Below are positions 1 through 64,000 of a stretch of 64,000 bases of DNA, in pieces. The translations under genes were made by a program, and so were the position numbers. The stretch spans positions 38,876,001-38,940,000 of the forward strand of contig OZ076409.1 in NCBI GenBank assembly GCA_964187785.1. Direction: 5' to 3'. This DNA comes from Amphiscolops sp. MND2022 (taxonomy: Eukaryota). Within the stretch, counting starts at the first letter, position 1. Each line of letters opens with the position of its first letter. The notes under the pieces are model-generated. The model saw only the letters and a program-made list of their open reading frames with translations, was not told where the DNA came from and made no database searches.

Positions 1-180
1 TTTCTATGTTCTAGAATTTCTATGTTCTAGTTGTTCCTATGCCAATGACGTTGTTTTGCATGTTTTGATGCAAGTTTTCCCATAAGTCAAGAGTCACCCC
101 TGAGATGCACTTGAAGCCTGCCTGTGACTTTGAAGCTTCTCTGTGTTATCTAACGTTTTTAAATTCCAGGTAACAGGTTC

Positions 181-563
181 TGAAATCAGCTATAGATTTT
201 CGGCTTTTCTATAGATCGTTTGAGAGTCAAAGAATCAATTGAATATGGCTATATACGGTCGCAAAATGAATCAAACAATGCATATAAAAATACGATACAA
301 CTGACAAAAGATCAAATAATATTAGTCAACAAAAATAACAACAGTAAACATAAATAGCAAGGCCTTTTCTCAAGGTTATTTTACTGAAATGATGAAAATA
401 TTTAGATCTTATTTCCGAAATAGGAAATATTTTACCTGTCCGGGAATTGAACCCAATCCGAACGCCTTTTGTAATATTCGAATGCCAACGCATTAACCAC
501 TAAGCTATAGCGCCGCTGAAAAGATCAATTTCTGTTTACTTTTATTCTTATTGCTTGCCAACA
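181..563 (-). repeat. 3' LTR of BEL/Pao element (383 bp)
   Basis: Bounded by TSD and PPT; direct repeat of 7544-7865. Confidence 0.9.
435..514 (-). promoter_or_regulatory. tRNA-like Pol III A-box/B-box cassette inside the BEL LTR (second copy 7737-7816)
   Basis: Minus strand reads GGCGCTATAGCTTAGTGGTTAATGCG...GGGTTCAATTCCCGG; A box TAGCTTAGTGG, B box GGTTCAATTCC; no convincing acceptor stem. Confidence 0.6.
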
Positions 564-690
564 TCCTCCGGGCCCAAGAAGATGTGGAGAAACGGATCAA
601 TCAAACAAAAACTTATTTTTTACATGTTACATGAAATATAATAATGATAATAATGTAAATAATGTACGGTGAAATGAAGCAAAAACAAAG

Positions 691-3566
691 TTATATAGTT
701 TGTTCGGGAATGGGGAGAACGGGAGCGAGCTTGACAACTGGGCGAACAAGGTTTCCGGTAGAGGTCTTGACTTCAGCTGAACGGGCGATGGCGTCGGTGC
801 CGTAGTTTAACTTCACTACACGACCAAGTGGGTAGTGTCCTCTTGGAGCGGTAGGTTCGACTAGCCAAACGAGATCTCCGGTCTTCAGATCTCGGTCTGA
901 CGACTTGGACCATTTCGAGCGACGGTTGAGGTTTGGAACGTACTCCTTGAGCCAACGATTCCAAATTGCGTCTGAATACGCTTGAGCTCGAACGTATCGC
1001 TTTCGATGGTCTATTTCGGGGCGGAAGTGTGATGGCAATGTTGAACTTGCAGTTCCAAGGAGAAAGTGGTTTGGTGTAAGAGCGTCGAGATCAGTAGCTT
1101 CAGGGCTCACGGGAGTGATTGGGCGAGCATTGAGACATTGTTCTACCAAGCAGAACGTGGTCGTCAAGATTTCGTCTGTCAAACGGCGGTTTCCAAGAAT
1201 GGCATAGAAAACGTGCTTGAAGCTACGAACTAGGCGTTCCCAAACACCTCCGTGATGGGGAGCACTTGGTGGGTTAAACTTCCACTTTATGCCTTTCTTT
1301 ACAAGTGTTTCTCCGAGGACTTGCTGGTTCCAGTTGTTGATGTTGGACAAAAGTTCTTTCTCGCTAGCAACGAAGTTTGTTCCATTGTCGGACCAGATTA
1401 CTGATGGGATTCCACGACGGGCACAAAATCTTTCTATTCCCATCACACAGCTACTGGTGTCCATGCTAGGAACTACTTCAAAGTGAACCGCGCGAGTCGT
1501 TAGACATGTGAAAAGGAAACCCCAACGTTTTTCAGTGGACCGCCTCACGGTTACAAAGAAGGGTCCAAAATAGTCCACACCAGTGTTCGCGAAAGGGGGT
1601 TCTTTGAAAGCAAGTCTTTCTCGCGGGAGGTCCGCCATCACTGGAGTAACAGTTTCAACTCTTCGCTTACGGCAAGTGACACACCTCGAAACTATTGTTC
1701 TCAAAGTTGCTCGCAGTTTGATCACGGCAAGACGTTGCTGTATCAAAGCGCGGAGGTACTCAACGCCTTGATGACAATGTCGGACGTGCGTGTGTTCCAA
1801 CAAGAGTCGAACCAAGGGATGTCGGGCGTCCAAAAGAATGGGGTACTTCACATCGAATGTTGCACCGTCAAGGTTTCTTGTTCGACCAGAGGTTCTGAGG
1901 AGCCCGTTGGGTCCTATAAAGGGAGAAAATTGGGCAAGTTTGGAAGTTTTACTGAGCGGAGTTGACTTCAGCAAATTACTTCTTTCAACTTGGAATGATT
2001 CTGCCTGAGTCAGGTAGAAAAGACGTTGTTCGGCATTATCAAGTTCGGCCGGATCCATAATGGCACCTGTGTCTGTCCTGTATTCGCTGTTTCTTGGTAA
2101 GAGCCGCAAAACATAGGCTGCAATGCGCAGGAGTTTCTCGTATGAGCAATACTTCTGCCACTCGAAAGTTTTTGCAATTGCAACTTGGGTTTCGCACAGT
2201 ATTGACGAAGAGTCTGTAACTAGTTTGTCAGTCGGATCCGGTTTCACTTGTTTCAGTTTCTGTCGGAAGTCTTCAGATGGCCTGAAGGGCCATTGGTTTG
2301 TTTTCAAGAAGTCGGGGCCTTTTAACCAACTACTTTGCAGGAGCGTCTTGGCAGACAAACCTCTAGTTCCGGCGTCAGCAGGGTTGTCGGCGGATTGAAC
2401 ATGGTACCACTCATCTGCAGTTGTCAGTTCGAGTATCTCTGCAACACGGTTTGCAACGAACACCGGCTGTTTCTCAAGAGAATGTAGCCACTGAAGGACC
2501 GTAGTACTGTCAGTCCACATAAATGTTCTTTCAATCTGCAAAGTGAGCGCGCGTTGCACTTCGTTTCTCAATCTTGCGGCGAGTAACGCGGCTTGCAGTT
2601 CGAGTTTGGGAATGGTCAGTGCTTTCATTGGCGCAACTCGTGCTTTGCCAAACACAAAGGCTATTTCAGTAGAACAACCGTCTCCAGTGTTGACTTTCCC
2701 TCTGAGGAAAGCTACGGCACTAAAGACATCTTGCGAACTGTCACCAAACATATGTAACTCCAAACACTCGATATTTTGCTGGAAGTAACTTCTTGGGATC
2801 ACGAGTTCACTAAGAGTTCCCAGTTCAGAACGCCAGTCCAGAAACTTGGTTACAATGTCCTCCGGGAGAAGGTCATCCCATTTCTGGCCGCTCAGTCTCC
2901 ATATGTCTTTCAGCAGAAGTCGGGCTTTCACGGTGTACGGTGCTACGAGCCCAATGGGGTCGTACACGGCGGAGACGAGGCTGAGAACAACTCGTTGGGT
3001 AACAGTTCGGTTTGTGTCGGGAGTGGTGCCTCGGCTAACAACAAGTGTATCCGAGACGTGGTTCCATTTGAGGCCAAGTACGTGCGATGATTCCTCAGTT
3101 GTCGGTAACTGTTTACCATCGTTGGGTTGGCACTCAGAATTTGGTTCGATTTGTTGCAAGATGTTTCGGTCATTAGACACAAACTTCGTTAACTTGAATC
3201 CACCCAGCGAAAGCAATTTCACTAAGTCTTTGGCTTTCTGGGTAGCTTCGTCGGCAGTGGGGCTAGACTCGAGGTAGTCGTCCATGTAGAAATTAGTCTG
3301 CACGCTTTGAGCGGCTTTCGGGAATTTGTCGGCGTTGTCGGTTGCGGTCCTCTTCAGAGCGTAATTTGCGCAAGTCGGGGAGTCCTTCGACCCGAAGATG
3401 TGTCTTACGTACTGAAAAACAGCAACTTCAGTTGATGGATCCTCCCGCCACAAAAAACGAATTGACGGTTGGTCTTTCGGTATAACTCCCACTTGTAAGA
3501 ACATGCCTTCAATGTCGGCGGACACGGCCTTGGGGAATTGACGGAATCTGAAGAGGATATGGATCA
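691..3566 (-). CDS. BEL/Pao polyprotein C-terminal part: RT (YMDD), RNase H, integrase (HHCC, DDE); continues upstream ORF after a 1-bp frameshift
   Basis: ADIEGMFLQV, FYMDDYL, FGDSS, TIPKLEL, WTDS, NPADAGTRG, GVDYFGP, SDNGTNF, GGVWERLV, LTPNHFL, RPVVKLAP. Confidence 0.93.
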
Positions 3567-6500
3567 ACTTTGCAGTAGATCTGGACCGGTTAGAAGGGCG
3601 TTGTTCAAAGAGTGTCCATGGAACTTTGCAGCACCATTGAGAACTCTTCTCACTTTGCCGGGTTTGTGTGGGTGTAGTACAGGGTGATGTGGCAAGTACC
3701 ACTCACGACGGTTATCGGTACGGAAACATTCGGACTTATCGACTCGAACGATATACCCTTTTTCGAAGTCCTCTCTGATTGTCTTGCTGTAGCTCTCTTT
3801 CAGTTGAGGATCTTTTCCGAGGCGGCGTTCTAACGACTTAAGTTGTACAAGAGCCGAGAAGTAGTTGTTCGGCAACGTACTTTCTTCGTCGGCCCACAAC
3901 ATTCCAACTTGGTAACGGCAGCCATCGTTGAATGTCGTCTCTTCGAGGATTTTCATCGCTCGCGCATCGGCTGCGGAGCGAGGGTCAACTTGCTTGTAGG
4001 CACCATATGACTCAATGTCGTACCAGCTGCGAAGTTGTTCGGCAAGAATAGAATCCTTCTCTGAGCTAGTGACAGCTTTGAAACAAGTCGAGAAAAGACC
4101 CGTGGTGGAAGGAAGCGGACCACTCAGTACCCAACCCAACGGTGAACGGACGGCTATTGGAGTATTCGGACGGTCGGTTTCGAAGTACTCCAATGGGCGG
4201 ATACAGTGGAAGACATCCTGACCAAGGATCATCTCTACGTCTGAATAGCTGTACTTGCTGAGGGGGATCGGCTCCAGATGCGGGTAAGTCGTTTTCAGTT
4301 TGTCAACGTCGATAATGTCGTTTCCAACTTTCAAATCATCTCGGACGTAAGGAGTGACAGGAAAAGATGAACAAGAGCCACCCGAATGAACGGGTGTCAA
4401 CTTAAGCTCAACCGTTTCCGTGTCGATCAGTTGTTGGGAGTTTATCCCATGTACGGTTAACTTGGTTGCTGAGCCCTTAACTTGTAGCTTGTCGGCTAAT
4501 CTTCTCGAGATCCATGAATGACTACAAGCTGAGTCACATAGAGCAAGAATTTTAGCAGAGCTCGACGGCGATGTCAATTCGACTTCTGTTATTTGCAACA
4601 AGCCTTTGACGTCGGTTACGGAAGGCATGCCGGAGCTTTCGCTGCCAGTTTGTCTTTGGCTGACCTTTGTCGTTTTACTTTGAGAATTTTTCGCGTCGCC
4701 GGGACTTTTCTGTGGAAAAATTCTGTCGGAGCCGTGAAGTAAGGTGTTATGAGAGCTGCTACAGCCGTCTTTGGTGCATTTTCTTGGTTGCGGGCATTGC
4801 CGGAATGAATGTCCTTCGTTGAGACAAGAAAAGCAGAGTTTGCTCTCAGCGGCAAGCTTGGTTCTCTCTGTCGGAGTTTTTTGGCGGAACACTCTACAAC
4901 GCCAAAGCGGGTGACTGTCTTTGCACGCTACACATTGTTTCTCACTTTTAACCTTGCTAGCGCCGTTTCCTTGGTTACTGGTGGTCGCCGCAAAGACCTT
5001 GGTTCCTGTTTTGGTCTTGGTTACGGTAGCGACAGGAACTTCTTCGGATCTTGGTTTACTGGAGGCGGCTTTCATTCTTTCGTGTGCCTCTGCCTTCTCC
5101 TTTAGCCAATCGTTAAAGTGAATCAAAGTCGGTCGATCCAGATTCCGTTTGACGGTGTTCATCGACCACGCTTCCTTCAAATTTGGTGGAAGTTTTTGAA
5201 CCGCTTGGCCCAGGAGAGAAGCACTCGACAGATCCTGCAGGTAGTTCAAGGATCTGAAAACACCAACCAGTGAGGAGACTGTGGCAGAATAGCTGATGAT
5301 ACTGTCGCTATTGTGCATCTTTACTGGCGGATAGCTTGCGAGTTTGTCGAGGTAAGCACTAACAACAGTCTGAGGTTGCCCAAACTTTCGTTCCAACGTT
5401 TTCAACGCGTCTTTGTACATAGTACCACAATATGCAAACTCGGCTATAGCAGTTTTTGCCTTACCGGACACCAATGTCTTCAAGTAGGTCAGTTTCACGT
5501 CATCGGTAAGGGGCGCTGAATCGATGGCACTCTTGAACTGGCCAAACCACTCGTGCCATTGAAGTGGATCTCCACTGTACTGGGCCAGTTTCCATTCAGG
5601 GAGGTGATCCCTTTTCGAGGACGCTAACAGTTGCGCAAGATCTTGGATAGTGAAACTGGTAGTAGCAGGTTGCGGTACAGTGACGAATGGGGGAGTTGCC
5701 AACAGTGTTGCTGTTGAAGGAACGGCCGGGAAAGTAGTCGGTACTGGTGCGCTGCTCGGTGCGGGCACAGTTGCAAGAGACGTCGGGTTAATATAGTATA
5801 CTGTTCCTCCAGCGGTGACTGGGATAACAGGCGAAGCTGTTGGAGTGACACTAGTAGCCGGTAAAACTGTCGGAAACACAGTGGCGCTTGAAGTTACGGG
5901 GGTTACTGTGACGGGCGGGTTACTTGGTCCTGTCGGAAACGTCCAGGCTGATAAATTCGGAAGAACATGACTTGCGGGAACGGTGACTGTTGAAATCGGA
6001 ATTGACGTGGCGGTTGCCAAAGGAGCTGAGGCTGAAGCAGTTACCGATGGAGCATTTGTCCCCTGAAGCGTTGTGGTCGACTGGGGAACCTGGACGTGGC
6101 CAGTGTTTGGTAGGTAAACTATTGAAGCTGGTCCTGTAGCTGGAGGCATATTGTTAGTCGTCGAAGCGGTTGGCGTTGTTGTAGGAGCTCCTCTGTTGAC
6201 TGAATTTTGTGCTGCGGTAGTGACGATAACGACGTTCGGTTCCAAAATAACGGTGTTTGTGGGATCACTTGCACTAGCAACGGGTGAATTGTTAACCCAC
6301 TCGCTGACTCGGACAGTGTCGTCGGCTTTAGTCGAAGCCGCTAGTTGTGAAACTGTGTCTAGAAACTCCGATTGAGAGTCCGACAAGTCCTCAGTTAGTT
6401 CAAGCTCGGTGAGTGTTGCTTCAGCTAGTTTCTTTCGGTTTTCTTCTTCTAACTGTTCAACTCGAAGTGCTTGTTCTTTCTTAAGTCGGTCGGTTCTCAG

Positions 6501-7061
6501 TCTAAGGAGTTCCTGTTCTTCCTGTAGACGTTCGAGTTCCAGTTCCTGCTGTTGCTTTGCAATTCTAAGGGCGGCTTCGTTTTGCCTTTCTATCTCCTCC
6601 TCACGTTGCTTAGCAATTAGCAAGTCTCTTTGTCGTTGACTGGAGGTTCTCGATTGTCTAGATGTTCTTGAAGCAGACGTTTTGCTTGGTTGCTTGCTCT
6701 GGGTGACAGTCGTTGACGATTGAGATGCTCCATCGACTAGTGGGCATTGATCGATGTAATCGCGAGCCTTCTTTAAAATCTCATCGTTTCGAGTGGTCAC
6801 TTCATTCAACCAAGTTTCCAAATCTTGTTTAACAAGTGATGGGTCTTCTGTTTTGCCAGCGAGTTCGAAAAGTTGTTCATGTTTGGCAAACAGTTTAGTC
6901 ATCGCTTCATCGCAGGAAGTAACAAGTCTTTCAACTCGGACACGTCTATCGTTGTTCTCCACGGCATCTTGAACTTTTTCTTGCAATTTTTGTAACTCCG
7001 TCTCAGCTTTGGCACGACTTTCGAAAAGTTTTCTAACTTTGTCTTGTCTCGTGTCGGTCAT
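3564..7061 (-). CDS. BEL/Pao polyprotein N-terminal part: Gag (coiled coil, capsid-like LPEWKLAQYSGDPLQW region, three Cys/His knuckles), aspartic protease (LCDSAC), start of RT
   Basis: 1165-aa ORF; CVACKDSHPLWRC, CFSCLNEGHSFRQC, CTKDGCSSSHNTLLH; WYLPHHPV...KVRRV...SLNNALLTGPDL typical of Pao RT. Confidence 0.93.
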   Translation of the reverse strand: MTDTRQDKVRKLFESRAKAETELQKLQEKVQDAVENNDRRVRVERLVTSCDEAMTKLFAKHEQLFELAGKTEDPSLVKQDLETWLNEVTTRNDEILKKARDYIDQCPLVDGASQSSTTVTQSKQPSKTSASRTSRQSRTSSQRQRDLLIAKQREEEIERQNEAALRIAKQQQELELERLQEEQELLRLRTDRLKKEQALRVEQLEEENRKKLAEATLTELELTEDLSDSQSEFLDTVSQLAASTKADDTVRVSEWVNNSPVASASDPTNTVILEPNVVIVTTAAQNSVNRGAPTTTPTASTTNNMPPATGPASIVYLPNTGHVQVPQSTTTLQGTNAPSVTASASAPLATATSIPISTVTVPASHVLPNLSAWTFPTGPSNPPVTVTPVTSSATVFPTVLPATSVTPTASPVIPVTAGGTVYYINPTSLATVPAPSSAPVPTTFPAVPSTATLLATPPFVTVPQPATTSFTIQDLAQLLASSKRDHLPEWKLAQYSGDPLQWHEWFGQFKSAIDSAPLTDDVKLTYLKTLVSGKAKTAIAEFAYCGTMYKDALKTLERKFGQPQTVVSAYLDKLASYPPVKMHNSDSIISYSATVSSLVGVFRSLNYLQDLSSASLLGQAVQKLPPNLKEAWSMNTVKRNLDRPTLIHFNDWLKEKAEAHERMKAASSKPRSEEVPVATVTKTKTGTKVFAATTSNQGNGASKVKSEKQCVACKDSHPLWRCRVFRQKTPTERTKLAAESKLCFSCLNEGHSFRQCPQPRKCTKDGCSSSHNTLLHGSDRIFPQKSPGDAKNSQSKTTKVSQRQTGSESSGMPSVTDVKGLLQITEVELTSPSSSAKILALCDSACSHSWISRRLADKLQVKGSATKLTVHGINSQQLIDTETVELKLTPVHSGGSCSSFPVTPYVRDDLKVGNDIIDVDKLKTTYPHLEPIPLSKYSYSDVEMILGQDVFHCIRPLEYFETDRPNTPIAVRSPLGWVLSGPLPSTTGLFSTCFKAVTSSEKDSILAEQLRSWYDIESYGAYKQVDPRSAADARAMKILEETTFNDGCRYQVGMLWADEESTLPNNYFSALVQLKSLERRLGKDPQLKESYSKTIREDFEKGYIVRVDKSECFRTDNRREWYLPHHPVLHPHKPGKVRRVLNGAAKFHGHSLNNALLTGPDLLQS

Positions 7062-7543
7062 CTTTGTCGTGATCTTTTGTTAGAAAGTAAATTGAAGTAG
7101 CGAGAAACGGGTTACTCAAGGTAGGTAGAGGAATGATCTCTTTGACAGCGTCAACCAAGCAATTAAGCCTAGACACAGCTGACCGAAAGAGATTCGGGTT
7201 AACAATAAGGGTGTTGAGTTGATGGAAGCTGTATCTTGCGATAACAGCAACGGTATGGAAATAATTCGATTTTTTGTTTTTAAAAGTAGTAACAAGACAC
7301 AGAAAGAAGTTACATGTGACGAGACGATGATTTAAAAACACGCTCTTCCCGAAAGGATGATGGTTCGTCCAATATTAAGTGCTGAAGGGGCGGAAGAAGG
7401 CCGAAAGAACTTCAACCAGACAATAAAGTCTGGACACCGTCCAAACGGCAGGAATAAAGACGGGGAGTAGACTTCTGAGTGTCAACCGGACAGTTAAGTC
7501 CGGACACAACTCAAGAAGACGGGTAAACTACTGTAGAAACTTC

Positions 7544-7865
7544 AATATGGCTATATACGGTCGCAAAATGAATCAAACAATGCATATAAAAATACGATAC
7601 AACTGACAAAAGATCAAATAATATTAGTCAACAAAAATAACAACAGTAAACATAAATAGCAAGGCCTTTTCTCAAGGTTATTTTACTGAAATGATGAAAA
7701 TATTTAGATCTTATTTCCGAAATAGGAAATATTTTACCTGTCCGGGAATTGAACCCAATCCGAACGCCTTTTGTAATATTCGAATGCCAACGCATTAACC
7801 ACTAAGCTATAGCGCCGCTGAAAAGATCAATTTCTGTTTACTTTTATTCTTATTGCTTGCCAACA
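7544..7865 (-). repeat. 5' LTR of BEL/Pao element, lacking its last ~61 bp
   Basis: Matches 242-563 at offset 7302; no counterpart of 181-241 and no TGG primer-binding site next to it. Confidence 0.88.
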
Positions 7866-8280
7866 GGTTCTCACGGTTCCGAATATCACGTTCCGAAATT
7901 TCCGAATTTCACGATTTTTCTACAACCATGAAACTTAGTGGAAATTGCTCCAAGAGATCGACGCTCTGTAACAGAGTACAAATAACATCGCTGCTATCAA
8001 CACTTGACCTATAATTCAAGTAGTGAGAAGTATCTTCTATCAAGTAACCACAAGGTTTGCCAAGTAAGCATCAACAAAACATGCTTTTCCCAACCCTTTC
8101 AACTTCAACACATTTTTCTGAACCTACGGATCTCAAATTAAATTGTATGGTATCTTTTCATGAACGCTGTTAATTCAAAGGAATACGAGGACATTTCCGC
8201 CTTCCCATTTGGCCACGTAAAATGCCTGAAAAGACCTAACTTGCTACCGACGTGATTATATGAAAGTATCATTACTGAAC

Positions 8281-9340
8281 AAACAAGACTGGAACGTCCA
8301 AATGTGGCACTGAGTCTAAGGCTCAAAAAGCGCAGTTTTTAAAATTTGCGTTGAACATTTCCCACCTAACAAAACGCAATATAGTTCGGATTTAATTTCA
8401 AAAATTGGGATATAGCGCTTCACTTCGAATATTAAGTCAAAATTCGCATAGTATTGAAAAAAATATTGGATATATTTTCAACAAAACCTAATATCAGACA
8501 AAAATGAGAATTTTGAACAGTCTCATAGTGCCGAAAAATTTGAAAGAACCACTCTTTGGGATTTTTTAACATTCATTAGTTCGCAAAATATCAAAAAACC
8601 GAAGGGGACCCTTTGAAGACATTAAATAGAAATTCAAAAAAGTCACTTTTTCAGGCGGAAATGAGGTTTTCGAAACAGTCTCATAGTGCCGAAAAATTTG
8701 AAAGAACCACTCTTTGGGATTTTTTAACATTCATTAGTTCGCAAAATATCAAAAAACCGAAGGGGACCCTTTGAAGACATTAAATAGAAATTCAAAAAAG
8801 TCACTTTTTCAGGCGGAAATGAGGTTTTCGAAACAGTCTCATAGTGCCGAAAAATTTGAAAGAACCACTCTTTGGGATTTTTTAACATTCATTAGTTCGC
8901 AAAATATCAAAAAACCGAAGGGGACCCTTTGAAGACATTAAATAGAAATTCAAAAAAGTCACTTTTTCAGGCGGAAATGAGGTTTTCGAAACAGTCTCAT
9001 AGTGCCGAAAAATCTCAAAGGAGGACCCTTTGGGATTGTTAACATTCATTTTGCTGCAAAATATCAAAAAATGGAAGGGGGACTTTTTGGAGACGTTGAA
9101 AAGATTTCGACAAAAAGTACCACACTACCGTAAAAAATCGAGAAGTGGGACTCTTTAGTCTCATCCGGTTTTGTAGGTTACGTTAAAAAAGAAAACATGA
9201 AAGGGGGCCCTCACACTAGTATTCCGCTAGACGGATTAGTAGTTTAGTAGTTTTAGCAGTTTCTGTAAAGAGTGGACCTTCCAGTGTGAAGTCTAGTTTG
9301 GAGAAAAAAGCAATGTCATAAATAGACTGCGATACAAAAA
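8281..9340 (+). mobile_element. Non-autonomous Helentron/DINE-like repeat with internal 158-bp tandem array
   Basis: 5' end AAACAAGAC.GGAACGTCC shared with copies at 15604, 19588 and 45135; unit anchor TCTCATAGTGCCGAAAA at 8521, 8679, 8837, 8995; 3' end degenerate. Confidence 0.6.
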
Positions 9341-10940
9341 GAATTACTCCGGATCCAATGTGAGTGTTTCAAGATAGGATCTTGAAAAACATTTGGTAAG
9401 AAAACTTTTTCCTGGTGATAGATTCTAGAAGGACATCGGAAGGTGAAACGTTTGGTGAGAACACTAAACGCGAGGTTGCGCAAACAGAATCGAATTGTTT
9501 TTTGTCGGACTGTCCACAATTTTGTCCAAACACCGAACCAAAAAAGAAAGAATGGAAAAGCTAGTTGTGAATATAACAGCGAACCTAAGAGTTCAGAAGC
9601 TGCACTTTCAAAAGAAACTCTTGTTTCAGACATTGATCCCAAGCAACCGGAAAACGTACATGTATTCCCATAACGACTCCCATATATGGACGATTCATTG
9701 TTCTTCCTTCATGTAAATTTGGCTGAACTTTTTAGTGTAGAGTTTTTAAATATACATGTACTGGTTGTATTAACGTTTGTATCTTAAATAGCTTTGAAAA
9801 GGGAACCAGAGAAAACTAACACAATTGAAGAAGTTTATTCTGTCAAAAGAAATAAATTGAATCAACAGCTAGTGGGAAAATTACCTCATAAACGTGATAA
9901 CTTCGATTCGATTCGAACATGACTTGGTTCACGTGGTTTTCGCTGTAATTCTGGCAAATTATTAATGCTTTCATCAAGTCACTCTAATGTGATATAAGAT
10001 CAAAACTTCCGATCCATTAAGATCTAGTTAGATTTAATTTAGATCACAGAAATTTCGTTACTTTAGAAACTCAGTTTCAGACTCCACAACTTTTGGATTT
10101 GGCGACTCGGGTGGGACCCCCAAGCAGCCGTGGGCGGGGGGGGGGATATTGCAGTAGGAATGAGAAACAAGGTTCAAATACCATAATCGTTTGTTTTGAA
10201 ATTTTGGTCCAATAGAATAATTGATGCCGACATAATCCTTTTCTTTACATTGACTGCCAGTTAAAAGTTGCACATAGGATTTTGTGGCGGAGAAAATTTG
10301 CAAACATGATCCCTCGGGCATAGGAGGGAATTCTCTGAAAAATGTTTGTTCTTCAGAATTTCTTCTCATTTTGGTTTGTTTGGTTGATTTATTACTCCAA
10401 GGGCATTGGTCAATCACATTGTACATTTCTTGAAGCGAGAGAATTTTAAAGATTTTCTTGACTGAATAATTGCTCTTTTGAGAGTAGAAATTGTTTGACA
10501 ACCGCTTTAGCTTATAAATAAAATTGACTTCGATGCCGTTTTGGGTATTTGGAAGGTTACAAAACTAAAAACTGACATTTTAACAAATACAAACAGTTTT
10601 CGCCTGAAGTGTTCTGAAAGTCATATTGAAGGTGGAGTTTTAAAATGGTTTCTTCGCAGTTTGATACTACAACGGATGGCCATCAATATTTCGTCCAGAA
10701 ATCCGGCTTACGGCCCATCTGAAGTAATGATACACAATTTAAATTTAAAATTCAAAGAAATTGGGTTTAAAAAATGTGCAAATTTTGTACTAAATGTAAC
10801 AAAAGGTTTACAGCGAAGATTTATCAATTCTGGGGAGGAATAGTCAATTTGCGATGAACTTAGTAGAGGTCTCTACTAAGTTCATCGCAAATTGACTATT
10901 CCTCCTCAGAATTGATAAACCTTTGCTGTGAAAACTTCTG

Positions 10941-11855
10941 TTACATGTCGCAATCTTGGTCTGTGGCCTGGGAGTCTGTCGAGATTTCCCTATTCAAACC
11001 TTTTTGACTGCTGAATTTTAGATTCGATCTAATGTTGTTTTGTTGGTCTTGCGGGCCTAAATGCTCTCCTGAGCTATTGTCCGGTCTAGTGGACCTGTGG
11101 GCCGATACACCGTTATAGCGTTTGGAGCCTTCGTCTGGCCCCGTAGACCTGTAGTCCACTTGACCACTTTGGTCTTCTGGGTTCTCATTCGGTCTAGTGG
11201 ACTGGTGGTCGATCTGACCTGAATAGACTCTAAGGCCCCTATCTAGTCCTCTGGACTGGTGGGTCATGTGACCAGATCGATCTCTACGGCCCTGGCTATT
11301 TGGTCCTATGGACCAGTAGTCCACTTTATTGGAATGATCTCTAAGGCCCTCATTAAGTCCTTGGGACTGGTGGTCCATATGGCTAAAATGATCTCCGGGG
11401 CTCCTGTCTAGACTACCGGACTGTGGGTCCCTAATTAGGCTTGATCCCGAATTTTGGACTCCTAGCACGTTTTGTATGCTAGGAAGTACCTTTTCAGCAA
11501 TTGCTGAGATGATAACTTCTGAAATCTGTGAATTTAAGTCACTTCTAATCTCATCTAGTTTCCTGGTCACCAGGGTCGTGATTTCATTATTTATTAACTT
11601 TGCAGGCTCAATGGTATTTTCACTGTTTTCCGGACTATTTGTATTATTTAATGACCTGAAGTCCTTGCTGGTAGGATTTGCAGTTTAAAGACCATTAGAC
11701 TCAAGGTCTAGCTCAGTCTCCCTATCTCCTAACTTACTGTCTAACTCATTTCTAGAGTAATTTCCTAACATTATATCCACTTTCTCTAAGTCGGACATCC
11801 CGTCCGATTGCCTTGACCTTTTCTCCTCAGCCTTTTGCTTCCTGGTTGAAGGCAT
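10941..11855 (-). pseudogene. Gag N-terminal segment encoded within the solo LTR, with 18-aa repeats and one in-frame TAA (11685-11687)
   Basis: MPSTRKQKAEEKRSRQSDGMSDLEKVDIMLGNYSR...VTRKLDEIRSDLNSQI...VLPSIQN aligns by eye with Gag at 49359. Confidence 0.85.
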
Positions 11856-12784
11856 TTGAAGAATTAATTGCTCGGGAAAGAATATATTGAGCTTTTATCA
11901 GTTAACTAAACTTGAACTGAAAGAAAGTGAAATGAACAGAGTAATAGCAAAGATTGGTCAATGAGCAACAATTTGTGTTTTGTGGTTTGTAACGTCGTGT
12001 TCAAAAGTTGTGTCCTTTGAACAATGAGGATCAGCTAGTTATACTAAATGGTGCATGACAAACATAATTTCAGTGGTCATGTTTCTAAAAATAGCAACTA
12101 AACTGGGTCAAAGTAACCCTAGGACCTGACGTCAACATTGCATCACTATTGGATCATGTCTAAAAATAACATCGTTTGGGTTATGGGTCTATAAATAGGA
12201 GAATGAGATAGGTACTGACAGGCGGTCTGCCTTTCAAGTCACGTTGCGCGTAGCTTGAAAGGTTAACGCTTGTTTGCACATTACGGTAATGTAAATATTA
12301 CATCATTGCGGACCAGTGGTCCTTTCGTCTAAATCTCGTTAGCAACTACAGCACTGCGGACTGGTAGTCCGTTTGACTAAATACTACATATTGAACAGGC
12401 AGACTAAGTGAATGATGAATACTAGCACGTGATTGGATAATAATCAAAATGGACTGCATGTCGAACTGACCAAAGTGAATTTCACTTTGAACGCGTTTCC
12501 TTTTTTGCATACAGCTTAATTACAGTTCCTGCTTCAATTATCAATCTAATAAACATCGATCATCCTTTTCTGGTTTACATTAACACTAGTATATGTTACA
12601 CGTTTAATAACAGTAAACTAAAATAATTTACATACTAAACATACTAATTCAAGTCTAAAAGTTTAAGACAAAGGGACCAATGGTCCAACTAATCACAGTG
12701 GTAGGACTCCGGGTATGTAAGACAAGTGACTGTCGTTAGGGGCCACTTGGTACTTGTTGCCGTCGCAGGCGGCAGCCTAGGACA
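10946..12784 (-). mobile_element. Solo LTR (1839 bp) of a Gypsy family related to the 48359 element
   Basis: Minus strand starts TGTCCTAGGCTGCCGCCTGCGACGG (cf. TGTCGCAGGCTGCCGCCTGTGACGG at 48359) and ends TTGCGACA; TTACA TSD at 10941-10945 and 12785-12789. Confidence 0.9.
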
Positions 12785-12882
12785 TTACAATTAGTACAAA
12801 ATTTGCACATTTTTTCAAAACCAATTTCAATCAATTTCAAATTTAAATTGTGTAACATTACTTAGATGGGCCGTAAGCCGGA

Positions 12883-13243
12883 TCCCAGGCCACAGACCAA
12901 GATTGCGACATGTAACAAAAGTTTTCACAGCAAAGATTTATCAATTCTGAGGAGGAATAGTCAATTTGCGATGAACTTAGTAGAGACCTCTACTAAGTTC
13001 ATCGCAAATTGACTATTCCTCCTCAGAATTGATAAATCTTCGCTGTAATCCTTTTGTTACATTTAGTACAAAATTTGCACATTTTTTAAACCCAATTTCT
13101 TTGAATTTTAAATTTAATTTGTGTAACATTACTTCAGATGGGCCGTAAGCCGGATTTCTGGACGAAATATTGATGGCCATCCGTTGTAGTATCAAACTGC
13201 GAAGAAACCATTTTACAACTCCACCTTCAATATGACTTTCAGA
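12883..13243. repeat. Inverted duplicate of 10613-10973, including the palindrome and the LTR tip
   Basis: Reverse-complement match with scattered substitutions; loop AC versus GT. Confidence 0.85.
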
Positions 13244-15090
13244 CCCAGGTTGAAGGACATATTCGGAAATGATTAATCATACCATGTCATAGTATGGTCA
13301 TGATGGAAAATGATGGTCATACTATGATCATAGTATGGTCATATTATGAATAGCATGTCGGTGACTATGATCATAGTATGATTGAACATGTTCGAAATTT
13401 TCCAAAAATTCGATTATCATCTAGCGGTTATTATAGGAAATCGGCGCGCATCCATGAATCATTTTATCAATGTTCTGTTTGAAACTGTTGTTTCTGTTCC
13501 GTTATATGGGTTACCTTAATGGCCCGGGTACCATTAAGGACGCTTTTCAGCACCGCGTTTTCTGAAACCGCTGAGATAGGTAAGATTTTCAGGATTTTTT
13601 GGGCGTATTTTGGGTAATTTTTCAATTCAAGAAGTACATATGGTCCTTAGATGTTATTCCCGTTTTGCATTTAGACGTTATTCCCGTTTTGCATTTAGAC
13701 GTTATTTAGACGTTATTCCCGTTTTGCATTTAGACGTTATTCTTTTGTTCCGGAATAACGTCTAAAGCCAAGTCATGCTCTTTTCCAATCCTAATACATT
13801 AAACTTTACACGTTATTCCTGAAACATTTTTTAGAGGTTTTTCCGAAACATTCTTAGACGTTATTTCGAAACATTTTCAGACGGTATTCGCGCCCATACT
13901 AAAATTCAAGGGTCTCTATAGGGAATGGGCATGACTTGGCTTCAGACGTTACTCCCGTTTTGCATTTAGACGTTGTTCCTTAGATGTTATTCACGCTCTC
14001 CGGAATAACGTCTAGAGCCAAGTCATGCTCATTTCCAATCCTAATACATTTAACTTTAGATGCTATTTTCCGAAACATTTTTAGACGTTATTCCAAAACA
14101 TTTTTAGACAATATTCCGAAACATCTTTAGACGTTATTCGCGCCCATACTAAAATTCAAGGTCTCTATATAAGGAATGGGCATGACTTGGCTTTAGACGT
14201 TATTGGCGTTTTGCATTTAGACGATATTCCTGTTTTGCATTTAACGTTATTCCACTTTTTAGACGTTATTCCCGAGTTTTTTGACGTTATTCCTCTTCTT
14301 TTCAGTTTAGAAGTCTTCTCCCCTCAACATGATGATACACATGGCACTTGATTCATGACGAAGATCCAAGATATCTGAAAGCGGGAAAAAGTTTAGACGT
14401 TATTCCTTAGACGTTATTTCCTTCCTAGATGTTATTCCCGCTCTCTAAAGCCGAGTCATGCTCATTTCCAATCGTACTACATTGAACTTTAGACGTTATT
14501 CCCGGAACATTTTCAGTCGTTATTTGCGCCCATACTAAAACATAAGGTCTTTATATAGAGAATGGGCATGACTTGGCTTTCGACGTTATTCCCGTTTTGC
14601 ATCATCGTTGTTGCGGATATTTCCAGTAATTGTTTAACCCAAAAACTAGACATTATGCTCTTTTCATATTCATAATTCATCGATTCTAGTGTATCTAAAT
14701 ACAGATCTGAATTGTTTTCATTGATTTCAAGCAGTTTCGAGACCCGAAGGAGGCAATGTTCTCGTCGTGGGTCTCCTCAAGTGTGATAATATGTATCTCA
14801 CGAGCTGAGAGCCTCCCTAAAAATACAGCATAAGGACTTCGGCAAGCAATTTCTGTGAACTATGTGCACAGGTAGCTGCCATGTCCGACATTCTTACTAC
14901 ATTTTTTTCTCTTGAAACATGGTTTCCATACTATGTTCATGATATGAAACATGATAGTCATAGTTTGATCATACTATGAAACATTGTCGCCATGGTGAGA
15001 TCTTGATAAGATCATGATCATGGAATGACCATGATCATAGTATGATCATACTATGATCATAGCATGATGAGTATGTTTGGTCAAACTGGG
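13244..15090. mobile_element. Non-autonomous TIR element (CMC/EnSpm-like) with internal TTTAGACGTTATTCC minisatellite
   Basis: CCCAGGTTGA... / ...TCAAACTGGG imperfect TIRs, GA on both flanks (2-bp TSD), subterminal ACTATGATCATAG repeats at both ends. Confidence 0.55.
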
Positions 15091-15603
15091 GATGCTGGAC
15101 GTTTGAAGTGGATAAATTTTCGCAGATCAGCTTCATTCTTTTGAAAAGCTAACGGGAATTCATGTCCAGTTCATATCAAGTCAAGAAAGCAACAATTCAA
15201 GACAGTTCAGCAGAAACGTTGTAATTACCCCAATTATACTTCACAACCATTTTATAATTGAGTAATTTGTAACAATTGTAATAAAAATTTGTAATTTGAA
15301 ATAAGAACGTCAAAAGATCTTTTTATGTTTTTTACAGATTCACAGACGCTCCAACCCAAGTTCATTTCCTCGAACATCAATTCACGAAAAAATTAAGAAT
15401 GAAAAGGTTTCTCCCTGACATGCCAGCATGATGGAAATATAGAACTAAAATTCAAACATATATGATATTCAGTAAAGTCAGATACTTATCTCACATATAC
15501 ATATATAAGGAGCAACAAAATAAGGCCTATGAATGTAGACAACCCTACAAAATTTATCTAACCCCTTCCCCGAGCAGGGAGATATGTTTTAGATATAAAG
15601 TTG

Positions 15604-16195
15604 TTTTTAGTCGGCGTTTTCGAAGGAAAAGCACTCTTACAGTGGCTAGTTTTTTTTCGTCAGTTCAACGCGATCGGCCCGCTTTTTTGTTCATTGTTTC
15701 AACTTCTTAGCCGAGATGTTAACTTTGATTTTAGTCCGGATATAACGTTTCAAAGAGGGATGTAACTTTTCAAGTTCGGATGTAAAGTCTACAAAGTTCG
15801 AATATAACGACTTCGAAGTTCGGATATAACGTCTTCAAAGTTCGGATGTATCGTTCTCAAAGCTCGGATGTAACGTTTCAAATTTCGGATGTTACGTTTT
15901 CAAAGTTTAGGATGTAACGTTTTCAAAGTTCATATGTTGAAAAATCACAAACATTTAATTTTTTTGGCATTGTGAGACTTTTTTTCGAAAAAAGTTTAAT
16001 GTTTTCAAAGGGTTCCACTTCAATTTTTTGATATTTAGTAACTGAATGGATGTTAAAAAACCGAAAGGATGCGCCAATTCGGTCGATTTTTTGGCTTTTT
16101 CGGGTACTGTAGAAAAGATTACTTGACACTTTGAAGCCCTTTTGCTATTATTGAGCCTTAGATATGGCGCCGACTTGGGCCGTTCCCGATTTGTT
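15604..16195 (-). mobile_element. Helentron/DINE-like non-autonomous repeat containing a ~21-bp minisatellite (15715-15930)
   Basis: Subterminal AGTCGGCG / GGCGCCGACT inverted pair; family terminus CGTTCCCG.TTTGTT; repeats of TTCAAAGTTCGGATGTAACG. Confidence 0.6.
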
Positions 16196-18179
16196 ATAAA
16201 ATAAAGTTCCTAACAGAAAAAGAAGTTGCGCGTCATATCAGTAAAGAACAATTCTTTTACGAGCCCAGATGGAAAAAACCCTCATTTGCACCATGATTTC
16301 ATCACCGTTAACAGTTCATTGTAATACCATTTTACATTGAGATGATTCATGCAAACAACTTAGTGCTATAGTTTAAATATTTTAAATGTATTTAAAATAT
16401 ACTCTAACTAACATGCGTTTAGTATAGCGCCATCTTGGTGTGAAACCTGTTAACAATTGTCATCACGTCACTAGTAATTAACAACGCCTTACCCCCACCA
16501 ACGGTAAGAAGAGAAAGACGAGAATTGCGTCTTCTCAACTAGCATGTTCACCAAAAAGAAAAAGCGGTGCAAGTTGATTGAACAAGAGAACGCATTGATC
16601 AATCTATCTGAGCTACCTATGAGTTTACCATAATCATTACTCTCACCAGTATAAAAACGACACGTTTACTGTTTCAACATCTACCAAGCACCCAGTTTTC
16701 TACACCAGCAGTTGTGGTTCACACAATTTTTTTTTCACTGTACTTCTAAAGTAAACTAAAATAACCCAAATAGGTCAACTAGTAATAAATGTAATTACCT
16801 GTTCAGCTATACCGACATTTTGTTGCAAGATTGAATCTACTTCAATTTAGAAAAGCAAAGCCCAAATAAGAGAAATCTACCTTGAGTCTCGAAACCTTCT
16901 CAAAGTGAAACGAATGTTCACATTGCATATTTGCAACTTGAGATGAGAGAAAGCAACGCATTGTTGGCCACTTTGACATAACGGAATTGCTCTCGATTAG
17001 AGGAAGAGAACGTTCTAGAAACTGTCTCTTGGCGGTATAGACAGAGTACTGACATGAACATATATGGCAAATACCAAGAGAGAAATCTATTCATCCTTAA
17101 TTTTTTTGTAAATTGATGTGATTTGATTGTATATTTATATATAGCTGTCGTGGGCGGGGGATATTGCAGTTAGAATAAGAAACAAGGTTCAAATACCATA
17201 ATATCGACATCGTTTGTGTTGAAATTTTGGTCCAATAGAATAATTGATGTGGACGTAATTCTATTTTTTACATTGACAGTTAAAAGTTGCACATAAGATT
17301 TTATGGCGAACGAATATATAATCACAAAGATCCGAGAAAACGATAGATTTCTATGGCAACCACTCGAGTTTTCATATCATCTTTCCCTTGATGAGTTTTT
17401 TGGTTGTTTTTTGATATTAGATTCAATTTTCGAATGAGATATGAGTTGTTGCTTTAGTTGAAGAAATGCATTCACAAGACATCCAAAAAAGTACATAAAA
17501 TAGCTGTTCTTCAGCTCATTGAATTATGACCCTGGGAACCAATGATTAGATGGATAGGGAAACTAGTTATTGTCTAAGAAGGCGCTCTTAAGAAACAAAG
17601 AGTTTTGGCAAAACATTTCAAAGAGATCTTTTTTGTCGACGATGTAAAGGTGAATGATACGTTTTGTAATACGTTTAAGATCATTTTTTGAGACTGTCAA
17701 TCTCCTTGGGTGGCAAATCCAGTGTTTTGAGCCAGTTGAAGAGCACTATTTGTGCGTTTTTCAAAGATTTGTTTCCTTTTCGTTCTTTTATACAAGGAAG
17801 GAAGTAATTTCTTGATTTTTTTCAAAAATATGAGTTCCAAAGCAAACAATATTGGGAGCATAGACTTGACACATGAAAATCCTGGAAGTTTTGGAATTGT
17901 CTAATTAGGACGATTGTGGGATTGTCGAACGCCCACCTCTTGACATGTAGAAAATTATACATATATCTTCATGATTCCGAGCGACATTTATGTAGGCAAC
18001 TGGAACAATTGCGGGACTGTTGAGATATTTTCTTATGATGAAAGTCAACACATGTTGTCTAGTTATTGAAAAAACTGAAGCAAAAATTGGTTGCATACGC
18101 AAGCATACTAAGTAAAATGGCATTATTTCAACGCCAGCGTTTATTTTATCAATAAAAATTGTTTTGTCACAAACTAATA

Positions 18180-18540
18180 GTCGAATTTTACTGTACAGAA
18201 CTTCAAATTCAACTTTCATTTTATCAACAAGAAAATGATTTTGTCGCAAACTAAGAAACGAATTTTACTGTAGCGAAATTCAACTTCAGCATTTATTTTA
18301 TCAACAAGAAAATGATTTTGTTACTTAGTAGGATCGAATTCTGCTGTTGAAAATTTCAACTTCAGCATTTATTTTATCAACAAGAAAATGGTTTTGTTAC
18401 TAAGTAGGAGCTGAATTTGGCTATTGAAAAATTCAACTTTAGCATTTATTTTATCAACAAGAAAATGGTTTTGTTACTGAGTAGGAGCTGAATTTGGCTG
18501 TTGAAAATTTCAACTCCAGCATTGAATTTATCAGCCAGAA
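18180..18540. repeat. ~77-bp tandem repeat, about 4.5 copies
   Basis: CAACTT(C/T)AGCATTTATTTTATCAACAAGAAAATG recurs at 18281, 18357, 18434, more degenerate at 18511 and 18210. Confidence 0.85.
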
Positions 18541-19587
18541 AATCTCACTAAACAGAGGTCAATTTTTACTGTAGAGAGAAAACGCTAAATGATCTAAATT
18601 GAATGTTGCGAGTCAATATTTCAATATGACTTTGATGTTTACCATATACGAGAAGATCGGTGACTCTGTGATTTTTTCGTATACTGTTACAACCGTTTTA
18701 AGAGGACGCCATCAAGCTAATATGTACCATAGTCAAAAATGCTGAACTTTTTACATGCTGCCAACCGTGCAGGGTAATTTTTCAGTGAGCTTTTGAAGGT
18801 AAATATTGTCGAATTTTCCTGCAGTTTCCACACTTGAAATAGAAATCAATTTTTATTCTCTTAGTTACCGACATTACCGACACGACCAAGTTGTTTTCAC
18901 GCGTTGATTTCTCAACTACTCATCTAATGCAATCGCCGCTTCTCAAATAGCACGCAGAACATTACTGTTGTTTAAATTGTGAATGAAGTCAATTCGCATC
19001 AAAATGGGGATAACCTTAAGGTTATCAATTGATAACATTTTGGATGCATCAAAAAATGGAACTGCTTCTCAAGGAAACCTTTAAAATAGCCGCCAAATTT
19101 AAGATGTTTTTTCAAGCAGCTTGATGAAAGTCGATTGGAACAGAGAAATATTTTTGCATGAACGTTTCCGTGTGTTTTAGAAAATCATAAGGATTCATAA
19201 TTTATTAGATAAACGTTGGTGGCAACGTTAATGAATATGCAAAAATCCAAGGAAATTCAACAAGGGTGGCACTTTGTAAGCATAAATATTTGAAAGAAAA
19301 CGTCGAAAGAAAAATTTTTTTATATCTTTCTCTGAAGACCTGAATGCCCTTTTTAAAATGTTCGATGCAAAGTAACTCACCGCACTTTAGACTTACAGAT
19401 AGACAGATTTTGAATTCTTCTCATCAGGGAGATACTTGCAGATTCCTTGGGCTCTGTTTCGTTTAAATTTCAAATGGCTAATTCTAACTGGGTCAACTTT
19501 TTACCCGGATCTCACAGATTCAAAAGCACAGACAAACCTTGATTACGCTTTTTGGATCTGTACTTGTTTTGTACCACAGGGACGTTG

Positions 19588-20185
19588 TTTTTAGTCGGCG
19601 CATTTTATCAAAATGAGCCCGACTATTACAGTGGCAAGTTTTTTTGCTTTTTTGTCAGACAACAGAACGTATGCGTAATGGACACTTTTTACAGAACTAC
19701 TAAACTACTGGACCGGCAAGCGGAAACGCATCTAAGTTAGTGCACAGGGTCCCCCATTTCGTGTACTCAGTTTTTAACGAAAGATACACAACCGGACGGG
19801 ACTACAGGGTCCCCCCTTTGAATTTTTTTCGGCACTGTGCGACTTTTTTTCGAATTTTTTTGTCGCCAAAGGGCCGCCTTCAAGTTTTTTGATATTTTAC
19901 AGCAAACTGAAGTTTCAAAAAGCTCAAAGGGTCTCCCCTTTCTACTTTTTCGGCACTATGAGACTGTTTCAAAATTCTAATTTTTCGTTTTTTACCGAAA
20001 GTTTTTTTCAATTTTTTTTTGAAATTTTTAAATGACTCTAAGGGTCCCGCCTTCGATTTTTTTTGATATTTTTCAACAAACTGGAATTTCAAAAAGTCGA
20101 AAGGGTCCCCCTTTCACAATTTTGATAACTTTGCGCCTTTTGAGCCTTTCTGATAGCGCCGACTTTAGACGTTCCCGTCTTGTTT
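19588..20185 (-). mobile_element. Helentron/DINE-like non-autonomous repeat
   Basis: Hairpin AGTCGGCGCATTTT-ATC-AAAATGAGCCCGACT at one end; GCGCCGACT...GTTCCCGTCTTGTTT at the other. Confidence 0.65.
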
Positions 20186-20367
20186 AATATCAAAATCACT
20201 TAACATTGTTCGTTTTCTAATATAATGACACTTTAGTAGTTGGGCTTCTTCTCAGGTCCTTTCGAAACCAAAATTAACAAAACAAGGGAATTGTAGATGC
20301 TATTGCTGCGTCTTTAACTACCCAAAACAAAGTATCAGGAAATTATTGCATATTCTCACAAACTCCC

Positions 20368-21248
20368 TGTCGGTACGCACTTGGAATCTAGATGAGGTCG
20401 CATGTTGAGCGTTCCCTTCCTCTATATGAGGGATTGCCCGCTGTGTAAGAGTACCTAGTAAGGTTTTAATCTAGCTTTGCAACTGGGTAATCTGCTGGTT
20501 CATTTGTCTGAGACGAAATGTTAGAACCTTTTTCGATACTCTGAGGAAGATTAGAGTCTTGCGCAGAATTGGCGACTGTACTCTGGCCGTTTCCCATATT
20601 TCGGTGAGTTTTGGATGAGGTTGAATTTAAGTCAGAGTTTCGGACGATTTTACCACTACGAAGCCTTCGAGCTGAAATCTCAAGCAAATGATGAAAAGTA
20701 GATGGATTGTTGATCTCAATAAGTTGAATTGAAAGATTTTTTGGAAAATCGTGAAGTGTAAAGCGTATAAGTCAGTAGCTATCCAGTAGAGAACAAATCT
20801 GATTATTGATCGTTGCTGGTGTTGCGTAATTGCGTCACCTTCAGGCATGTCACTGCAGTTAAAAAGACGCCTCTAACAATATTCTGAATTCGCCAATACA
20901 TGATATGGTGAAGTGCTAATTATCACTTCATCAAATTTCATCAATTTCTACCGCAAGGTGGCGTATCACTTCATGTATACAAATTGATGAATGTATAATT
21001 TCCATACTGCTTTGAACTTCAAAATGGCGAATATCTGATATGGACTGCAAGCATTTGATGATTTATGATGAGTAAATAAATCAGACACAGGTTTTGGATG
21101 AAAAAGTATATGAAAATTCGGTCTTAGAGGCATTGACGTCTTTGAGGCAAGTCGTGATTTGTAAGTGAAACACGTTTGAACACAGAGACTTCGTCCAGTA
21201 GCACCGTTGAGTTAAACGACGCTTGATCAGGGGCTCAGAGTAGTACAA
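20368..21248 (-). mobile_element. Probable Gypsy LTR with gag-like 5' ORF (20466-20687), far end not seen before the assembly gap
   Basis: Minus strand ends GAAGGGAAC...GTGCGTACCGACA, like GAAGGGAAC...GTGCACGTTCCGACA of the 47031 solo LTR; ORF has RRLRSGK basic N-terminus. Confidence 0.5.
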
Positions 21249-21448
21249 NNNNNNNNNNNNNNNNNNNNNNNNNNNNNNNNNNNNNNNNNNNNNNNNNNNN
21301 NNNNNNNNNNNNNNNNNNNNNNNNNNNNNNNNNNNNNNNNNNNNNNNNNNNNNNNNNNNNNNNNNNNNNNNNNNNNNNNNNNNNNNNNNNNNNNNNNNNN
21401 NNNNNNNNNNNNNNNNNNNNNNNNNNNNNNNNNNNNNNNNNNNNNNNN
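21249..21448. other. Assembly gap (200 N)
   Basis: Run of N. Confidence 1.
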
Positions 21449-21766
21449 GGTCATAGGGTAAAATCACATAATAATTTGTATATCAAAACTTGGTTTTCAT
21501 GGAGTCCGACCTAAGTCAACTTGGGCGTCAATTGCTCGGAACCAAGGGAAGACGCAAGGTCGAGCGGTTCGAGTGGAAAATTGAGTTAGCACCCCTAGTA
21601 TATACATGCTATGTTTCAGGCTGATTGAACAAATGTTTCTGCAAAACAGGGGGAGGGGCCTGTAATTTTCCAACTAAATCCTTGACAAAGTGTCTTTGTG
21701 TTTTGAGTGATACGTTTCATCAGTCATCTTCAAATCTGAGTTTCTGAGCTTGCAATCGACTGGCGC

Positions 21767-22313
21767 CTACCTTGGCGCCTCCCGAAAAACACTTTCAAAG
21801 AACTTGGGTGCCAGTTTCATCACTGGTATTTTGAGTTTATAATCAATTGTCGTTGTCTTTCTGAGAACTTCTGCTTCGTAGTCATGTTTGCCGGTTGCTT
21901 GCTTTGTTCTTACTCTACTGCAATACTTCTCCAGTCCATAATACGGTTCGTTGACCACAAGGTTGTTTTCCAAATATTCACAAAACTCAGCAAAGTAGTT
22001 CCATAGAACTGTTTTTTCCTTTGAAGTCATAGTTTTTTCTAAGTATCCCAAACTTCATCAACAACTTCCAACATTGATTGAATTCAATCAATTGCTTTTC
22101 TTTTGAACATTCAAAAAACACATTACGAAAATGCTTCAGCTCATTTAACTCAGCATCCATAACTACTTCAAAATCCAAAAAGTAGATTTCCAGCTGAGTC
22201 GAAAAGGTCTCCAGCCAGCCTGCCAAGATTTCCTCTGCTACACAGTTCCTCATCAAAGTTGACTGTCCGCGGGAAAGATATGTCAAAAAGATTGCGTTCA
22301 ATAATCTTTCCAT
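21767..22313 (-). pseudogene. Frameshifted ORF of unknown function ending in a BEL integrase-like tail
   Basis: ORFs 21987-22313 and 21767-22051 join by one frameshift; AEVLRKTT...IPVMKLAP resembles AEVKTST...RPVVKLAP at the end of the 691 ORF. Confidence 0.45.
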
Positions 22314-22366
22314 AATCGAGCATTTAACTTGGCGTTAGTGAATAATCGTTGAATCATCTATCATCT

Positions 22367-22473
<107 letters not shown>

Positions 22474-23022
22474 GATCATCGGAGATCCATCGTAGTCCTA
22501 AAGTTTTCCCGGAGTGTACACTGAGTCTCCAAAACACCCAAAACCCTATGTACCAGAAATCTCACGGAAAATTTTATATGTTTTTTTTCGAACTCCCTAC
22601 ATTTGACACCGCCAATAAATTAAAAATTTCAACAGTATTCCACAAGCAAAAAAACAGGCGGTTCCCATCAAAGCTCAAAAAATGACATTTTGAAGATCCT
22701 AGACTACTTGTATAATTTTGGACTAATCGGAGACTCATTGTACAACAACACTTTCGACTAAAGTCGCGACTTTTCTTCAGCGTCCACTTCTAATTTTCTC
22801 CTCAAAGGAAGTGCTAGCACGTGCGAACGTGTATAGTTACTTTGAGTGAACTAATATTAGCAGGAGTGAAAATTTCGAGTCTTTTTCTATTTCAGAGACG
22901 CTGTGTACACTTATTTAATTATTGACAGGTGTCATTTTCTCTTACAGCTTCCTACTGATCAGTCGGTCTAAAACTTTGAACGAAAAATTGTTTTCTGGTT
23001 ATAATTGTTCCAATACATTACC

Positions 23023-23679
23023 ATGAGCGAAGAAGAGACATTACAACCAACAGTTATTGGTATTTTGGGGAATGAGACCTCGGAAATGATCGATCGACAA
23101 CTAGCTGAAATGTCAACTTTTGACCTGAATACCACCTCAGATCTCGGTCTACAACTCTCCCCCGCCGCTGATCTTCCGGCGGCAACTTCTACACAGGTTG
23201 AAGTTCCTCTAGAAGAAGAACCAACCCATGGGCAGGCCAATTTGACTTCCAAACGGCGAGAAAATTACAAAAAAACATCGAACGAAGCAGTACGTGACTG
23301 TACAACTTGCCGCAAAAAAGTCGCAAAAATAGGACAGCACCTTGACAAAGTTCATAGAAACCTTCTACCAGAGCACCGGAAGTTCTTGAAGTCGTTCTAT
23401 TCTACTAAAAACGCCCGCGGTCCAGTTTCGGAGTGTGTCAATTGCCCTTTGAGGATGACGAATCCCAGGAGACACAATAATGATTTCCCTCGACACATCA
23501 TCCTGAAGGTCAGAAACAAGAAGTCGGATAAAGTATTCCCACCCCAGATACGGGAGTTGTCAGAAAGAAATGATTTAAGGCCTAAATCTGCTGAATTGTT
23601 GGAGGAGTATTCCAAAAAAGGAGTTACTTGCCATCAGACATTGATAATCAGAGACGCTGTGTGCAGTATCGAAAATTAA
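23023..23679 (+). CDS. Acidic N-terminus plus C2H2-like zinc-finger protein, unit 1 (probably truncated by a premature stop)
   Basis: ATG MSEEE; CTTCRKKVAKIGQHLDKVH and CVNCPLRMTNPRRHNNDFPRH. Confidence 0.55.
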   Translation: MSEEETLQPTVIGILGNETSEMIDRQLAEMSTFDLNTTSDLGLQLSPAADLPAATSTQVEVPLEEEPTHGQANLTSKRRENYKKTSNEAVRDCTTCRKKVAKIGQHLDKVHRNLLPEHRKFLKSFYSTKNARGPVSECVNCPLRMTNPRRHNNDFPRHIILKVRNKKSDKVFPPQIRELSERNDLRPKSAELLEEYSKKGVTCHQTLIIRDAVCSIEN

Positions 23680-24867
23680 ACCGAGGACGACCATATGGAT
23701 ACCCCGTCATAATCAGACCCCAATGATGCACGAATACCTCAGCATGAACTAGAAGGTCTCAGCCCTTCATGTTCGAGGACAATTGAAGATGATGACGCAT
23801 ATATAACAGACCCTTTGAATACATCCCCGTCCGAGAATACACTTGAAACTTTGGATACAGCACCTCAAATAGGTGTTTGTGCTAACACAAACTCGAATTC
23901 TGGGTTGTCAGCTTGTAGCATTTTTCCCCCAGTTCCGTTAAATCTAGGACACGAATAATAACAGTTCCTGGAAGGTTTGTCAAAGCAGAAACTCGAGTGA
24001 ATCCTGTTTTGAAGAATTGCACTGAAGAATGCGAATGTTCAAGGGGCCACGAGAACCACTGCATGCAAGCATAATTCGTTTTTTTTTGGTCTCTTGAGCA
24101 AAGTAGATGGCAAATTGTCCAAATCAGAGATTAGGAACCTCATGCTGTTAATTAAAATGAATTTGAAGACCAAAAAGTTGTGCTCACCAAAGTGTACTGA
24201 CAATAAAATAACATTTGCTAGCATTTGGACCTTTAAACTATTAGTTCCGTCCAACCAAAACTTTATTCAAACTTTCATTTATTGTTACGGAATGGTTTTG
24301 CATTCATTCCAATGTTCAAGTCTTGGTATTTGTTGATTTAACTGAAGAAACATTCCCATGTTTCTCTTTTTTTGATGTAAACCCAGGATCTCTAATTTTC
24401 CTAGCTGGTACACAGCGTCTCGATTTTTTAAAATCAAAACCATAAACGAAAGGTATCTCGAAACTGACGTTGTACGTGGCGAATACGTTCCCTAGGCGAA
24501 CTTTAAATCCATGGTTGGACTGTTGATACAACCAACTTTTGCACCGTACTTGAAGTCTCCGATTTTCATTTTGCTGTACACAGAGTACTACATTTTCACA
24601 AATTTTGTACGCCGAGTCTCCATTTTTTACATTTTCAAGCTGATTACCCCGTTTTTTAAACGGCTCTCAAATTTCTCCTAAAACTCGTTGTAGCAACGTC
24701 AGATTCCGTCTGTGGGTCAAGAATTAAGTTGACTAGAATAGCCGAACATAAAAAACGATAATCTTTTGGTATTTTTTGTAACAAAACCAGGGAAAAGCAC
24801 CTGAAAATTGGGACCCTGTACATACATTCTCTAATGATCGAGGGCCGATACACAGCGTCTATAATGG

Positions 24868-24925
<58 letters not shown>

Positions 24926-25474
24926 GATCATCGGAGATCCATCGTAGTCCTAAAGTATCTCGGGAGTGTACACTGAGTCTCCAAAACACCCAAAACCCTA
25001 TGTACCAGAAATCTCACGGAAAATTTATTAGGTTTTTTTTCGAACTCCCTATTTTTTATCCCGCCAATAAATTACAAATTTTAATGGAATTCCACAAGCA
25101 AAAAAACAGGCGGTTCCCATCAAATCTCAAAAAATGCCATTTTGAAGATCCTAGACTACTTGTATAATTTTGGACTAATCGGAGACTCATTGTACAACAA
25201 CACTTTCGACTAAAGTCGCAACTTTTCTTCAGCGTCTACTTTTAATTTTCCCCTCAAAGGAAGTGCTAGCACGTGTGAACGTGTATAGTTACTTTGAGTC
25301 AAATAATATTAGCAGGTGTGAAAATTTCGAGTCTTTTTCTATTTCAGAGACGCTGTGTACACTTATTAAATTATTGACAGGTGTCATTTTCTCTTACAGC
25401 TTCCTACTGATTAGTCGGTTTAAAATTTTGAACGAAAAATTGTTTTCTGGTTATAGTTGTTCCAATACATTACC

Positions 25475-26131
25475 ATGAGCGAAGAAGAGACATTACAACC
25501 AACAGTTATTGGTATTTTGGGGAATGATACCTCGGAAATGATCGATCGACAACTAGCTGAAATGTCAACTTTTGACCTGAATACCACCTCAGATCTCGGG
25601 GTACAACTCTCCCCTGCCGCTGATCTTCCGGCGGCAACTTCTACACAGGTTGAAGTTCCTCTAGAAGAAGAACCAACCCATGGGCAGGCCAATTTGACTT
25701 CCAAACGGCGAAAAATTCACAAAAAAACATCGAAGGAAGCAGTACGTGACTGTTCAATTTGCCGCAAAAAAGTCGCAAAAATAGGACAGCACCTTGACAA
25801 AGTGCATAGAAACCTTCTACCAGAGCACCGGAAGTTCCTGATGTCGTTCTATTCTACTAAAAACGCCCGCGGTCCAGTTTCACAGTGTGTCAATTGCCCT
25901 TTGAGGATGACGAATCCCAGGAGACACAATAATGATTTTCCTCGACACATCATCCTGAAGGTCAGAAATAAGGAATCAGATGAAGAATTCCCACCCCAGA
26001 TACGGGAGTTGTCAGAAAGAAATGATTTAGGGCCTAAATCTGCTGAATTGTTGGAGGAGTATTCCAAAAAAGGACTTACTTGCCATCAGACATTGATAAT
26101 CAGAGACGCTGTGTGCAGTATCGAAAATTAA
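25475..26131 (+). CDS. Zinc-finger ORF, unit 2
   Basis: Copy of unit 1 ORF, CSICRKKVAKIGQHLDKVH. Confidence 0.55.
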   Translation: MSEEETLQPTVIGILGNDTSEMIDRQLAEMSTFDLNTTSDLGVQLSPAADLPAATSTQVEVPLEEEPTHGQANLTSKRRKIHKKTSKEAVRDCSICRKKVAKIGQHLDKVHRNLLPEHRKFLMSFYSTKNARGPVSQCVNCPLRMTNPRRHNNDFPRHIILKVRNKESDEEFPPQIRELSERNDLGPKSAELLEEYSKKGLTCHQTLIIRDAVCSIEN

Positions 26132-27320
26132 ACCGAAGAGGACTATATGGATACCCCGTCATAACCGGACCCCAATGATGCACAAATACCTCAGCATGAA
26201 CTAGAAGGTCTCAGCCCCTTATGTTCGAGGACAATTGAAGACGATGACGCATATATAACAGACCCTTTGAATACATCCCCGTCCGAGAATACACTTGGGA
26301 CTTTGGTTACAGCACCTCAAAGAGGTGTTTGTGCTAGCACAAACTCGAATTCTTGGTTGTCATTTTGTAGCACTTTTTCCCCCAGTTCAGTTAAAACTAG
26401 AACACGAATAATAACAGTTCCTGGAAGGTTTGTCAAAACAGAAACTCGAGTGAATCCTATTTTGAAGAATTGCACTGAAGAATGCGAATGTTCAAGGGCC
26501 CACGAGATCCACTGCATGCAAGCATAATTCGTTTTTTTTGGTCTCCTGAGCAAAGTAGATGGCAAATTGTCCAAATCAGAGATTAGGAACCTCATGCTGC
26601 CAATGAAAATGAATTTGAAGGACCAAAAAGCTGTGCTCACCAAAGTGTACTGACAATAAAATAACTTTTGCTAGCATTTGGACCTTTAAACTATTAGTTC
26701 CGTCCAACCAAAACTTTATTCAAACTTTCATTTAATGTTACGGATTGGTTTTGCATTCATTCCAATGTTCAAGTCTTGGTATTTGTTGATATAACTGAAG
26801 AAACATTCCCATGTTTCTCTTTTTTTGATGTAAACCCAGGATCTCTAATTTTCCTAGCTGGTACACAGCGTCTCGATTTTTTAAACTCAAAACCATAAAC
26901 GAAAGGTATCTCGAAACTGACGTTGTACGTGGCGAATACGTTCCCTAGGCGAACTTTAAATTCATGGTTGGACTGTTGATACAACCAACTTTTGCACCGT
27001 ACTTGAAGTCTCCGATTTTCATTTTGCTGTACACAGAGTACTACATTTTCACAAATTTTGTACGCCGAGTCTCCATTTTTTGCATTTTCAAGCTGATTAC
27101 TCCGTTTTTTAAACGGCTCTCAAATTTCTCCTAAAACTCGTCGTAGCAACGTCAGATTTCGTCTGTGGGTCAAAAAGTAAGTTTACTAGAATAGCCGAAC
27201 ATAAAAAACGATAATCGTTTGCTATTTTTTGTAACAAAACCAAGGAAAAGCACCTGAAAATTGGGACCCTGTACATACATTCTCTAATGATCGAGGGCCG
27301 ATACACAGCGTCTATAATGG

Positions 27321-27361
<41 letters not shown>

Positions 27362-27903
27362 GGAGATCCATCGTAGTCCTAAAGTATCTCGGGAGTGTAC
27401 ACTGAGTCTCCAAAACACCCAAAACCCTATGTACCAGAAATCTCACGGAAAATTTATTAGGTTTTTTTTCGAACTCCCTATTTTTGATCCCGCCAATAAA
27501 TTACAAATTTTAATGGAATTCCACAAGCAAAAAAACAGGCGGTTCCCATCAAATCTCAAAAAATGCCATTTTGAAGATCCTAGACTACTTGTATAATTTT
27601 GGACTAATCGGAGACTCATTGTACAACAACACTTTCGACTAAAGTCGCAACTTTTCTTCAGCGTCTACTTTTAATTTTCCCCTCAAAGGAAGTGCTAGCA
27701 CGTGTGAACGTGTATAGTTACTTTGAGTCAAATAATATTGGCAGGTGTGAAAATTTCGAGTCTTTTTCTATTTCAGAGACGCTGTGTACACTTATTAAAT
27801 TATTGACAGGTGTCATTTTCTCTTACAGCTTCCTACTGATTAGTCGGTTTAAAATTTTGAACGAAAAATTGTTTTCTGGTTATAGTTGTTCCAATACATT
27901 ACC

Positions 27904-28560
27904 ATGAGCGAAGAAGAGACATTACAACCAACAGTTATTGGTATTTTGGGGAATGATACCTCGGAAATGATCGATCGACAACTAGCTGAAATGTCAACTT
28001 TTGACCTGAATACCACCTCAGATCTCGGGGTACAACTCTCCCCTGCCGCTGATCTTCCGGCGGCAACTTCTACACAGGTTGAAGTTCCTCTAGAAGAAGA
28101 ACCAACCCATGGGCAGGCCAATTTGACTTCCAAACGGCGAAAAATTCACAAAAAAACATCGAAGGAAGCAGTACGTGACTGTTCAATTTGCCGCAAAAAA
28201 GTCGCAAAAATAGGACAGCACCTTGACAAAGTGCATAGAAACCTTCTACCAGAGCACCGGAAGTTCCTGATGTCGTTCTATTCTACTAAAAACGCCCGCG
28301 GTCCAGTTTCACAGTGTGTCAATTGCCCTTTGATGATGACGAATCCCAGGAGACACAATAATGATTTTCCTCGACACATCATCCTGAAGGTCAGAAATAA
28401 GGAATCAGATGAAGAATTCCCACCCCAGATACGGGAGTTGTCAGAAAGAAATGATTTAGGGCCTAAATCTGCTGAATTGTTGGAGGAGTATTCCAAAAAA
28501 GGACTTACTTGCCATCAGACATTGATAATCAGAGACGCTGTGTGCAGTATCGAAAATTAA
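27904..28560 (+). CDS. Zinc-finger ORF, unit 3
   Basis: Near-identical to unit 2. Confidence 0.55.
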   Translation: MSEEETLQPTVIGILGNDTSEMIDRQLAEMSTFDLNTTSDLGVQLSPAADLPAATSTQVEVPLEEEPTHGQANLTSKRRKIHKKTSKEAVRDCSICRKKVAKIGQHLDKVHRNLLPEHRKFLMSFYSTKNARGPVSQCVNCPLMMTNPRRHNNDFPRHIILKVRNKESDEEFPPQIRELSERNDLGPKSAELLEEYSKKGLTCHQTLIIRDAVCSIEN

Positions 28561-29750
28561 ACCGAAGAGGACTATATGGATACCCCGTCATAACCGGACC
28601 CCAATGATGCACAAATACCTCAGCATGAACTAGAAGGTCTCAGCCCCTTATGTTCGAGGACAATTGAAGACGATGACGCATATATAACAGACCCTTTGAA
28701 TACATCCCCGTCCGAGAATACACTTGGGACTTTGGTTACAGCACCTCAAAGAGGTGTTTGTGCTAGCACAAACTCGAATTCTTGGTTGTCATTTTGTAGC
28801 ACTTTTTCCCCCAGTTCAGTTAAAACTAGAACACGAATAATAACAGTTCCTGGAAGGTTTGTCAAAACAGAAACTCGAGTGAATCCTATTTTGAAGAATT
28901 GCACTGAAGAATGCGAATGTTCAAGGGCCCACGAGATCCACTGCATGCAAGCATAATTCGTTTTTTTTTGGTCTCCTGAGCAAAGTAGATGGCAAATTGT
29001 CCAAATCAGAGATTAGGAACCTCATGCTGCCAATGAAAATGAATTTGAAGGACCAAAAAGCTGTGCTCACCAAAGTGTACTGACAATAAAATAACTTTTG
29101 CTAGCATTTGGACCTTTAAACTATTAGTTCCGTCCAACCAAAACTTTATTCAAACTTTCATTTAATGTTACGGATTGGTTTTGCATTCATTCCAATGTTC
29201 AAGTCTTGGTATTTGTTGATATAACTGAAGAAACATTCCCATGTTTCTCTTTTTTTGATGTAAACCCAGGATCTCTAATTTTCCTAGCTGGTACACAGCG
29301 TCTCGATTTTTTAAACTCAAAACCATAAACGAAAGGTATCTCGAAACTGACGTTGTACGTGGCGAATACGTTCCCTAGGCGAACTTTAAATTCATGGTTG
29401 GACTGTTGATACAACCAACTTTTGCACCGTACTTGAAGTCTCCGATTTTCATTTTGCTGTACACAGAGTACTACATTTTCACAAATTTTGTACGCCGAGT
29501 CTCCATTTTTTGCATTTTCAAGCTGATTACTCCGTTTTTTAAACGGCTCTCAAATTTCTCCTAAAACTCGTCGTAGCAACGTCAGATTTCGTCTGTGGGT
29601 CAAAAAGTAAGTTTACTAGAATAGCCGAACATAAAAAACGATAATCGTTTGCTATTTTTTGTAACAAAACCAAGGAAAAGCACCTGAAAATTGGGACCCT
29701 GTACATACATTCTCTAATGATCGAGGGCCGATACACAGCGTCTATAATGG

Positions 29751-29782
<32 letters not shown>

Positions 29783-30324
29783 GGAGATCCATCGTAGTCC
29801 TAAAGTATCTCGGGAGTGTACACTGAGTCTCCAAAACACCCAAAACCCTATGTACCAGAAATCTCACGGAAAATTTATTAGGTTTTTTTTCGAACTCCCT
29901 ATTTTTGATCCCGCCAATAAATTACAAATTTTAATGGAATTCCACAAGCAAAAAAACAGGCGGTTCCCATCAAATCTCAAAAAATGCCATTTTGAAGATC
30001 CTAGACTACTTGTATAATTTTGGACTAATCGGAGACTCATTGTACAACAACACTTTCGACTAAAGTCGCAACTTTTCTTCAGCGTCTACTTTTAATTTTC
30101 CCCTCAAAGGAAGTGCTAGCACGTGTGAACGTGTATAGTTACTTTGAGTCAAATAATATTGGCAGGTGTGAAAATTTCGAGTCTTTTTCTATTTCAGAGA
30201 CGCTGTGTACACTTATTAAATTATTGACAGGTGTCATTTTCTCTTACAGCTTCCTACTGATTAGTCGGTTTAAAATTTTGAACGAAAAATTGTTTTCTGG
30301 TTATAGTTGTTCCAATACATTACC

Positions 30325-30981
30325 ATGAGCGAAGAAGAGACATCACAACCAACAGTTATTGGTATTTTGGGGAATGATACCTCGGAAATGATCGATCGAC
30401 AACTAGCTGAAATGTCAACTTTTGACCTGAATACCACCTCAGATCTCGGGGTACAACTCTCCCCTGCCGCTGATCTTCCGGCGGCAACTTCTACACAGGT
30501 TGAAGTTCCTCTAGAAGAAGAACCAACCCATGGGCAGGCCAATTTGACTTCCAAACGGCGAAAAATTCACAAAAAAACATCGAAGGAAGCAGTACGTGAC
30601 TGTTCAATTTGCCGCAAAAAAGTCGCAAAAATAGGACAGCACCTTGACAAAGTGCATAGAAACCTTCTACCAGAGCACCGGAAGTTCCTGATGTCGTTCT
30701 ATTCTACTAAAAACGCCCGCAGTCCAGTTTCACAGTGTGTCAATTGCCCTTTGAGGATGACGAATCCCAGGAGACACAATAATGATTTTCCTCGACACAT
30801 CATCCTGAAGGTCAGAAATAAGGAATCAGATGAAGAATTCCCACCCCAGATACGGGAGTTGTCAGAAAGAAATGATTTAGGGCCTAAATCTGCTGAATTG
30901 TTGGAGGAGTATTCCAAAAAAGGACTTACTTGCCATCAGACATTGATAATCAGAGACGCTGTGTGCAGTATCGAAAATTAA
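30325..30981 (+). CDS. Zinc-finger ORF, unit 4
   Basis: Near-identical to unit 2. Confidence 0.55.
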   Translation: MSEEETSQPTVIGILGNDTSEMIDRQLAEMSTFDLNTTSDLGVQLSPAADLPAATSTQVEVPLEEEPTHGQANLTSKRRKIHKKTSKEAVRDCSICRKKVAKIGQHLDKVHRNLLPEHRKFLMSFYSTKNARSPVSQCVNCPLRMTNPRRHNNDFPRHIILKVRNKESDEEFPPQIRELSERNDLGPKSAELLEEYSKKGLTCHQTLIIRDAVCSIEN

Positions 30982-32171
30982 ACCGAAGAGGACTATATGG
31001 ATACCCCGTCATAACCGGACCCCAATGATGCACAAATACCTCAGCATGAACTAGAAGGTCTCAGCCCCTTATGTTCGAGGACAATTGAAGACGATGACGC
31101 ATATATAACAGACCCTTTGAATACATCCCCGTCCGAGAATACACTTGGGACTTTGGTTACAGCACCTCAAAGAGGTGTTTGTGCTAGCACAAACTCGAAT
31201 TCTTGGTTGTCATTTTGTAGCACTTTTTCCCCCAGTTCAGTTAAAACTAGAACACGAATAATAACAGTTCCTGGAAGGTTTGTCAAAACAGAAACTCGAG
31301 TGAATCCTATTTTGAAGAATTGCACTGAAGAATGCGAATGTTCAAGGGCCCACGAGATCCACTGCATGCAAGCATAATTCGTTTTTTTTTGGTCTCCTGA
31401 GCAAAGTAGATGGCAAATTGTCCAAATCAGAGATTAGGAACCTCATGCTGCCAATGAAAATGAATTTGAAGGACCAAAAAGCTGTGCTCACCAAAGTGTA
31501 CTGACAATAAAATAACTTTTGCTAGCATTTGGACCTTTAAACTATTAGTTCCGTCCAACCAAAACTTTATTCAAACTTTCATTTAATGTTACGGATTGGT
31601 TTTGCATTCATTCCAATGTTCAAGTCTTGGTATTTGTTGATATAACTGAAGAAACATTCCCATGTTTCTCTTTTTTTGATGTAAACCCAGGATCTCTAAT
31701 TTTCCTAGCTGGTACACAGCGTCTCGATTTTTTAAACTCAAAACCATAAACGAAAGGTATCTCGAAACTGACGTTGTACGTGGCGAATACGTTCCCTAGG
31801 CGAACTTTAAATTCATGGTTGGACTGTTGATACAACCAACTTTTGCACCGTACTTGAAGTCTCCGATTTTCATTTTGCTGTACACAGAGTACTACATTTT
31901 CACAAATTTTGTACGCCGAGTCTCCATTTTTTGCATTTTCAAGCTGATTACTCCGTTTTTTAAACGGCTCTCAAATTTCTCCTAAAACTCGTCGTAGCAA
32001 CGTCAGATTTCGTCTGTGGGTCAAAAAGTAAGTTTACTAGAATAGCCGAACATAAAAAACGATAATCGTTTGCTATTTTTTGTAACAAAACCAAGGAAAA
32101 GCACCTGAAAATTGGGACCCTGTACATACATTCTCTAATGATCGAGGGCCGATACACAGCGTCTATAATGG

Positions 32172-32214
<43 letters not shown>

Positions 32215-32784
32215 TATCATCATCATCATCATCATGATCATCGGAGATCCATCGTAGTCCTAAAGTTTTCCCGGAGTGTACACTGAGTCTCCAAAACACC
32301 CAAAACCCTATGTACCAGAAATCTCACGGAAAATTTTATATGTTTTTTTTCGAACTCCCTACATTTGATCCCGCCAATAAATTAAAAATTTCAACAGTAC
32401 TCCACAAGCAAAAAAACAGGCGGTTCCCATCAAAGCTCAAAAAATGACATTTTGAATATCCTAGACTACTTGTAAAATTTTGGACTAATCGGAGATTCAT
32501 TGTACAACAACACTTTCGACTAAAGTCGCAACTTTTCTTCAGCGTCTACTTTTAATTTTCCCCTCAAAGGAAGTGCTAGCACGTGCGAACGAGTATAGTT
32601 ACTTTGAGTCAAATAATATTAGCAGGTGTGAAAATTTCGAGTCTTTTTCTATTTCAGAGCCGCTGTGTACACTTATTAAATTATTGACAGGTGTCATTTT
32701 CTCTTACAGCTTCCTACTGATTAGTCGGTCTAAAATTTTGAACGAAAAATTGTTTTCTGGTTATAGTTGTTCCAATACATTAGC

Positions 32785-33438
32785 ATGAGCGAAGAAGAGA
32801 CATTACAACCAATAGTTATTGGTATTTTGGGGAATGATACCTCGGAAATGATCGATCGACAACTAGCTGAAATGTCAACTTTTGACCTGAATACCACCTC
32901 AGATCTCGGGGTACAACTCTCCCCTGCCGCTGATCTTCCGGCGGCAACTTCTACACAGGTTGAAATTCCTCTAGAAGAACCAACCCATGGGCAGGCCAAT
33001 TTGACTTCCAAACGGCGAAAAATTCACAAAAAAACATTGAAGGAATCAGTACGTGACTGTTCAATTTGCCGCAAAAAAGTCGCAAAAATAGGACAGCACC
33101 TTGACAAAGTGCATAGAAACCTTCTACCAGAGCACCGGAAGTTCCTGATGTCGTTCTATTCTACTAAAAACGCCCGCGGTCCAGTTTCACAGTGTGTCAA
33201 TTGCCCTTTGAGGATGACGAATCCCAGGAGACACAATAATGATTTTCCTCGACACATCATCCTGAAGGTCAGAAATAAGGAATCAGATGAAGAATTCCCA
33301 CCCCAGATACGGGAGTTGTCAGAAAGAAATGATTTAGGGCCTAAATCTGCTGAATTGTTGGAGGAGTATTCCAAAAAAGGACTTACTTGCCATCAGACAT
33401 TGATAATCAGAGACGCTGTGTGCAGTATCGAAAATTAA
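32785..33438 (+). CDS. Zinc-finger ORF, unit 5
   Basis: As unit 2 with one in-frame codon deletion and a few substitutions. Confidence 0.55.
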   Translation: MSEEETLQPIVIGILGNDTSEMIDRQLAEMSTFDLNTTSDLGVQLSPAADLPAATSTQVEIPLEEPTHGQANLTSKRRKIHKKTLKESVRDCSICRKKVAKIGQHLDKVHRNLLPEHRKFLMSFYSTKNARGPVSQCVNCPLRMTNPRRHNNDFPRHIILKVRNKESDEEFPPQIRELSERNDLGPKSAELLEEYSKKGLTCHQTLIIRDAVCSIEN

Positions 33439-34629
33439 ACCGAAGAGGACTATATGGATACCCCGTCATAACCGGACCCCAATGATGCGCAAATACCTCA
33501 GCATGAACTAGAAGGTCTCAGCCCCTTATGTTCGAGGACAATTGAAGACGATGACGCATATATAACAGACCCTTTGAATACATCCCCGTCAGAGAATACA
33601 CTTGGGACTTTGGTTACAGCACCTCAAACAGGTGTTTGTGCTAACACAAACTCGAATTCTTGGTTGTCAACTTGTAGCACTTTTTCCCCCAGTTCAGTTA
33701 AAACTAGAACACGAATAATAACAGTTCCTGGAAGGTTTGTCAAAACAGAAACTCGAGTGAATCCTATTTTGAAGAATTGCACTGAAGAATGCGAATGTTC
33801 AAGGGCCCACGAGATCCACTGCATGCAAGCATAATTCGTTTTTTTTTGGTCTCCTGAGCAAAGTAGATGGCAAATTGTCCAAATCAGAGATTAGGAACCT
33901 CATGCTGCCAATGAAAATGAATTTGAAGGACCAAAAAGCTGTGCTCACCAAAGTGTACTGACAATAAAATAACTTTTGCTAGCATTTGGACCTTTAAACT
34001 ATTAGTTCCGTCCAACCAAAACTTTATTCAAACTTTCATTTAATGTTACGGATTGGTTTTGCATTCATTCCAGTGTTCAAGTCTTGGTATTTGTTGATAT
34101 AACTGAAGAAACATTCCCATGTTTCTCTTTTTTTGATGTAAACCCAGGATCTCTAATTTTCCTAGCTGGTACACAGCGTCTCGATTTTTTAAACTCAAAA
34201 CCATAAACGAAAGGTATCTCGAAACTGACGTTGTACGTGGCGAATACGTTCCCTAGGCGAACTTTAAATTCATGGTTGGACTGTTGATACAACCAACTTT
34301 TGCACCGTACTTGAAGTCTCCGATTTTCATTTTGCTGTACACAGAGTACTACATTTTCACAAATTTTGTACGCCGAGTCTCCATTTTTTGCATTTTCAAG
34401 CTGATTACTCCGTTTTTTAAACGGCTCTCAAATTTCTCCTGAAACTCGTCGTAGCAACGTCAGATTCCGTCTGTGGGTCAAAAATTAAGTTTACTAGAAT
34501 AGCCGAACATAAAAAACGATAATCGTTTGCTATTTTTTGTAACAAAACCAAGGAAAAGCACCTGAAAATTGGGACCCTGTACATACATTCTCTAATGATC
34601 GAGGGCCGATACACAGCGTCTATAATGGT

Positions 34630-34661
<32 letters not shown>

Positions 34662-34701
34662 TATAAAGAAAATTTCCAACATTACGGCGACTGAAGTTCT
34701 T

Positions 34702-37400
34702 CTATCTGTTTTTAATGTTTTCTGTGCATCCAATGGAAAGAGATTTGAGCTTTGGATTCGGCCGCTGGGCTACATTTTGCTCTTTTTTTAGAGGCACGTC
34801 GATATCTGTATCTACATCTCTTTTTTCTCCCAGTAACAGCAATGCTGTAAAGTTTCGCTTTCGCTTCTGTTTGTAGAAAGTCACCGAGCTTCTCTCACCA
34901 TAAAACTCCAACTTCTTATCAACTGGGTTTTTATCAGGCTCCAAATGATCAACAGAAACTTCCATTTTACCAAACGACCCATACTGAGTCGACATTGTTT
35001 TGAATAGTGTAGCCGGCCCATTGCAAGACCCATTGCACCAACTTGCTGTTGTTGGTATTCTCAAAGAACACATTTGCGTCATTGTCAATAGTGCGTTGTC
35101 TCTGAAACTATCTAGACCAATTGGGTCATCTCGTTTTGCAATCACCCTCAACTGAGCTCTTTCATTCATTTCATGTAGTAGGTTCTAGGTTCGAGATAGG
35201 TTCAATCTTCCAAGTTCTCAATTGCGTCTTATCAATGCCGTTAGCCTGTGCCACTGCGTGCATCTCAGAGTTTTCATCACCATTCCAATGGTTCCACACC
35301 TTACAACCACTCGGAATAGTTTCTTCAACAAGTTTTTCTCTTTGAAGTCAAAATCAGTTTTCTTTCCAAAATGTTCTTTCAGGGCTTGTGCTTGGTTTTT
35401 GGTGTTGCCATTCACTGATTCGTCCGGCTTCATCGCACCGTGGTATAGTTTTTGATATATGGATATTCCATTCAAATAATCATGCAGGGACAACTGTTGC
35501 TCATGCACAAACCCATAACCTTTAACAAATTCTAAACATTAGTTTCCTTCTTCAAGGAGTAGATTACTGTCATAAAATTTTGTCACTTTGAACAGAATCC
35601 CTTGCTGTACGTCCTGTGGTACGGTGGAAACTTCTGGACTCTCTTGCAGCAGCTCAAATTGCACGCGCGGTTCTTCCGAAGTTTCATTGTTCGATGCGAA
35701 TGCTAATCTTCTATGCTCTTTCATTGTTTCAGTTATTGTGTGTTCCAAGATCTCCTCTGTTTGTACTATCAGGTGGTCACTCACAAGCAAGTGAATTGCT
35801 TTTTCCAAAATTTGTGTGTATTCACGAGGAGAGTTTCCGAACGGGAGTTTTGCCAGCCATCGTCTACATCGAACCTTTGTGGTCAGTTCCTGCTCCGAGA
35901 AACTTCGAGGGTGTTTTGTTTGCCTCGTTTGCAGCATCTGACGTATTTGAGTTCTCAAGTGCTTCGCGTTTCATAATTTTGTCTCGCAACTTTCCATAGG
36001 TTGGACACATGTCTGAACAATTCAATCGCTCATGTTTCCATTTTTTCATTGTAGACTTTCCTCTTGTTGTCAAATCAAGATCATTGAGCGAAGCTTTCTT
36101 TCTTCTTTCTGGCCATAAGTTAGTCTTTACTTTTCAGCGCTTCATTGCGATCGCTTGAACTTTCTTTGCTCGAAGTTTGCCTTGTTTGAGTTTGCTTCAC
36201 AGTTGTCATTGTTGAACTATTTTGAACACTTTCTTGGTTCGAGCGCAAATGTGATCCAAAAATATTTTTTAAATGAATTCGCCCAAAACAGAGTTTTTTG
36301 CTTCTCAGGTGCGACTCTTTGCTCGTCATTCTGCTTATGTCTTTCAGAGAGTTAGCGCTTTGCCCACGAAGTTCAGTTCCTGTAAAAGGCTTTCTTGAGG
36401 TCGAGGATGCCTTGAAGGTCCGATAACATTCCTGCGGACCTTTGCATGGTTGCAATTGCTCCGTCACTTTCTGCAGTTGTCTCCATTTCACGCTAATTCT
36501 ATTTCGTGGTTGGCAACTTGTTTAGTCCTTGCGCTTTCGTGTTCAAGCTTAGCTATCTCGAGTTCTTCCGCGAGTATCCTCATATGCATCTCCTCTTGTT
36601 TCTTCCGAATCTCGGCTTGACGTTTCTTAGCAGCTAGTTGTTCATCAACTTCATCTTAATTCTTCATTGCTTCCAATTCTGGAAGAAGTATATGTCTTGC
36701 ATTTAATGACTTAGAACTAACTGTTGCTCTGTTGCTCTTCGAGGTTGCTTTGACTGACCCGTTGTTGCTTTGTTCGGGTAACACTTTCACATCATTGATT
36801 GAGTTAATCGCATCAGAGCTGTTGGATGCTCCAACAACCCGTCGTTTGTCATCAGTTACTCTGCTTGACGGTGCCAGTGATTGTTGTTCACTGGTTATTT
36901 CTTCTGAGTTATTGCGTTTCGTTGGATTGAAGCTACTTTGCTTGAGCTTCCTTGTTCGGGGGCATCTCAAGGCCGCCTTTGTAGAAGCTCCACTGGCCAT
37001 TTGTTTGCCTCATCTTTTGGACCCTTCAACATTGTCTTCACATCCGCAAACCAAAATCCACAGCTGGCTTCTAATTGTGCAAAGAATTCTTCCCATTTAG
37101 TGACTCTCCAACTGAGCTGTCGTTGCGTTTCTTCATTCGTGAGGTCCAACATGAGATGTACGTTATGCAACAATGCTTGTTCGTTTTGGCGATATTCGAA
37201 AGCCCGATCATTTAATTTTCCTTTGCAAAGAGCAGCGCCTTGCTCGTCAAGCATGTCATCCAACTCTTCGATCAGACTCCTTAGTCTTCCCACTTGGTTG
37301 GCTACAGCACCCACATAAAAGCGCCACACATACAAGTCGGAATTTTGTTCTCAATCTTTCGATCTGAGTTCCTCCAAATCTTTACTCTGCTTTGTGTTTC
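34702..37400 (-). pseudogene. Fragmented gag-like and unidentified coding remnants of the degenerate LTR element
   Basis: Chain of minus-strand ORFs broken by stops and frameshifts; Ser-rich then E/K/Q-rich coiled-coil segment arranged like the BEL Gag at 7061. Confidence 0.5.
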
Positions 37401-38364
37401 TTTGATGAAATACATTTGTATTTGAGAATGCGGCACCTCGAGTAATTCTCTCTTTCTGGCTTTCATTTGTTGAGAATGCAGTTTGTTGTTTAACTGAGGG
37501 CTTTAACTTCTCACTACACAACAGTTTCTTGTCGACTTTGTCACTTTCCCAACTTTAGCATTTTGGTTAGATCCGAAGTGTAAACTGCTCAACCCAATAA
37601 TTAATCGTCAGTCCTTGAAGAATCAACCCAATGCTGTCGATTATGCTTGCCTTCTTTGACGAAGTTGGTTGTTCCGGTGGATCTCGTTCCAATGACTCTT
37701 TCCCTTTGGTTTACTTGGCGGATACACTTGCAGCGACGTCTTACTTCAAACCTTTGTTTTCAATTAGGAATACGTATCCCAAGGATATAATTCGTCCGTG
37801 GAATTGAAGCACAATTGCCTCCAGAGTGCCGCTAAAGCCCAACTCCCAGAGTACACATCCAATCCAGTTCCAAATCGCCCAGTAGTCCAATGCAAAAGCC
37901 CCAGTGTACACTTTCCCAGAATTCCAATCACCAACTGTAGACCCACTCTCCACAGTTCTTGCTGATCGTTAATAGTCGTCTCAGCTACTTGTCGCGATTC
38001 CGTGCGGATGCGACGACCCTGGCAATACTTTTCGATTGCTGTGCGAACAGGATCACCCGTTGCAACTTCTTGGTTAGGAAGGCCCCCACAATTAGGTTTG
38101 TCCTCCCAGCTCTCTGGTTTGCCACAGAAACCAGCACGAAAGCTCTTTTCAAGCTTCGTTTCATTGTACAGATAGATGTTGTGTCATCCGTTTTATGTCT
38201 CTAATTGCTCATGTGTCTTCCACCGCAAATGTTATGCACACATGATGAAGACGACGTTCCTCTCGCAGTGTCCGCCCAGAATGATGTCCACTCCAACTGT
38301 TGATGTCCGCCCAATGTGGTAAGGTCCGCCCCAAAACTGATGATGTCCGGGTCGGCGGATCAAA

Positions 38365-39032
38365 TGTAACGGTCGAAAAGAGGTGAAGAAAGGAATTGGG
38401 AATAGATGTGGTCCTAAGACCCAACTTGAATACAGCTTTCCAATCGATTTGTGCCTAACTTGTTATTGTATACATATCGTTTACAAATATTTGATAAATA
38501 TAAGTCAAAATATGAAGTGTAATCAAATGACATTTAAAGCATGAATTGAAGTTATTGGCTAAGTAAACAAACTAGGTGGTGGTTCTATCACGGTTGTTGG
38601 GTGGGCTAGAAAGATGTTTATACAATGTAAATATCACCAATACCAATAGCATTACATATCCTTCAAGGACATGGGGTAAAATCACATAATAATTTGTATA
38701 TCAAAGTTTGGTTTTCATGGAGTCCGATGTAAGTCACCTTGGATGGAAATTGCTCGGAACCCAGGGAAGATACGGGCTTGGGCGTTCAAAGTGAAAAGTT
38801 GAGTTAGCACCTCTAGTATATACATGCTTTGTTTCAGGGTGCTTCTCCAAGAGTGGACAAGTGCTTCTCCAATAGAGGGGGTGAGGGGCCCTTTTGACTC
38901 AGGCCTATTCCTGCTGAAACTAGTAATTTTCCAACTAAAATCTTGACAAAGTTTCTAAGTGTTTCGAGTGATAAGTTTCATCAGTCATCTTCGAGTCTGA
39001 GTTCCTGAGCTTCCAACTGACTGGCGCCTACA
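38365..39032 (-). repeat. 5' LTR (668 bp) of the degenerate BEL-derived element
   Basis: Plus strand TGTAAC...CCTACA; right half repeated at 21449-21770. Confidence 0.72.
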
Positions 39033-39817
39033 GCTTCATTAAAAGTATTAACGAAACAGCAATCATTTTAATAATTTTTATTGCAAACGCATTATAAAAA
39101 TGTGAATTTTGCATTGTCCAATGAACCGTTTTTTAAACTTGAATGAGAAAATCAAGTTTCAAAAAAGACTAGAGGGAAATGATTGGATAACCCTGTCAGT
39201 GGTTTTCCACTAGTTGACCATCTTACTAGCATCTTGGCTGTATTGGCAAGATCTTGCCATGACTTAGTGTCAGGTGTCTAAAAAATCATCATTCTGCTGG
39301 TTTAAATTGGATTTCACTGTCTAAAACGAACAATAAATTACCTCAAAACAATGGCTTCTACCAATTCAAGTTTTCAAATTATTTCGCTTTTCCATAAAAC
39401 CATTATTTACAATAAACAAGCTCTTAACGACCCGGAATCAACATCAAATGGTTTTCATGTACCAATCGAAATTTTGAAATCTCCGTTTTTTCAGGTCAAA
39501 TTCGATTTGAAAATAATGATTTACACTGGTAATGCTTAATAAGAAATTTGCTATTAGTTCCTTGGGTGCCAAAATGTACTAAGACATTGGCAAAATCTTA
39601 CCATTACAGCCAAGATGCTAGTAAGATGGTCAACTAGTGGAGAACCACTGACAGGGTTATCCAATTATTTCCCTCTAGTCTTTTTAGAAGCTTGATTTTC
39701 TCATTCAAGTTTAAAAAACAGTTCATTGGACAATCCAAATTTTACATTTTTATAATGCGTTTGCAATAATAAGAATATTAAATTGATTGCTATTTCGTTA
39801 ATACTTTTAAGGTAGCT
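39033..39817. repeat. Fold-back structure with ~240-bp inverted arms
   Basis: 39033-39275 is the diverged reverse complement of 39575-39817; inner part starts CCCTGTCAG / ends CTGACAGGG. Confidence 0.85.
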
Positions 39818-41624
39818 TTCTCCAGCTTTCTCCAGGTCATCGAAAATTAAAATAACGGAAAATCATTTTATCCCAAAAAGATTAATGAGTTTTGCTTTCT
39901 TTTTGATTGGATTGCTCTCATCCAATTGGATATTAAGATAATAATTCCATTTTTTTTTGATGTAATGAACCTCCAGTCATGGAACAAAATGAATGAAACG
40001 GAAAAATTCTCTATGACCGTTTTCGGATTTGGTTCACTGATCCTCGGATAATAATTTACTAATTTCTGTATTCACCCTTTTTGAATGGTCTCGGCGAAAT
40101 TTGATCAACATTTTATTACCAAAAACTTTCTCAAGTTCTTCAATTTCCATTTACAGCTATTTTTGAATCGAAACATAATTGGGGCTGTGCTTCAACTTGT
40201 TCTATTCCCTAGTAAGAGGTTCGTCGTATTGATACTCGCTTTGATGAATCGATTCGGTTTCAAATAGGCCCGAACGCAGTGTAATAGACCCCAGGCGATC
40301 CTGAGACAACAGTAGCGTTCTAGAATGTCGCAATTCCATTGCTTAAATTAACAAAATTCAAAACGAAATGCTTCGTAGGTTGTCACAAATACAAATATTT
40401 GTCAGGTGCAAAATTTTCATTGAATTTCATCTAGTTTACAAAAACGTTCATTTGAAATTTCTAGGACCCGCATTAAAAATGTTAGAAACTGAAAATTTTA
40501 AGAAACTTGAGTTTGTTTCGAACTTTGAGTGGATTAAAATCAAAAATTTTGGACATTTGTTTATTCGGAGACTCTTTGTAGTCTTCCAAACCTACTGAAT
40601 TGTCCTGATTGGGAATTTGTTTCTAGAAAAAGTGTACCCTATTTTGAGCCTATAAGCATAGCATTACAATTTTAAAATAGGCTATGAGAATTGTATTTAG
40701 AAATTTGATTGTTTTTATTTTAAATCGAAGAGAAAAGATATCCTTGAAAACAGAAAAGATATCATTTCTATCTTCTTAAATTTTTGTAGCAAAATTTTCA
40801 AACATTTTGAACAAGAGAAAAAATTTCAGGAATCTTGCCCTAGCTTACAATTGTTTGTGTTCCTGGCAGCAATGGAGTTGCAATACTTCAGAACGCTGAT
40901 GTGTTTATTCTAGGGTTTCAACACAAATAAACTTTTGAGACCCAAACATTTTTTCTTGCTTCAAAACCACCAGTTCAAATTCCATCCGACACAACTTGCA
41001 CAACTTCTTTGAGAATTTTGAAACGATAATCAAAATCGGCCCCTTTTTGGAACCCTTTAAATGTCAGCAGAAAATTGTTACTGTACAAAATATAAAAACT
41101 CCCGATGAATGTCACTTTTATGCTGTCATTTTGCATCATTAAATTTAGAAGTGCACTGGACCTTAAATTTTCCGGTTACCTGTCGGACAGGACAGTAATC
41201 CTTCAAGTGCTTGGGGGATGTGTCCGGACTATGAGTGTGCCGGCACGTCGATCTGGAGTTCTGAAAGGAGGAATATATAAAAATCGACTCCATTTCCCAT
41301 GTCAACGTTGATTTTGCTGGACGTTACAAAAACTTTTTAAAACCGTCATAACGTCCAACTGGTTTCAATTTTTACATCAGAATCAATACAGCCTAATTTA
41401 GTTAACAAATGAAGTACGGGATATTCCATTTTAGAAAAGAAAACAGTCAAAAAAGTTTTAGAGGTCTTCCGAGAAAGTGGTAGCTGGTATCAATAGCTGT
41501 TCAATGATAGATATCATTACGGCACAAAAATACTAAGGCCACATTTCTTGAACAATAAAATTAAGACTTTGATAGAAAAACTTTTTGAGAGGTTCAAAAT
41601 TGGTGAAAGAATAAGTTGACTTAC

Positions 41625-41873
41625 CATTAGATCAGCACAAGCCAATGATACGACCAAGTAATTTGTCTTGCTGCGTAAAGATTTTTCTTTCTTGACTGCG
41701 TAAACAGTTATAGAGTTTCCAGCCAATGTTACTATGCTTATTACAAACAGCAGTAGAGCGATTGAGATTCGGTAAAAACCAGATGTTTCCATCTTGGAGG
41801 GTGATTGTTTGTCAACATAAGACCAGTTCCATTCTGCGGGGAAGCTTTCACTGCTTGCTGTAGAAACATTCAT
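41625..41873 (-). CDS. Class A (rhodopsin-like, aminergic-type) GPCR, first coding exon (N-terminus, TM1, start of TM2)
   Basis: NVS sequon; TM1 ...VTLAGNSITV; LRSKTNYLVVSLACADLM; phase-0 donor ATG|GTAAGT at 41624; candidate upstream acceptor TTTTGTTCAG near 42174. Confidence 0.88.
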
Positions 41874-42904
41874 TATATTGAATTATTCATAAAGCAACTT
41901 TCGAAGTCAGCATGTTCCAACTATGAAAAGTAGTAAAAATAATTGAAGTATTGGTATTTGTAAATATTTGATATATCCTTGATGTGGGAACTTGCAGAAT
42001 AGAAGACAGTCTGTTAGTTTGTCGTCTCCATAGTTTCAGTAGTTCATTTTTGATCATTTAAGGTCAATGCTTCTTGAACTATTTCTTGACTCAATTTCGT
42101 CAAGTTCCAATTTCGTGAATCCGTTAGTTACTTTGAATTGAAGGCAAATTAAAATAGTATGACATTGTTCAACCTGAACAAAAGACGTTTGATTCTATTC
42201 CTCAAATTTCTTAATTAGGAAACTTAGCAATGATGAAAGAATAGATGCTAGAAGAAAATAGGAGCAATTCAAGAGTAACTGAAAGCGAAAAACAAAAAAG
42301 AAAATCACTTGAAGAAATTTAATGAAAAATGATTGAAGATGAAGTATTGATTCAAGAGAGCGTGAACAATTCGTTTCCTCTCGACTCGATGATAATTCTA
42401 CAAAAACCGCTATTTTGGATGAAAATTTGAGATGGTATCTTTGATATCTTCAAAATCGCTCAAAGTGATGAAAGCATTCGAATATTTGTTATTCCATCAA
42501 GCATAACAATTTTAGGCTTTTTCGTTAAACTGATTCGTTCAAATTTTGTTCAAAGCATTTTCCTCGGATTTTTAAACCAATCACAAATTTGCATCAGCGC
42601 GTCTCCGGAGAAATATATTTGTCAGGGAAATCTTACTTGGTAGTGATCGGTGTAACCTGCACAGAATTGTGAAGAAATAATTATTTATTTTCGAAGTGAT
42701 TTCTGCAGAAAACTCAACCGCCAAGAATGGAACAAAGTTGTTGGAAATAAATCGAAAATAAAAGTAAACGTTGCAACAAGTTTTGCAACTACGTTGCAAT
42801 TTTAATAGTCGATAGCCAACACCTTTAGTTGTTTAAAAACACATTGTAGTAAAGCGAATTTCAGAAAAATTCATTGCTATAGAGTAAGTTGCAGTGTACC
42901 AAAA

Positions 42905-43620
42905 ATAACGGACCATGTTTCTTATTCCCTAGGGAGAGCTCTTCCCCAAGCCCCAAACGGCCGCGCGGTGTATAAAAAGCAAGGTTCAAATACCACTATG
43001 TCGACATCGCTTGCACTGAAATTTCTGTCCAATAAAATTATTAATGTGGACATAATCCTATCTTTTACATTGATTTACTGTTAAAAGTGGACCATGTCAT
43101 CTATCCCCCCGACCTACACCCCCCCCCCCCCAGGTACACCTTCTTAGGAATTTTTCCCCCAACACGAAAGCACATTTGTTCTTGAATAAAAATATTTCAC
43201 TAATAAGAGATAATTTTATGAATGTATATACTTAGAGGGGTTGTCTCTACAACTGTTTGGACACTTCAGGTAAAAAAATTACCAAAATTTTTTGATAATT
43301 TTGTCCAAAATAGCAGAAATTCACGTTTTGAACAAGCTGAAATCGCATAAAAAGGCTTCTATTTCAGCGCAAATTTTGTCCGCTATAAAATCTAATGAGC
43401 AACTTTTAACTGACAGTCAATGTGATGGATAGGATTATGTCGACATCAATTAATTTATTGGACCAAAATTTCAACGCAAACTATGTCGACATAATGGTAT
43501 TTGAACCTTCTGTCTTTTTTCCCCCCGGCCGCATTTTTTTTTTGGGGGGGGGGGCTGGAAATAGATGACATGGTCCTTAAAAGTTATTCTTTGCAATTTA
43601 TAATGAACATGGTCCAAAAA
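42905..43620. repeat. Nested MITE-like repeats; same family fragment also at ~10130-10300 and ~17150-17310
   Basis: AAGGTTCAAATACCA...GAAATTT.GTCCAATA block forward at 42981 and reversed at 43405-43510; GGACCATGTCATCTAT / ATAGATGACATGGTCC inverted pair 43089-43576. Confidence 0.55.
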
Positions 43621-45134
43621 CAATAATCTCAACTTTCATGTTCTAAAGGAAAATTTTGGATAATTCTGTCAGATTTACCGAAAATAATATGTGCCAATTA
43701 TTCCGTGACGTTATGCAGCTTCTGCTGAAAATTGTTGCTAGGTATCCCATGTTTTCAGACTGGGTGAAAATGTGAGTTTAGGAGAACTTCCTTAGAAATA
43801 TTTGGTTGCAATTTTTTCTCACCAATCACCAATTTGGTAATTTAATCTAATCTTCATCCTTTCAGCTGTGAAATCGTTTAGTGTTTTTGATGTAACATTT
43901 ACAGCGCTTGTTCACGAAACAAAAAGGTCATCAGCGCCTTTTTAGTGTTCCGTGACGTCATGCAAGAACTGACAAAAATTAGAAAGTGCAAAATCTCAGA
44001 AAGACTTGAAGCGAACAAGACAATAAGTGATTCTCAAAAATCGTTAACGGTACTGACGACCGACGCAAAAAAACGGGTGGAAAAAATTGATGACAAATAA
44101 TAAATTCATTTCACCCTTCGATAATTTCATCCCACAGTCATTTCACCCATTTTTAGTGGATATATTTTGAGAGAAATGTACAGGACTATTAAAGTGACTA
44201 GTGTTTTATCAAATGACAAAGTAATTTAATGGTCCACTTTTTGCACAGCCCGGGTCGACCCTCCATGGATATCTTAGTAAGATCTTGGCAAGATCGTGCC
44301 AAAATATTGCTAAGAATTGCAAAATGTCATAGTAAGATCTTATCAAGACAGTCATGTTTCCAAGAAAAATCTTACTAAGCCCAATATGACAAGAAAAACT
44401 TTACGAACTGCTTTATATCGGGAAAAAGTAGAATTAGAAAAACAATTTAGATTAAAAGTTATGGAAAAATAACCTAGAAATCACTCAAAACAATAAAATT
44501 ACTGAACGATCTTTACAACCACTACAAAAACATTTAAAAAAATCACTGATTTAATTCTCACACCGCCGGAATAACATCTCACATTACTGAATTTACTTAA
44601 AAATCACAGGAATAACCAGGATCTAAAAGCACTGGAAGAACATTTAAAACTAATGAATTAAGAACTACAACTACTGGAATATCTATGAATCACAGGAATA
44701 ACATCTAAAGTTCACTGCTCATATCTGAAAAGCACTGGAAGAACATTTAAAGCCACTGATTTAGATCTGAGAACAAAAGAATAAAGATTAAATTCACTAA
44801 AATAGGATATAAAGTTCCAAAAATGACAATATTTCGCAAAATTCATCCTGAAAACCCCCGAAAGAGTTAAAAAACATGGTTGTCGGTTTTCATTTAAACG
44901 TAGTAAGATCTAAAGACACTAGAATAAGGTCTAAAAATCCCCAGAACAATGATGTTTTGTTCGATTTTATCCAAGAGAATTTGGATTTTACAGGATGAAG
45001 CATAGTATATTGAACAAACTGTCCTGAGACATTATGATATTTACTAATTAGTCTCAAGTACCTGTTACTATTTTATTATGCTTACGAGGTAAACTTTACT
45101 CAGTAGCAATTGATGAGATATAAAAAACATTTAT

Positions 45135-45671
45135 AAACAAGACGGGAACGTCCCAAGTCGGCGCCATATCTTAGGCTCAAAAATATTCAAGGAACAACTA
45201 TTGGAAAAATTTGGAAAAAAACATATTTTTTTTTCAAAAAAATTATTTTTGAATTTTTTTTCGAAAAAAGTTTTTTTTTTAAGTCGCACAATGCCGAAAA
45301 ACTCAAAAAGAGTCCATTCAGGCTCATTCAACGTTTTCTACAAACCGAAAAATGCAAGGGGGTACCCTTTGAAAAATTTCGAAAATTTTCGAAAAAAGTC
45401 GCATAGTGCCGAAAAAAAACCCAAGGGGGGACCCTTTGGTCTCACCTGTACTTTTGGAAGCATTAAAAAATTTATGGTTTAGTGCGAGAATCGAACCCAC
45501 GCTCTCCAGCTGGGTCGAAGATGGAAGATGAACAAATATGAAAGATGAACAAATTGTAAGAAAAGTGGACCACTCAGAGTGAGATTGTCAACTGAAAAAA
45601 AAAACAAAAAAAAAACTACTCACTGTAAGAGTCGGGCTTTTTTCCTTAAGGGAAAAGGCGCCGACTAAAAA
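45135..45671 (+). mobile_element. Helentron/DINE-like non-autonomous repeat (best-preserved copy)
   Basis: Subterminal inverted repeat AGTCGGCGCC (45156) / GGCGCCGACT (45657); 3' stem-loop 45630-45666; A-run at both ends. Confidence 0.65.
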
Positions 45672-45699
45672 CACAAATTCCTGTATTCTAAAGTTACAA

Positions 45700-46430
45700 C
45701 GTGGCGCAGTCAGTGCCAGTTTAACTGACAATTACTCCAAAATCAACAAAAGGTTATCCATTTAATGCGACTCATCAAAGAAAGGACGACAGCAACAAAA
45801 CCTCCCCACAAACAGGGGGGACAGCAGAATCGAATCAATCCGATCAATTTTAGACAACCGATCAATCTACAAGCAGCCGGTTGATATCTAATGAGACGAC
45901 ACTGAGAGCGGGGACTGGACGTGTACCCAGACACTATCAATTCCCAGCTTAGAAAGCACGACAGTTCCAGAGCGAACTTTTGGTGGCGGAAATTTGTCCA
46001 ACATATCAAGATGACAAAGGACATCGATCTTTCAACTATGACTAACTCGAAGGAAGTAGTTCCACAATACGGCGATCAACTGGAACGTGAGATCAAAGAC
46101 ACATTTCTATGGGCGATAAGACAAAGTACATTAACAGAGATGACGAAAACTGTGAGAGAACGGGAACCTAGCGCCCTACCGTTATACAAACTATACACTC
46201 TGTTCCGACTACTATTCACATCGGAAAGAAATGTACAACACAGCCGGTCTGATTTCTTCGATTTGAAAAGAGAAACAAATGAAACAGCCCTGGATGTATG
46301 GAAAGGAATCGTGGAAGTTGAAAAAATTGCGAATTGGAAACTTTTACAGCAGGCGAGTTTTTAGCCTCGACATTCACTTAAAGGATGATCCACAGTGGAT
46401 TACGAGCTGAAAAAGAAAATCCGGAAAAAG
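45700..46430 (+). pseudogene. LTR-retrotransposon 5' internal fragment: PBS-like TGGCGCAGTC and gag-like remnant
   Basis: TGGCGCAGTCAG at 45702; ORF 45921-46364 with ...HSRSDFFDLKRETNET...CE pattern typical of Gypsy capsid. Confidence 0.55.
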
Positions 46431-47030
46431 TCAGTGGTTAATTTGGTGATTTTAGATCTTATTTTGTTTACCGTCCTGAAATTTAGATCTCATTCTCTTT
46501 TTGATCTAAATAAGATCTTAAATTCTCAGTAGTAAGATCTAAAGGGAATAAGTTCTAAAAACATTCAATCTAAAGTGTAAACATTGAAATCTAAATGTTA
46601 GATCTTATTCCCCCTTCTAAAGAATAAGATTCAAAGGGAATAAGATCTAAAACTTGAGAACTTATTTCCCTTTGAAAGCAGGTCAATTTTTCAAAGGAAT
46701 GTTTCTTTATTAGTCAATTTTTCAAATTTTTTAGACCATATTCCCGGCTCCCGAAATAAAGGTCTACACTGAAAAAGCGCGTAAAGACCCGGCATTAGAA
46801 TTTGGAGCTCTCGATCGAAATTTTGAAATCTTAGAATTTTTCTATCTTAGTAAGGTTCGATCTTGGGAAAAAATAATGATACATCTTGGTAGGATCTTTG
46901 TACGAATCTTTACCATCGGATGCATTGTTGCCAAAAAGTAGTGAGAATTTGGCAAGATCTTGCCATGGCATTCCAGATGCTAATAAGAGGGTCAAGCCGG
47001 GAGGTTTTGATCTTTTCTCTCTTTGGTTAC

Positions 47031-48057
47031 TGTCATGCCTGATGCATGAAAATACAAACATCGATGTAGATAACTATCGTACATACAAAAGTGAAGGAAT
47101 AAACCGACGAACTGAGAACGAACACTGAAGAAGAAAAAGAATGTAGTGAATCAAACCACATCACAAAACTTGAACTCGAATTTACCAAATGCATCATCGT
47201 TATAAAATCTCCAAACAACTTTGCTATATTCACCCATATTTCATACATGTACTGCATATACTTTGTAAACCAAACTCGCAACATTTTAGTTGGCTAAGAA
47301 AGTAATGTAGGTGATGTACCATCATCAGATTTTTCCTTTCAATATTATTAGTCAAGTGATTAACATATGCAATATCCATTCACTCATATGATGCTAGTAG
47401 TGTAACCACATTAAAATACCAAGTATTGAGTCATGTAACTATAGCAACGCAATTCAACGCAATTGAATTTTTATTTCGGTGCTACGCCAAAATTTCGCAA
47501 TTACCAACCAAGGTGTGAACGAACACTAAGATATGATTGGTTGATGTGGTCACGTGACCAACGTCGCCATAATTGACACCAGCCAATATAGTACCATCAG
47601 TAGATTTTGTGTAGTTATTACGTACAGTTGCTTATCACATTAGTTCTCGATATCGCAAAATTCAACATTTCCAACCTACTACTATCAACATTCAATAAAA
47701 TCTTAAAACTCCATTTATTTTTCACAATGGTCAATACTCGTTCCCAAGTAAGAAGTTCTATCTCAGTGTTTATGAGCGGAATGGATAAGCATGACAGAAG
47801 TAGCGATACAGAAAGTGAATGTAGTGTCCCTGAGGTCCTTTCTAGAGACCAAAATGATGAGTTAGACAATGGGAACCTTATCCGTACTGATAACAACTCA
47901 GAGCAAAGATCGATCGATCAACGCTTCTCAGACATGAATAAACAAATTAGCGATCTTACTGGATTAGTTTTGGCATTAACTGAAAAGTTATCCTCCAATA
48001 TTGGAGAAGGGAACAATCAGAGTACAGCGTCAGATAAAGCCTGTGCACGTTCCGACA
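47031..48057 (+). mobile_element. Solo LTR (1027 bp) containing a gag-like 5' ORF (ATG 47727, MVNTRSQ...)
   Basis: TGTC...GACA termini; GTTAC TSD at 47026-47030 and 48058-48062; ORF runs out of the LTR end. Confidence 0.85.
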
Positions 48058-48358
48058 GTTACTGTGCGTGACTGGAAAGCAGACTTCATTGGTTCGAGTT
48101 CCGCGCTGATCTAAAATTTTTGATCAAAAGAAACGGTGTTTGTGAACCATTTTCAGTTTTGGATGGTCTATTTTCAGTAAGAATTCCAGTTAAAGCGCAG
48201 ATATTACTTTGCGAAAGTTGGCTATAGATTGTCCAATATATTTCAATGCCATTTGATTGAATTTTTTGTACATTTAATGACCGACAGGATTGTGTTCAAC
48301 ACTAAAAGTTACATTTCAACAATTTTATGGCTATGCTAATTTTTAATTTTTTCATAAG

Positions 48359-50001
48359 TGTCGCAGGCTGCCGCCTGTGACGGGATTTATTATCAAATTC
48401 CCCAAGAATATGCAGAATCCAACCCCCCACCCGGAGTATTGCCAATTTGAAAAACTTACGGTAAAACAATTCAAAACTATGCTTAATCTTAGCCCAACAT
48501 TACTATTTTATATTTTTACCGTGATGGACCTGTGGTCCACACGGCTACATCTCAAATTTCATTTTTACCTTACGAGAATATACTTAATTGATGAGTTCTG
48601 TGCCTGTTTGATTGATTAGATGAACTTGTAATGTAATCAATTGAATGTAAAGTAATGCTTGCTGAATAGTAGGAAACGTGTTCAAATGAACGCTTGTTGA
48701 CGTCCGGCGTACGTACCGGCCTTATTTAAATGAACCAATCAGAGTGCTGTACATTCTTATCATTATTATTGCTGTAGCCACGTGGACCGAAGGTCTACCG
48801 CGGTGCTATTAGCTGCCAATTAGTCGATGCTATTATGTGTATTGTAGCCGCGCGTACTGTCAGTCCGCGACGGTTACTACTATTTAGAGCAGTAATTTAA
48901 GTAAACTGATGTAGTTACTCGGACCTTAAGTCTATTAGTACAGTATTAATGGATGATTTGTTTGTTATGATACTTGTCAGACATGAAATATTAAAGTAAA
49001 CATGTAACTATTTAAAGCAAAATGTGCTTATTTTAGATCTAATATCACACTTACAGACCATTGGTCAATCCCTCCATTTTACCCTGATGCTATATTTAGC
49101 TGCAATTTGATGTAGTAATATTGACGTCATGTACCAAAATATAACCCGGGAGCTATTATTAGTAACATGACCAGCATAATTTTGCGGGTCATGCAGTGTG
49201 AAGTATATATAGCGGGGACCCGTAGGCCCCAGGATGATTCTTTCTGATTTCACGAAACTATCAACTACATACACTTCTGATTCAATTTGTTACGCTACGA
49301 GACTTATTGGAATAATAGACCATTAGTCAATTCATTATTAATCTCCAAAGTTAGTTCAATGCCATCAACAAGGAGACAGAAAGCCAAAGAGAGACGCTCT
49401 AGGCATTTAGACATAATGTCTGATGTAGAAAATGTTGATATAATGCTTGGTAGTTACTCTAGAGATGATGAAGAGAATAACATGAGCGAAAGTGAAATGA
49501 ATTTGGGCTCAGGGTCCAGTAGACCACAACAAAGTTCGAATGTTATAGGAGAGGATTTCAGGTCATTACTTAATACCAATAGCAGAGAAAATAGTGAAAT
49601 CACTATTGAGACCACAAGGTTGATAAATGAAGAAATTTCTAATCAAGTGACTAGAAAACTCAATGAAATCAAAACTAGTTTGAATTCCCAAATTCAGGAC
49701 GCGATTACAGTCGCAATAACCCGCACGGTGCTTCCTTCTATCCAAAACACACTAGAAACGCAGGTGAGGTCGAATTTCACCGTGGTGGACTGGGGGTCTA
49801 ACGGGCCACATCCCAGCCCAATGCCAACAGATTCCACCATAAAGGACAGAAGGTCCAGTGGGCTACACCGGAACCCCGAAGTAGGAAATTCACAAAAAAC
49901 GTGGGAAAATCGTCCCAGAACGTGCTTTGCACAGGAAAATAGTAGACTGAGGTCTAGAGAGAGTTCAACAGACTCTATGAATAGCGAACAAAATCGCGAC
50001 A
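48359..50001 (+). repeat. 5' LTR (1643 bp)
   Basis: TGTCGC...GCGACA terminal inverted repeat, immediately followed by TGG PBS; same boundaries as the TSD-flanked solo LTR at 10946-12784. Confidence 0.85.
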
Positions 50002-51125
50002 TGGTGACAGGAGCCAACCCTACCCCACATATGGTTCCTGAGTTTCTCACTGGACGTCCCATGCAATCCGGAGATCCCCTGCAACGTCAAAATTCCAACA
50101 ATAACGAGTCTCAGGTTACAATCCCCCAGGTCCCTGAGACTACAGGACCAACTACTCCTTCCGATCCCATTAACCGCCTTGCAGAAGTATTAGTTGGCAT
50201 GAACAACCGTCCATCAGCACAAACATTGATGGTACGCCCAGTCAGCACAACCACGCTGACGTTCGACGGCAAATCCGAGAAATTCGAACTCTTCGAAGAT
50301 CTCTTTCACACTATGATAAAAATGCAACCTGATATGACTGAAACAATGAAAATTAACTATTTTCATTCATTGTTACGAAAGAATGCGTTACAAACCTTTC
50401 GCAACATTAACACGGCAAACAGGCAAACTCTGGAGGACATCCTGGCAGTATTTCGCCGAAAATACGTTAAACCTGAGTCCCAGGCGACAGCCAAACACAA
50501 ATGGCACAGACTGGTGTTTGACCCAAACACCATGAAATTGCCAGACCTCCTTGAGAAATTAAATCAAGGAGCTGAAAAAGCGTTTGGCGAGAACGCCCAA
50601 GCCATGATCGATAGCCTCCTCTATGCCAAGTTGCCGTCAAAATTGAAACGCTCCGTCAATATGGCCAGACTCGAAAACGCGACCTACGAGGAAATTGTTA
50701 CCCATCTGGAACGAGAGCTTGAACTCAATGGACTTGAGGAGGGGGGTGACATCCCAGTACCAACATTGTCCACTGCCCCTACAGCAACACGACCAGGAAC
50801 TGGCCTTCTTTCCTCTGGCATTGATCCAAACATTACTTGCAACTATTGCAAGAAACCCGGACATGTCAAAGACGATTGCCGCAAACTCAAACGAAAGGAG
50901 GAACAACGCCGCAATGAAGGGCAGGATACCAAGAAAGAGTATCCCAAATGTCCAACTTGCGACAAAACAAACCACCCGGCGGAACGATGTTGGAAAGGCG
51001 CTGGAGCCCACCTCAAGCCCAAAAACCTCAAACTGGCGGACACTACAGCCGCAGATTCGTCCACCAGCCAAGAAGACGCAAACAACAAGCAAACAACCTC
51101 AATCTTAAAGAACCCAAAAAACTAG
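49359..51125 (+). CDS. gag: Gag with two CCHC zinc knuckles
   Basis: TFDGKSEKFELFEDLF capsid-like region; CNYCKKPGHVKDDC, CPTCDKTNHPAERC. Confidence 0.92.
   Translation: MPSTRRQKAKERRSRHLDIMSDVENVDIMLGSYSRDDEENNMSESEMNLGSGSSRPQQSSNVIGEDFRSLLNTNSRENSEITIETTRLINEEISNQVTRKLNEIKTSLNSQIQDAITVAITRTVLPSIQNTLETQVRSNFTVVDWGSNGPHPSPMPTDSTIKDRRSSGLHRNPEVGNSQKTWENRPRTCFAQENSRLRSRESSTDSMNSEQNRDMVTGANPTPHMVPEFLTGRPMQSGDPLQRQNSNNNESQVTIPQVPETTGPTTPSDPINRLAEVLVGMNNRPSAQTLMVRPVSTTTLTFDGKSEKFELFEDLFHTMIKMQPDMTETMKINYFHSLLRKNALQTFRNINTANRQTLEDILAVFRRKYVKPESQATAKHKWHRLVFDPNTMKLPDLLEKLNQGAEKAFGENAQAMIDSLLYAKLPSKLKRSVNMARLENATYEEIVTHLERELELNGLEEGGDIPVPTLSTAPTATRPGTGLLSSGIDPNITCNYCKKPGHVKDDCRKLKRKEEQRRNEGQDTKKEYPKCPTCDKTNHPAERCWKGAGAHLKPKNLKLADTTAADSSTSQEDANNKQTTSILKNPKN
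50002..50013 (+). promoter_or_regulatory. Primer-binding site TGGTGACAGGAG (tRNA-Leu-like, inferred)
   Basis: Directly follows the LTR-terminal CA; one mismatch from TGGTGTCAGGAG. Confidence 0.65.
51116..51122 (+). promoter_or_regulatory. Candidate -1 ribosomal frameshift heptamer A AAA AAC
   Basis: In gag frame immediately before TAG; pol is in the -1 frame and open across it. Confidence 0.6.
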
Positions 51126-54100
51126 ATATGCCACGACTCCAAATAAATGAAAAACTCCGTGTCCGACAATACATAATATCGGACCCTTCAAACGTCTATT
51201 ACACAGAATACTATACAACTCTTAAAGAAACATCATCAGCTGACTGGCAGCAGCAGATGAGAACTCCCCCTACTACTAGCACCACCGTGGACCTTATGTA
51301 CAACAGACTACAAACCGATACTAATACTATACGACTTATACCTCTCATTGATGACTACAACCCATACTATCCAGACCCTGACTATGGATTTGACCCCTAC
51401 TGGGACGCTAATTGCTACAATCAACATCATCTATACTTCTACCGAAATTTTAACAAACCAAATGCGAATATAGAACCGGACTCCCTTGCAGTTGACCAAG
51501 CCTTGAGTATGGTCCTTGCGAAAGCCCGAGTGGACCCATGGCAATATAACGTACCACCAACACGTCAAATGACTCACACCGAGCCTGATGACGAATTTCA
51601 CCGTGCAGGACCACAGGTCTCTCTGACTACAACAGTTGCCGCGCGTTTTGTGAACACACTAGTCACCAGAACTGGAGAACCAGACTATGTACCGCTGACA
51701 ACCAATCTTGGCCTCAAATACAAGCGACGAATGCTCTATTTTCCGATGGATTTTGGCGAACTAACTTTAGACGGCCTTGTAGACACGGGTGCCCTATCTA
51801 GTGCAATCCCAGAAACTGATCTACGTAAAATCCGATTATTAGCCCCTCAGTCTATTGTCAAAGAGGTCCCAGCACCCAACTTCCAAATTATGGTTGCTAA
51901 TGGACAGCTGGAGACTCCGAAGAGCACAGTCGAACTGAAATTTGAAGTCGGCGACATAGAATTTCACGAGATATTCATTGTTATGGAAAAACTCACCAGT
52001 CCATTGATTGGTCTTTCGTTCCTTCAAAGGAACAATACCATCCTGGACATGCGACAGGGTGTCCTGAACTTCCCTTTCTTTTCAATGCAGTTGAAAACTG
52101 CTGATCAAAAGTACACTAACGTTCTGGAACCCATCTGTATTAGAGAGGATGCAACCATCCCCCCTAATGGCCGACAATCGGTCCTTATGGCTTCACAACT
52201 GTACGAGAACACTACAGTTACTGGGATCCTTCAACCGAGCAACAATCTTACAGATGATGGCGATATTGCCTTCTGCGCTGCTCTAGTCACGCTGACCAAT
52301 GGTCAGGTATCAGTTCATTTGAACAATTTTACCGATAGTCCGTACACCCTCAAGAGGGGTACACAGGTGGCTAATTTCACTGTCCTCACGCCAGAACAGA
52401 TGAAATATGTAAAGCCCATTGACCCGGTGACCACATGGCACCTCCTACAAGATAACCCTGGAAACGCTGCTCATTATGCAAGTAGCTTGATCAAATCTAC
52501 GAAACCTGAGGACCTCAAGGAAAACTACTGGTTTCCAACACCGGAAGACCCTGGGGACCCTCAGCACCACACGCCAATCCAGAAAAGGATTTTGTCCGAA
52601 CTTATCAACCTTCAGGAATTAGAGAAACTCAATCCTCAGGATGACCCTGAGTCCAGACGACAATTCTTATCCAATTTTGACTGGACAGACTCTATGCTCC
52701 AACCTACCGAAATAGCTCGTATAGAGGACTTACTTGTCGAGTTTCATGATATCTTTGCTAGGCATCGCTTCGACATAGGCATGAACGAGGACTTCAAGGT
52801 CAAATTGACACCGAAAGATGATTCCCCGGCCTATAGTCAGAGTTTGCCAACGCCAATAAACCTCAAGAAAGATATCCTTGTAGAGTTAGCTCTCCTACAT
52901 CGCTATGGCATCATTACAACACTCCCATTCTCCAAATACGCAAGTCCCATTTTTGCACAAAAGAAACCCAATGGCAAATTGCGACTTTTAGTTGATTTAC
53001 GTAAAATAAATAAATTGATATCGGATGATTACATCAACAAAAACCATCCAGTAAGTACGCTTACAGACGCGGCCCAACACATGGCTGGGAAAAAACTATT
53101 CTGTAAGTTGGACTGTTCGCAAGCTTACCATTGCCTACAAATGGCGGACCAAAGGTCCATTGAAATGCTTGCTTTCAACTTCGCCAGCAGAACCTTTGCA
53201 TATAGACGTCTGGCAAAAGGCCTTAGTAGAGCCTTATCGGCCTTTTCAAGCTTTATGCGAGAATATTTGGACAAGGTCATTAAAGCAGACCAATGCGCCC
53301 AATACGTCGATGATATTGGTATTGCTGCCAACAATGCCGAACAACTCATCAACAACTTGAGGGCCACATTCCAATGCATACAACAAGCCAGTCTCAAACT
53401 TACCATGCACAAATGCCATTTTGGAGCAACGGAAACTGACTTTCTAGGACGTACCATCACTCCTGCAGGAGTGAAGCCGCAGAGACCACGGGTCCAAAAT
53501 TTCCTAGAAAATACAAAATTCCCGAAATCCAAGAAAGCACTACAGCGTTACTTGGGATTTTTGAATTATTATCGAAACTACATTCCAAGACTATCAGAAA
53601 AACTAACACCGTTTTCCAAACTGCTCACTACAGATGAAAAAGTCCTAGTAACACCGGACCTATTGGAAAAATTTACCGAGATAAACAAGGCTCTTGATCG
53701 ATGTTGCGAACTGGCACTCAAACAACCCTTACCGAACAAGCAAATAGCCCTCATGACTGATGCCAGCTTTTCGGCCGCAGGGTACGCAGTTCTCATCGAA
53801 GACGATCCACTCGAGAAGTACACTTCCACGAGGAATGCTTTCGCACCAGTAGCTTATGGATCCAAGACCTTTAGTTCTACCCAACTGAAAATGTCCATCT
53901 ACGCCAAGGAATTCCTAGCAATTTTCTTTGCCTTTAAGGAATTTGGACATATCTTTTGGGGAACCCCAAAACCGGTAATCATACTTACAGACAACAAGTC
54001 CGTCACACGCTTTTTTCAAACTAAAATTATTCCGCCGACATTATGGAACGCTTGTGATTACGTGATTCAGTTCAACTTCACAATAGCACATATACCAGGC

Positions 54101-56227
54101 AAAAACAACACAGCGGCTGATTATCTGTCACGTCTAGAAATCTCTCCGAAAGAAAAATTAATCCTCAGAATCAGAGAAGATATCCCTACAACGCCAATTG
54201 AACTACACGTTCAATCGGCCGGAGTTTCGGAAGAGGAACAAATCTTTTATACCGAGGATGATGACGAGACGGAAGAACAAATTTTACAACGTAAAAAAGA
54301 CGCTAGGGCTCACCCAACGCATCAGCTACCAGACATTTCGTTCGAAAAATTTTCTAAACACAAAAGTGACTACTACAAACTTTCAACGATCCAAAAATTA
54401 TCTTACACGAACTCTATAGCAGTAGAACAAAACAACGACATCATTTTACAGCAATTGCGCCTCAAAATATTGAAAGAAAGTTATTCCGAAACTATCCTTC
54501 TGCAAGACTCCCGCTACCAACATTACTGTCGCCAGATGGACCGACTGTCCGTCATGGATGAAATTCTCACCAGACAGTATTTTGACGAAACAGGAACTGT
54601 CAAATACAATCAAATGCTATTGCCAAAAGATTCTCGTCCAAGAACTACTCGAAGCCTTACATGGCAAAGCTAATAAACACCCCGGAATATCCAAAATGCT
54701 AATAGAGATTCGCCAAAAATACTACTACCCCGGCATTGCAAAACTTGTCAAAAAATGGGTTCAAGGCTGCGAAATTTGCATAAAAGATAAACGAATTCCA
54801 AACTCATCAATCACCCGGAGTTACTTAATTTGCCCGACTGGGACTTAGGCCCTGAGGACGCAATGCAAATTGATTTGTTACCTAACCTACCTGCGAGTGG
54901 CGGATACGAGAACATCATAACTGCAATGGACGTATTTTCAAGATATCTCTTTGCTTACCCAGTCACGGACGCTTCGGCCACAAATACGGCAAAGGTCATA
55001 TCTGATATAATGACCAAGCACACCTATTTGCCCACGACTTTGATCACAGACAAAGGTACGGCCTTCACGTCCAAACTAGTGGCTGAGATTGCCCAAATCT
55101 TGGGAATCCAAATAAAATGCGCAACTACCAAACACCCACAAACAATTGGCAAATTGGAACGTACTCATGCTAGTCTCAAAACAAACCTCAAGATGGCCTC
55201 AGGGGACTACAGGCGACAGTGGCATAAATATTTGCCTTCAGCCGTATTGAACTACAATACGACTTATCACGCTACCCTAGGTTGTGAACCATCGAGAATT
55301 TTCCACGGAGGAATCCCGTATAAAATATTGGATCACAAATTGGGCCTTAACCCAAACCCGAAGGTCCTACCGACTACAGATTTTGCAGACGAATTTCAAC
55401 GCCGCACGCAGATACTACTAGATTCTACAAAGAAAAACATTATGCAATCTTATTTGAAGTACAAAGAGTATTACGACCGGAAGGCCAAAGCGGCCCCTCT
55501 GAAACAAAATGACTAATGTTTTATTCTGCAACCTATTGCTGACCACCAAGGATCAAGAATACCATTTCGAGAATACAGGTGGATTGGACCATACGTCGTA
55601 GAAAAGGTTTTGCCGAATGAAAATTATATAGTCAGAAAACTCAATTCCAATAAAACGCAAATTCTACATCGGATCAGATTGCGCAAATATGAACCGAATA
55701 CTGTCCTACAAGACGTTAGACCAGAAGGCAATTTACAACGGGATGATGAAATTGTTATTCCGCAAGACGACTTATACGTTATTACGTGGGAAACCAATTT
55801 TGGAGAATTTCCCGATTCTGCCGAAGACACCGCAATTCCTACGAACCAAGATGGCCTTCACAACTCTAGCAACACTGACACTGATCCTATGACGCAAGAA
55901 GAAATTTTCACCGACGTGGACCTTAGGTCCACCGGGCCTCACCATGAAAAGGGCGCCAACGCCCCGGACAGCAATTTCACCGGCGAGGACCTTGAGTCCA
56001 CCGGGCCACACCAAAAGGATGATTTTGTCTTGACTAAAAAAACGTACTCAGATGGCTTAAATGACTATTCTGATGACCAAAAATCATCAGGAGGGAGCGA
56101 TACTATCGTGCCCGAAGTATTAGATGATGATGACGATATGATTGTAGAAAATGAAAGCCCTAGGGGAGGAAAATATAACCTTCGTCCTAACCCCACCCCC
56201 AACTTCACTGATGAATACAGATACTAG
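51122..56227 (+). pseudogene. pol: Pol (PR, RT, RNase H, integrase with GPY motif); integrase disrupted by two frameshifts (~54631, ~54815) and a stop (55514)
   Basis: LVDTGA; LRLLVDLR, KLDCSQAYH, YVDD; MTDAS, TDNKS, AADYLSR; H-H-CEIC; QIDL, ITDKGTAF, KLER; WIGPY; KYNLRP tail. Confidence 0.93.
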
Positions 56228-56399
56228 TCAGATATGTAAATTACTGTCCCGTGGCTAATAAATAAATACAAGTATTTTTTCGGGACCAGACTTACTTTTG
56301 GACTAAAATCACACTAAATGTGAAAGAACAAAGAATATAAATAAACAAAGGCATCAAGGAAATAAATGATGTTTATCAATTGAAACACATCCTGGACGA

Positions 56400-59300
56400 C
56401 TAGTGCTTATGTGGGCTCCCACTTGTATGACTACCCCGCTCAATTGAGGAGGTTCGTGATGACGACTGCTCCTGCTGCTTGCTGGAATGGGGACTCTGAG
56501 TCTTCTTAGGTGACTTGCCGGAACTGGAACTCTGAGTCTTCTTGGGTGATTTGCTAGAACCCTGAGGATCACTATCGACGCACAAGGTGACTTTGCGCCC
56601 CACAGTAGACTGGGAGTTGATACAATCTTGAATTCCAACTCGATCGAAGTGGTTAATACCATCCCAAGGACAATAGGTGCTGCTGAGGCCCGCGTTCCCA
56701 AAGGTCATCTCTAACTCGAGGAAACGAGCGATTGATGCATCCGAAGCAAGGGTGTCCAATCCACGGACGGCATTCTTTAAATAGGACTGTATGGGTGCAA
56801 CAACATCAAACAGCATACTAGTAGGGTCATCAGTCTTGGTGGAGCCAAACCTGACTGGAACGAAAGAGTAACGAGGCTCGTCGATACAAAGGCAACTGAG
56901 GCGAAAGATTCGGGAAAGATATACCCGGGACTTCAGGGCAGGCTGTTTAGACACGAAGTCTATGGCATCAGCAATCAACAGTTTGGGCTGCTGCATCTCA
57001 GGGTGTGATCGGCGCACCTCATCAATGAAAGAAAGGTACTCCTCCATGTACAAAGATTCCTCTTCAGACTTGAATACTCCTCTGAGTCGAAAACTTGAGA
57101 AGAGGTTCTTGAAACAATAGGCAGCCTGTTCCATGGTGTCTATTAAGAGAGTCTCCAAGTCAAAGGCGCCCAACCCTTTGACGATGTCAGAGGTAAATCT
57201 GGTCAAACCAGCAGCAGCACCAAAGAGATGCGCAACATACGCCCTGGCTTGTCGGCTGAATTCCTCACGGTTGTTTGCGACTAGCTGATCCAGGCTTAGA
57301 CTGCTGTTCTTCGCATCTTTCCTCTCCTTCTCTGCCTTACGTTTGCAGCAAACATCTAGTCTGGGCGTCAGTTTGGACCTAGACACGAAGTCATCCACTG
57401 AGAGAGCTCTTGAGTCAGGGATGGTATTCGGAGGATTCATGGTAGTCAGACTCAGACGGTAGACTGCTGGGGCGGACACACCTTCGGGCTAGTTTCTGAA
57501 GGTACTGGCAAAGTTCTTTATGCACATGAAACCCTCGGTCGCGTCTGGTCTTTAAATTGAGAACGAAACTGCTAGTATCTAAATGGAAGGCACATGCACT
57601 CAAGGAAACATATAATCAGGGAAGTGTGTATGTATAACACTTACAATCGCGAACCAGACGGCAAAACAGGTCCAAGCGACAAGGGAAGAGCTCGTCATAT
57701 ACAATGGACCATTCCAGATTTTGAGGCTGAAACCATTTAGTGATCAAAGCAAATTAGACACTACGTCGCATTAGCTACACTAAAAATTATCCTTTACCTC
57801 ATTACGGACGCCTTGTTTCTCCTGTTGAGGGGCATACTTGGACAGATATCCAATGACTTTTGACCAGTTGTCCAGCAATTCCTGACAAAGAGCAGGGAGT
57901 CCACAGATATCAAGGCGACCTGTTCTGATGGCCTGCAAAGATAACCGCAAAATTAGAATGGTAGTATTAGTGTTAGAAAAACCAAACATGGAAACCTACT
58001 TAAGCTACGGATTTAAGTTTAGCAAATGGAGCCAATTACCTTAGATAGTTCTGGAGCAAGTAACACCCAGTCCAATTCAGCACTGCCGCCGAGGGAGGTC
58101 ACGAGGTAGCGTAGCACAGAAAAGAAGTCTATCCGTCCGAAGACGCTCTGGCTCTTCTTGTGCATGAGAACAGACAATTCTAGCTCTTCGAATCGTGGGG
58201 TGCTCTGCAATCCGTTTGACGTGTAGGGGCTTTGGTCCAGAAGCTGAATTGTCCTGGCACTACTACCGGTACAACTGACCAGATGAGGCTTGGTTGAAAA
58301 CACGCCCATAATGTAGGAGATTAGGCATACTTCGGCTTGAGCTTGTCCCTGCACCCGCCCAGTCCGCTTGAGGAACACTCGACAGAGCTGATCGTCGTGC
58401 CAGAACCTAACGAATGATAACAAGAACACCCCATCTGTAGCGAATTCCACAGCATATTCACCAGATGTATTGATTTGAGCCCCGATGTCTGCAATGAGCT
58501 CGAGGAACATGTGGTGGAACATGACCTAAAATACAAAAGACTGTATGACTTTGGATAAAATTAACAATGTGTACTAGAGTGGCAACAACGACTTTGAAGC
58601 ACGACTACTTACACTAATTCGTTCTTTGCCCCAGTTGAAATCAGTGAACAAGGACTGGTGGTTCACTATCACCCCGACATCGCTCCAAAAGGCTTTTAGG
58701 ACTTCTAGGTCTCCGTGAGTTGGCAGGAACTTGGCCAGCACAGACAGCTGGATACGTGCTCGATTGTCCGAAGAGGAAGACATGTAGTCCGTACCCGCCA
58801 TGTACTCATCATAGAAGGGTAATTTTTGCCCGATTTCGACAAGTGGAGCACTAATGAAATGCGGCAGCTCGAATTCCAACTCATAGGGAGACAAGAGTTT
58901 CCCATCTTTGCCTCGGACTTGGTGGATCTTGGTCTTTGTTACCGGGTCGATCCGGTATAGATATTCATAGCGCCACCTTTGATCCTTTCGCAGATGCTTT
59001 TCCGAAGAATGGTGACGCAAAACTTCCCGTGCTCCTTTCCCGTAAATGGAGATGTTGGCCTTACAAATTTGGCAATAAAATTTGTAAGGATTCCACCTTG
59101 GGTCCATTGGGCCAGAGACGAAGGTACGAGTCCACTCCATGCCCTTGAAGTAGGCCTCTTTCATTATTTTGCAGGACCTTGTGACCTTCCTACGAGTCCC
59201 TGTACCTCGAGAACTAGTAGAAAACCTGCCTTGTTGACTGCGCGAGATCTTGGTCTTATCCTTGATTGCCTCGGCCTTTAATGCAGCGAGGGTTTGGGCC

Positions 59301-60724
59301 CCAGGACTATCGACCGATGTGTCCACTCCTTCTCCTTGCAGTTCCAGATGACCTCTAGTCGCGCAATCAGCGGCTCTCGGAGGAGCAGATATTTGCTCGG
59401 CGTCAGTTCTCTCATAAGTGTAGCCAATGCTAGAGAGCTCTTCGTCACTTCTGAGAACTCCACTAGTATCACTCAGTAACCCGGGTGAAGTGCTTCTTGA
59501 CCTAAGGGACGATCGGGAACCAGCGGTAGCTGGGGTGGCCGAGGAACGTACGGGTGCCTCTAGTGATAGTCTTCTAGTCTTTTGGATGATCCTTTCCAAA
59601 GCGTCTTGCGAAGCTCCCACAGCCTCGTCTGCTACAATCTTGAGGACGCTGCTCAACTGATTCTCAGTGAAGGTGATGACCGGGTGTCCTTGAGGGAGGA
59701 CAAAAGTTTCATTCGTCTGAAAATGCTCCTTGATAAGCGCTCTGCTGCTTGACTTTAGCCCTTGTCCTCTTGAAGTTTCGGGGAGACCTACTGTAGTGAA
59801 CATGCTTTCACCGTCACTGGACTCATTGTCGTTGCGCCGAGACTTGTAGTTCAAGGCCTGTGCGATGGTTGAACCAGCAGGATTGTGAGAAGAATCGACT
59901 CCAGCCTCAGCCATAAATTCACTACTGCTACAAGTTGTGGCCCTGAGGTCCTTGCGGCTGATTTCGACGCTTGTATCAGTCTCACTATTTTCATTGCTAG
60001 CGTCTCGGAAAGGAGTTGGAGCGCGTTGCTTGGCTGGGGGATGGCTCTCATGAAGAGAGGAGCTTCCAATACGGGGACGTTTCTGTGAACTTTGAGTTCG
60101 TTCAGGTTCTGATAGTTGGGAAGACCCTGGCGGAGGACCGAGAAATGAGACCTTTTGGCCGGAGGGACCTTGGCCTTTTGGGCTGAACTGAAAGCTCGTA
60201 GAAGGGATTAATGTAAGTGGTTCACTCTCACTTGCTTTGGAATTGTCACCTTTGCCTAAACGATCTTCATGGTCTCGCATGTCCTTCTCCAAACTTTGGA
60301 TTTTGCGATCGAGATAGGCCTGGATGCTTTCCCCAGAACTGCTGTTACCAGATGCGAGAGGATTGACGAAGGACGGAGAATAGTCTGGGGAAGGTTGCTT
60401 CGGAGTACGACCTCGAACAGGTGACCCAATCGACGCAGCATCTTTTACAGACGACCCTTGCTCTGTTGAACTTTGAGTCCCGCTTCCTTCAATGATCTCT
60501 ATACCAGTAGGAAGGCATCCGGTGGACGTAAGAGGGGACATTTCGTCTGTTCTGTTAACGACTGTGGGACTGATGGTCTCTTGGACTACACTACTTCGCT
60601 GGTCTAAATCATCATCTCCAGAGCCATTGGGGCTTTTGTCCGTTTGGGCTGGTTGGCCGTTTGATTCATTTCCTAAACGGAAAGAAATAAATTCGAGCGG
60701 TTCACTTCCTGCAAAAGAATCCAT
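56400..60724 (-). CDS. Spliced antisense accessory gene, ~1296 aa: Ser-rich N-terminus, zinc finger, degenerate hAT-transposase-like body. Exons 60724-58613, 58525-58040, 57932-57798, 57726-57645, 57578-57482, 57378-56400
   Basis: Five GT-AG introns (87, 107, 71, 66, 103 bp; phases 0,0,0,1,2) join into one stop-free frame; FYCQICKANISI...RHHSSEKH finger. Confidence 0.8.
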
Positions 60725-61864
60725 CTTGCCGCATTTAAAACTTCCGGAAGTAAAGTTCAGTTAATTCAACCTGTGTTGAAAACATTTCACGATGGAGGAA
60801 GTACTTGTAGTCGAACCTAAACCTTGATCAAGTTTAGTTAGACAAAATAAAAGAACCAACCTGATGTCATTTCCATGATGGGAAGGCAGAATTCTCGCTC
60901 AGTCGGTCGGTTGAAAATACTGGAATGGTATTTGGACCAAGGGTATGGATATTGTCTAATGAAGACTTGAGGATCAGCAATAACCAAAATGTCCACAGGG
61001 CTGTATGAAGTTCAGCAGTAAGGTTTCTCGTTAATTGGAATTCAAATTGGATAACAATCAATTCAAATGTTGCAAATGTCAGGAGTGAGGACTACTGGAT
61101 TACAGACACAGGGACTGTATTAAATCAGATTAACACTACTGATACTTACTAACTTACCTGGACTAATTGTCAAGTTTCATAAAATGATTAGAACCATAAG
61201 ACGATTAATCGTTTACTACTTTGTTCGGACGTCGTGGCCTACTAATTAGCTTTTTCATCTATTATTACCTACTACTTATATCATCTACTACTTGTACAAT
61301 TATTTTGCTATTATACCTTACATCATGGATTGCAACTGCCAGTGATATTCATGCCTTCATTCATTTCGAAAGATTACTACACTATTTAGATTAGTATTAG
61401 ATTAGAAAATCGCCATTTTATTCATTTTCCATCAATTTTCATCATCAATTCATCAACGCTTTCCGATTGGCTAATCCAATTGATGTAGCCGAGCGGACCG
61501 AAGGTCTTTGATGATGGATTTATTTACTGACAGTTTACTTGAGTTAGCACCTAACTCACTCATTAACTGCTGTTAAGTGTTTGAGTAAACAACTTACAAG
61601 TCCCTCAAGGACCAATTAACATGAAATTTACCTTAGTTGTTACTTCTAGAAATTCCGTAAAATTACAAATATGGAATGTTTGGCAAGAATTTAGGGAAGA
61701 TGAAAAACAGTTTCCCCGCTGGGGATTCCCGCGAAAAGGATGAAACCGCTAGTCCGAATAACTAGAAGAAAATCATTCAGTCAAGTTTCAAAAGCCAAAC
61801 CAGTTGATTACTAGCAAACCTCAAAATTGCCAAGAAAATCCTTCTTAGAAAATATAAATCTCAG

Positions 61865-62686
61865 ATGGAAACTCAATTCACAATTGATGAATTGGCCAAT
61901 TCTCTGTTCAGCCCGGCCTACTTCTCTTCAGAGGAAGAGGAGGATATGGAAGTAGACATTCTGTCTGTGTCAGCGCAAGGGACCGAACGTCACTCGGACG
62001 ACAGTGACATAGAAGTCATCGCCTGTTATCGCCACGTGCCTATTGCCCCAACTGAACAGAATGCCACACGCAAGATGACTACGGACCTCTCTAGCTGTGT
62101 GGACGACGGGTTGCCCGAATTCCCTTGGGACGACTTTTCGGACTTCTGGCCTGAAGATTTCGAAACAGCAATAGTCGAATTAGGAACTGGCCCAGACGCA
62201 ATCGGCAGGGAGAACAATTGTCCAATCAACCAATGCTCAAAACTTGTCCCTCAGACGGATACGCCGCTTTCTCCACCTTTGTGCGAGCAAGGGCCCAGCT
62301 ATGGTCGTTATGATTACGCTGGACCAAATGTGACAGATTTTGCTGTGCCCGTAAACTCCCACATCCAGGGAATTAGTGTGCGAATGGGGGCGAACTGTGG
62401 TGAACCGAACGCCGCAGCTTATGGAGATTGCATTGTGCGTGGCAGATCATACGAGCAAATCCGCGAGACTGCAGTCCTGACGTACCTTGGGTCGACTTCA
62501 AGACGAGGCGAGACGCATTACGATCAACAGAGGCGGAGAGATGCCTACCTAGCTGAAATGAATCAAGGGACAGTACTTTTGGTCCCTAGGGGAGTGTCGC
62601 AGGCTGCCGCCTGTGACGGGATTTATTATCAAATTCCCCAAGAATATGCAGAATCCAACCCCCCACCCGGAGTATTGCCAATTTGA
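61865..62686 (+). CDS. 273-aa acidic accessory protein of unknown function; last 92 bp lie in the 3' LTR
   Basis: ATG-initiated ORF, GC-richer than flanks; spans PPT and LTR start; EEEEDMEVDIL and SDDSDIEVI SIM-like motifs. Confidence 0.72.
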   Translation: METQFTIDELANSLFSPAYFSSEEEEDMEVDILSVSAQGTERHSDDSDIEVIACYRHVPIAPTEQNATRKMTTDLSSCVDDGLPEFPWDDFSDFWPEDFETAIVELGTGPDAIGRENNCPINQCSKLVPQTDTPLSPPLCEQGPSYGRYDYAGPNVTDFAVPVNSHIQGISVRMGANCGEPNAAAYGDCIVRGRSYEQIRETAVLTYLGSTSRRGETHYDQQRRRDAYLAEMNQGTVLLVPRGVSQAAACDGIYYQIPQEYAESNPPPGVLPI

Positions 62687-64000
62687 AAAACTTACGGTAA
62701 AACAATTCAAAACTATGCTTAATCTTAGCCCAACAGTACTATTTTATATTTTTACCGTGATGGACCTGTGGTCCACACGGCTACATCTCAAATTTCATTT
62801 TTACCTTACGAGAATATACTTAATTGATGAGTTCTGTGCCTGTTTGATTGATTAGATGAATTTGTAATGTAATCAATTGAATGTAAAGTAATGCTTGCTG
62901 AATAGTAGGAAACGTGTTCAAATGAACGCTTGTTGACGTCCGGCGTACGTACCGGCCTTATTTAAATGAACCAATCAGAGTGCTGTACATTCTTATCATT
63001 ATTATTGCTGTAGCCACGTGGACCGAAGGTCTACCGCGGTGTTATTAGCTGCCAATTAGTCGATGCTATTATGTGTATTGTAGCCGCGCGTACTGTCAGT
63101 CCGCGACAGTTACTACTATTTAGAGCAGTAATTTAAGTAAACTGATGTAGTTACTCGGACCTTAAGTCTATTAGTACAGTATTAATGGATGATTTGTTTG
63201 TTATGATACTTGTCAGACATGAAATATTAAAGTAAACATGTAACTATTTAAAGCAAAATGTGCTTATTTTAGATCTAATATCACACTTACAGACCATTGG
63301 TCAATCCCTCCATTTTACCCTGATGCTATATTTAGCTGCAATTTGATGTAGTAATATTGACGTCATGTACCAAAATATAATCGGGAGCTATTATTAGTAA
63401 CATGACCAGCATAATTTTGCGGGTCATGCAGTGTGAAGTATATATAGCGGGGACCGGTAGGCCCCAGGATGATTCTTTCTGATTTCACGAAACTATCAAC
63501 TACATACACTTCTGATTCAATTTGTTACGCTACGAGACTTATTGGAATAATAGACCATTAGTCAATTCATTATTAATCTCCAAAGTTAGTTCAATGCCCT
63601 CAACAAGGAGACAGAAAGCCAAAGAGAGACGCTCTAGGCAATTAGACATAATGTCTGATGTAGAAAATGTTGATATAATGCTTGGTAGTTACTCTAGAGA
63701 TGATGAAGAGAATAACATGAGCGAAAGTGAAATGAATTTGGGCTCAGGGTCCAGTAGACCACAACAAAGTTCGAATGTTATAGGAGAGGATTTCAGGTCA
63801 TTACTTAATACCAATAGCAGAGAAAATAGTGAAATCACTATTGAGACCACAAGGTTGATAAATGAAGAAATTTCTAATCAAGTGACTAGAAAACTCAATG
63901 AAATCAAAACTAGTTTGAATTCCCAAATTCAGGACGCGATTACAGTCGCAATAACACGCACGGTGCTTCCTTCTATCCAAAACACACTAGAAACGCAGGT
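62595..64000 (+). repeat. 3' LTR (partial, window end), again containing the gag start (ATG 63594)
   Basis: Direct repeat of 48359-49765. Confidence 0.95.

What the first reader, a model, noticed from the sequence alone, without database searches (positions are those of the whole stretch)
48526..61507. Palindromic GGAC-N5-GTCC motif scattered through the Gypsy element: candidate target of its own zinc-finger protein
Seen: perfect or near-perfect copies at 48526, 48784, 48921, 49055, 49216, 49317, 49787, 49844 (LTR), 55918, 55987 (integrase tail) and 61495 (accessory promoter region). The related solo LTR has it at 12310, 12358, 12674 and in its 54-bp array, although surrounding non-coding sequence has diverged. 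Established: Arabidopsis VANDAL elements accumulate motifs bound by their own VANC anti-silencing proteins. Inference: a dimeric factor, possibly the antisense hAT-like protein, binds these dyads as an element-specific transactivation or anti-silencing system.
Basis: partly seen in the sequence, partly recalled or inferred. Interest (0 to 1): 0.78.

Follow-up and report, generated by a model that had tools for sequence, protein, structure and literature searches.

The report
Retrotransposon coated with three-part DNA motif
A jumping gene in an animal-like genome carries one short DNA signature repeated along its whole length, even inside its protein-coding parts, and also carries a captured, apparently disarmed transposase that may bind that signature to keep the element active; the binding itself has not been shown.

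Summary
The motif is real and larger than reported. Its core is GAC-N5-GTC: 36 copies against 3.7 expected in the 14-kb Ty3/Gypsy element (best of 1,024 dyads), 14 against 0.9 in a related solo LTR, and background levels in a neighbouring BEL element and the rest of the window. It runs through pol and the antisense gene in all three frames, beyond what the protein sequences explain. Many sites have a third core, GAC-N5-GTC-N5-GRC, in both orientations and without covarying flanks, which points to a DNA site rather than an RNA hairpin. The element carries a spliced antisense gene with a CCHH finger and a hAT-like RNase H fold that appears to lack catalytic aspartates. Read back from homologous proteins, the motif marks this gene's own clade (rank 1 of 640) and not its sister clades (rank 375), two of which hint at a different dyad. 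Most likely the element's own dead transposase binds these sites, as VANC and TnpA do in plants. Against: finger-tip residues do not track the motif, the spacing also fits host Smads, and no relatives' DNA, expression or binding data were available.

The parts
48359..50001 (+). 5' LTR (TG...CA); the gag frame starts inside it at 49359; 8 GAC-N5-GTC cores
   Evidence: 99.3% identical over 1,409 bp to the copy from 62595; ends and a PBS-like TGG stretch from 50002 read from sequence; the right end is inferred because the 3' LTR runs off the window
48527..48545 (+). three-core site GAC-N5-GTC-N5-GGC(TACA) in U3
48777..48795 (-). three-core site in U3, opposite orientation
49359..51125 (+). gag, 588 aa, DUF1759 and zinc knuckle; motif copies encode D-x-x-S peptides
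   Evidence: Pfam; 3,047 homologues among 8,000 candidates scored
50918..56227 (+). pol (protease, dUTPase-like, RT, RNase H, integrase); interrupted by frame changes near 54.7-54.8 kb and a stop at 55514-55516; 13 cores
55919..56006 (+). two three-core sites in the integrase tail
58613..60724 (-). antisense accessory gene, predicted exon 1: long low-complexity region then a CCHH finger and helical domain; 6 cores
   Evidence: 36-member cluster at 90% identity
58040..58525 (-). predicted exon 2: RNase H-like fold of hAT type, catalytic aspartates apparently absent
57418..57932 (-). predicted exons 3-5; all four introns of the gene are GT-AG, 66-107 nt and 62-66% AT; the frame ends near 57.42 kb, so this copy looks broken there
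   Evidence: exon-by-exon check; prediction only, no RNA data
56400..57488 (-). 362-aa open frame, probably the C-terminal part of the accessory gene; 3 cores
   Evidence: no Pfam match, no longer homologue found, Atlas scores under 0.9
61488..61506 (-). three-core site in the 1-kb spacer between the two divergent accessory genes, close in sequence to the U3 site at 48777
61865..62686 (+). second accessory ORF, 273 aa, acidic N-terminus, no Pfam match
   Evidence: 77-member cluster
62595..64000 (+). 3' LTR, cut by the window end, preceded by a short purine tract
10946..12784 (-). solo LTR of a related family, TSD TTACA; 14 cores, 15 three-core runs
   Evidence: its gag N-terminus is 45-56% identical to four family gags
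11084..11429 (-). 54-bp-period array inside the solo LTR's gag frame, with runs of three and four cores at 8-bp spacing

Best explanation
The motif is a double-stranded DNA binding site of two or three GAC/GTC-type cores set 8 bp apart in alternating orientation. It has been gained repeatedly along the whole element, including synonymous and tolerant coding positions (shown). The binder is most likely the product of the element's own spliced antisense gene, a captured hAT-type transposase that kept its zinc finger and lost catalysis (ancestry moderately supported, binding inferred). Several fingers of an oligomer would each read one core, coat the integrated element about every 400 bp and occupy both the LTR and the divergent accessory promoter. 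The most likely purpose is to keep the family transcribed against host silencing (inferred by analogy; about two chances in three if the binder is right).
For: Enrichment is 36 against 3.7 and is confined to two related families among the repeats in the window. It survives synonymous-codon shuffling (pol 10 against 1.7, maximum 7 in 5,000 shuffles; exon 1 6 against 1.8) and uses all three frames. Three-core runs number 23 against 2.5 and 15 against 0.45, with none elsewhere, 14 sense and 10 antisense. The accessory gene is multi-copy (36-member cluster) and part of a family of 437 clusters. Its exon 2 folds as RNase H-like with Hermes giving the highest query TM-score listed (0.41), and the Atlas places a homologue with DUF4371/ZBED-type proteins (0.92). 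The motif's imprint ranks 1 of 640 in the gene's own clade and 375 in the sister clades. Hermes BED domains bind a quasi-palindrome cooperatively, three per DNA end (PMC10368747, passages and section 7). Transposases can activate cognate copies (10.64898/2026.08.24.746577, abstract, passages and section 7).
Against: No binding, expression or chromatin data. In Hermes the base-reading residues lie at the loop before and within the finger helix (PMC10368747 section 7). Here that segment differs between clades Q and B, which share the motif, and is nearly the same in Q and F, which do not. The structural matches are not significant (Foldseek E 0.02 for Hermes, 0.66 for the ZBED1 finger; the top finger hit is the RNA-binding TUT4 finger). 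The spacing also fits Smad composite sites, and GAC-N5-GGC is enriched (16 against 5.3) as a Smad would predict. The clade test rests on back-translation of proteins whose location in LTR elements is not shown; shared contig lengths with gag hits (6 of 71) are no more than chance. The solo LTR family's accessory gene was not seen.
Confidence: 0.5

Rival explanations
1. A host Smad trimer binds the sites, tying the family to TGF-beta/BMP signalling; the accessory gene does something else.
For: Smads bind back to back across a 5-bp spacer, as in GGCGCC-N5-GTCTG (PMC11907993, passages); GAC-N5-GTC has that geometry. The second core tolerates GGC (16 against 5.3) but not GCC (6 against 5.4). Three cores suit a trimer.
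Against: Of 100 half-sites, 51 read GTCC, 25 GTCT and 6 GTCTG. GRCGNC-N5-GTCT has 0 hits and GGCGC is not enriched. Dense sites inside RT are hard to explain for a promoter factor, and sister clades lack the imprint.
Confidence: 0.15
2. The element's own protein binds the sites but acts as a self-repressor (copy-number control), or coats the reverse-transcribed DNA for protection, nuclear import or target choice.
For: An even spread along the whole element (gaps of 4-1,764 bp) suits coating of cDNA as well as chromatin. CpG is only mildly depleted (observed/expected 0.75-0.88 in the element, 1.04 in BEL), so a demethylation role is not needed.
Against: Sites are densest in the LTRs and sit in the accessory promoter. 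The closest precedents are activators (PMC5735166; 10.64898/2026.08.24.746577).
Confidence: 0.17
3. Another host factor, or the 273-aa second accessory ORF, is the binder.
For: The finger tip does not track the motif. The 273-aa ORF is also multi-copy (77 members). The LTRs share other blocks such as TGACGTCA.
Against: The 273-aa ORF has no recognisable DNA-binding domain. Nuclear-receptor GGTCA-N3-TGACC has 0 hits. No other factor with this site came to mind (recall only; no motif database was available).
Confidence: 0.13
4. The palindromes act as RNA hairpins in the genomic RNA (packaging or export), or are by-products of protein sequence or composition.
For: GAC/GUC can pair. The finger's top structural hit is an RNA-binding type. 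One of six flank pairs shows excess pairing (22 against 14.8, p 0.017).
Against: The pairs next to the core do not covary (16 against 15.7; 18 against 17.6; n = 50). The third core cannot pair and occurs in both orientations. Codon and dinucleotide shuffles do not reproduce the counts.
Confidence: 0.05

Closest known systems
VANDAL/VANC anti-silencing system of Arabidopsis (PMC5735166, passages read)
   Same: Element-encoded accessory protein; short motif accumulated in the element, partly by tandem repeats; targets differ between related families.
   Different: VANDAL is a DNA transposon (MULE type, recalled) and VANC motifs are 8-9-bp non-palindromic words in non-coding regions. Here the host element is an LTR retrotransposon, the protein is hAT-derived, and the spaced motif fills coding sequence.
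Spm TnpA and AtMu1 transposase as sequence-specific activators (10.64898/2026.08.24.746577; abstract, passages, section 7)
   Same: A transposase-derived DNA-binding protein acting on cognate copies; loss of catalytic residues in co-opted forms.
   Different: Those act on their own DNA transposons, at the termini for AtMu1. The main text has 0 whole-word hits for 'retrotransposon' or 'LTR'. Here a class II protein would serve a class I element.
Hermes hAT transposase and its BED-bound subterminal repeats (PMC10368747, passages and section 7)
   Same: Finger followed by a helical domain and an RNase H fold; cooperative binding to a quasi-palindrome; three fingers per DNA end.
   Different: Hermes is catalytic, has a CCHC finger, and reads AAGT repeats near its tips. 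Here the finger is CCHH and the cores are GAC/GTC, 8 bp apart, spread over 14 kb.
Retand/TRP28 antisense ORFs of plant Gypsy elements (PMC11963269, abstract and discussion)
   Same: Antisense accessory gene between pol and the 3' LTR, proposed to bind DNA and regulate the element.
   Different: Unrelated domain; no target motif is named in the parts read. Here there is a candidate target and a spliced hAT-like gene.
Foamy virus Tas (recalled, no call)
   Same: Retroelement-encoded DNA-binding activator of the LTR and an internal promoter.
   Different: Few sites, no transposase origin.
Smad composite elements (PMC11907993, passages)
   Same: Back-to-back GTC/GGC cores across a 5-bp spacer.
   Different: Flanking bases differ, and no GGCGCC-type half is present.

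Membership tests
Ty3/Gypsy LTR retrotransposon | LTR pair, PBS/PPT, pol order protease-RT-RNase H-integrase | tested here: met
VANDAL/VANC | carried by a DNA transposon of the VANDAL type | tested here: not met
   the element is an LTR retrotransposon
VANDAL/VANC | VANC-homologous protein | tested here: inconclusive
   no Pfam family above cut-off for the accessory frames or 13 homologues; no direct comparison with a VANC sequence; other evidence points to hAT
VANDAL/VANC | target motif confined to non-coding regions | tested here: not met
   most of the 36 cores lie in open frames
VANDAL/VANC | motif multiplied by tandem repeats | tested here: inconclusive
   true of the solo LTR's 54-bp array and the integrase-tail pair; most sites in the element are dispersed
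VANDAL/VANC | motif differs between related families | tested here: inconclusive
   imprint present in clades Q and B, absent in C-G; a different dyad in E and F is post hoc; proteins only
VANDAL/VANC | sequence-specific binding and loss of silencing marks | not testable with these tools
   needs EMSA, ChIP and knock-down
hAT transposase | N-terminal BED zinc finger | tested here: inconclusive
   C33, C36, H53, H59 kept in 29, 30, 32 and 33 of 34 rows; ZBED1 BED is Foldseek rank 2 at E 0.66; no Pfam zf-BED hit
hAT transposase | RNase H-like core | tested here: met
   model pLDDT 65.6; RNase H-fold proteins dominate Foldseek, Hermes TMq 0.41, E 0.021; Hermes Z 4.9, rmsd 3.3, 103 aligned, tied with many; Atlas 0.92 for homologue P0012. 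Fold met, family assignment moderate
hAT transposase | intact DDE triad | tested here: not met
   strand 4 has no conserved Asp; strand 1 has Glu in 43 of 51 at the inferred first position, with an Asp four residues later in 39 of 51. The register rests on recalled Hermes positions; the third residue was not located
hAT transposase | C-terminal dimerisation domain | tested here: inconclusive
   the 362-aa frame gave no Pfam, homologue or Atlas support
hAT transposase | terminal inverted repeats and 8-bp TSD around the gene | not tested
   no dedicated search was made
Smad composite element | back-to-back cores with 5-bp spacer | tested here: met
   PMC11907993
Smad composite element | GTCT(G) and GGCGCC-type half-sites | tested here: not met
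   GTCTG 6 of 100 half-sites; GRCGNC-N5-GTCT 0 hits

The most novel reading that the evidence does not exclude
A lineage of animal LTR retrotransposons captured a hAT transposase, disarmed it and uses it as a family-specific anti-silencing or activating factor. Its target has been written into the whole element, codons included, and different subfamilies have switched to different 13-bp dyads of the same geometry (GGAC-N5-GTCC in one clade, possibly TTCA-N5-TGAA in others). That would be a VANC-like protein-target system in a retroelement and outside plants.
Probability: 0.33. Interest if true: 0.92.

Novelty: new variant of a known kind. Interest (0 to 1): 0.76.

Why it matters
Sequence-specific counter-silencing by transposon proteins is established for plant DNA transposons in the papers read. 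Antisense accessory genes of LTR elements have long lacked a known target. This element offers a protein and a sharply defined candidate site together, so the question can be tested directly. It would also show a DNA-transposon protein working for a retrotransposon, and selection for a protein-binding site shaping the codons of reverse transcriptase. Even if a host factor binds it, a motif enriched tenfold through pol is unusual. The back-translation test is reusable: it recovered the DNA motif from protein sequences alone.

Tried and rejected
No genome is held for the window; no sequencing run was listed, so expression and splicing are untested. The metagenome scan gave 2 loci, neither with the core (L001 is a 1.1-kb pol fragment, 77% identical over 99 aa, with no accessory gene in view). 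The viral-contig scan found no relative. Five look-ups of earlier findings returned nothing. The homodimer prediction for the finger region gave no answer. The pol row of the codon shuffle was out of frame and was replaced. A first imprint screen on whole proteins was swamped by the shared finger domain (clade rows) and was redone on N-terminal parts. EM motif fitting drifted to a diffuse 8-bp-periodic G-N-C model, so direct counts were used. Profile searches of solved structures found nothing meaningful. The wide fold search of the finger model showed no clear match. The S-x-x-E excess in clades C-G (127 against 84) could be kinase sites, so only other frames were counted for the second dyad. 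Five literature searches (listings only, apart from the papers named) showed no description of a hAT-like gene with a cognate motif in an LTR element; the library lacks most subscription journals and Repbase entries. The host was not determined; a resemblance to repeats of acoel worms is recalled and untested (searches were listings only).
Full report
Observation. The exact motif GGAC-N5-GTCC occurs 14 times in the window, against 0-2 for each other spacer from 0 to 11, and all 14 lie in the Gypsy element or the solo LTR. That core is the real signal: 36 copies against 3.7 expected in 48359-62594, first of 1,024 spaced trimer dyads (P about 2e-23). By region, against 200 dinucleotide shuffles, the counts are 8 (0.23) in the 5' LTR, 13 (0.86) in gag-pol, 15 (1.43) in the accessory region and 14 (0.29) in the solo LTR. 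The BEL/Pao element has 3 (2.17) and the two remaining stretches 0 (0.31) and 3 (4.79). A third family's solo LTR at 47031-48057 has none.

Anatomy. The element has LTRs 99.3% identical over 1,409 bp, a gag frame that starts inside the LTR, and pol in Ty3/Gypsy order, interrupted near 54.7-54.8 kb and at 55514-55516. Between pol and the 3' LTR lie two divergent accessory genes. The antisense one has five predicted exons with GT-AG introns of 66-107 nt and no internal stops; its frame ends near 57.42 kb, where a 362-aa frame takes over. The sense one encodes 273 aa. Both are multi-copy: clusters of 36 and 77 members at 90% identity. The host was not determined; no genome or sequencing run was available.

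The motif is under DNA-level selection. With the protein held fixed and synonymous codons shuffled, pol has 10 cores against 1.7 (maximum 7 in 5,000), in frames 0, 1 and 2 four, five and one times. Exon 1 has 6 against 1.8, the 362-aa frame 3 against 0.5, the integrase tail 3 against 0.4, gag 3 against 0.7 and the solo LTR's gag 8 against 2.4. The 273-aa ORF has 2 against 0.45 (p 0.06); exon 2 and the integrase core have none; BEL gag and pol have 1 against 0.9 and 2 against 0.6. In 79 gag homologues, 151 of 152 D-x-x-S peptides in the variable region have a third residue with a G-ending codon, as the motif requires, whereas 27% of residues there lack one (related sequences, so not independent).

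The site is often tripartite. Runs of three G-N-C cores at 8-bp spacing number 23 against 2.5 in the element and 15 against 0.45 in the solo LTR, with 0 in BEL (1.4) and 0 in the 35.6-kb stretch between them (1.5); runs of four are rare, 1 and 3. The main form is GAC-N5-GTC-N5-GRC, often followed by TACA or TAAA. It occurs 14 times in the elements' sense orientation and 10 times antisense. The bases flanking the core do not covary (16 Watson-Crick pairs against 15.7, and 18 against 17.6, n = 50); one of six pairs tested showed an excess (22 against 14.8, p 0.017). I read this as a double-stranded DNA site for an oligomer, not an RNA hairpin. In a loose alignment of the two U3 regions only about two or three sites are in register, so sites have turned over.

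The candidate binder. The finger region has 437 relatives at E up to 0.001 among 50% clusters; all 10 looked up are unnamed ENA proteins. Its four zinc ligands are kept in 29-33 of 34 rows. The model (pLDDT 87) has only weak matches: TUT4 finger E 0.43, ZBED1 BED E 0.66. Exon 2 (71 relatives among 111 candidates) models as an RNase H-like fold (pLDDT 66). No Foldseek match reaches E 0.001, but Hermes has the highest query TM-score listed (0.41), and VIA aligns residues 1-110 to Hermes 149-264 (Z 4.9, rmsd 3.3, 103 aligned, tied with many). Homologue P0012, which spans both exons in one frame (37% identical), falls with DUF4371, FAM200-ZBED5 and ZBED1 clusters in the Atlas (0.92, 155-161 shared features). 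Strand 4 has no conserved Asp, and strand 1 has Glu in 43 of 51 at the inferred first catalytic position, with an Asp four residues on in 39 of 51; the register uses recalled Hermes positions. A catalytically dead hAT derivative is therefore likely but not proven.

Does the motif follow the gene? With no DNA of relatives, I scored how well protein sequences are compatible with each of 640 dyads against local shuffles. As a control, the window's own proteins rank GAC-N5-GTC first (5.05 against 2.34) and the BEL proteins show nothing (2.0 against 1.8). A tree of 34 finger regions splits 12 from 22 rows (support 96/92), and the 150 listed hits were assigned by best BLAST hit. Of these, 58 with at least 60 residues before the finger were used; the singleton P0043 was left out. 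In the query's side (clades Q and B, 28 sequences) the motif ranks 1 (11.9 against 6.4); on the other side (30 sequences) it ranks 293 (9.3 against 9.3). After removing similar sequences, the ranks are 1 (11 sequences; z 4.9, 1.7 and 2.8 in the three frames; GTC-N5-GAC second) and 375 (14 sequences). Per protein, 15 of 17 against 8 of 19 are positive (p 3.5e-4). Clades E and F instead favour TTC-N7-GAA even outside the S-x-x-E frame (2.0 against 0.65 and 2.0 against 0.69; G, Q and B show none). That second dyad was picked after the fact and is only a lead. One F member and one Q member lie on contigs of equal length, so both clades probably share a genome. Against the model, the finger-tip segment differs between Q and B and is nearly the same in Q and F, and it is not shown that the distant proteins sit in LTR elements.

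Mechanism and rivals. Most likely (0.5) an oligomer of the element's own dead transposase binds the sites, each finger reading one core, coats the element about every 400 bp and occupies the LTR and the accessory promoter, most plausibly to keep the family expressed. The site and its selection are shown; the binder and the function are inferred. The same protein could instead repress the element or coat its cDNA (0.17). A host Smad trimer fits the 5-bp back-to-back geometry (PMC11907993, passages) and the tolerance of GGC but not GCC in the second core (16 against 5.3; 6 against 5.4), but only 6 of 100 half-sites are GTCTG and the composite consensus has 0 hits (0.15). Another host factor or the 273-aa ORF (0.13) and RNA hairpins or compositional by-product (0.05) remain.

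Comparison. VANC binds short motifs that accumulated by tandem repetition in non-coding regions of VANDAL elements and differ between families (PMC5735166, passages). TnpA derives from a transposase, and the AtMu1 transposase activates cognate copies (10.64898/2026.08.24.746577; abstract, passages, section 7; supplements not seen). Hermes BED domains bind a quasi-palindrome cooperatively, three per end (PMC10368747, passages and section 7). Retand elements carry antisense TRP28 genes proposed to regulate them (PMC11963269, abstract and discussion). PMC12859917 (passages) added nothing on retroelements. The element may work like these but is not a member of VANDAL/VANC, and its gene is not an intact hAT transposase. 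Five searches listed no description of this arrangement, within a library that lacks most subscription journals.

Verdict. A real, strongly selected, family-specific DNA motif with a credible element-encoded binder: a new variant of a known kind, interest 0.76.

Noticed in passing
window 47031-48057: Solo LTR of a third family (TSD GTTAC) with a gag-like frame starting inside it; no GAC-N5-GTC core and no clearly enriched dyad.
   Followed up: partly
window 239-7865 (minus strand): BEL/Pao element with 325-bp LTRs 99.7% identical and two long open frames; used as the negative control.
   Followed up: partly
window 22400-34700: Five tandem copies of a 2.4-kb unit, each with an (ATC)n tract and a 224-aa frame holding a Cys/His-rich stretch; no Pfam match.
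   Followed up: no
window 10613-13243: The related solo LTR sits inside a fold-back structure; a 361-bp inverted duplication (10613-10973 and 12883-13243) includes the LTR's end.
   Followed up: no
window 61865-62686: The 273-aa accessory ORF has two acidic hydrophobic stretches resembling SUMO-interacting motifs (label recalled); at least one is found in 13 of 15 listed cluster members. A lead for contact with SUMO-dependent silencing.
   Followed up: partly
window 49359-50001 and 11855-10946: In both related families gag starts inside the LTR and, in the full element, reads through the primer-binding site; homologous gags keep the peptide encoded there.
   Followed up: partly
window 50918-54670, aa 406-490: Weak dUTPase match between protease and RT (E 0.005, below cut-off).
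   Followed up: no
proteins of clades E and F (e.g. P0011, P0023, P0039): Hint of a different dyad, TTC(A/C)-N5-(T/G)GAA, of the same span; chosen after the fact.
   Followed up: partly
window 49121-49128 and about 12128-12135: Both LTRs keep a TGACGTCA block and other short shared blocks, probably host-factor sites (CRE label recalled).
   Followed up: no
window 21249-21448: A 200-base run of N (assembly gap).
   Followed up: no

Follow-up and report, generated by a model that had tools for sequence, protein, structure and literature searches.

The window, by which we mean the whole 64,000-nucleotide stretch of DNA analysed here, contains a complete Ty3/gypsy LTR retrotransposon (48359-64236), whose final 236 bp lie beyond the window end. 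The element is young; its LTRs (5' LTR, 48359-50001, plus strand, 1643 bp; 3' LTR, 62595-64000 within the window, plus strand, 1642 bp in all) differ by 12 mismatches and one gap and are 99.3% identical. They have TG...CA ends, with 6-bp terminal inverted ends in the 5' LTR, and the element is bounded by a 5-bp TSD, the left copy of which lies at 48354-48358 and the right copy beyond the window end, directly behind the 3' LTR. A likely PBS (50002-50015, plus strand) starts with TGG immediately 3' of the 5' LTR, and a short PPT (62588-62594, plus strand) adjoins the 3' LTR, which completes the features expected of an LTR element.

Pfam matches follow the Ty3/gypsy order, with gag preceding protease, a weak dUTPase-like stretch, RT, RNase H and integrase. 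The gag frame (49359-51125, plus strand), with DUF1759 and a CCHC knuckle, has its ATG within the LTR; about 214 codons are LTR-borne (49359-50001; 63594-64000), and the frame reads on through the PBS. The remaining domains are in pol (50918-56227, plus strand), where the dUTPase-like stretch (52130-52390) lies between protease and RT and has a Pfam E-value of 0.0047, below the cut-off. The pol frame of the window copy is interrupted by a frameshift near 54630 and a stop at 55514-55516; many sister copies have open pol frames of near 1700 aa. A second extra ORF (61865-62686, plus strand) crosses the PPT into the 3' LTR. It is acidic, conserved and without a Pfam match, and its Cys-rich C-terminus forms a C-x3-N-x6-C-x2-C tail, in which one of the Cys is an Arg in the window copy; we take this tail to be reminiscent of a RanBP2-type finger.

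Elsewhere in the window there is a Bel/Pao retrotransposon with long open frames (691-7079, minus strand), which served as a motif control only, and an array of five tandem 2.4-kb units (22400-34500), 93-100% alike, each with an open frame of 223-224 codons that has no Pfam match and with an ATC microsatellite. Bel/Pao elements are metazoan, and the presence of one here suggests an animal host.

The Ty3/gypsy element carries a further gene in antisense, between its pol and 3' LTR. The lineage with this gene is very abundant and very successful in its 1.07-Gb host genome, where a search with exon 2 of the gene returned 6,568 first-look candidates, 150 of which were scored and which do not represent a copy number.

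A spliced and conserved antisense gene

The first-pass annotation had proposed an antisense protein at 56600-59200, located within a retrotransposon. All peptides that it quoted are found on the minus strand at that place, the gene behind them is real and does sit inside an LTR element, also in other families; its extent, however, is larger. The minus-strand ORFs are the exons of a single spliced gene that runs from 60724 to 56400 and has five exons and about 1330 codons. Its introns measure 87, 107, 71 and 66 nt, and all four have GT-AG boundaries and matching phases.

Exon 1 (58613-60724, minus strand) encodes a conserved N-terminal peptide, a variable Ser-rich region of about 500 aa, a zinc finger and a helical region. 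Exon 2 (58040-58525, minus strand) contains a predicted RNase H-like core (about 58181-58459), exon 3 (57798-57932, minus strand) has 45 codons, and exon 4 (57645-57726, minus strand) has 82 nt and a phase-1 donor. Exon 5 (56400-57578, minus strand) is predicted to be all-helical. The N-terminal peptide (60724-60680) and a helical motif in the middle of the variable region (about 59760-59610) are conserved across clades, while the roughly 500 residues around them diverge; judged by this pattern, the two are candidate interaction motifs. Conserved non-coding blocks lie directly upstream of the antisense ATG (60725-60900, minus strand), two of them, 12 and 18 columns long, being without variation across families (7 of 7), and are likely to form the promoter. 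Invariant words among them (60725-60800) resemble ETS and YY1 sites.

We scored the homologous junctions in 54 fetched loci, some of which overlap one and the same element. Among the 216 junctions, 176 were GT-AG, 7 were of other types, 31 were unscorable and 2 were precise intron losses (intron 3 in L107 and intron 4 in L052). Three further candidates were dropped: an apparent loss of intron 1 in L032 turned out to be due to an internal duplication, L108 did not count as a precise loss when its junctions were recounted, and an intron in the 5' UTR near 61157 was not clearly conserved. Intron 1 is missing in two database proteins, P0035 and P0249. Since the best match of P0035 in this genome reaches at most 46%, the antisense-protein family exists elsewhere too. 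Homologue searches yielded family members without a Pfam domain; those with a stated source derive from ENA assemblies. An HMMER search of representatives covered the best 150 of 457 matches. In 17 of 20 divergent loci the gene is placed in antisense just after integrase. Exon 5 is frameshifted in the window copy by the loss of one base near 57424 and of another near 57436, deletions that are absent from 19 of 19 sister copies. As these deletions are private and pol is interrupted as well, the window copy is broken, yet the family is not.

Selection and exchange of modules

In many of the families found in this genome, the antisense gene evolves under purifying selection. Between families, dN/dS was 0.06-0.07 for L027/L025 and 0.02-0.05 for L107/L108, with dS near 1-2 in both pairs; in six further pairs dS was saturated and dN was 0.07-0.27. 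Young copies gave values from 0.15 to 1.75, calculated from few sites. Families that share the conserved introns and the purifying selection have only 25-45% identity, and the antisense gene diverges much faster than pol. Core proteins of transposable elements have been described as evolving more slowly than accessory ones (PMC13547354).

Pol, antisense gene and LTR have been shuffled among families, and deep clades match between the integrase and exon-2 trees (31 loci). We rejected a strict tie of the antisense allele to the LTR type, having found that the window copy has LTR identities of 91-93% with a family to which its antisense exons are 65-76% identical.

Identity of the antisense protein

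The first-pass annotation had read the protein as a catalytically dead hAT transposase, with the hAT order of domains. The predicted order, in which a finger and a helical region precede an RNase H core, a long helical insertion and a C-terminal part, agrees with this in part, but the ER-FS motif and the C-terminal dimerisation domain (PF05699) were not detected; the latter matched none of 17 exon-5 members, whereas true hATs of this genome match it strongly. The finger (58994-59074, minus strand) is BED-like and has the spacing C-x2-C-x16-H-x5-H, which corrects the x17 given before. Every aligned copy (16 of 16) has C36, H53 and H59, and at least 90% have C33; the finger is modelled as strands plus a helix, and Pfam zf-BED was found in the finger region of 1 of 16 members (E-value 0.021).

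Sequence comparisons gave no hAT match. There was no Pfam hAT family in 25 exon-2 and 17 exon-5 members or in the single ORFs, no match in sequence and profile searches of the PDB with the antisense protein, and, in the ESM Atlas, leads under 0.9 only in one search and none in another. With hhalign, comparisons to the Ac-like and THAP12/ZMYM1-like hATs, the two groups that served as references, stayed at shuffle level both per exon and for an X-linked profile. In a positive control with whole proteins, the comparison separated hAT subgroups well (99.8%), but the control at exon size was weak: 3 of 5 true hAT pieces scored below 50% and, with the catalytic residues masked, 3 of 5 scored below 5%. 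A DUF4371 search of the genome was without match, and so was its control.

Structure comparisons used models of two natural pieces of the protein, taken from sister copies. The model of the N-terminal half has a core of strand-strand-strand-helix-strand-helix, that is, a predicted RNase H-like fold. In Foldseek, the comparison proposed by the first-pass annotation, Hermes took ranks 1-6 of 350,542 chains (E-value 0.0055, probability 0.87, 368 columns). In BFVD, a viral hAT-family model had the second-longest alignment among the 50 matches listed (310 columns), but ranked only 20th. VIA returned a generic RNase H fold, with Hermes absent from the top 50 rows. On exon 5, the Foldseek and VIA searches gave nothing useful; 149 residues of the exon-5 model align at low score, and collinearly, to Hermes 364-574, most other rows being helix pairs of 45-60 residues. 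Because the two halves independently point to consecutive parts of Hermes, we consider the protein, on the strength of its predicted structure, to be probably of hAT ancestry. It has a predicted hAT-like body without a detectable catalytic triad and falls outside the hAT family proper.

The catalytic residues of Hermes are D180, D248 and E572 (PMC2533014). At the equivalent positions, which were inferred from secondary structure and motif without residue-level superposition, the first (end of strand 1, exon-2 position 29) is Asp in 1 of 81 rows and Glu in 48 of 81, and the second (end of strand 4) is Asp in 0 of 99; near the equivalent of E572 (exon-5 positions 219-258), no column is more than 50% acidic. 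These counts agree with the loss of catalytic motifs suspected earlier, and from its residues the protein is likely catalytically dead. Two residues before the first position, strand 1 has a Glu in 72 of 83 rows (exon-2 position 27), so that some metal binding is possible. As also noted before, the gene itself lacks the ends of a DNA transposon: none of the 25 inverted-repeat pairs listed for 40000-64000 flanks it, and there is no 8-bp TSD at the gene, the only TSD being the 5-bp one of the whole LTR element.

A spaced palindrome enriched in the element

In an unbiased scan of all spaced palindromes, counting one LTR and the internal region, GAC-N5-GTC occurred 36 times versus 2.6 times in shuffles (33 versus 2.6 for a longer pattern across the whole window). 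The 36 copies, which we regard as candidate binding sites, lie between 48527 and 61991 in the LTR, pol, the antisense gene, the intergenic region and the second ORF, with 8 sites in the 5' LTR, which also holds the start of gag. Enrichment is confined to a spacer of 5. In flanking DNA, 10 kb contained 1 copy and 28 kb contained 2; the counts for two LTR elements unrelated to this one were 0 and 3.

In synonymous-codon shuffles (n=100), the observed count was above all shuffles in pol (10 sites) and in exon 1 (6 sites), and it did not exceed all 100 in two smaller regions. Synonymous positions within sites were identical in 168 of 196 cases (12 same-motif loci, which are non-independent) versus 63-71% outside. 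In a clade with another motif, synonymous identity at the sites was 27 of 60 versus 40-41% outside, and L101 had no excess of synonymous conservation within sites.

We disfavour reading the motif as an RNA hairpin, because other stems with 5-nt loops are near expectation (259 versus 228) and the variant CCG-N5-GGC has no strand bias. GAC-N5-GTT, which also bears on this reading, is raised 2-3 fold on both strands.

A likely solo LTR of a divergent family (10946-12785, minus strand) lies inside a 361-bp inverted duplication and has 14 GAC-N5-GTC in 1.8 kb; the 2.6-kb unit around it also has 9 GTC-N5-GAC.

Turnover of motif and finger helix

The motif differs between clades. GTC-N5-GAC is added in the L090 clade and a strand-biased GAC-N5-GGC in the L107 clade, while the L093/L096 clade has CCG-N5-GGC 12-19 times and GAC-N5-GTC only 1-3 times. 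Short cognate-type motifs that are enriched in an element and change between families are the pattern of VANC/TnpA-type systems (see below). A nested gypsy family (L157-L158), whose antisense gene has 22-33% identity and whose 1525-bp LTRs are identical, has its own repeated word containing CCG-N5-TGC, partly in near-identical repeats.

The residue preceding a conserved E-x2-RH in the finger helix tracks the class of DNA motif. Of the 33 loci compared, one was intermediate and one unreadable; every locus with an Arg (19 of 19) has 13-26 sites per 10 kb, and every lineage variant without it (12 of 12) has 0-3. That finger helix and motif change together is suggestive only, as this reflects about one to three events that are independent, and the element's other proteins changed on those branches too. 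Since the palindrome changes between lineages along with the antisense protein, the protein likely binds its own element.

The same gene in a DNA transposon

The same five-exon gene occurs in a 37.6-kb EnSpm-like DNA transposon, of which copies with 98-99% identity are present on three chromosomes (C1, C9 and C3; loci L129-L132, L135-L136, L145-L159 and L100, with L089 a related copy of the gene). This element has CCCCAG ends, TIRs of about 39 bp, TSDs of 2-3 bp, a DUF1258/Transposase_21 ORF and a weak SET match. In 3 of 3 copies a remnant of a gypsy integrase tail stands beside the gene, so that capture was likely from gypsy into the DNA transposon. The scanned parts of the 37.6-kb element contained no strong dyad. 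On C3, the copy sits within a Polinton-like element that has integrase and A32 ATPase matches, and itself holds the nested gypsy described above. Gene transfer between elements of class II and class I is seen here, apparently both ways.

Proposed function and alternatives

The antisense gene is real and conserved, and is likely a transposase-derived regulator gene with predicted cognate sites. As to its function, we put forward, as a proposal that falls a little short of probable, that the likely dead hAT-derived transposase binds GAC-N5-GTC and keeps its own element transcribed against silencing. The gene would be transcribed from the conserved blocks just upstream of its ATG, and its product would dimerise and bind the palindromes via its fingers, as the palindromic sites and hAT biology would suggest. 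The long variable N-terminus may recruit or exclude host chromatin factors, and by analogy with VANC and TnpA the effect would be activation or anti-silencing. The introns would survive retrotransposition because, in antisense orientation, they are reversed in the packaged sense RNA and hence not spliced; the rare precise losses may stem from recombination with spliced antisense RNA. More tentatively still, the whole could amount to an animal LTR lineage that domesticated an entire DNA transposase as a sequence-specific anti-silencing factor and spread the palindromic sites of that factor through its own genome, with finger and site re-coded between clades and the module recaptured by the 37-kb EnSpm-like DNA transposon.

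The palindromes could instead be bound by a host factor, Gag, integrase or the second ORF, in which case the antisense protein might tether the integration complex to chromatin or act as a scaffold. We judge this unlikely, though it has to be taken seriously: the deep branches on which the element's proteins change are common to all of them, the sites also lie in pol and LTR, places where factors for packaging or integration could work, there is the conserved Cys-rich tail of the second ORF, and the gene persists in the giant TIR element despite the lack of a strong dyad found there. A single host factor, however, is insufficient for a motif that varies by element clade within one host genome and is absent from unrelated LTR elements; the near-expected number of 5-nt-loop stems speaks against an RNA signal, and the antisense protein alone has a predicted finger whose helix tracks the motif. 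If the same sites are bound by the antisense protein, its origin might still lie in another RNase H-fold enzyme, such as a Mutator, P, Kolobok or EnSpm transposase or an integrase, as the negative Pfam and hhalign results and the generic fold in VIA-align would allow. This seems rather improbable to us, given that both halves independently select Hermes, in the correct order, and that hhalign at exon size is weak even on true hATs.

Activation itself may be questioned, since antisense transcription can silence (PMC7264820) and the many sites in pol would fit a coating repressor as well as an activator. That the antisense protein or RNA represses its own element, and so limits its copy number or times its transposition to the germ line, is nonetheless improbable: the lineage is very successful, as its thousands of first-look candidates and many open pol frames attest, its fast divergence and module swapping fit a conflict with the host, and the known analogues activate. 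Largely refuted already, and very improbable, are the readings of the gene as what a nested hAT insertion passively left behind or as a transposase that is active. The acidic residues kept in strand 1 would suit the latter, but neither the second Asp nor the third acid seems to be present, the gene has neither TIRs nor an 8-bp TSD around it, and purifying selection is strong and introns are conserved across families that have diverged widely. The reading that we favour is that of an element-encoded, sequence-specific activator or anti-silencing factor.

Comparison with known systems

The antisense protein resembles hATs (Hermes, PDB 8EDG/4D1Q, and the THAP12/ZMYM1-like group) in the predicted order of its parts, from the finger to the C-terminal part, and Hermes is its best Foldseek match. 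It differs from them in having no detectable DDE triad, CxxH, ER-FS, TIRs or sequence-profile match, in its additional N-terminal region of about 500 aa and in travelling within an LTR element.

Antisense extra ORFs are known from plant Ty3/gypsy elements, where their origin and function are described as unknown (PMC7264820, PMC11963269, PMC8220671). [quoted passage not shown] The TRP28 domain (PF04195) has no Pfam match in our gene, and the word 'intron' is absent from the main text of the Retand paper, whereas the present gene combines candidate target sites with four conserved introns and a predicted RNase H core. The present element offers a likely origin for an antisense extra ORF, namely a transposase of the other class. 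In bdelloid LTR elements, the captured ORF3 (env, GDSL esterase or DEDDy exonuclease) provides an animal parallel, with a dUTPase and an extra ORF common to unrelated element types (PMC5408684). Its products are enzymes or envelopes (PMC5408684), in contrast to the predicted transposase-derived DNA binder described here. Among the titles and abstracts listed by literature searches of partial coverage, none described a hAT-derived antisense gene in an LTR element.

The closest functional analogues that we consider are VANC of VANDAL Mutator-like elements and TnpA of Spm/CACTA. VANC proteins co-evolve with their targets (PMC5735166), TnpA is transposase-derived, and transposases activate cognate copies (bioRxiv 10.64898/2026.08.24.746577). 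In both, as here by our reading, the element encodes a non-catalytic gene, with short cognate motifs that differ between related families (PMC5735166; bioRxiv 10.64898/2026.08.24.746577). Both belong to plant DNA transposons, for which binding and demethylation have been shown, whereas our gene belongs to an LTR retrotransposon of a likely animal and its sites are candidates. It also differs in that its protein keeps the whole transposase-like body and in that the dyads are dispersed, coding DNA included. With a target word predicted for each clade, the function can be tested directly in binding assays, and the gene may help to explain how its lineage came to number thousands of copies in a genome of 1.07 Gb. 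Should the more tentative reading above be true, a retrotransposon would here house an arms-race system like that of VANC, in which a natural code links finger and site.
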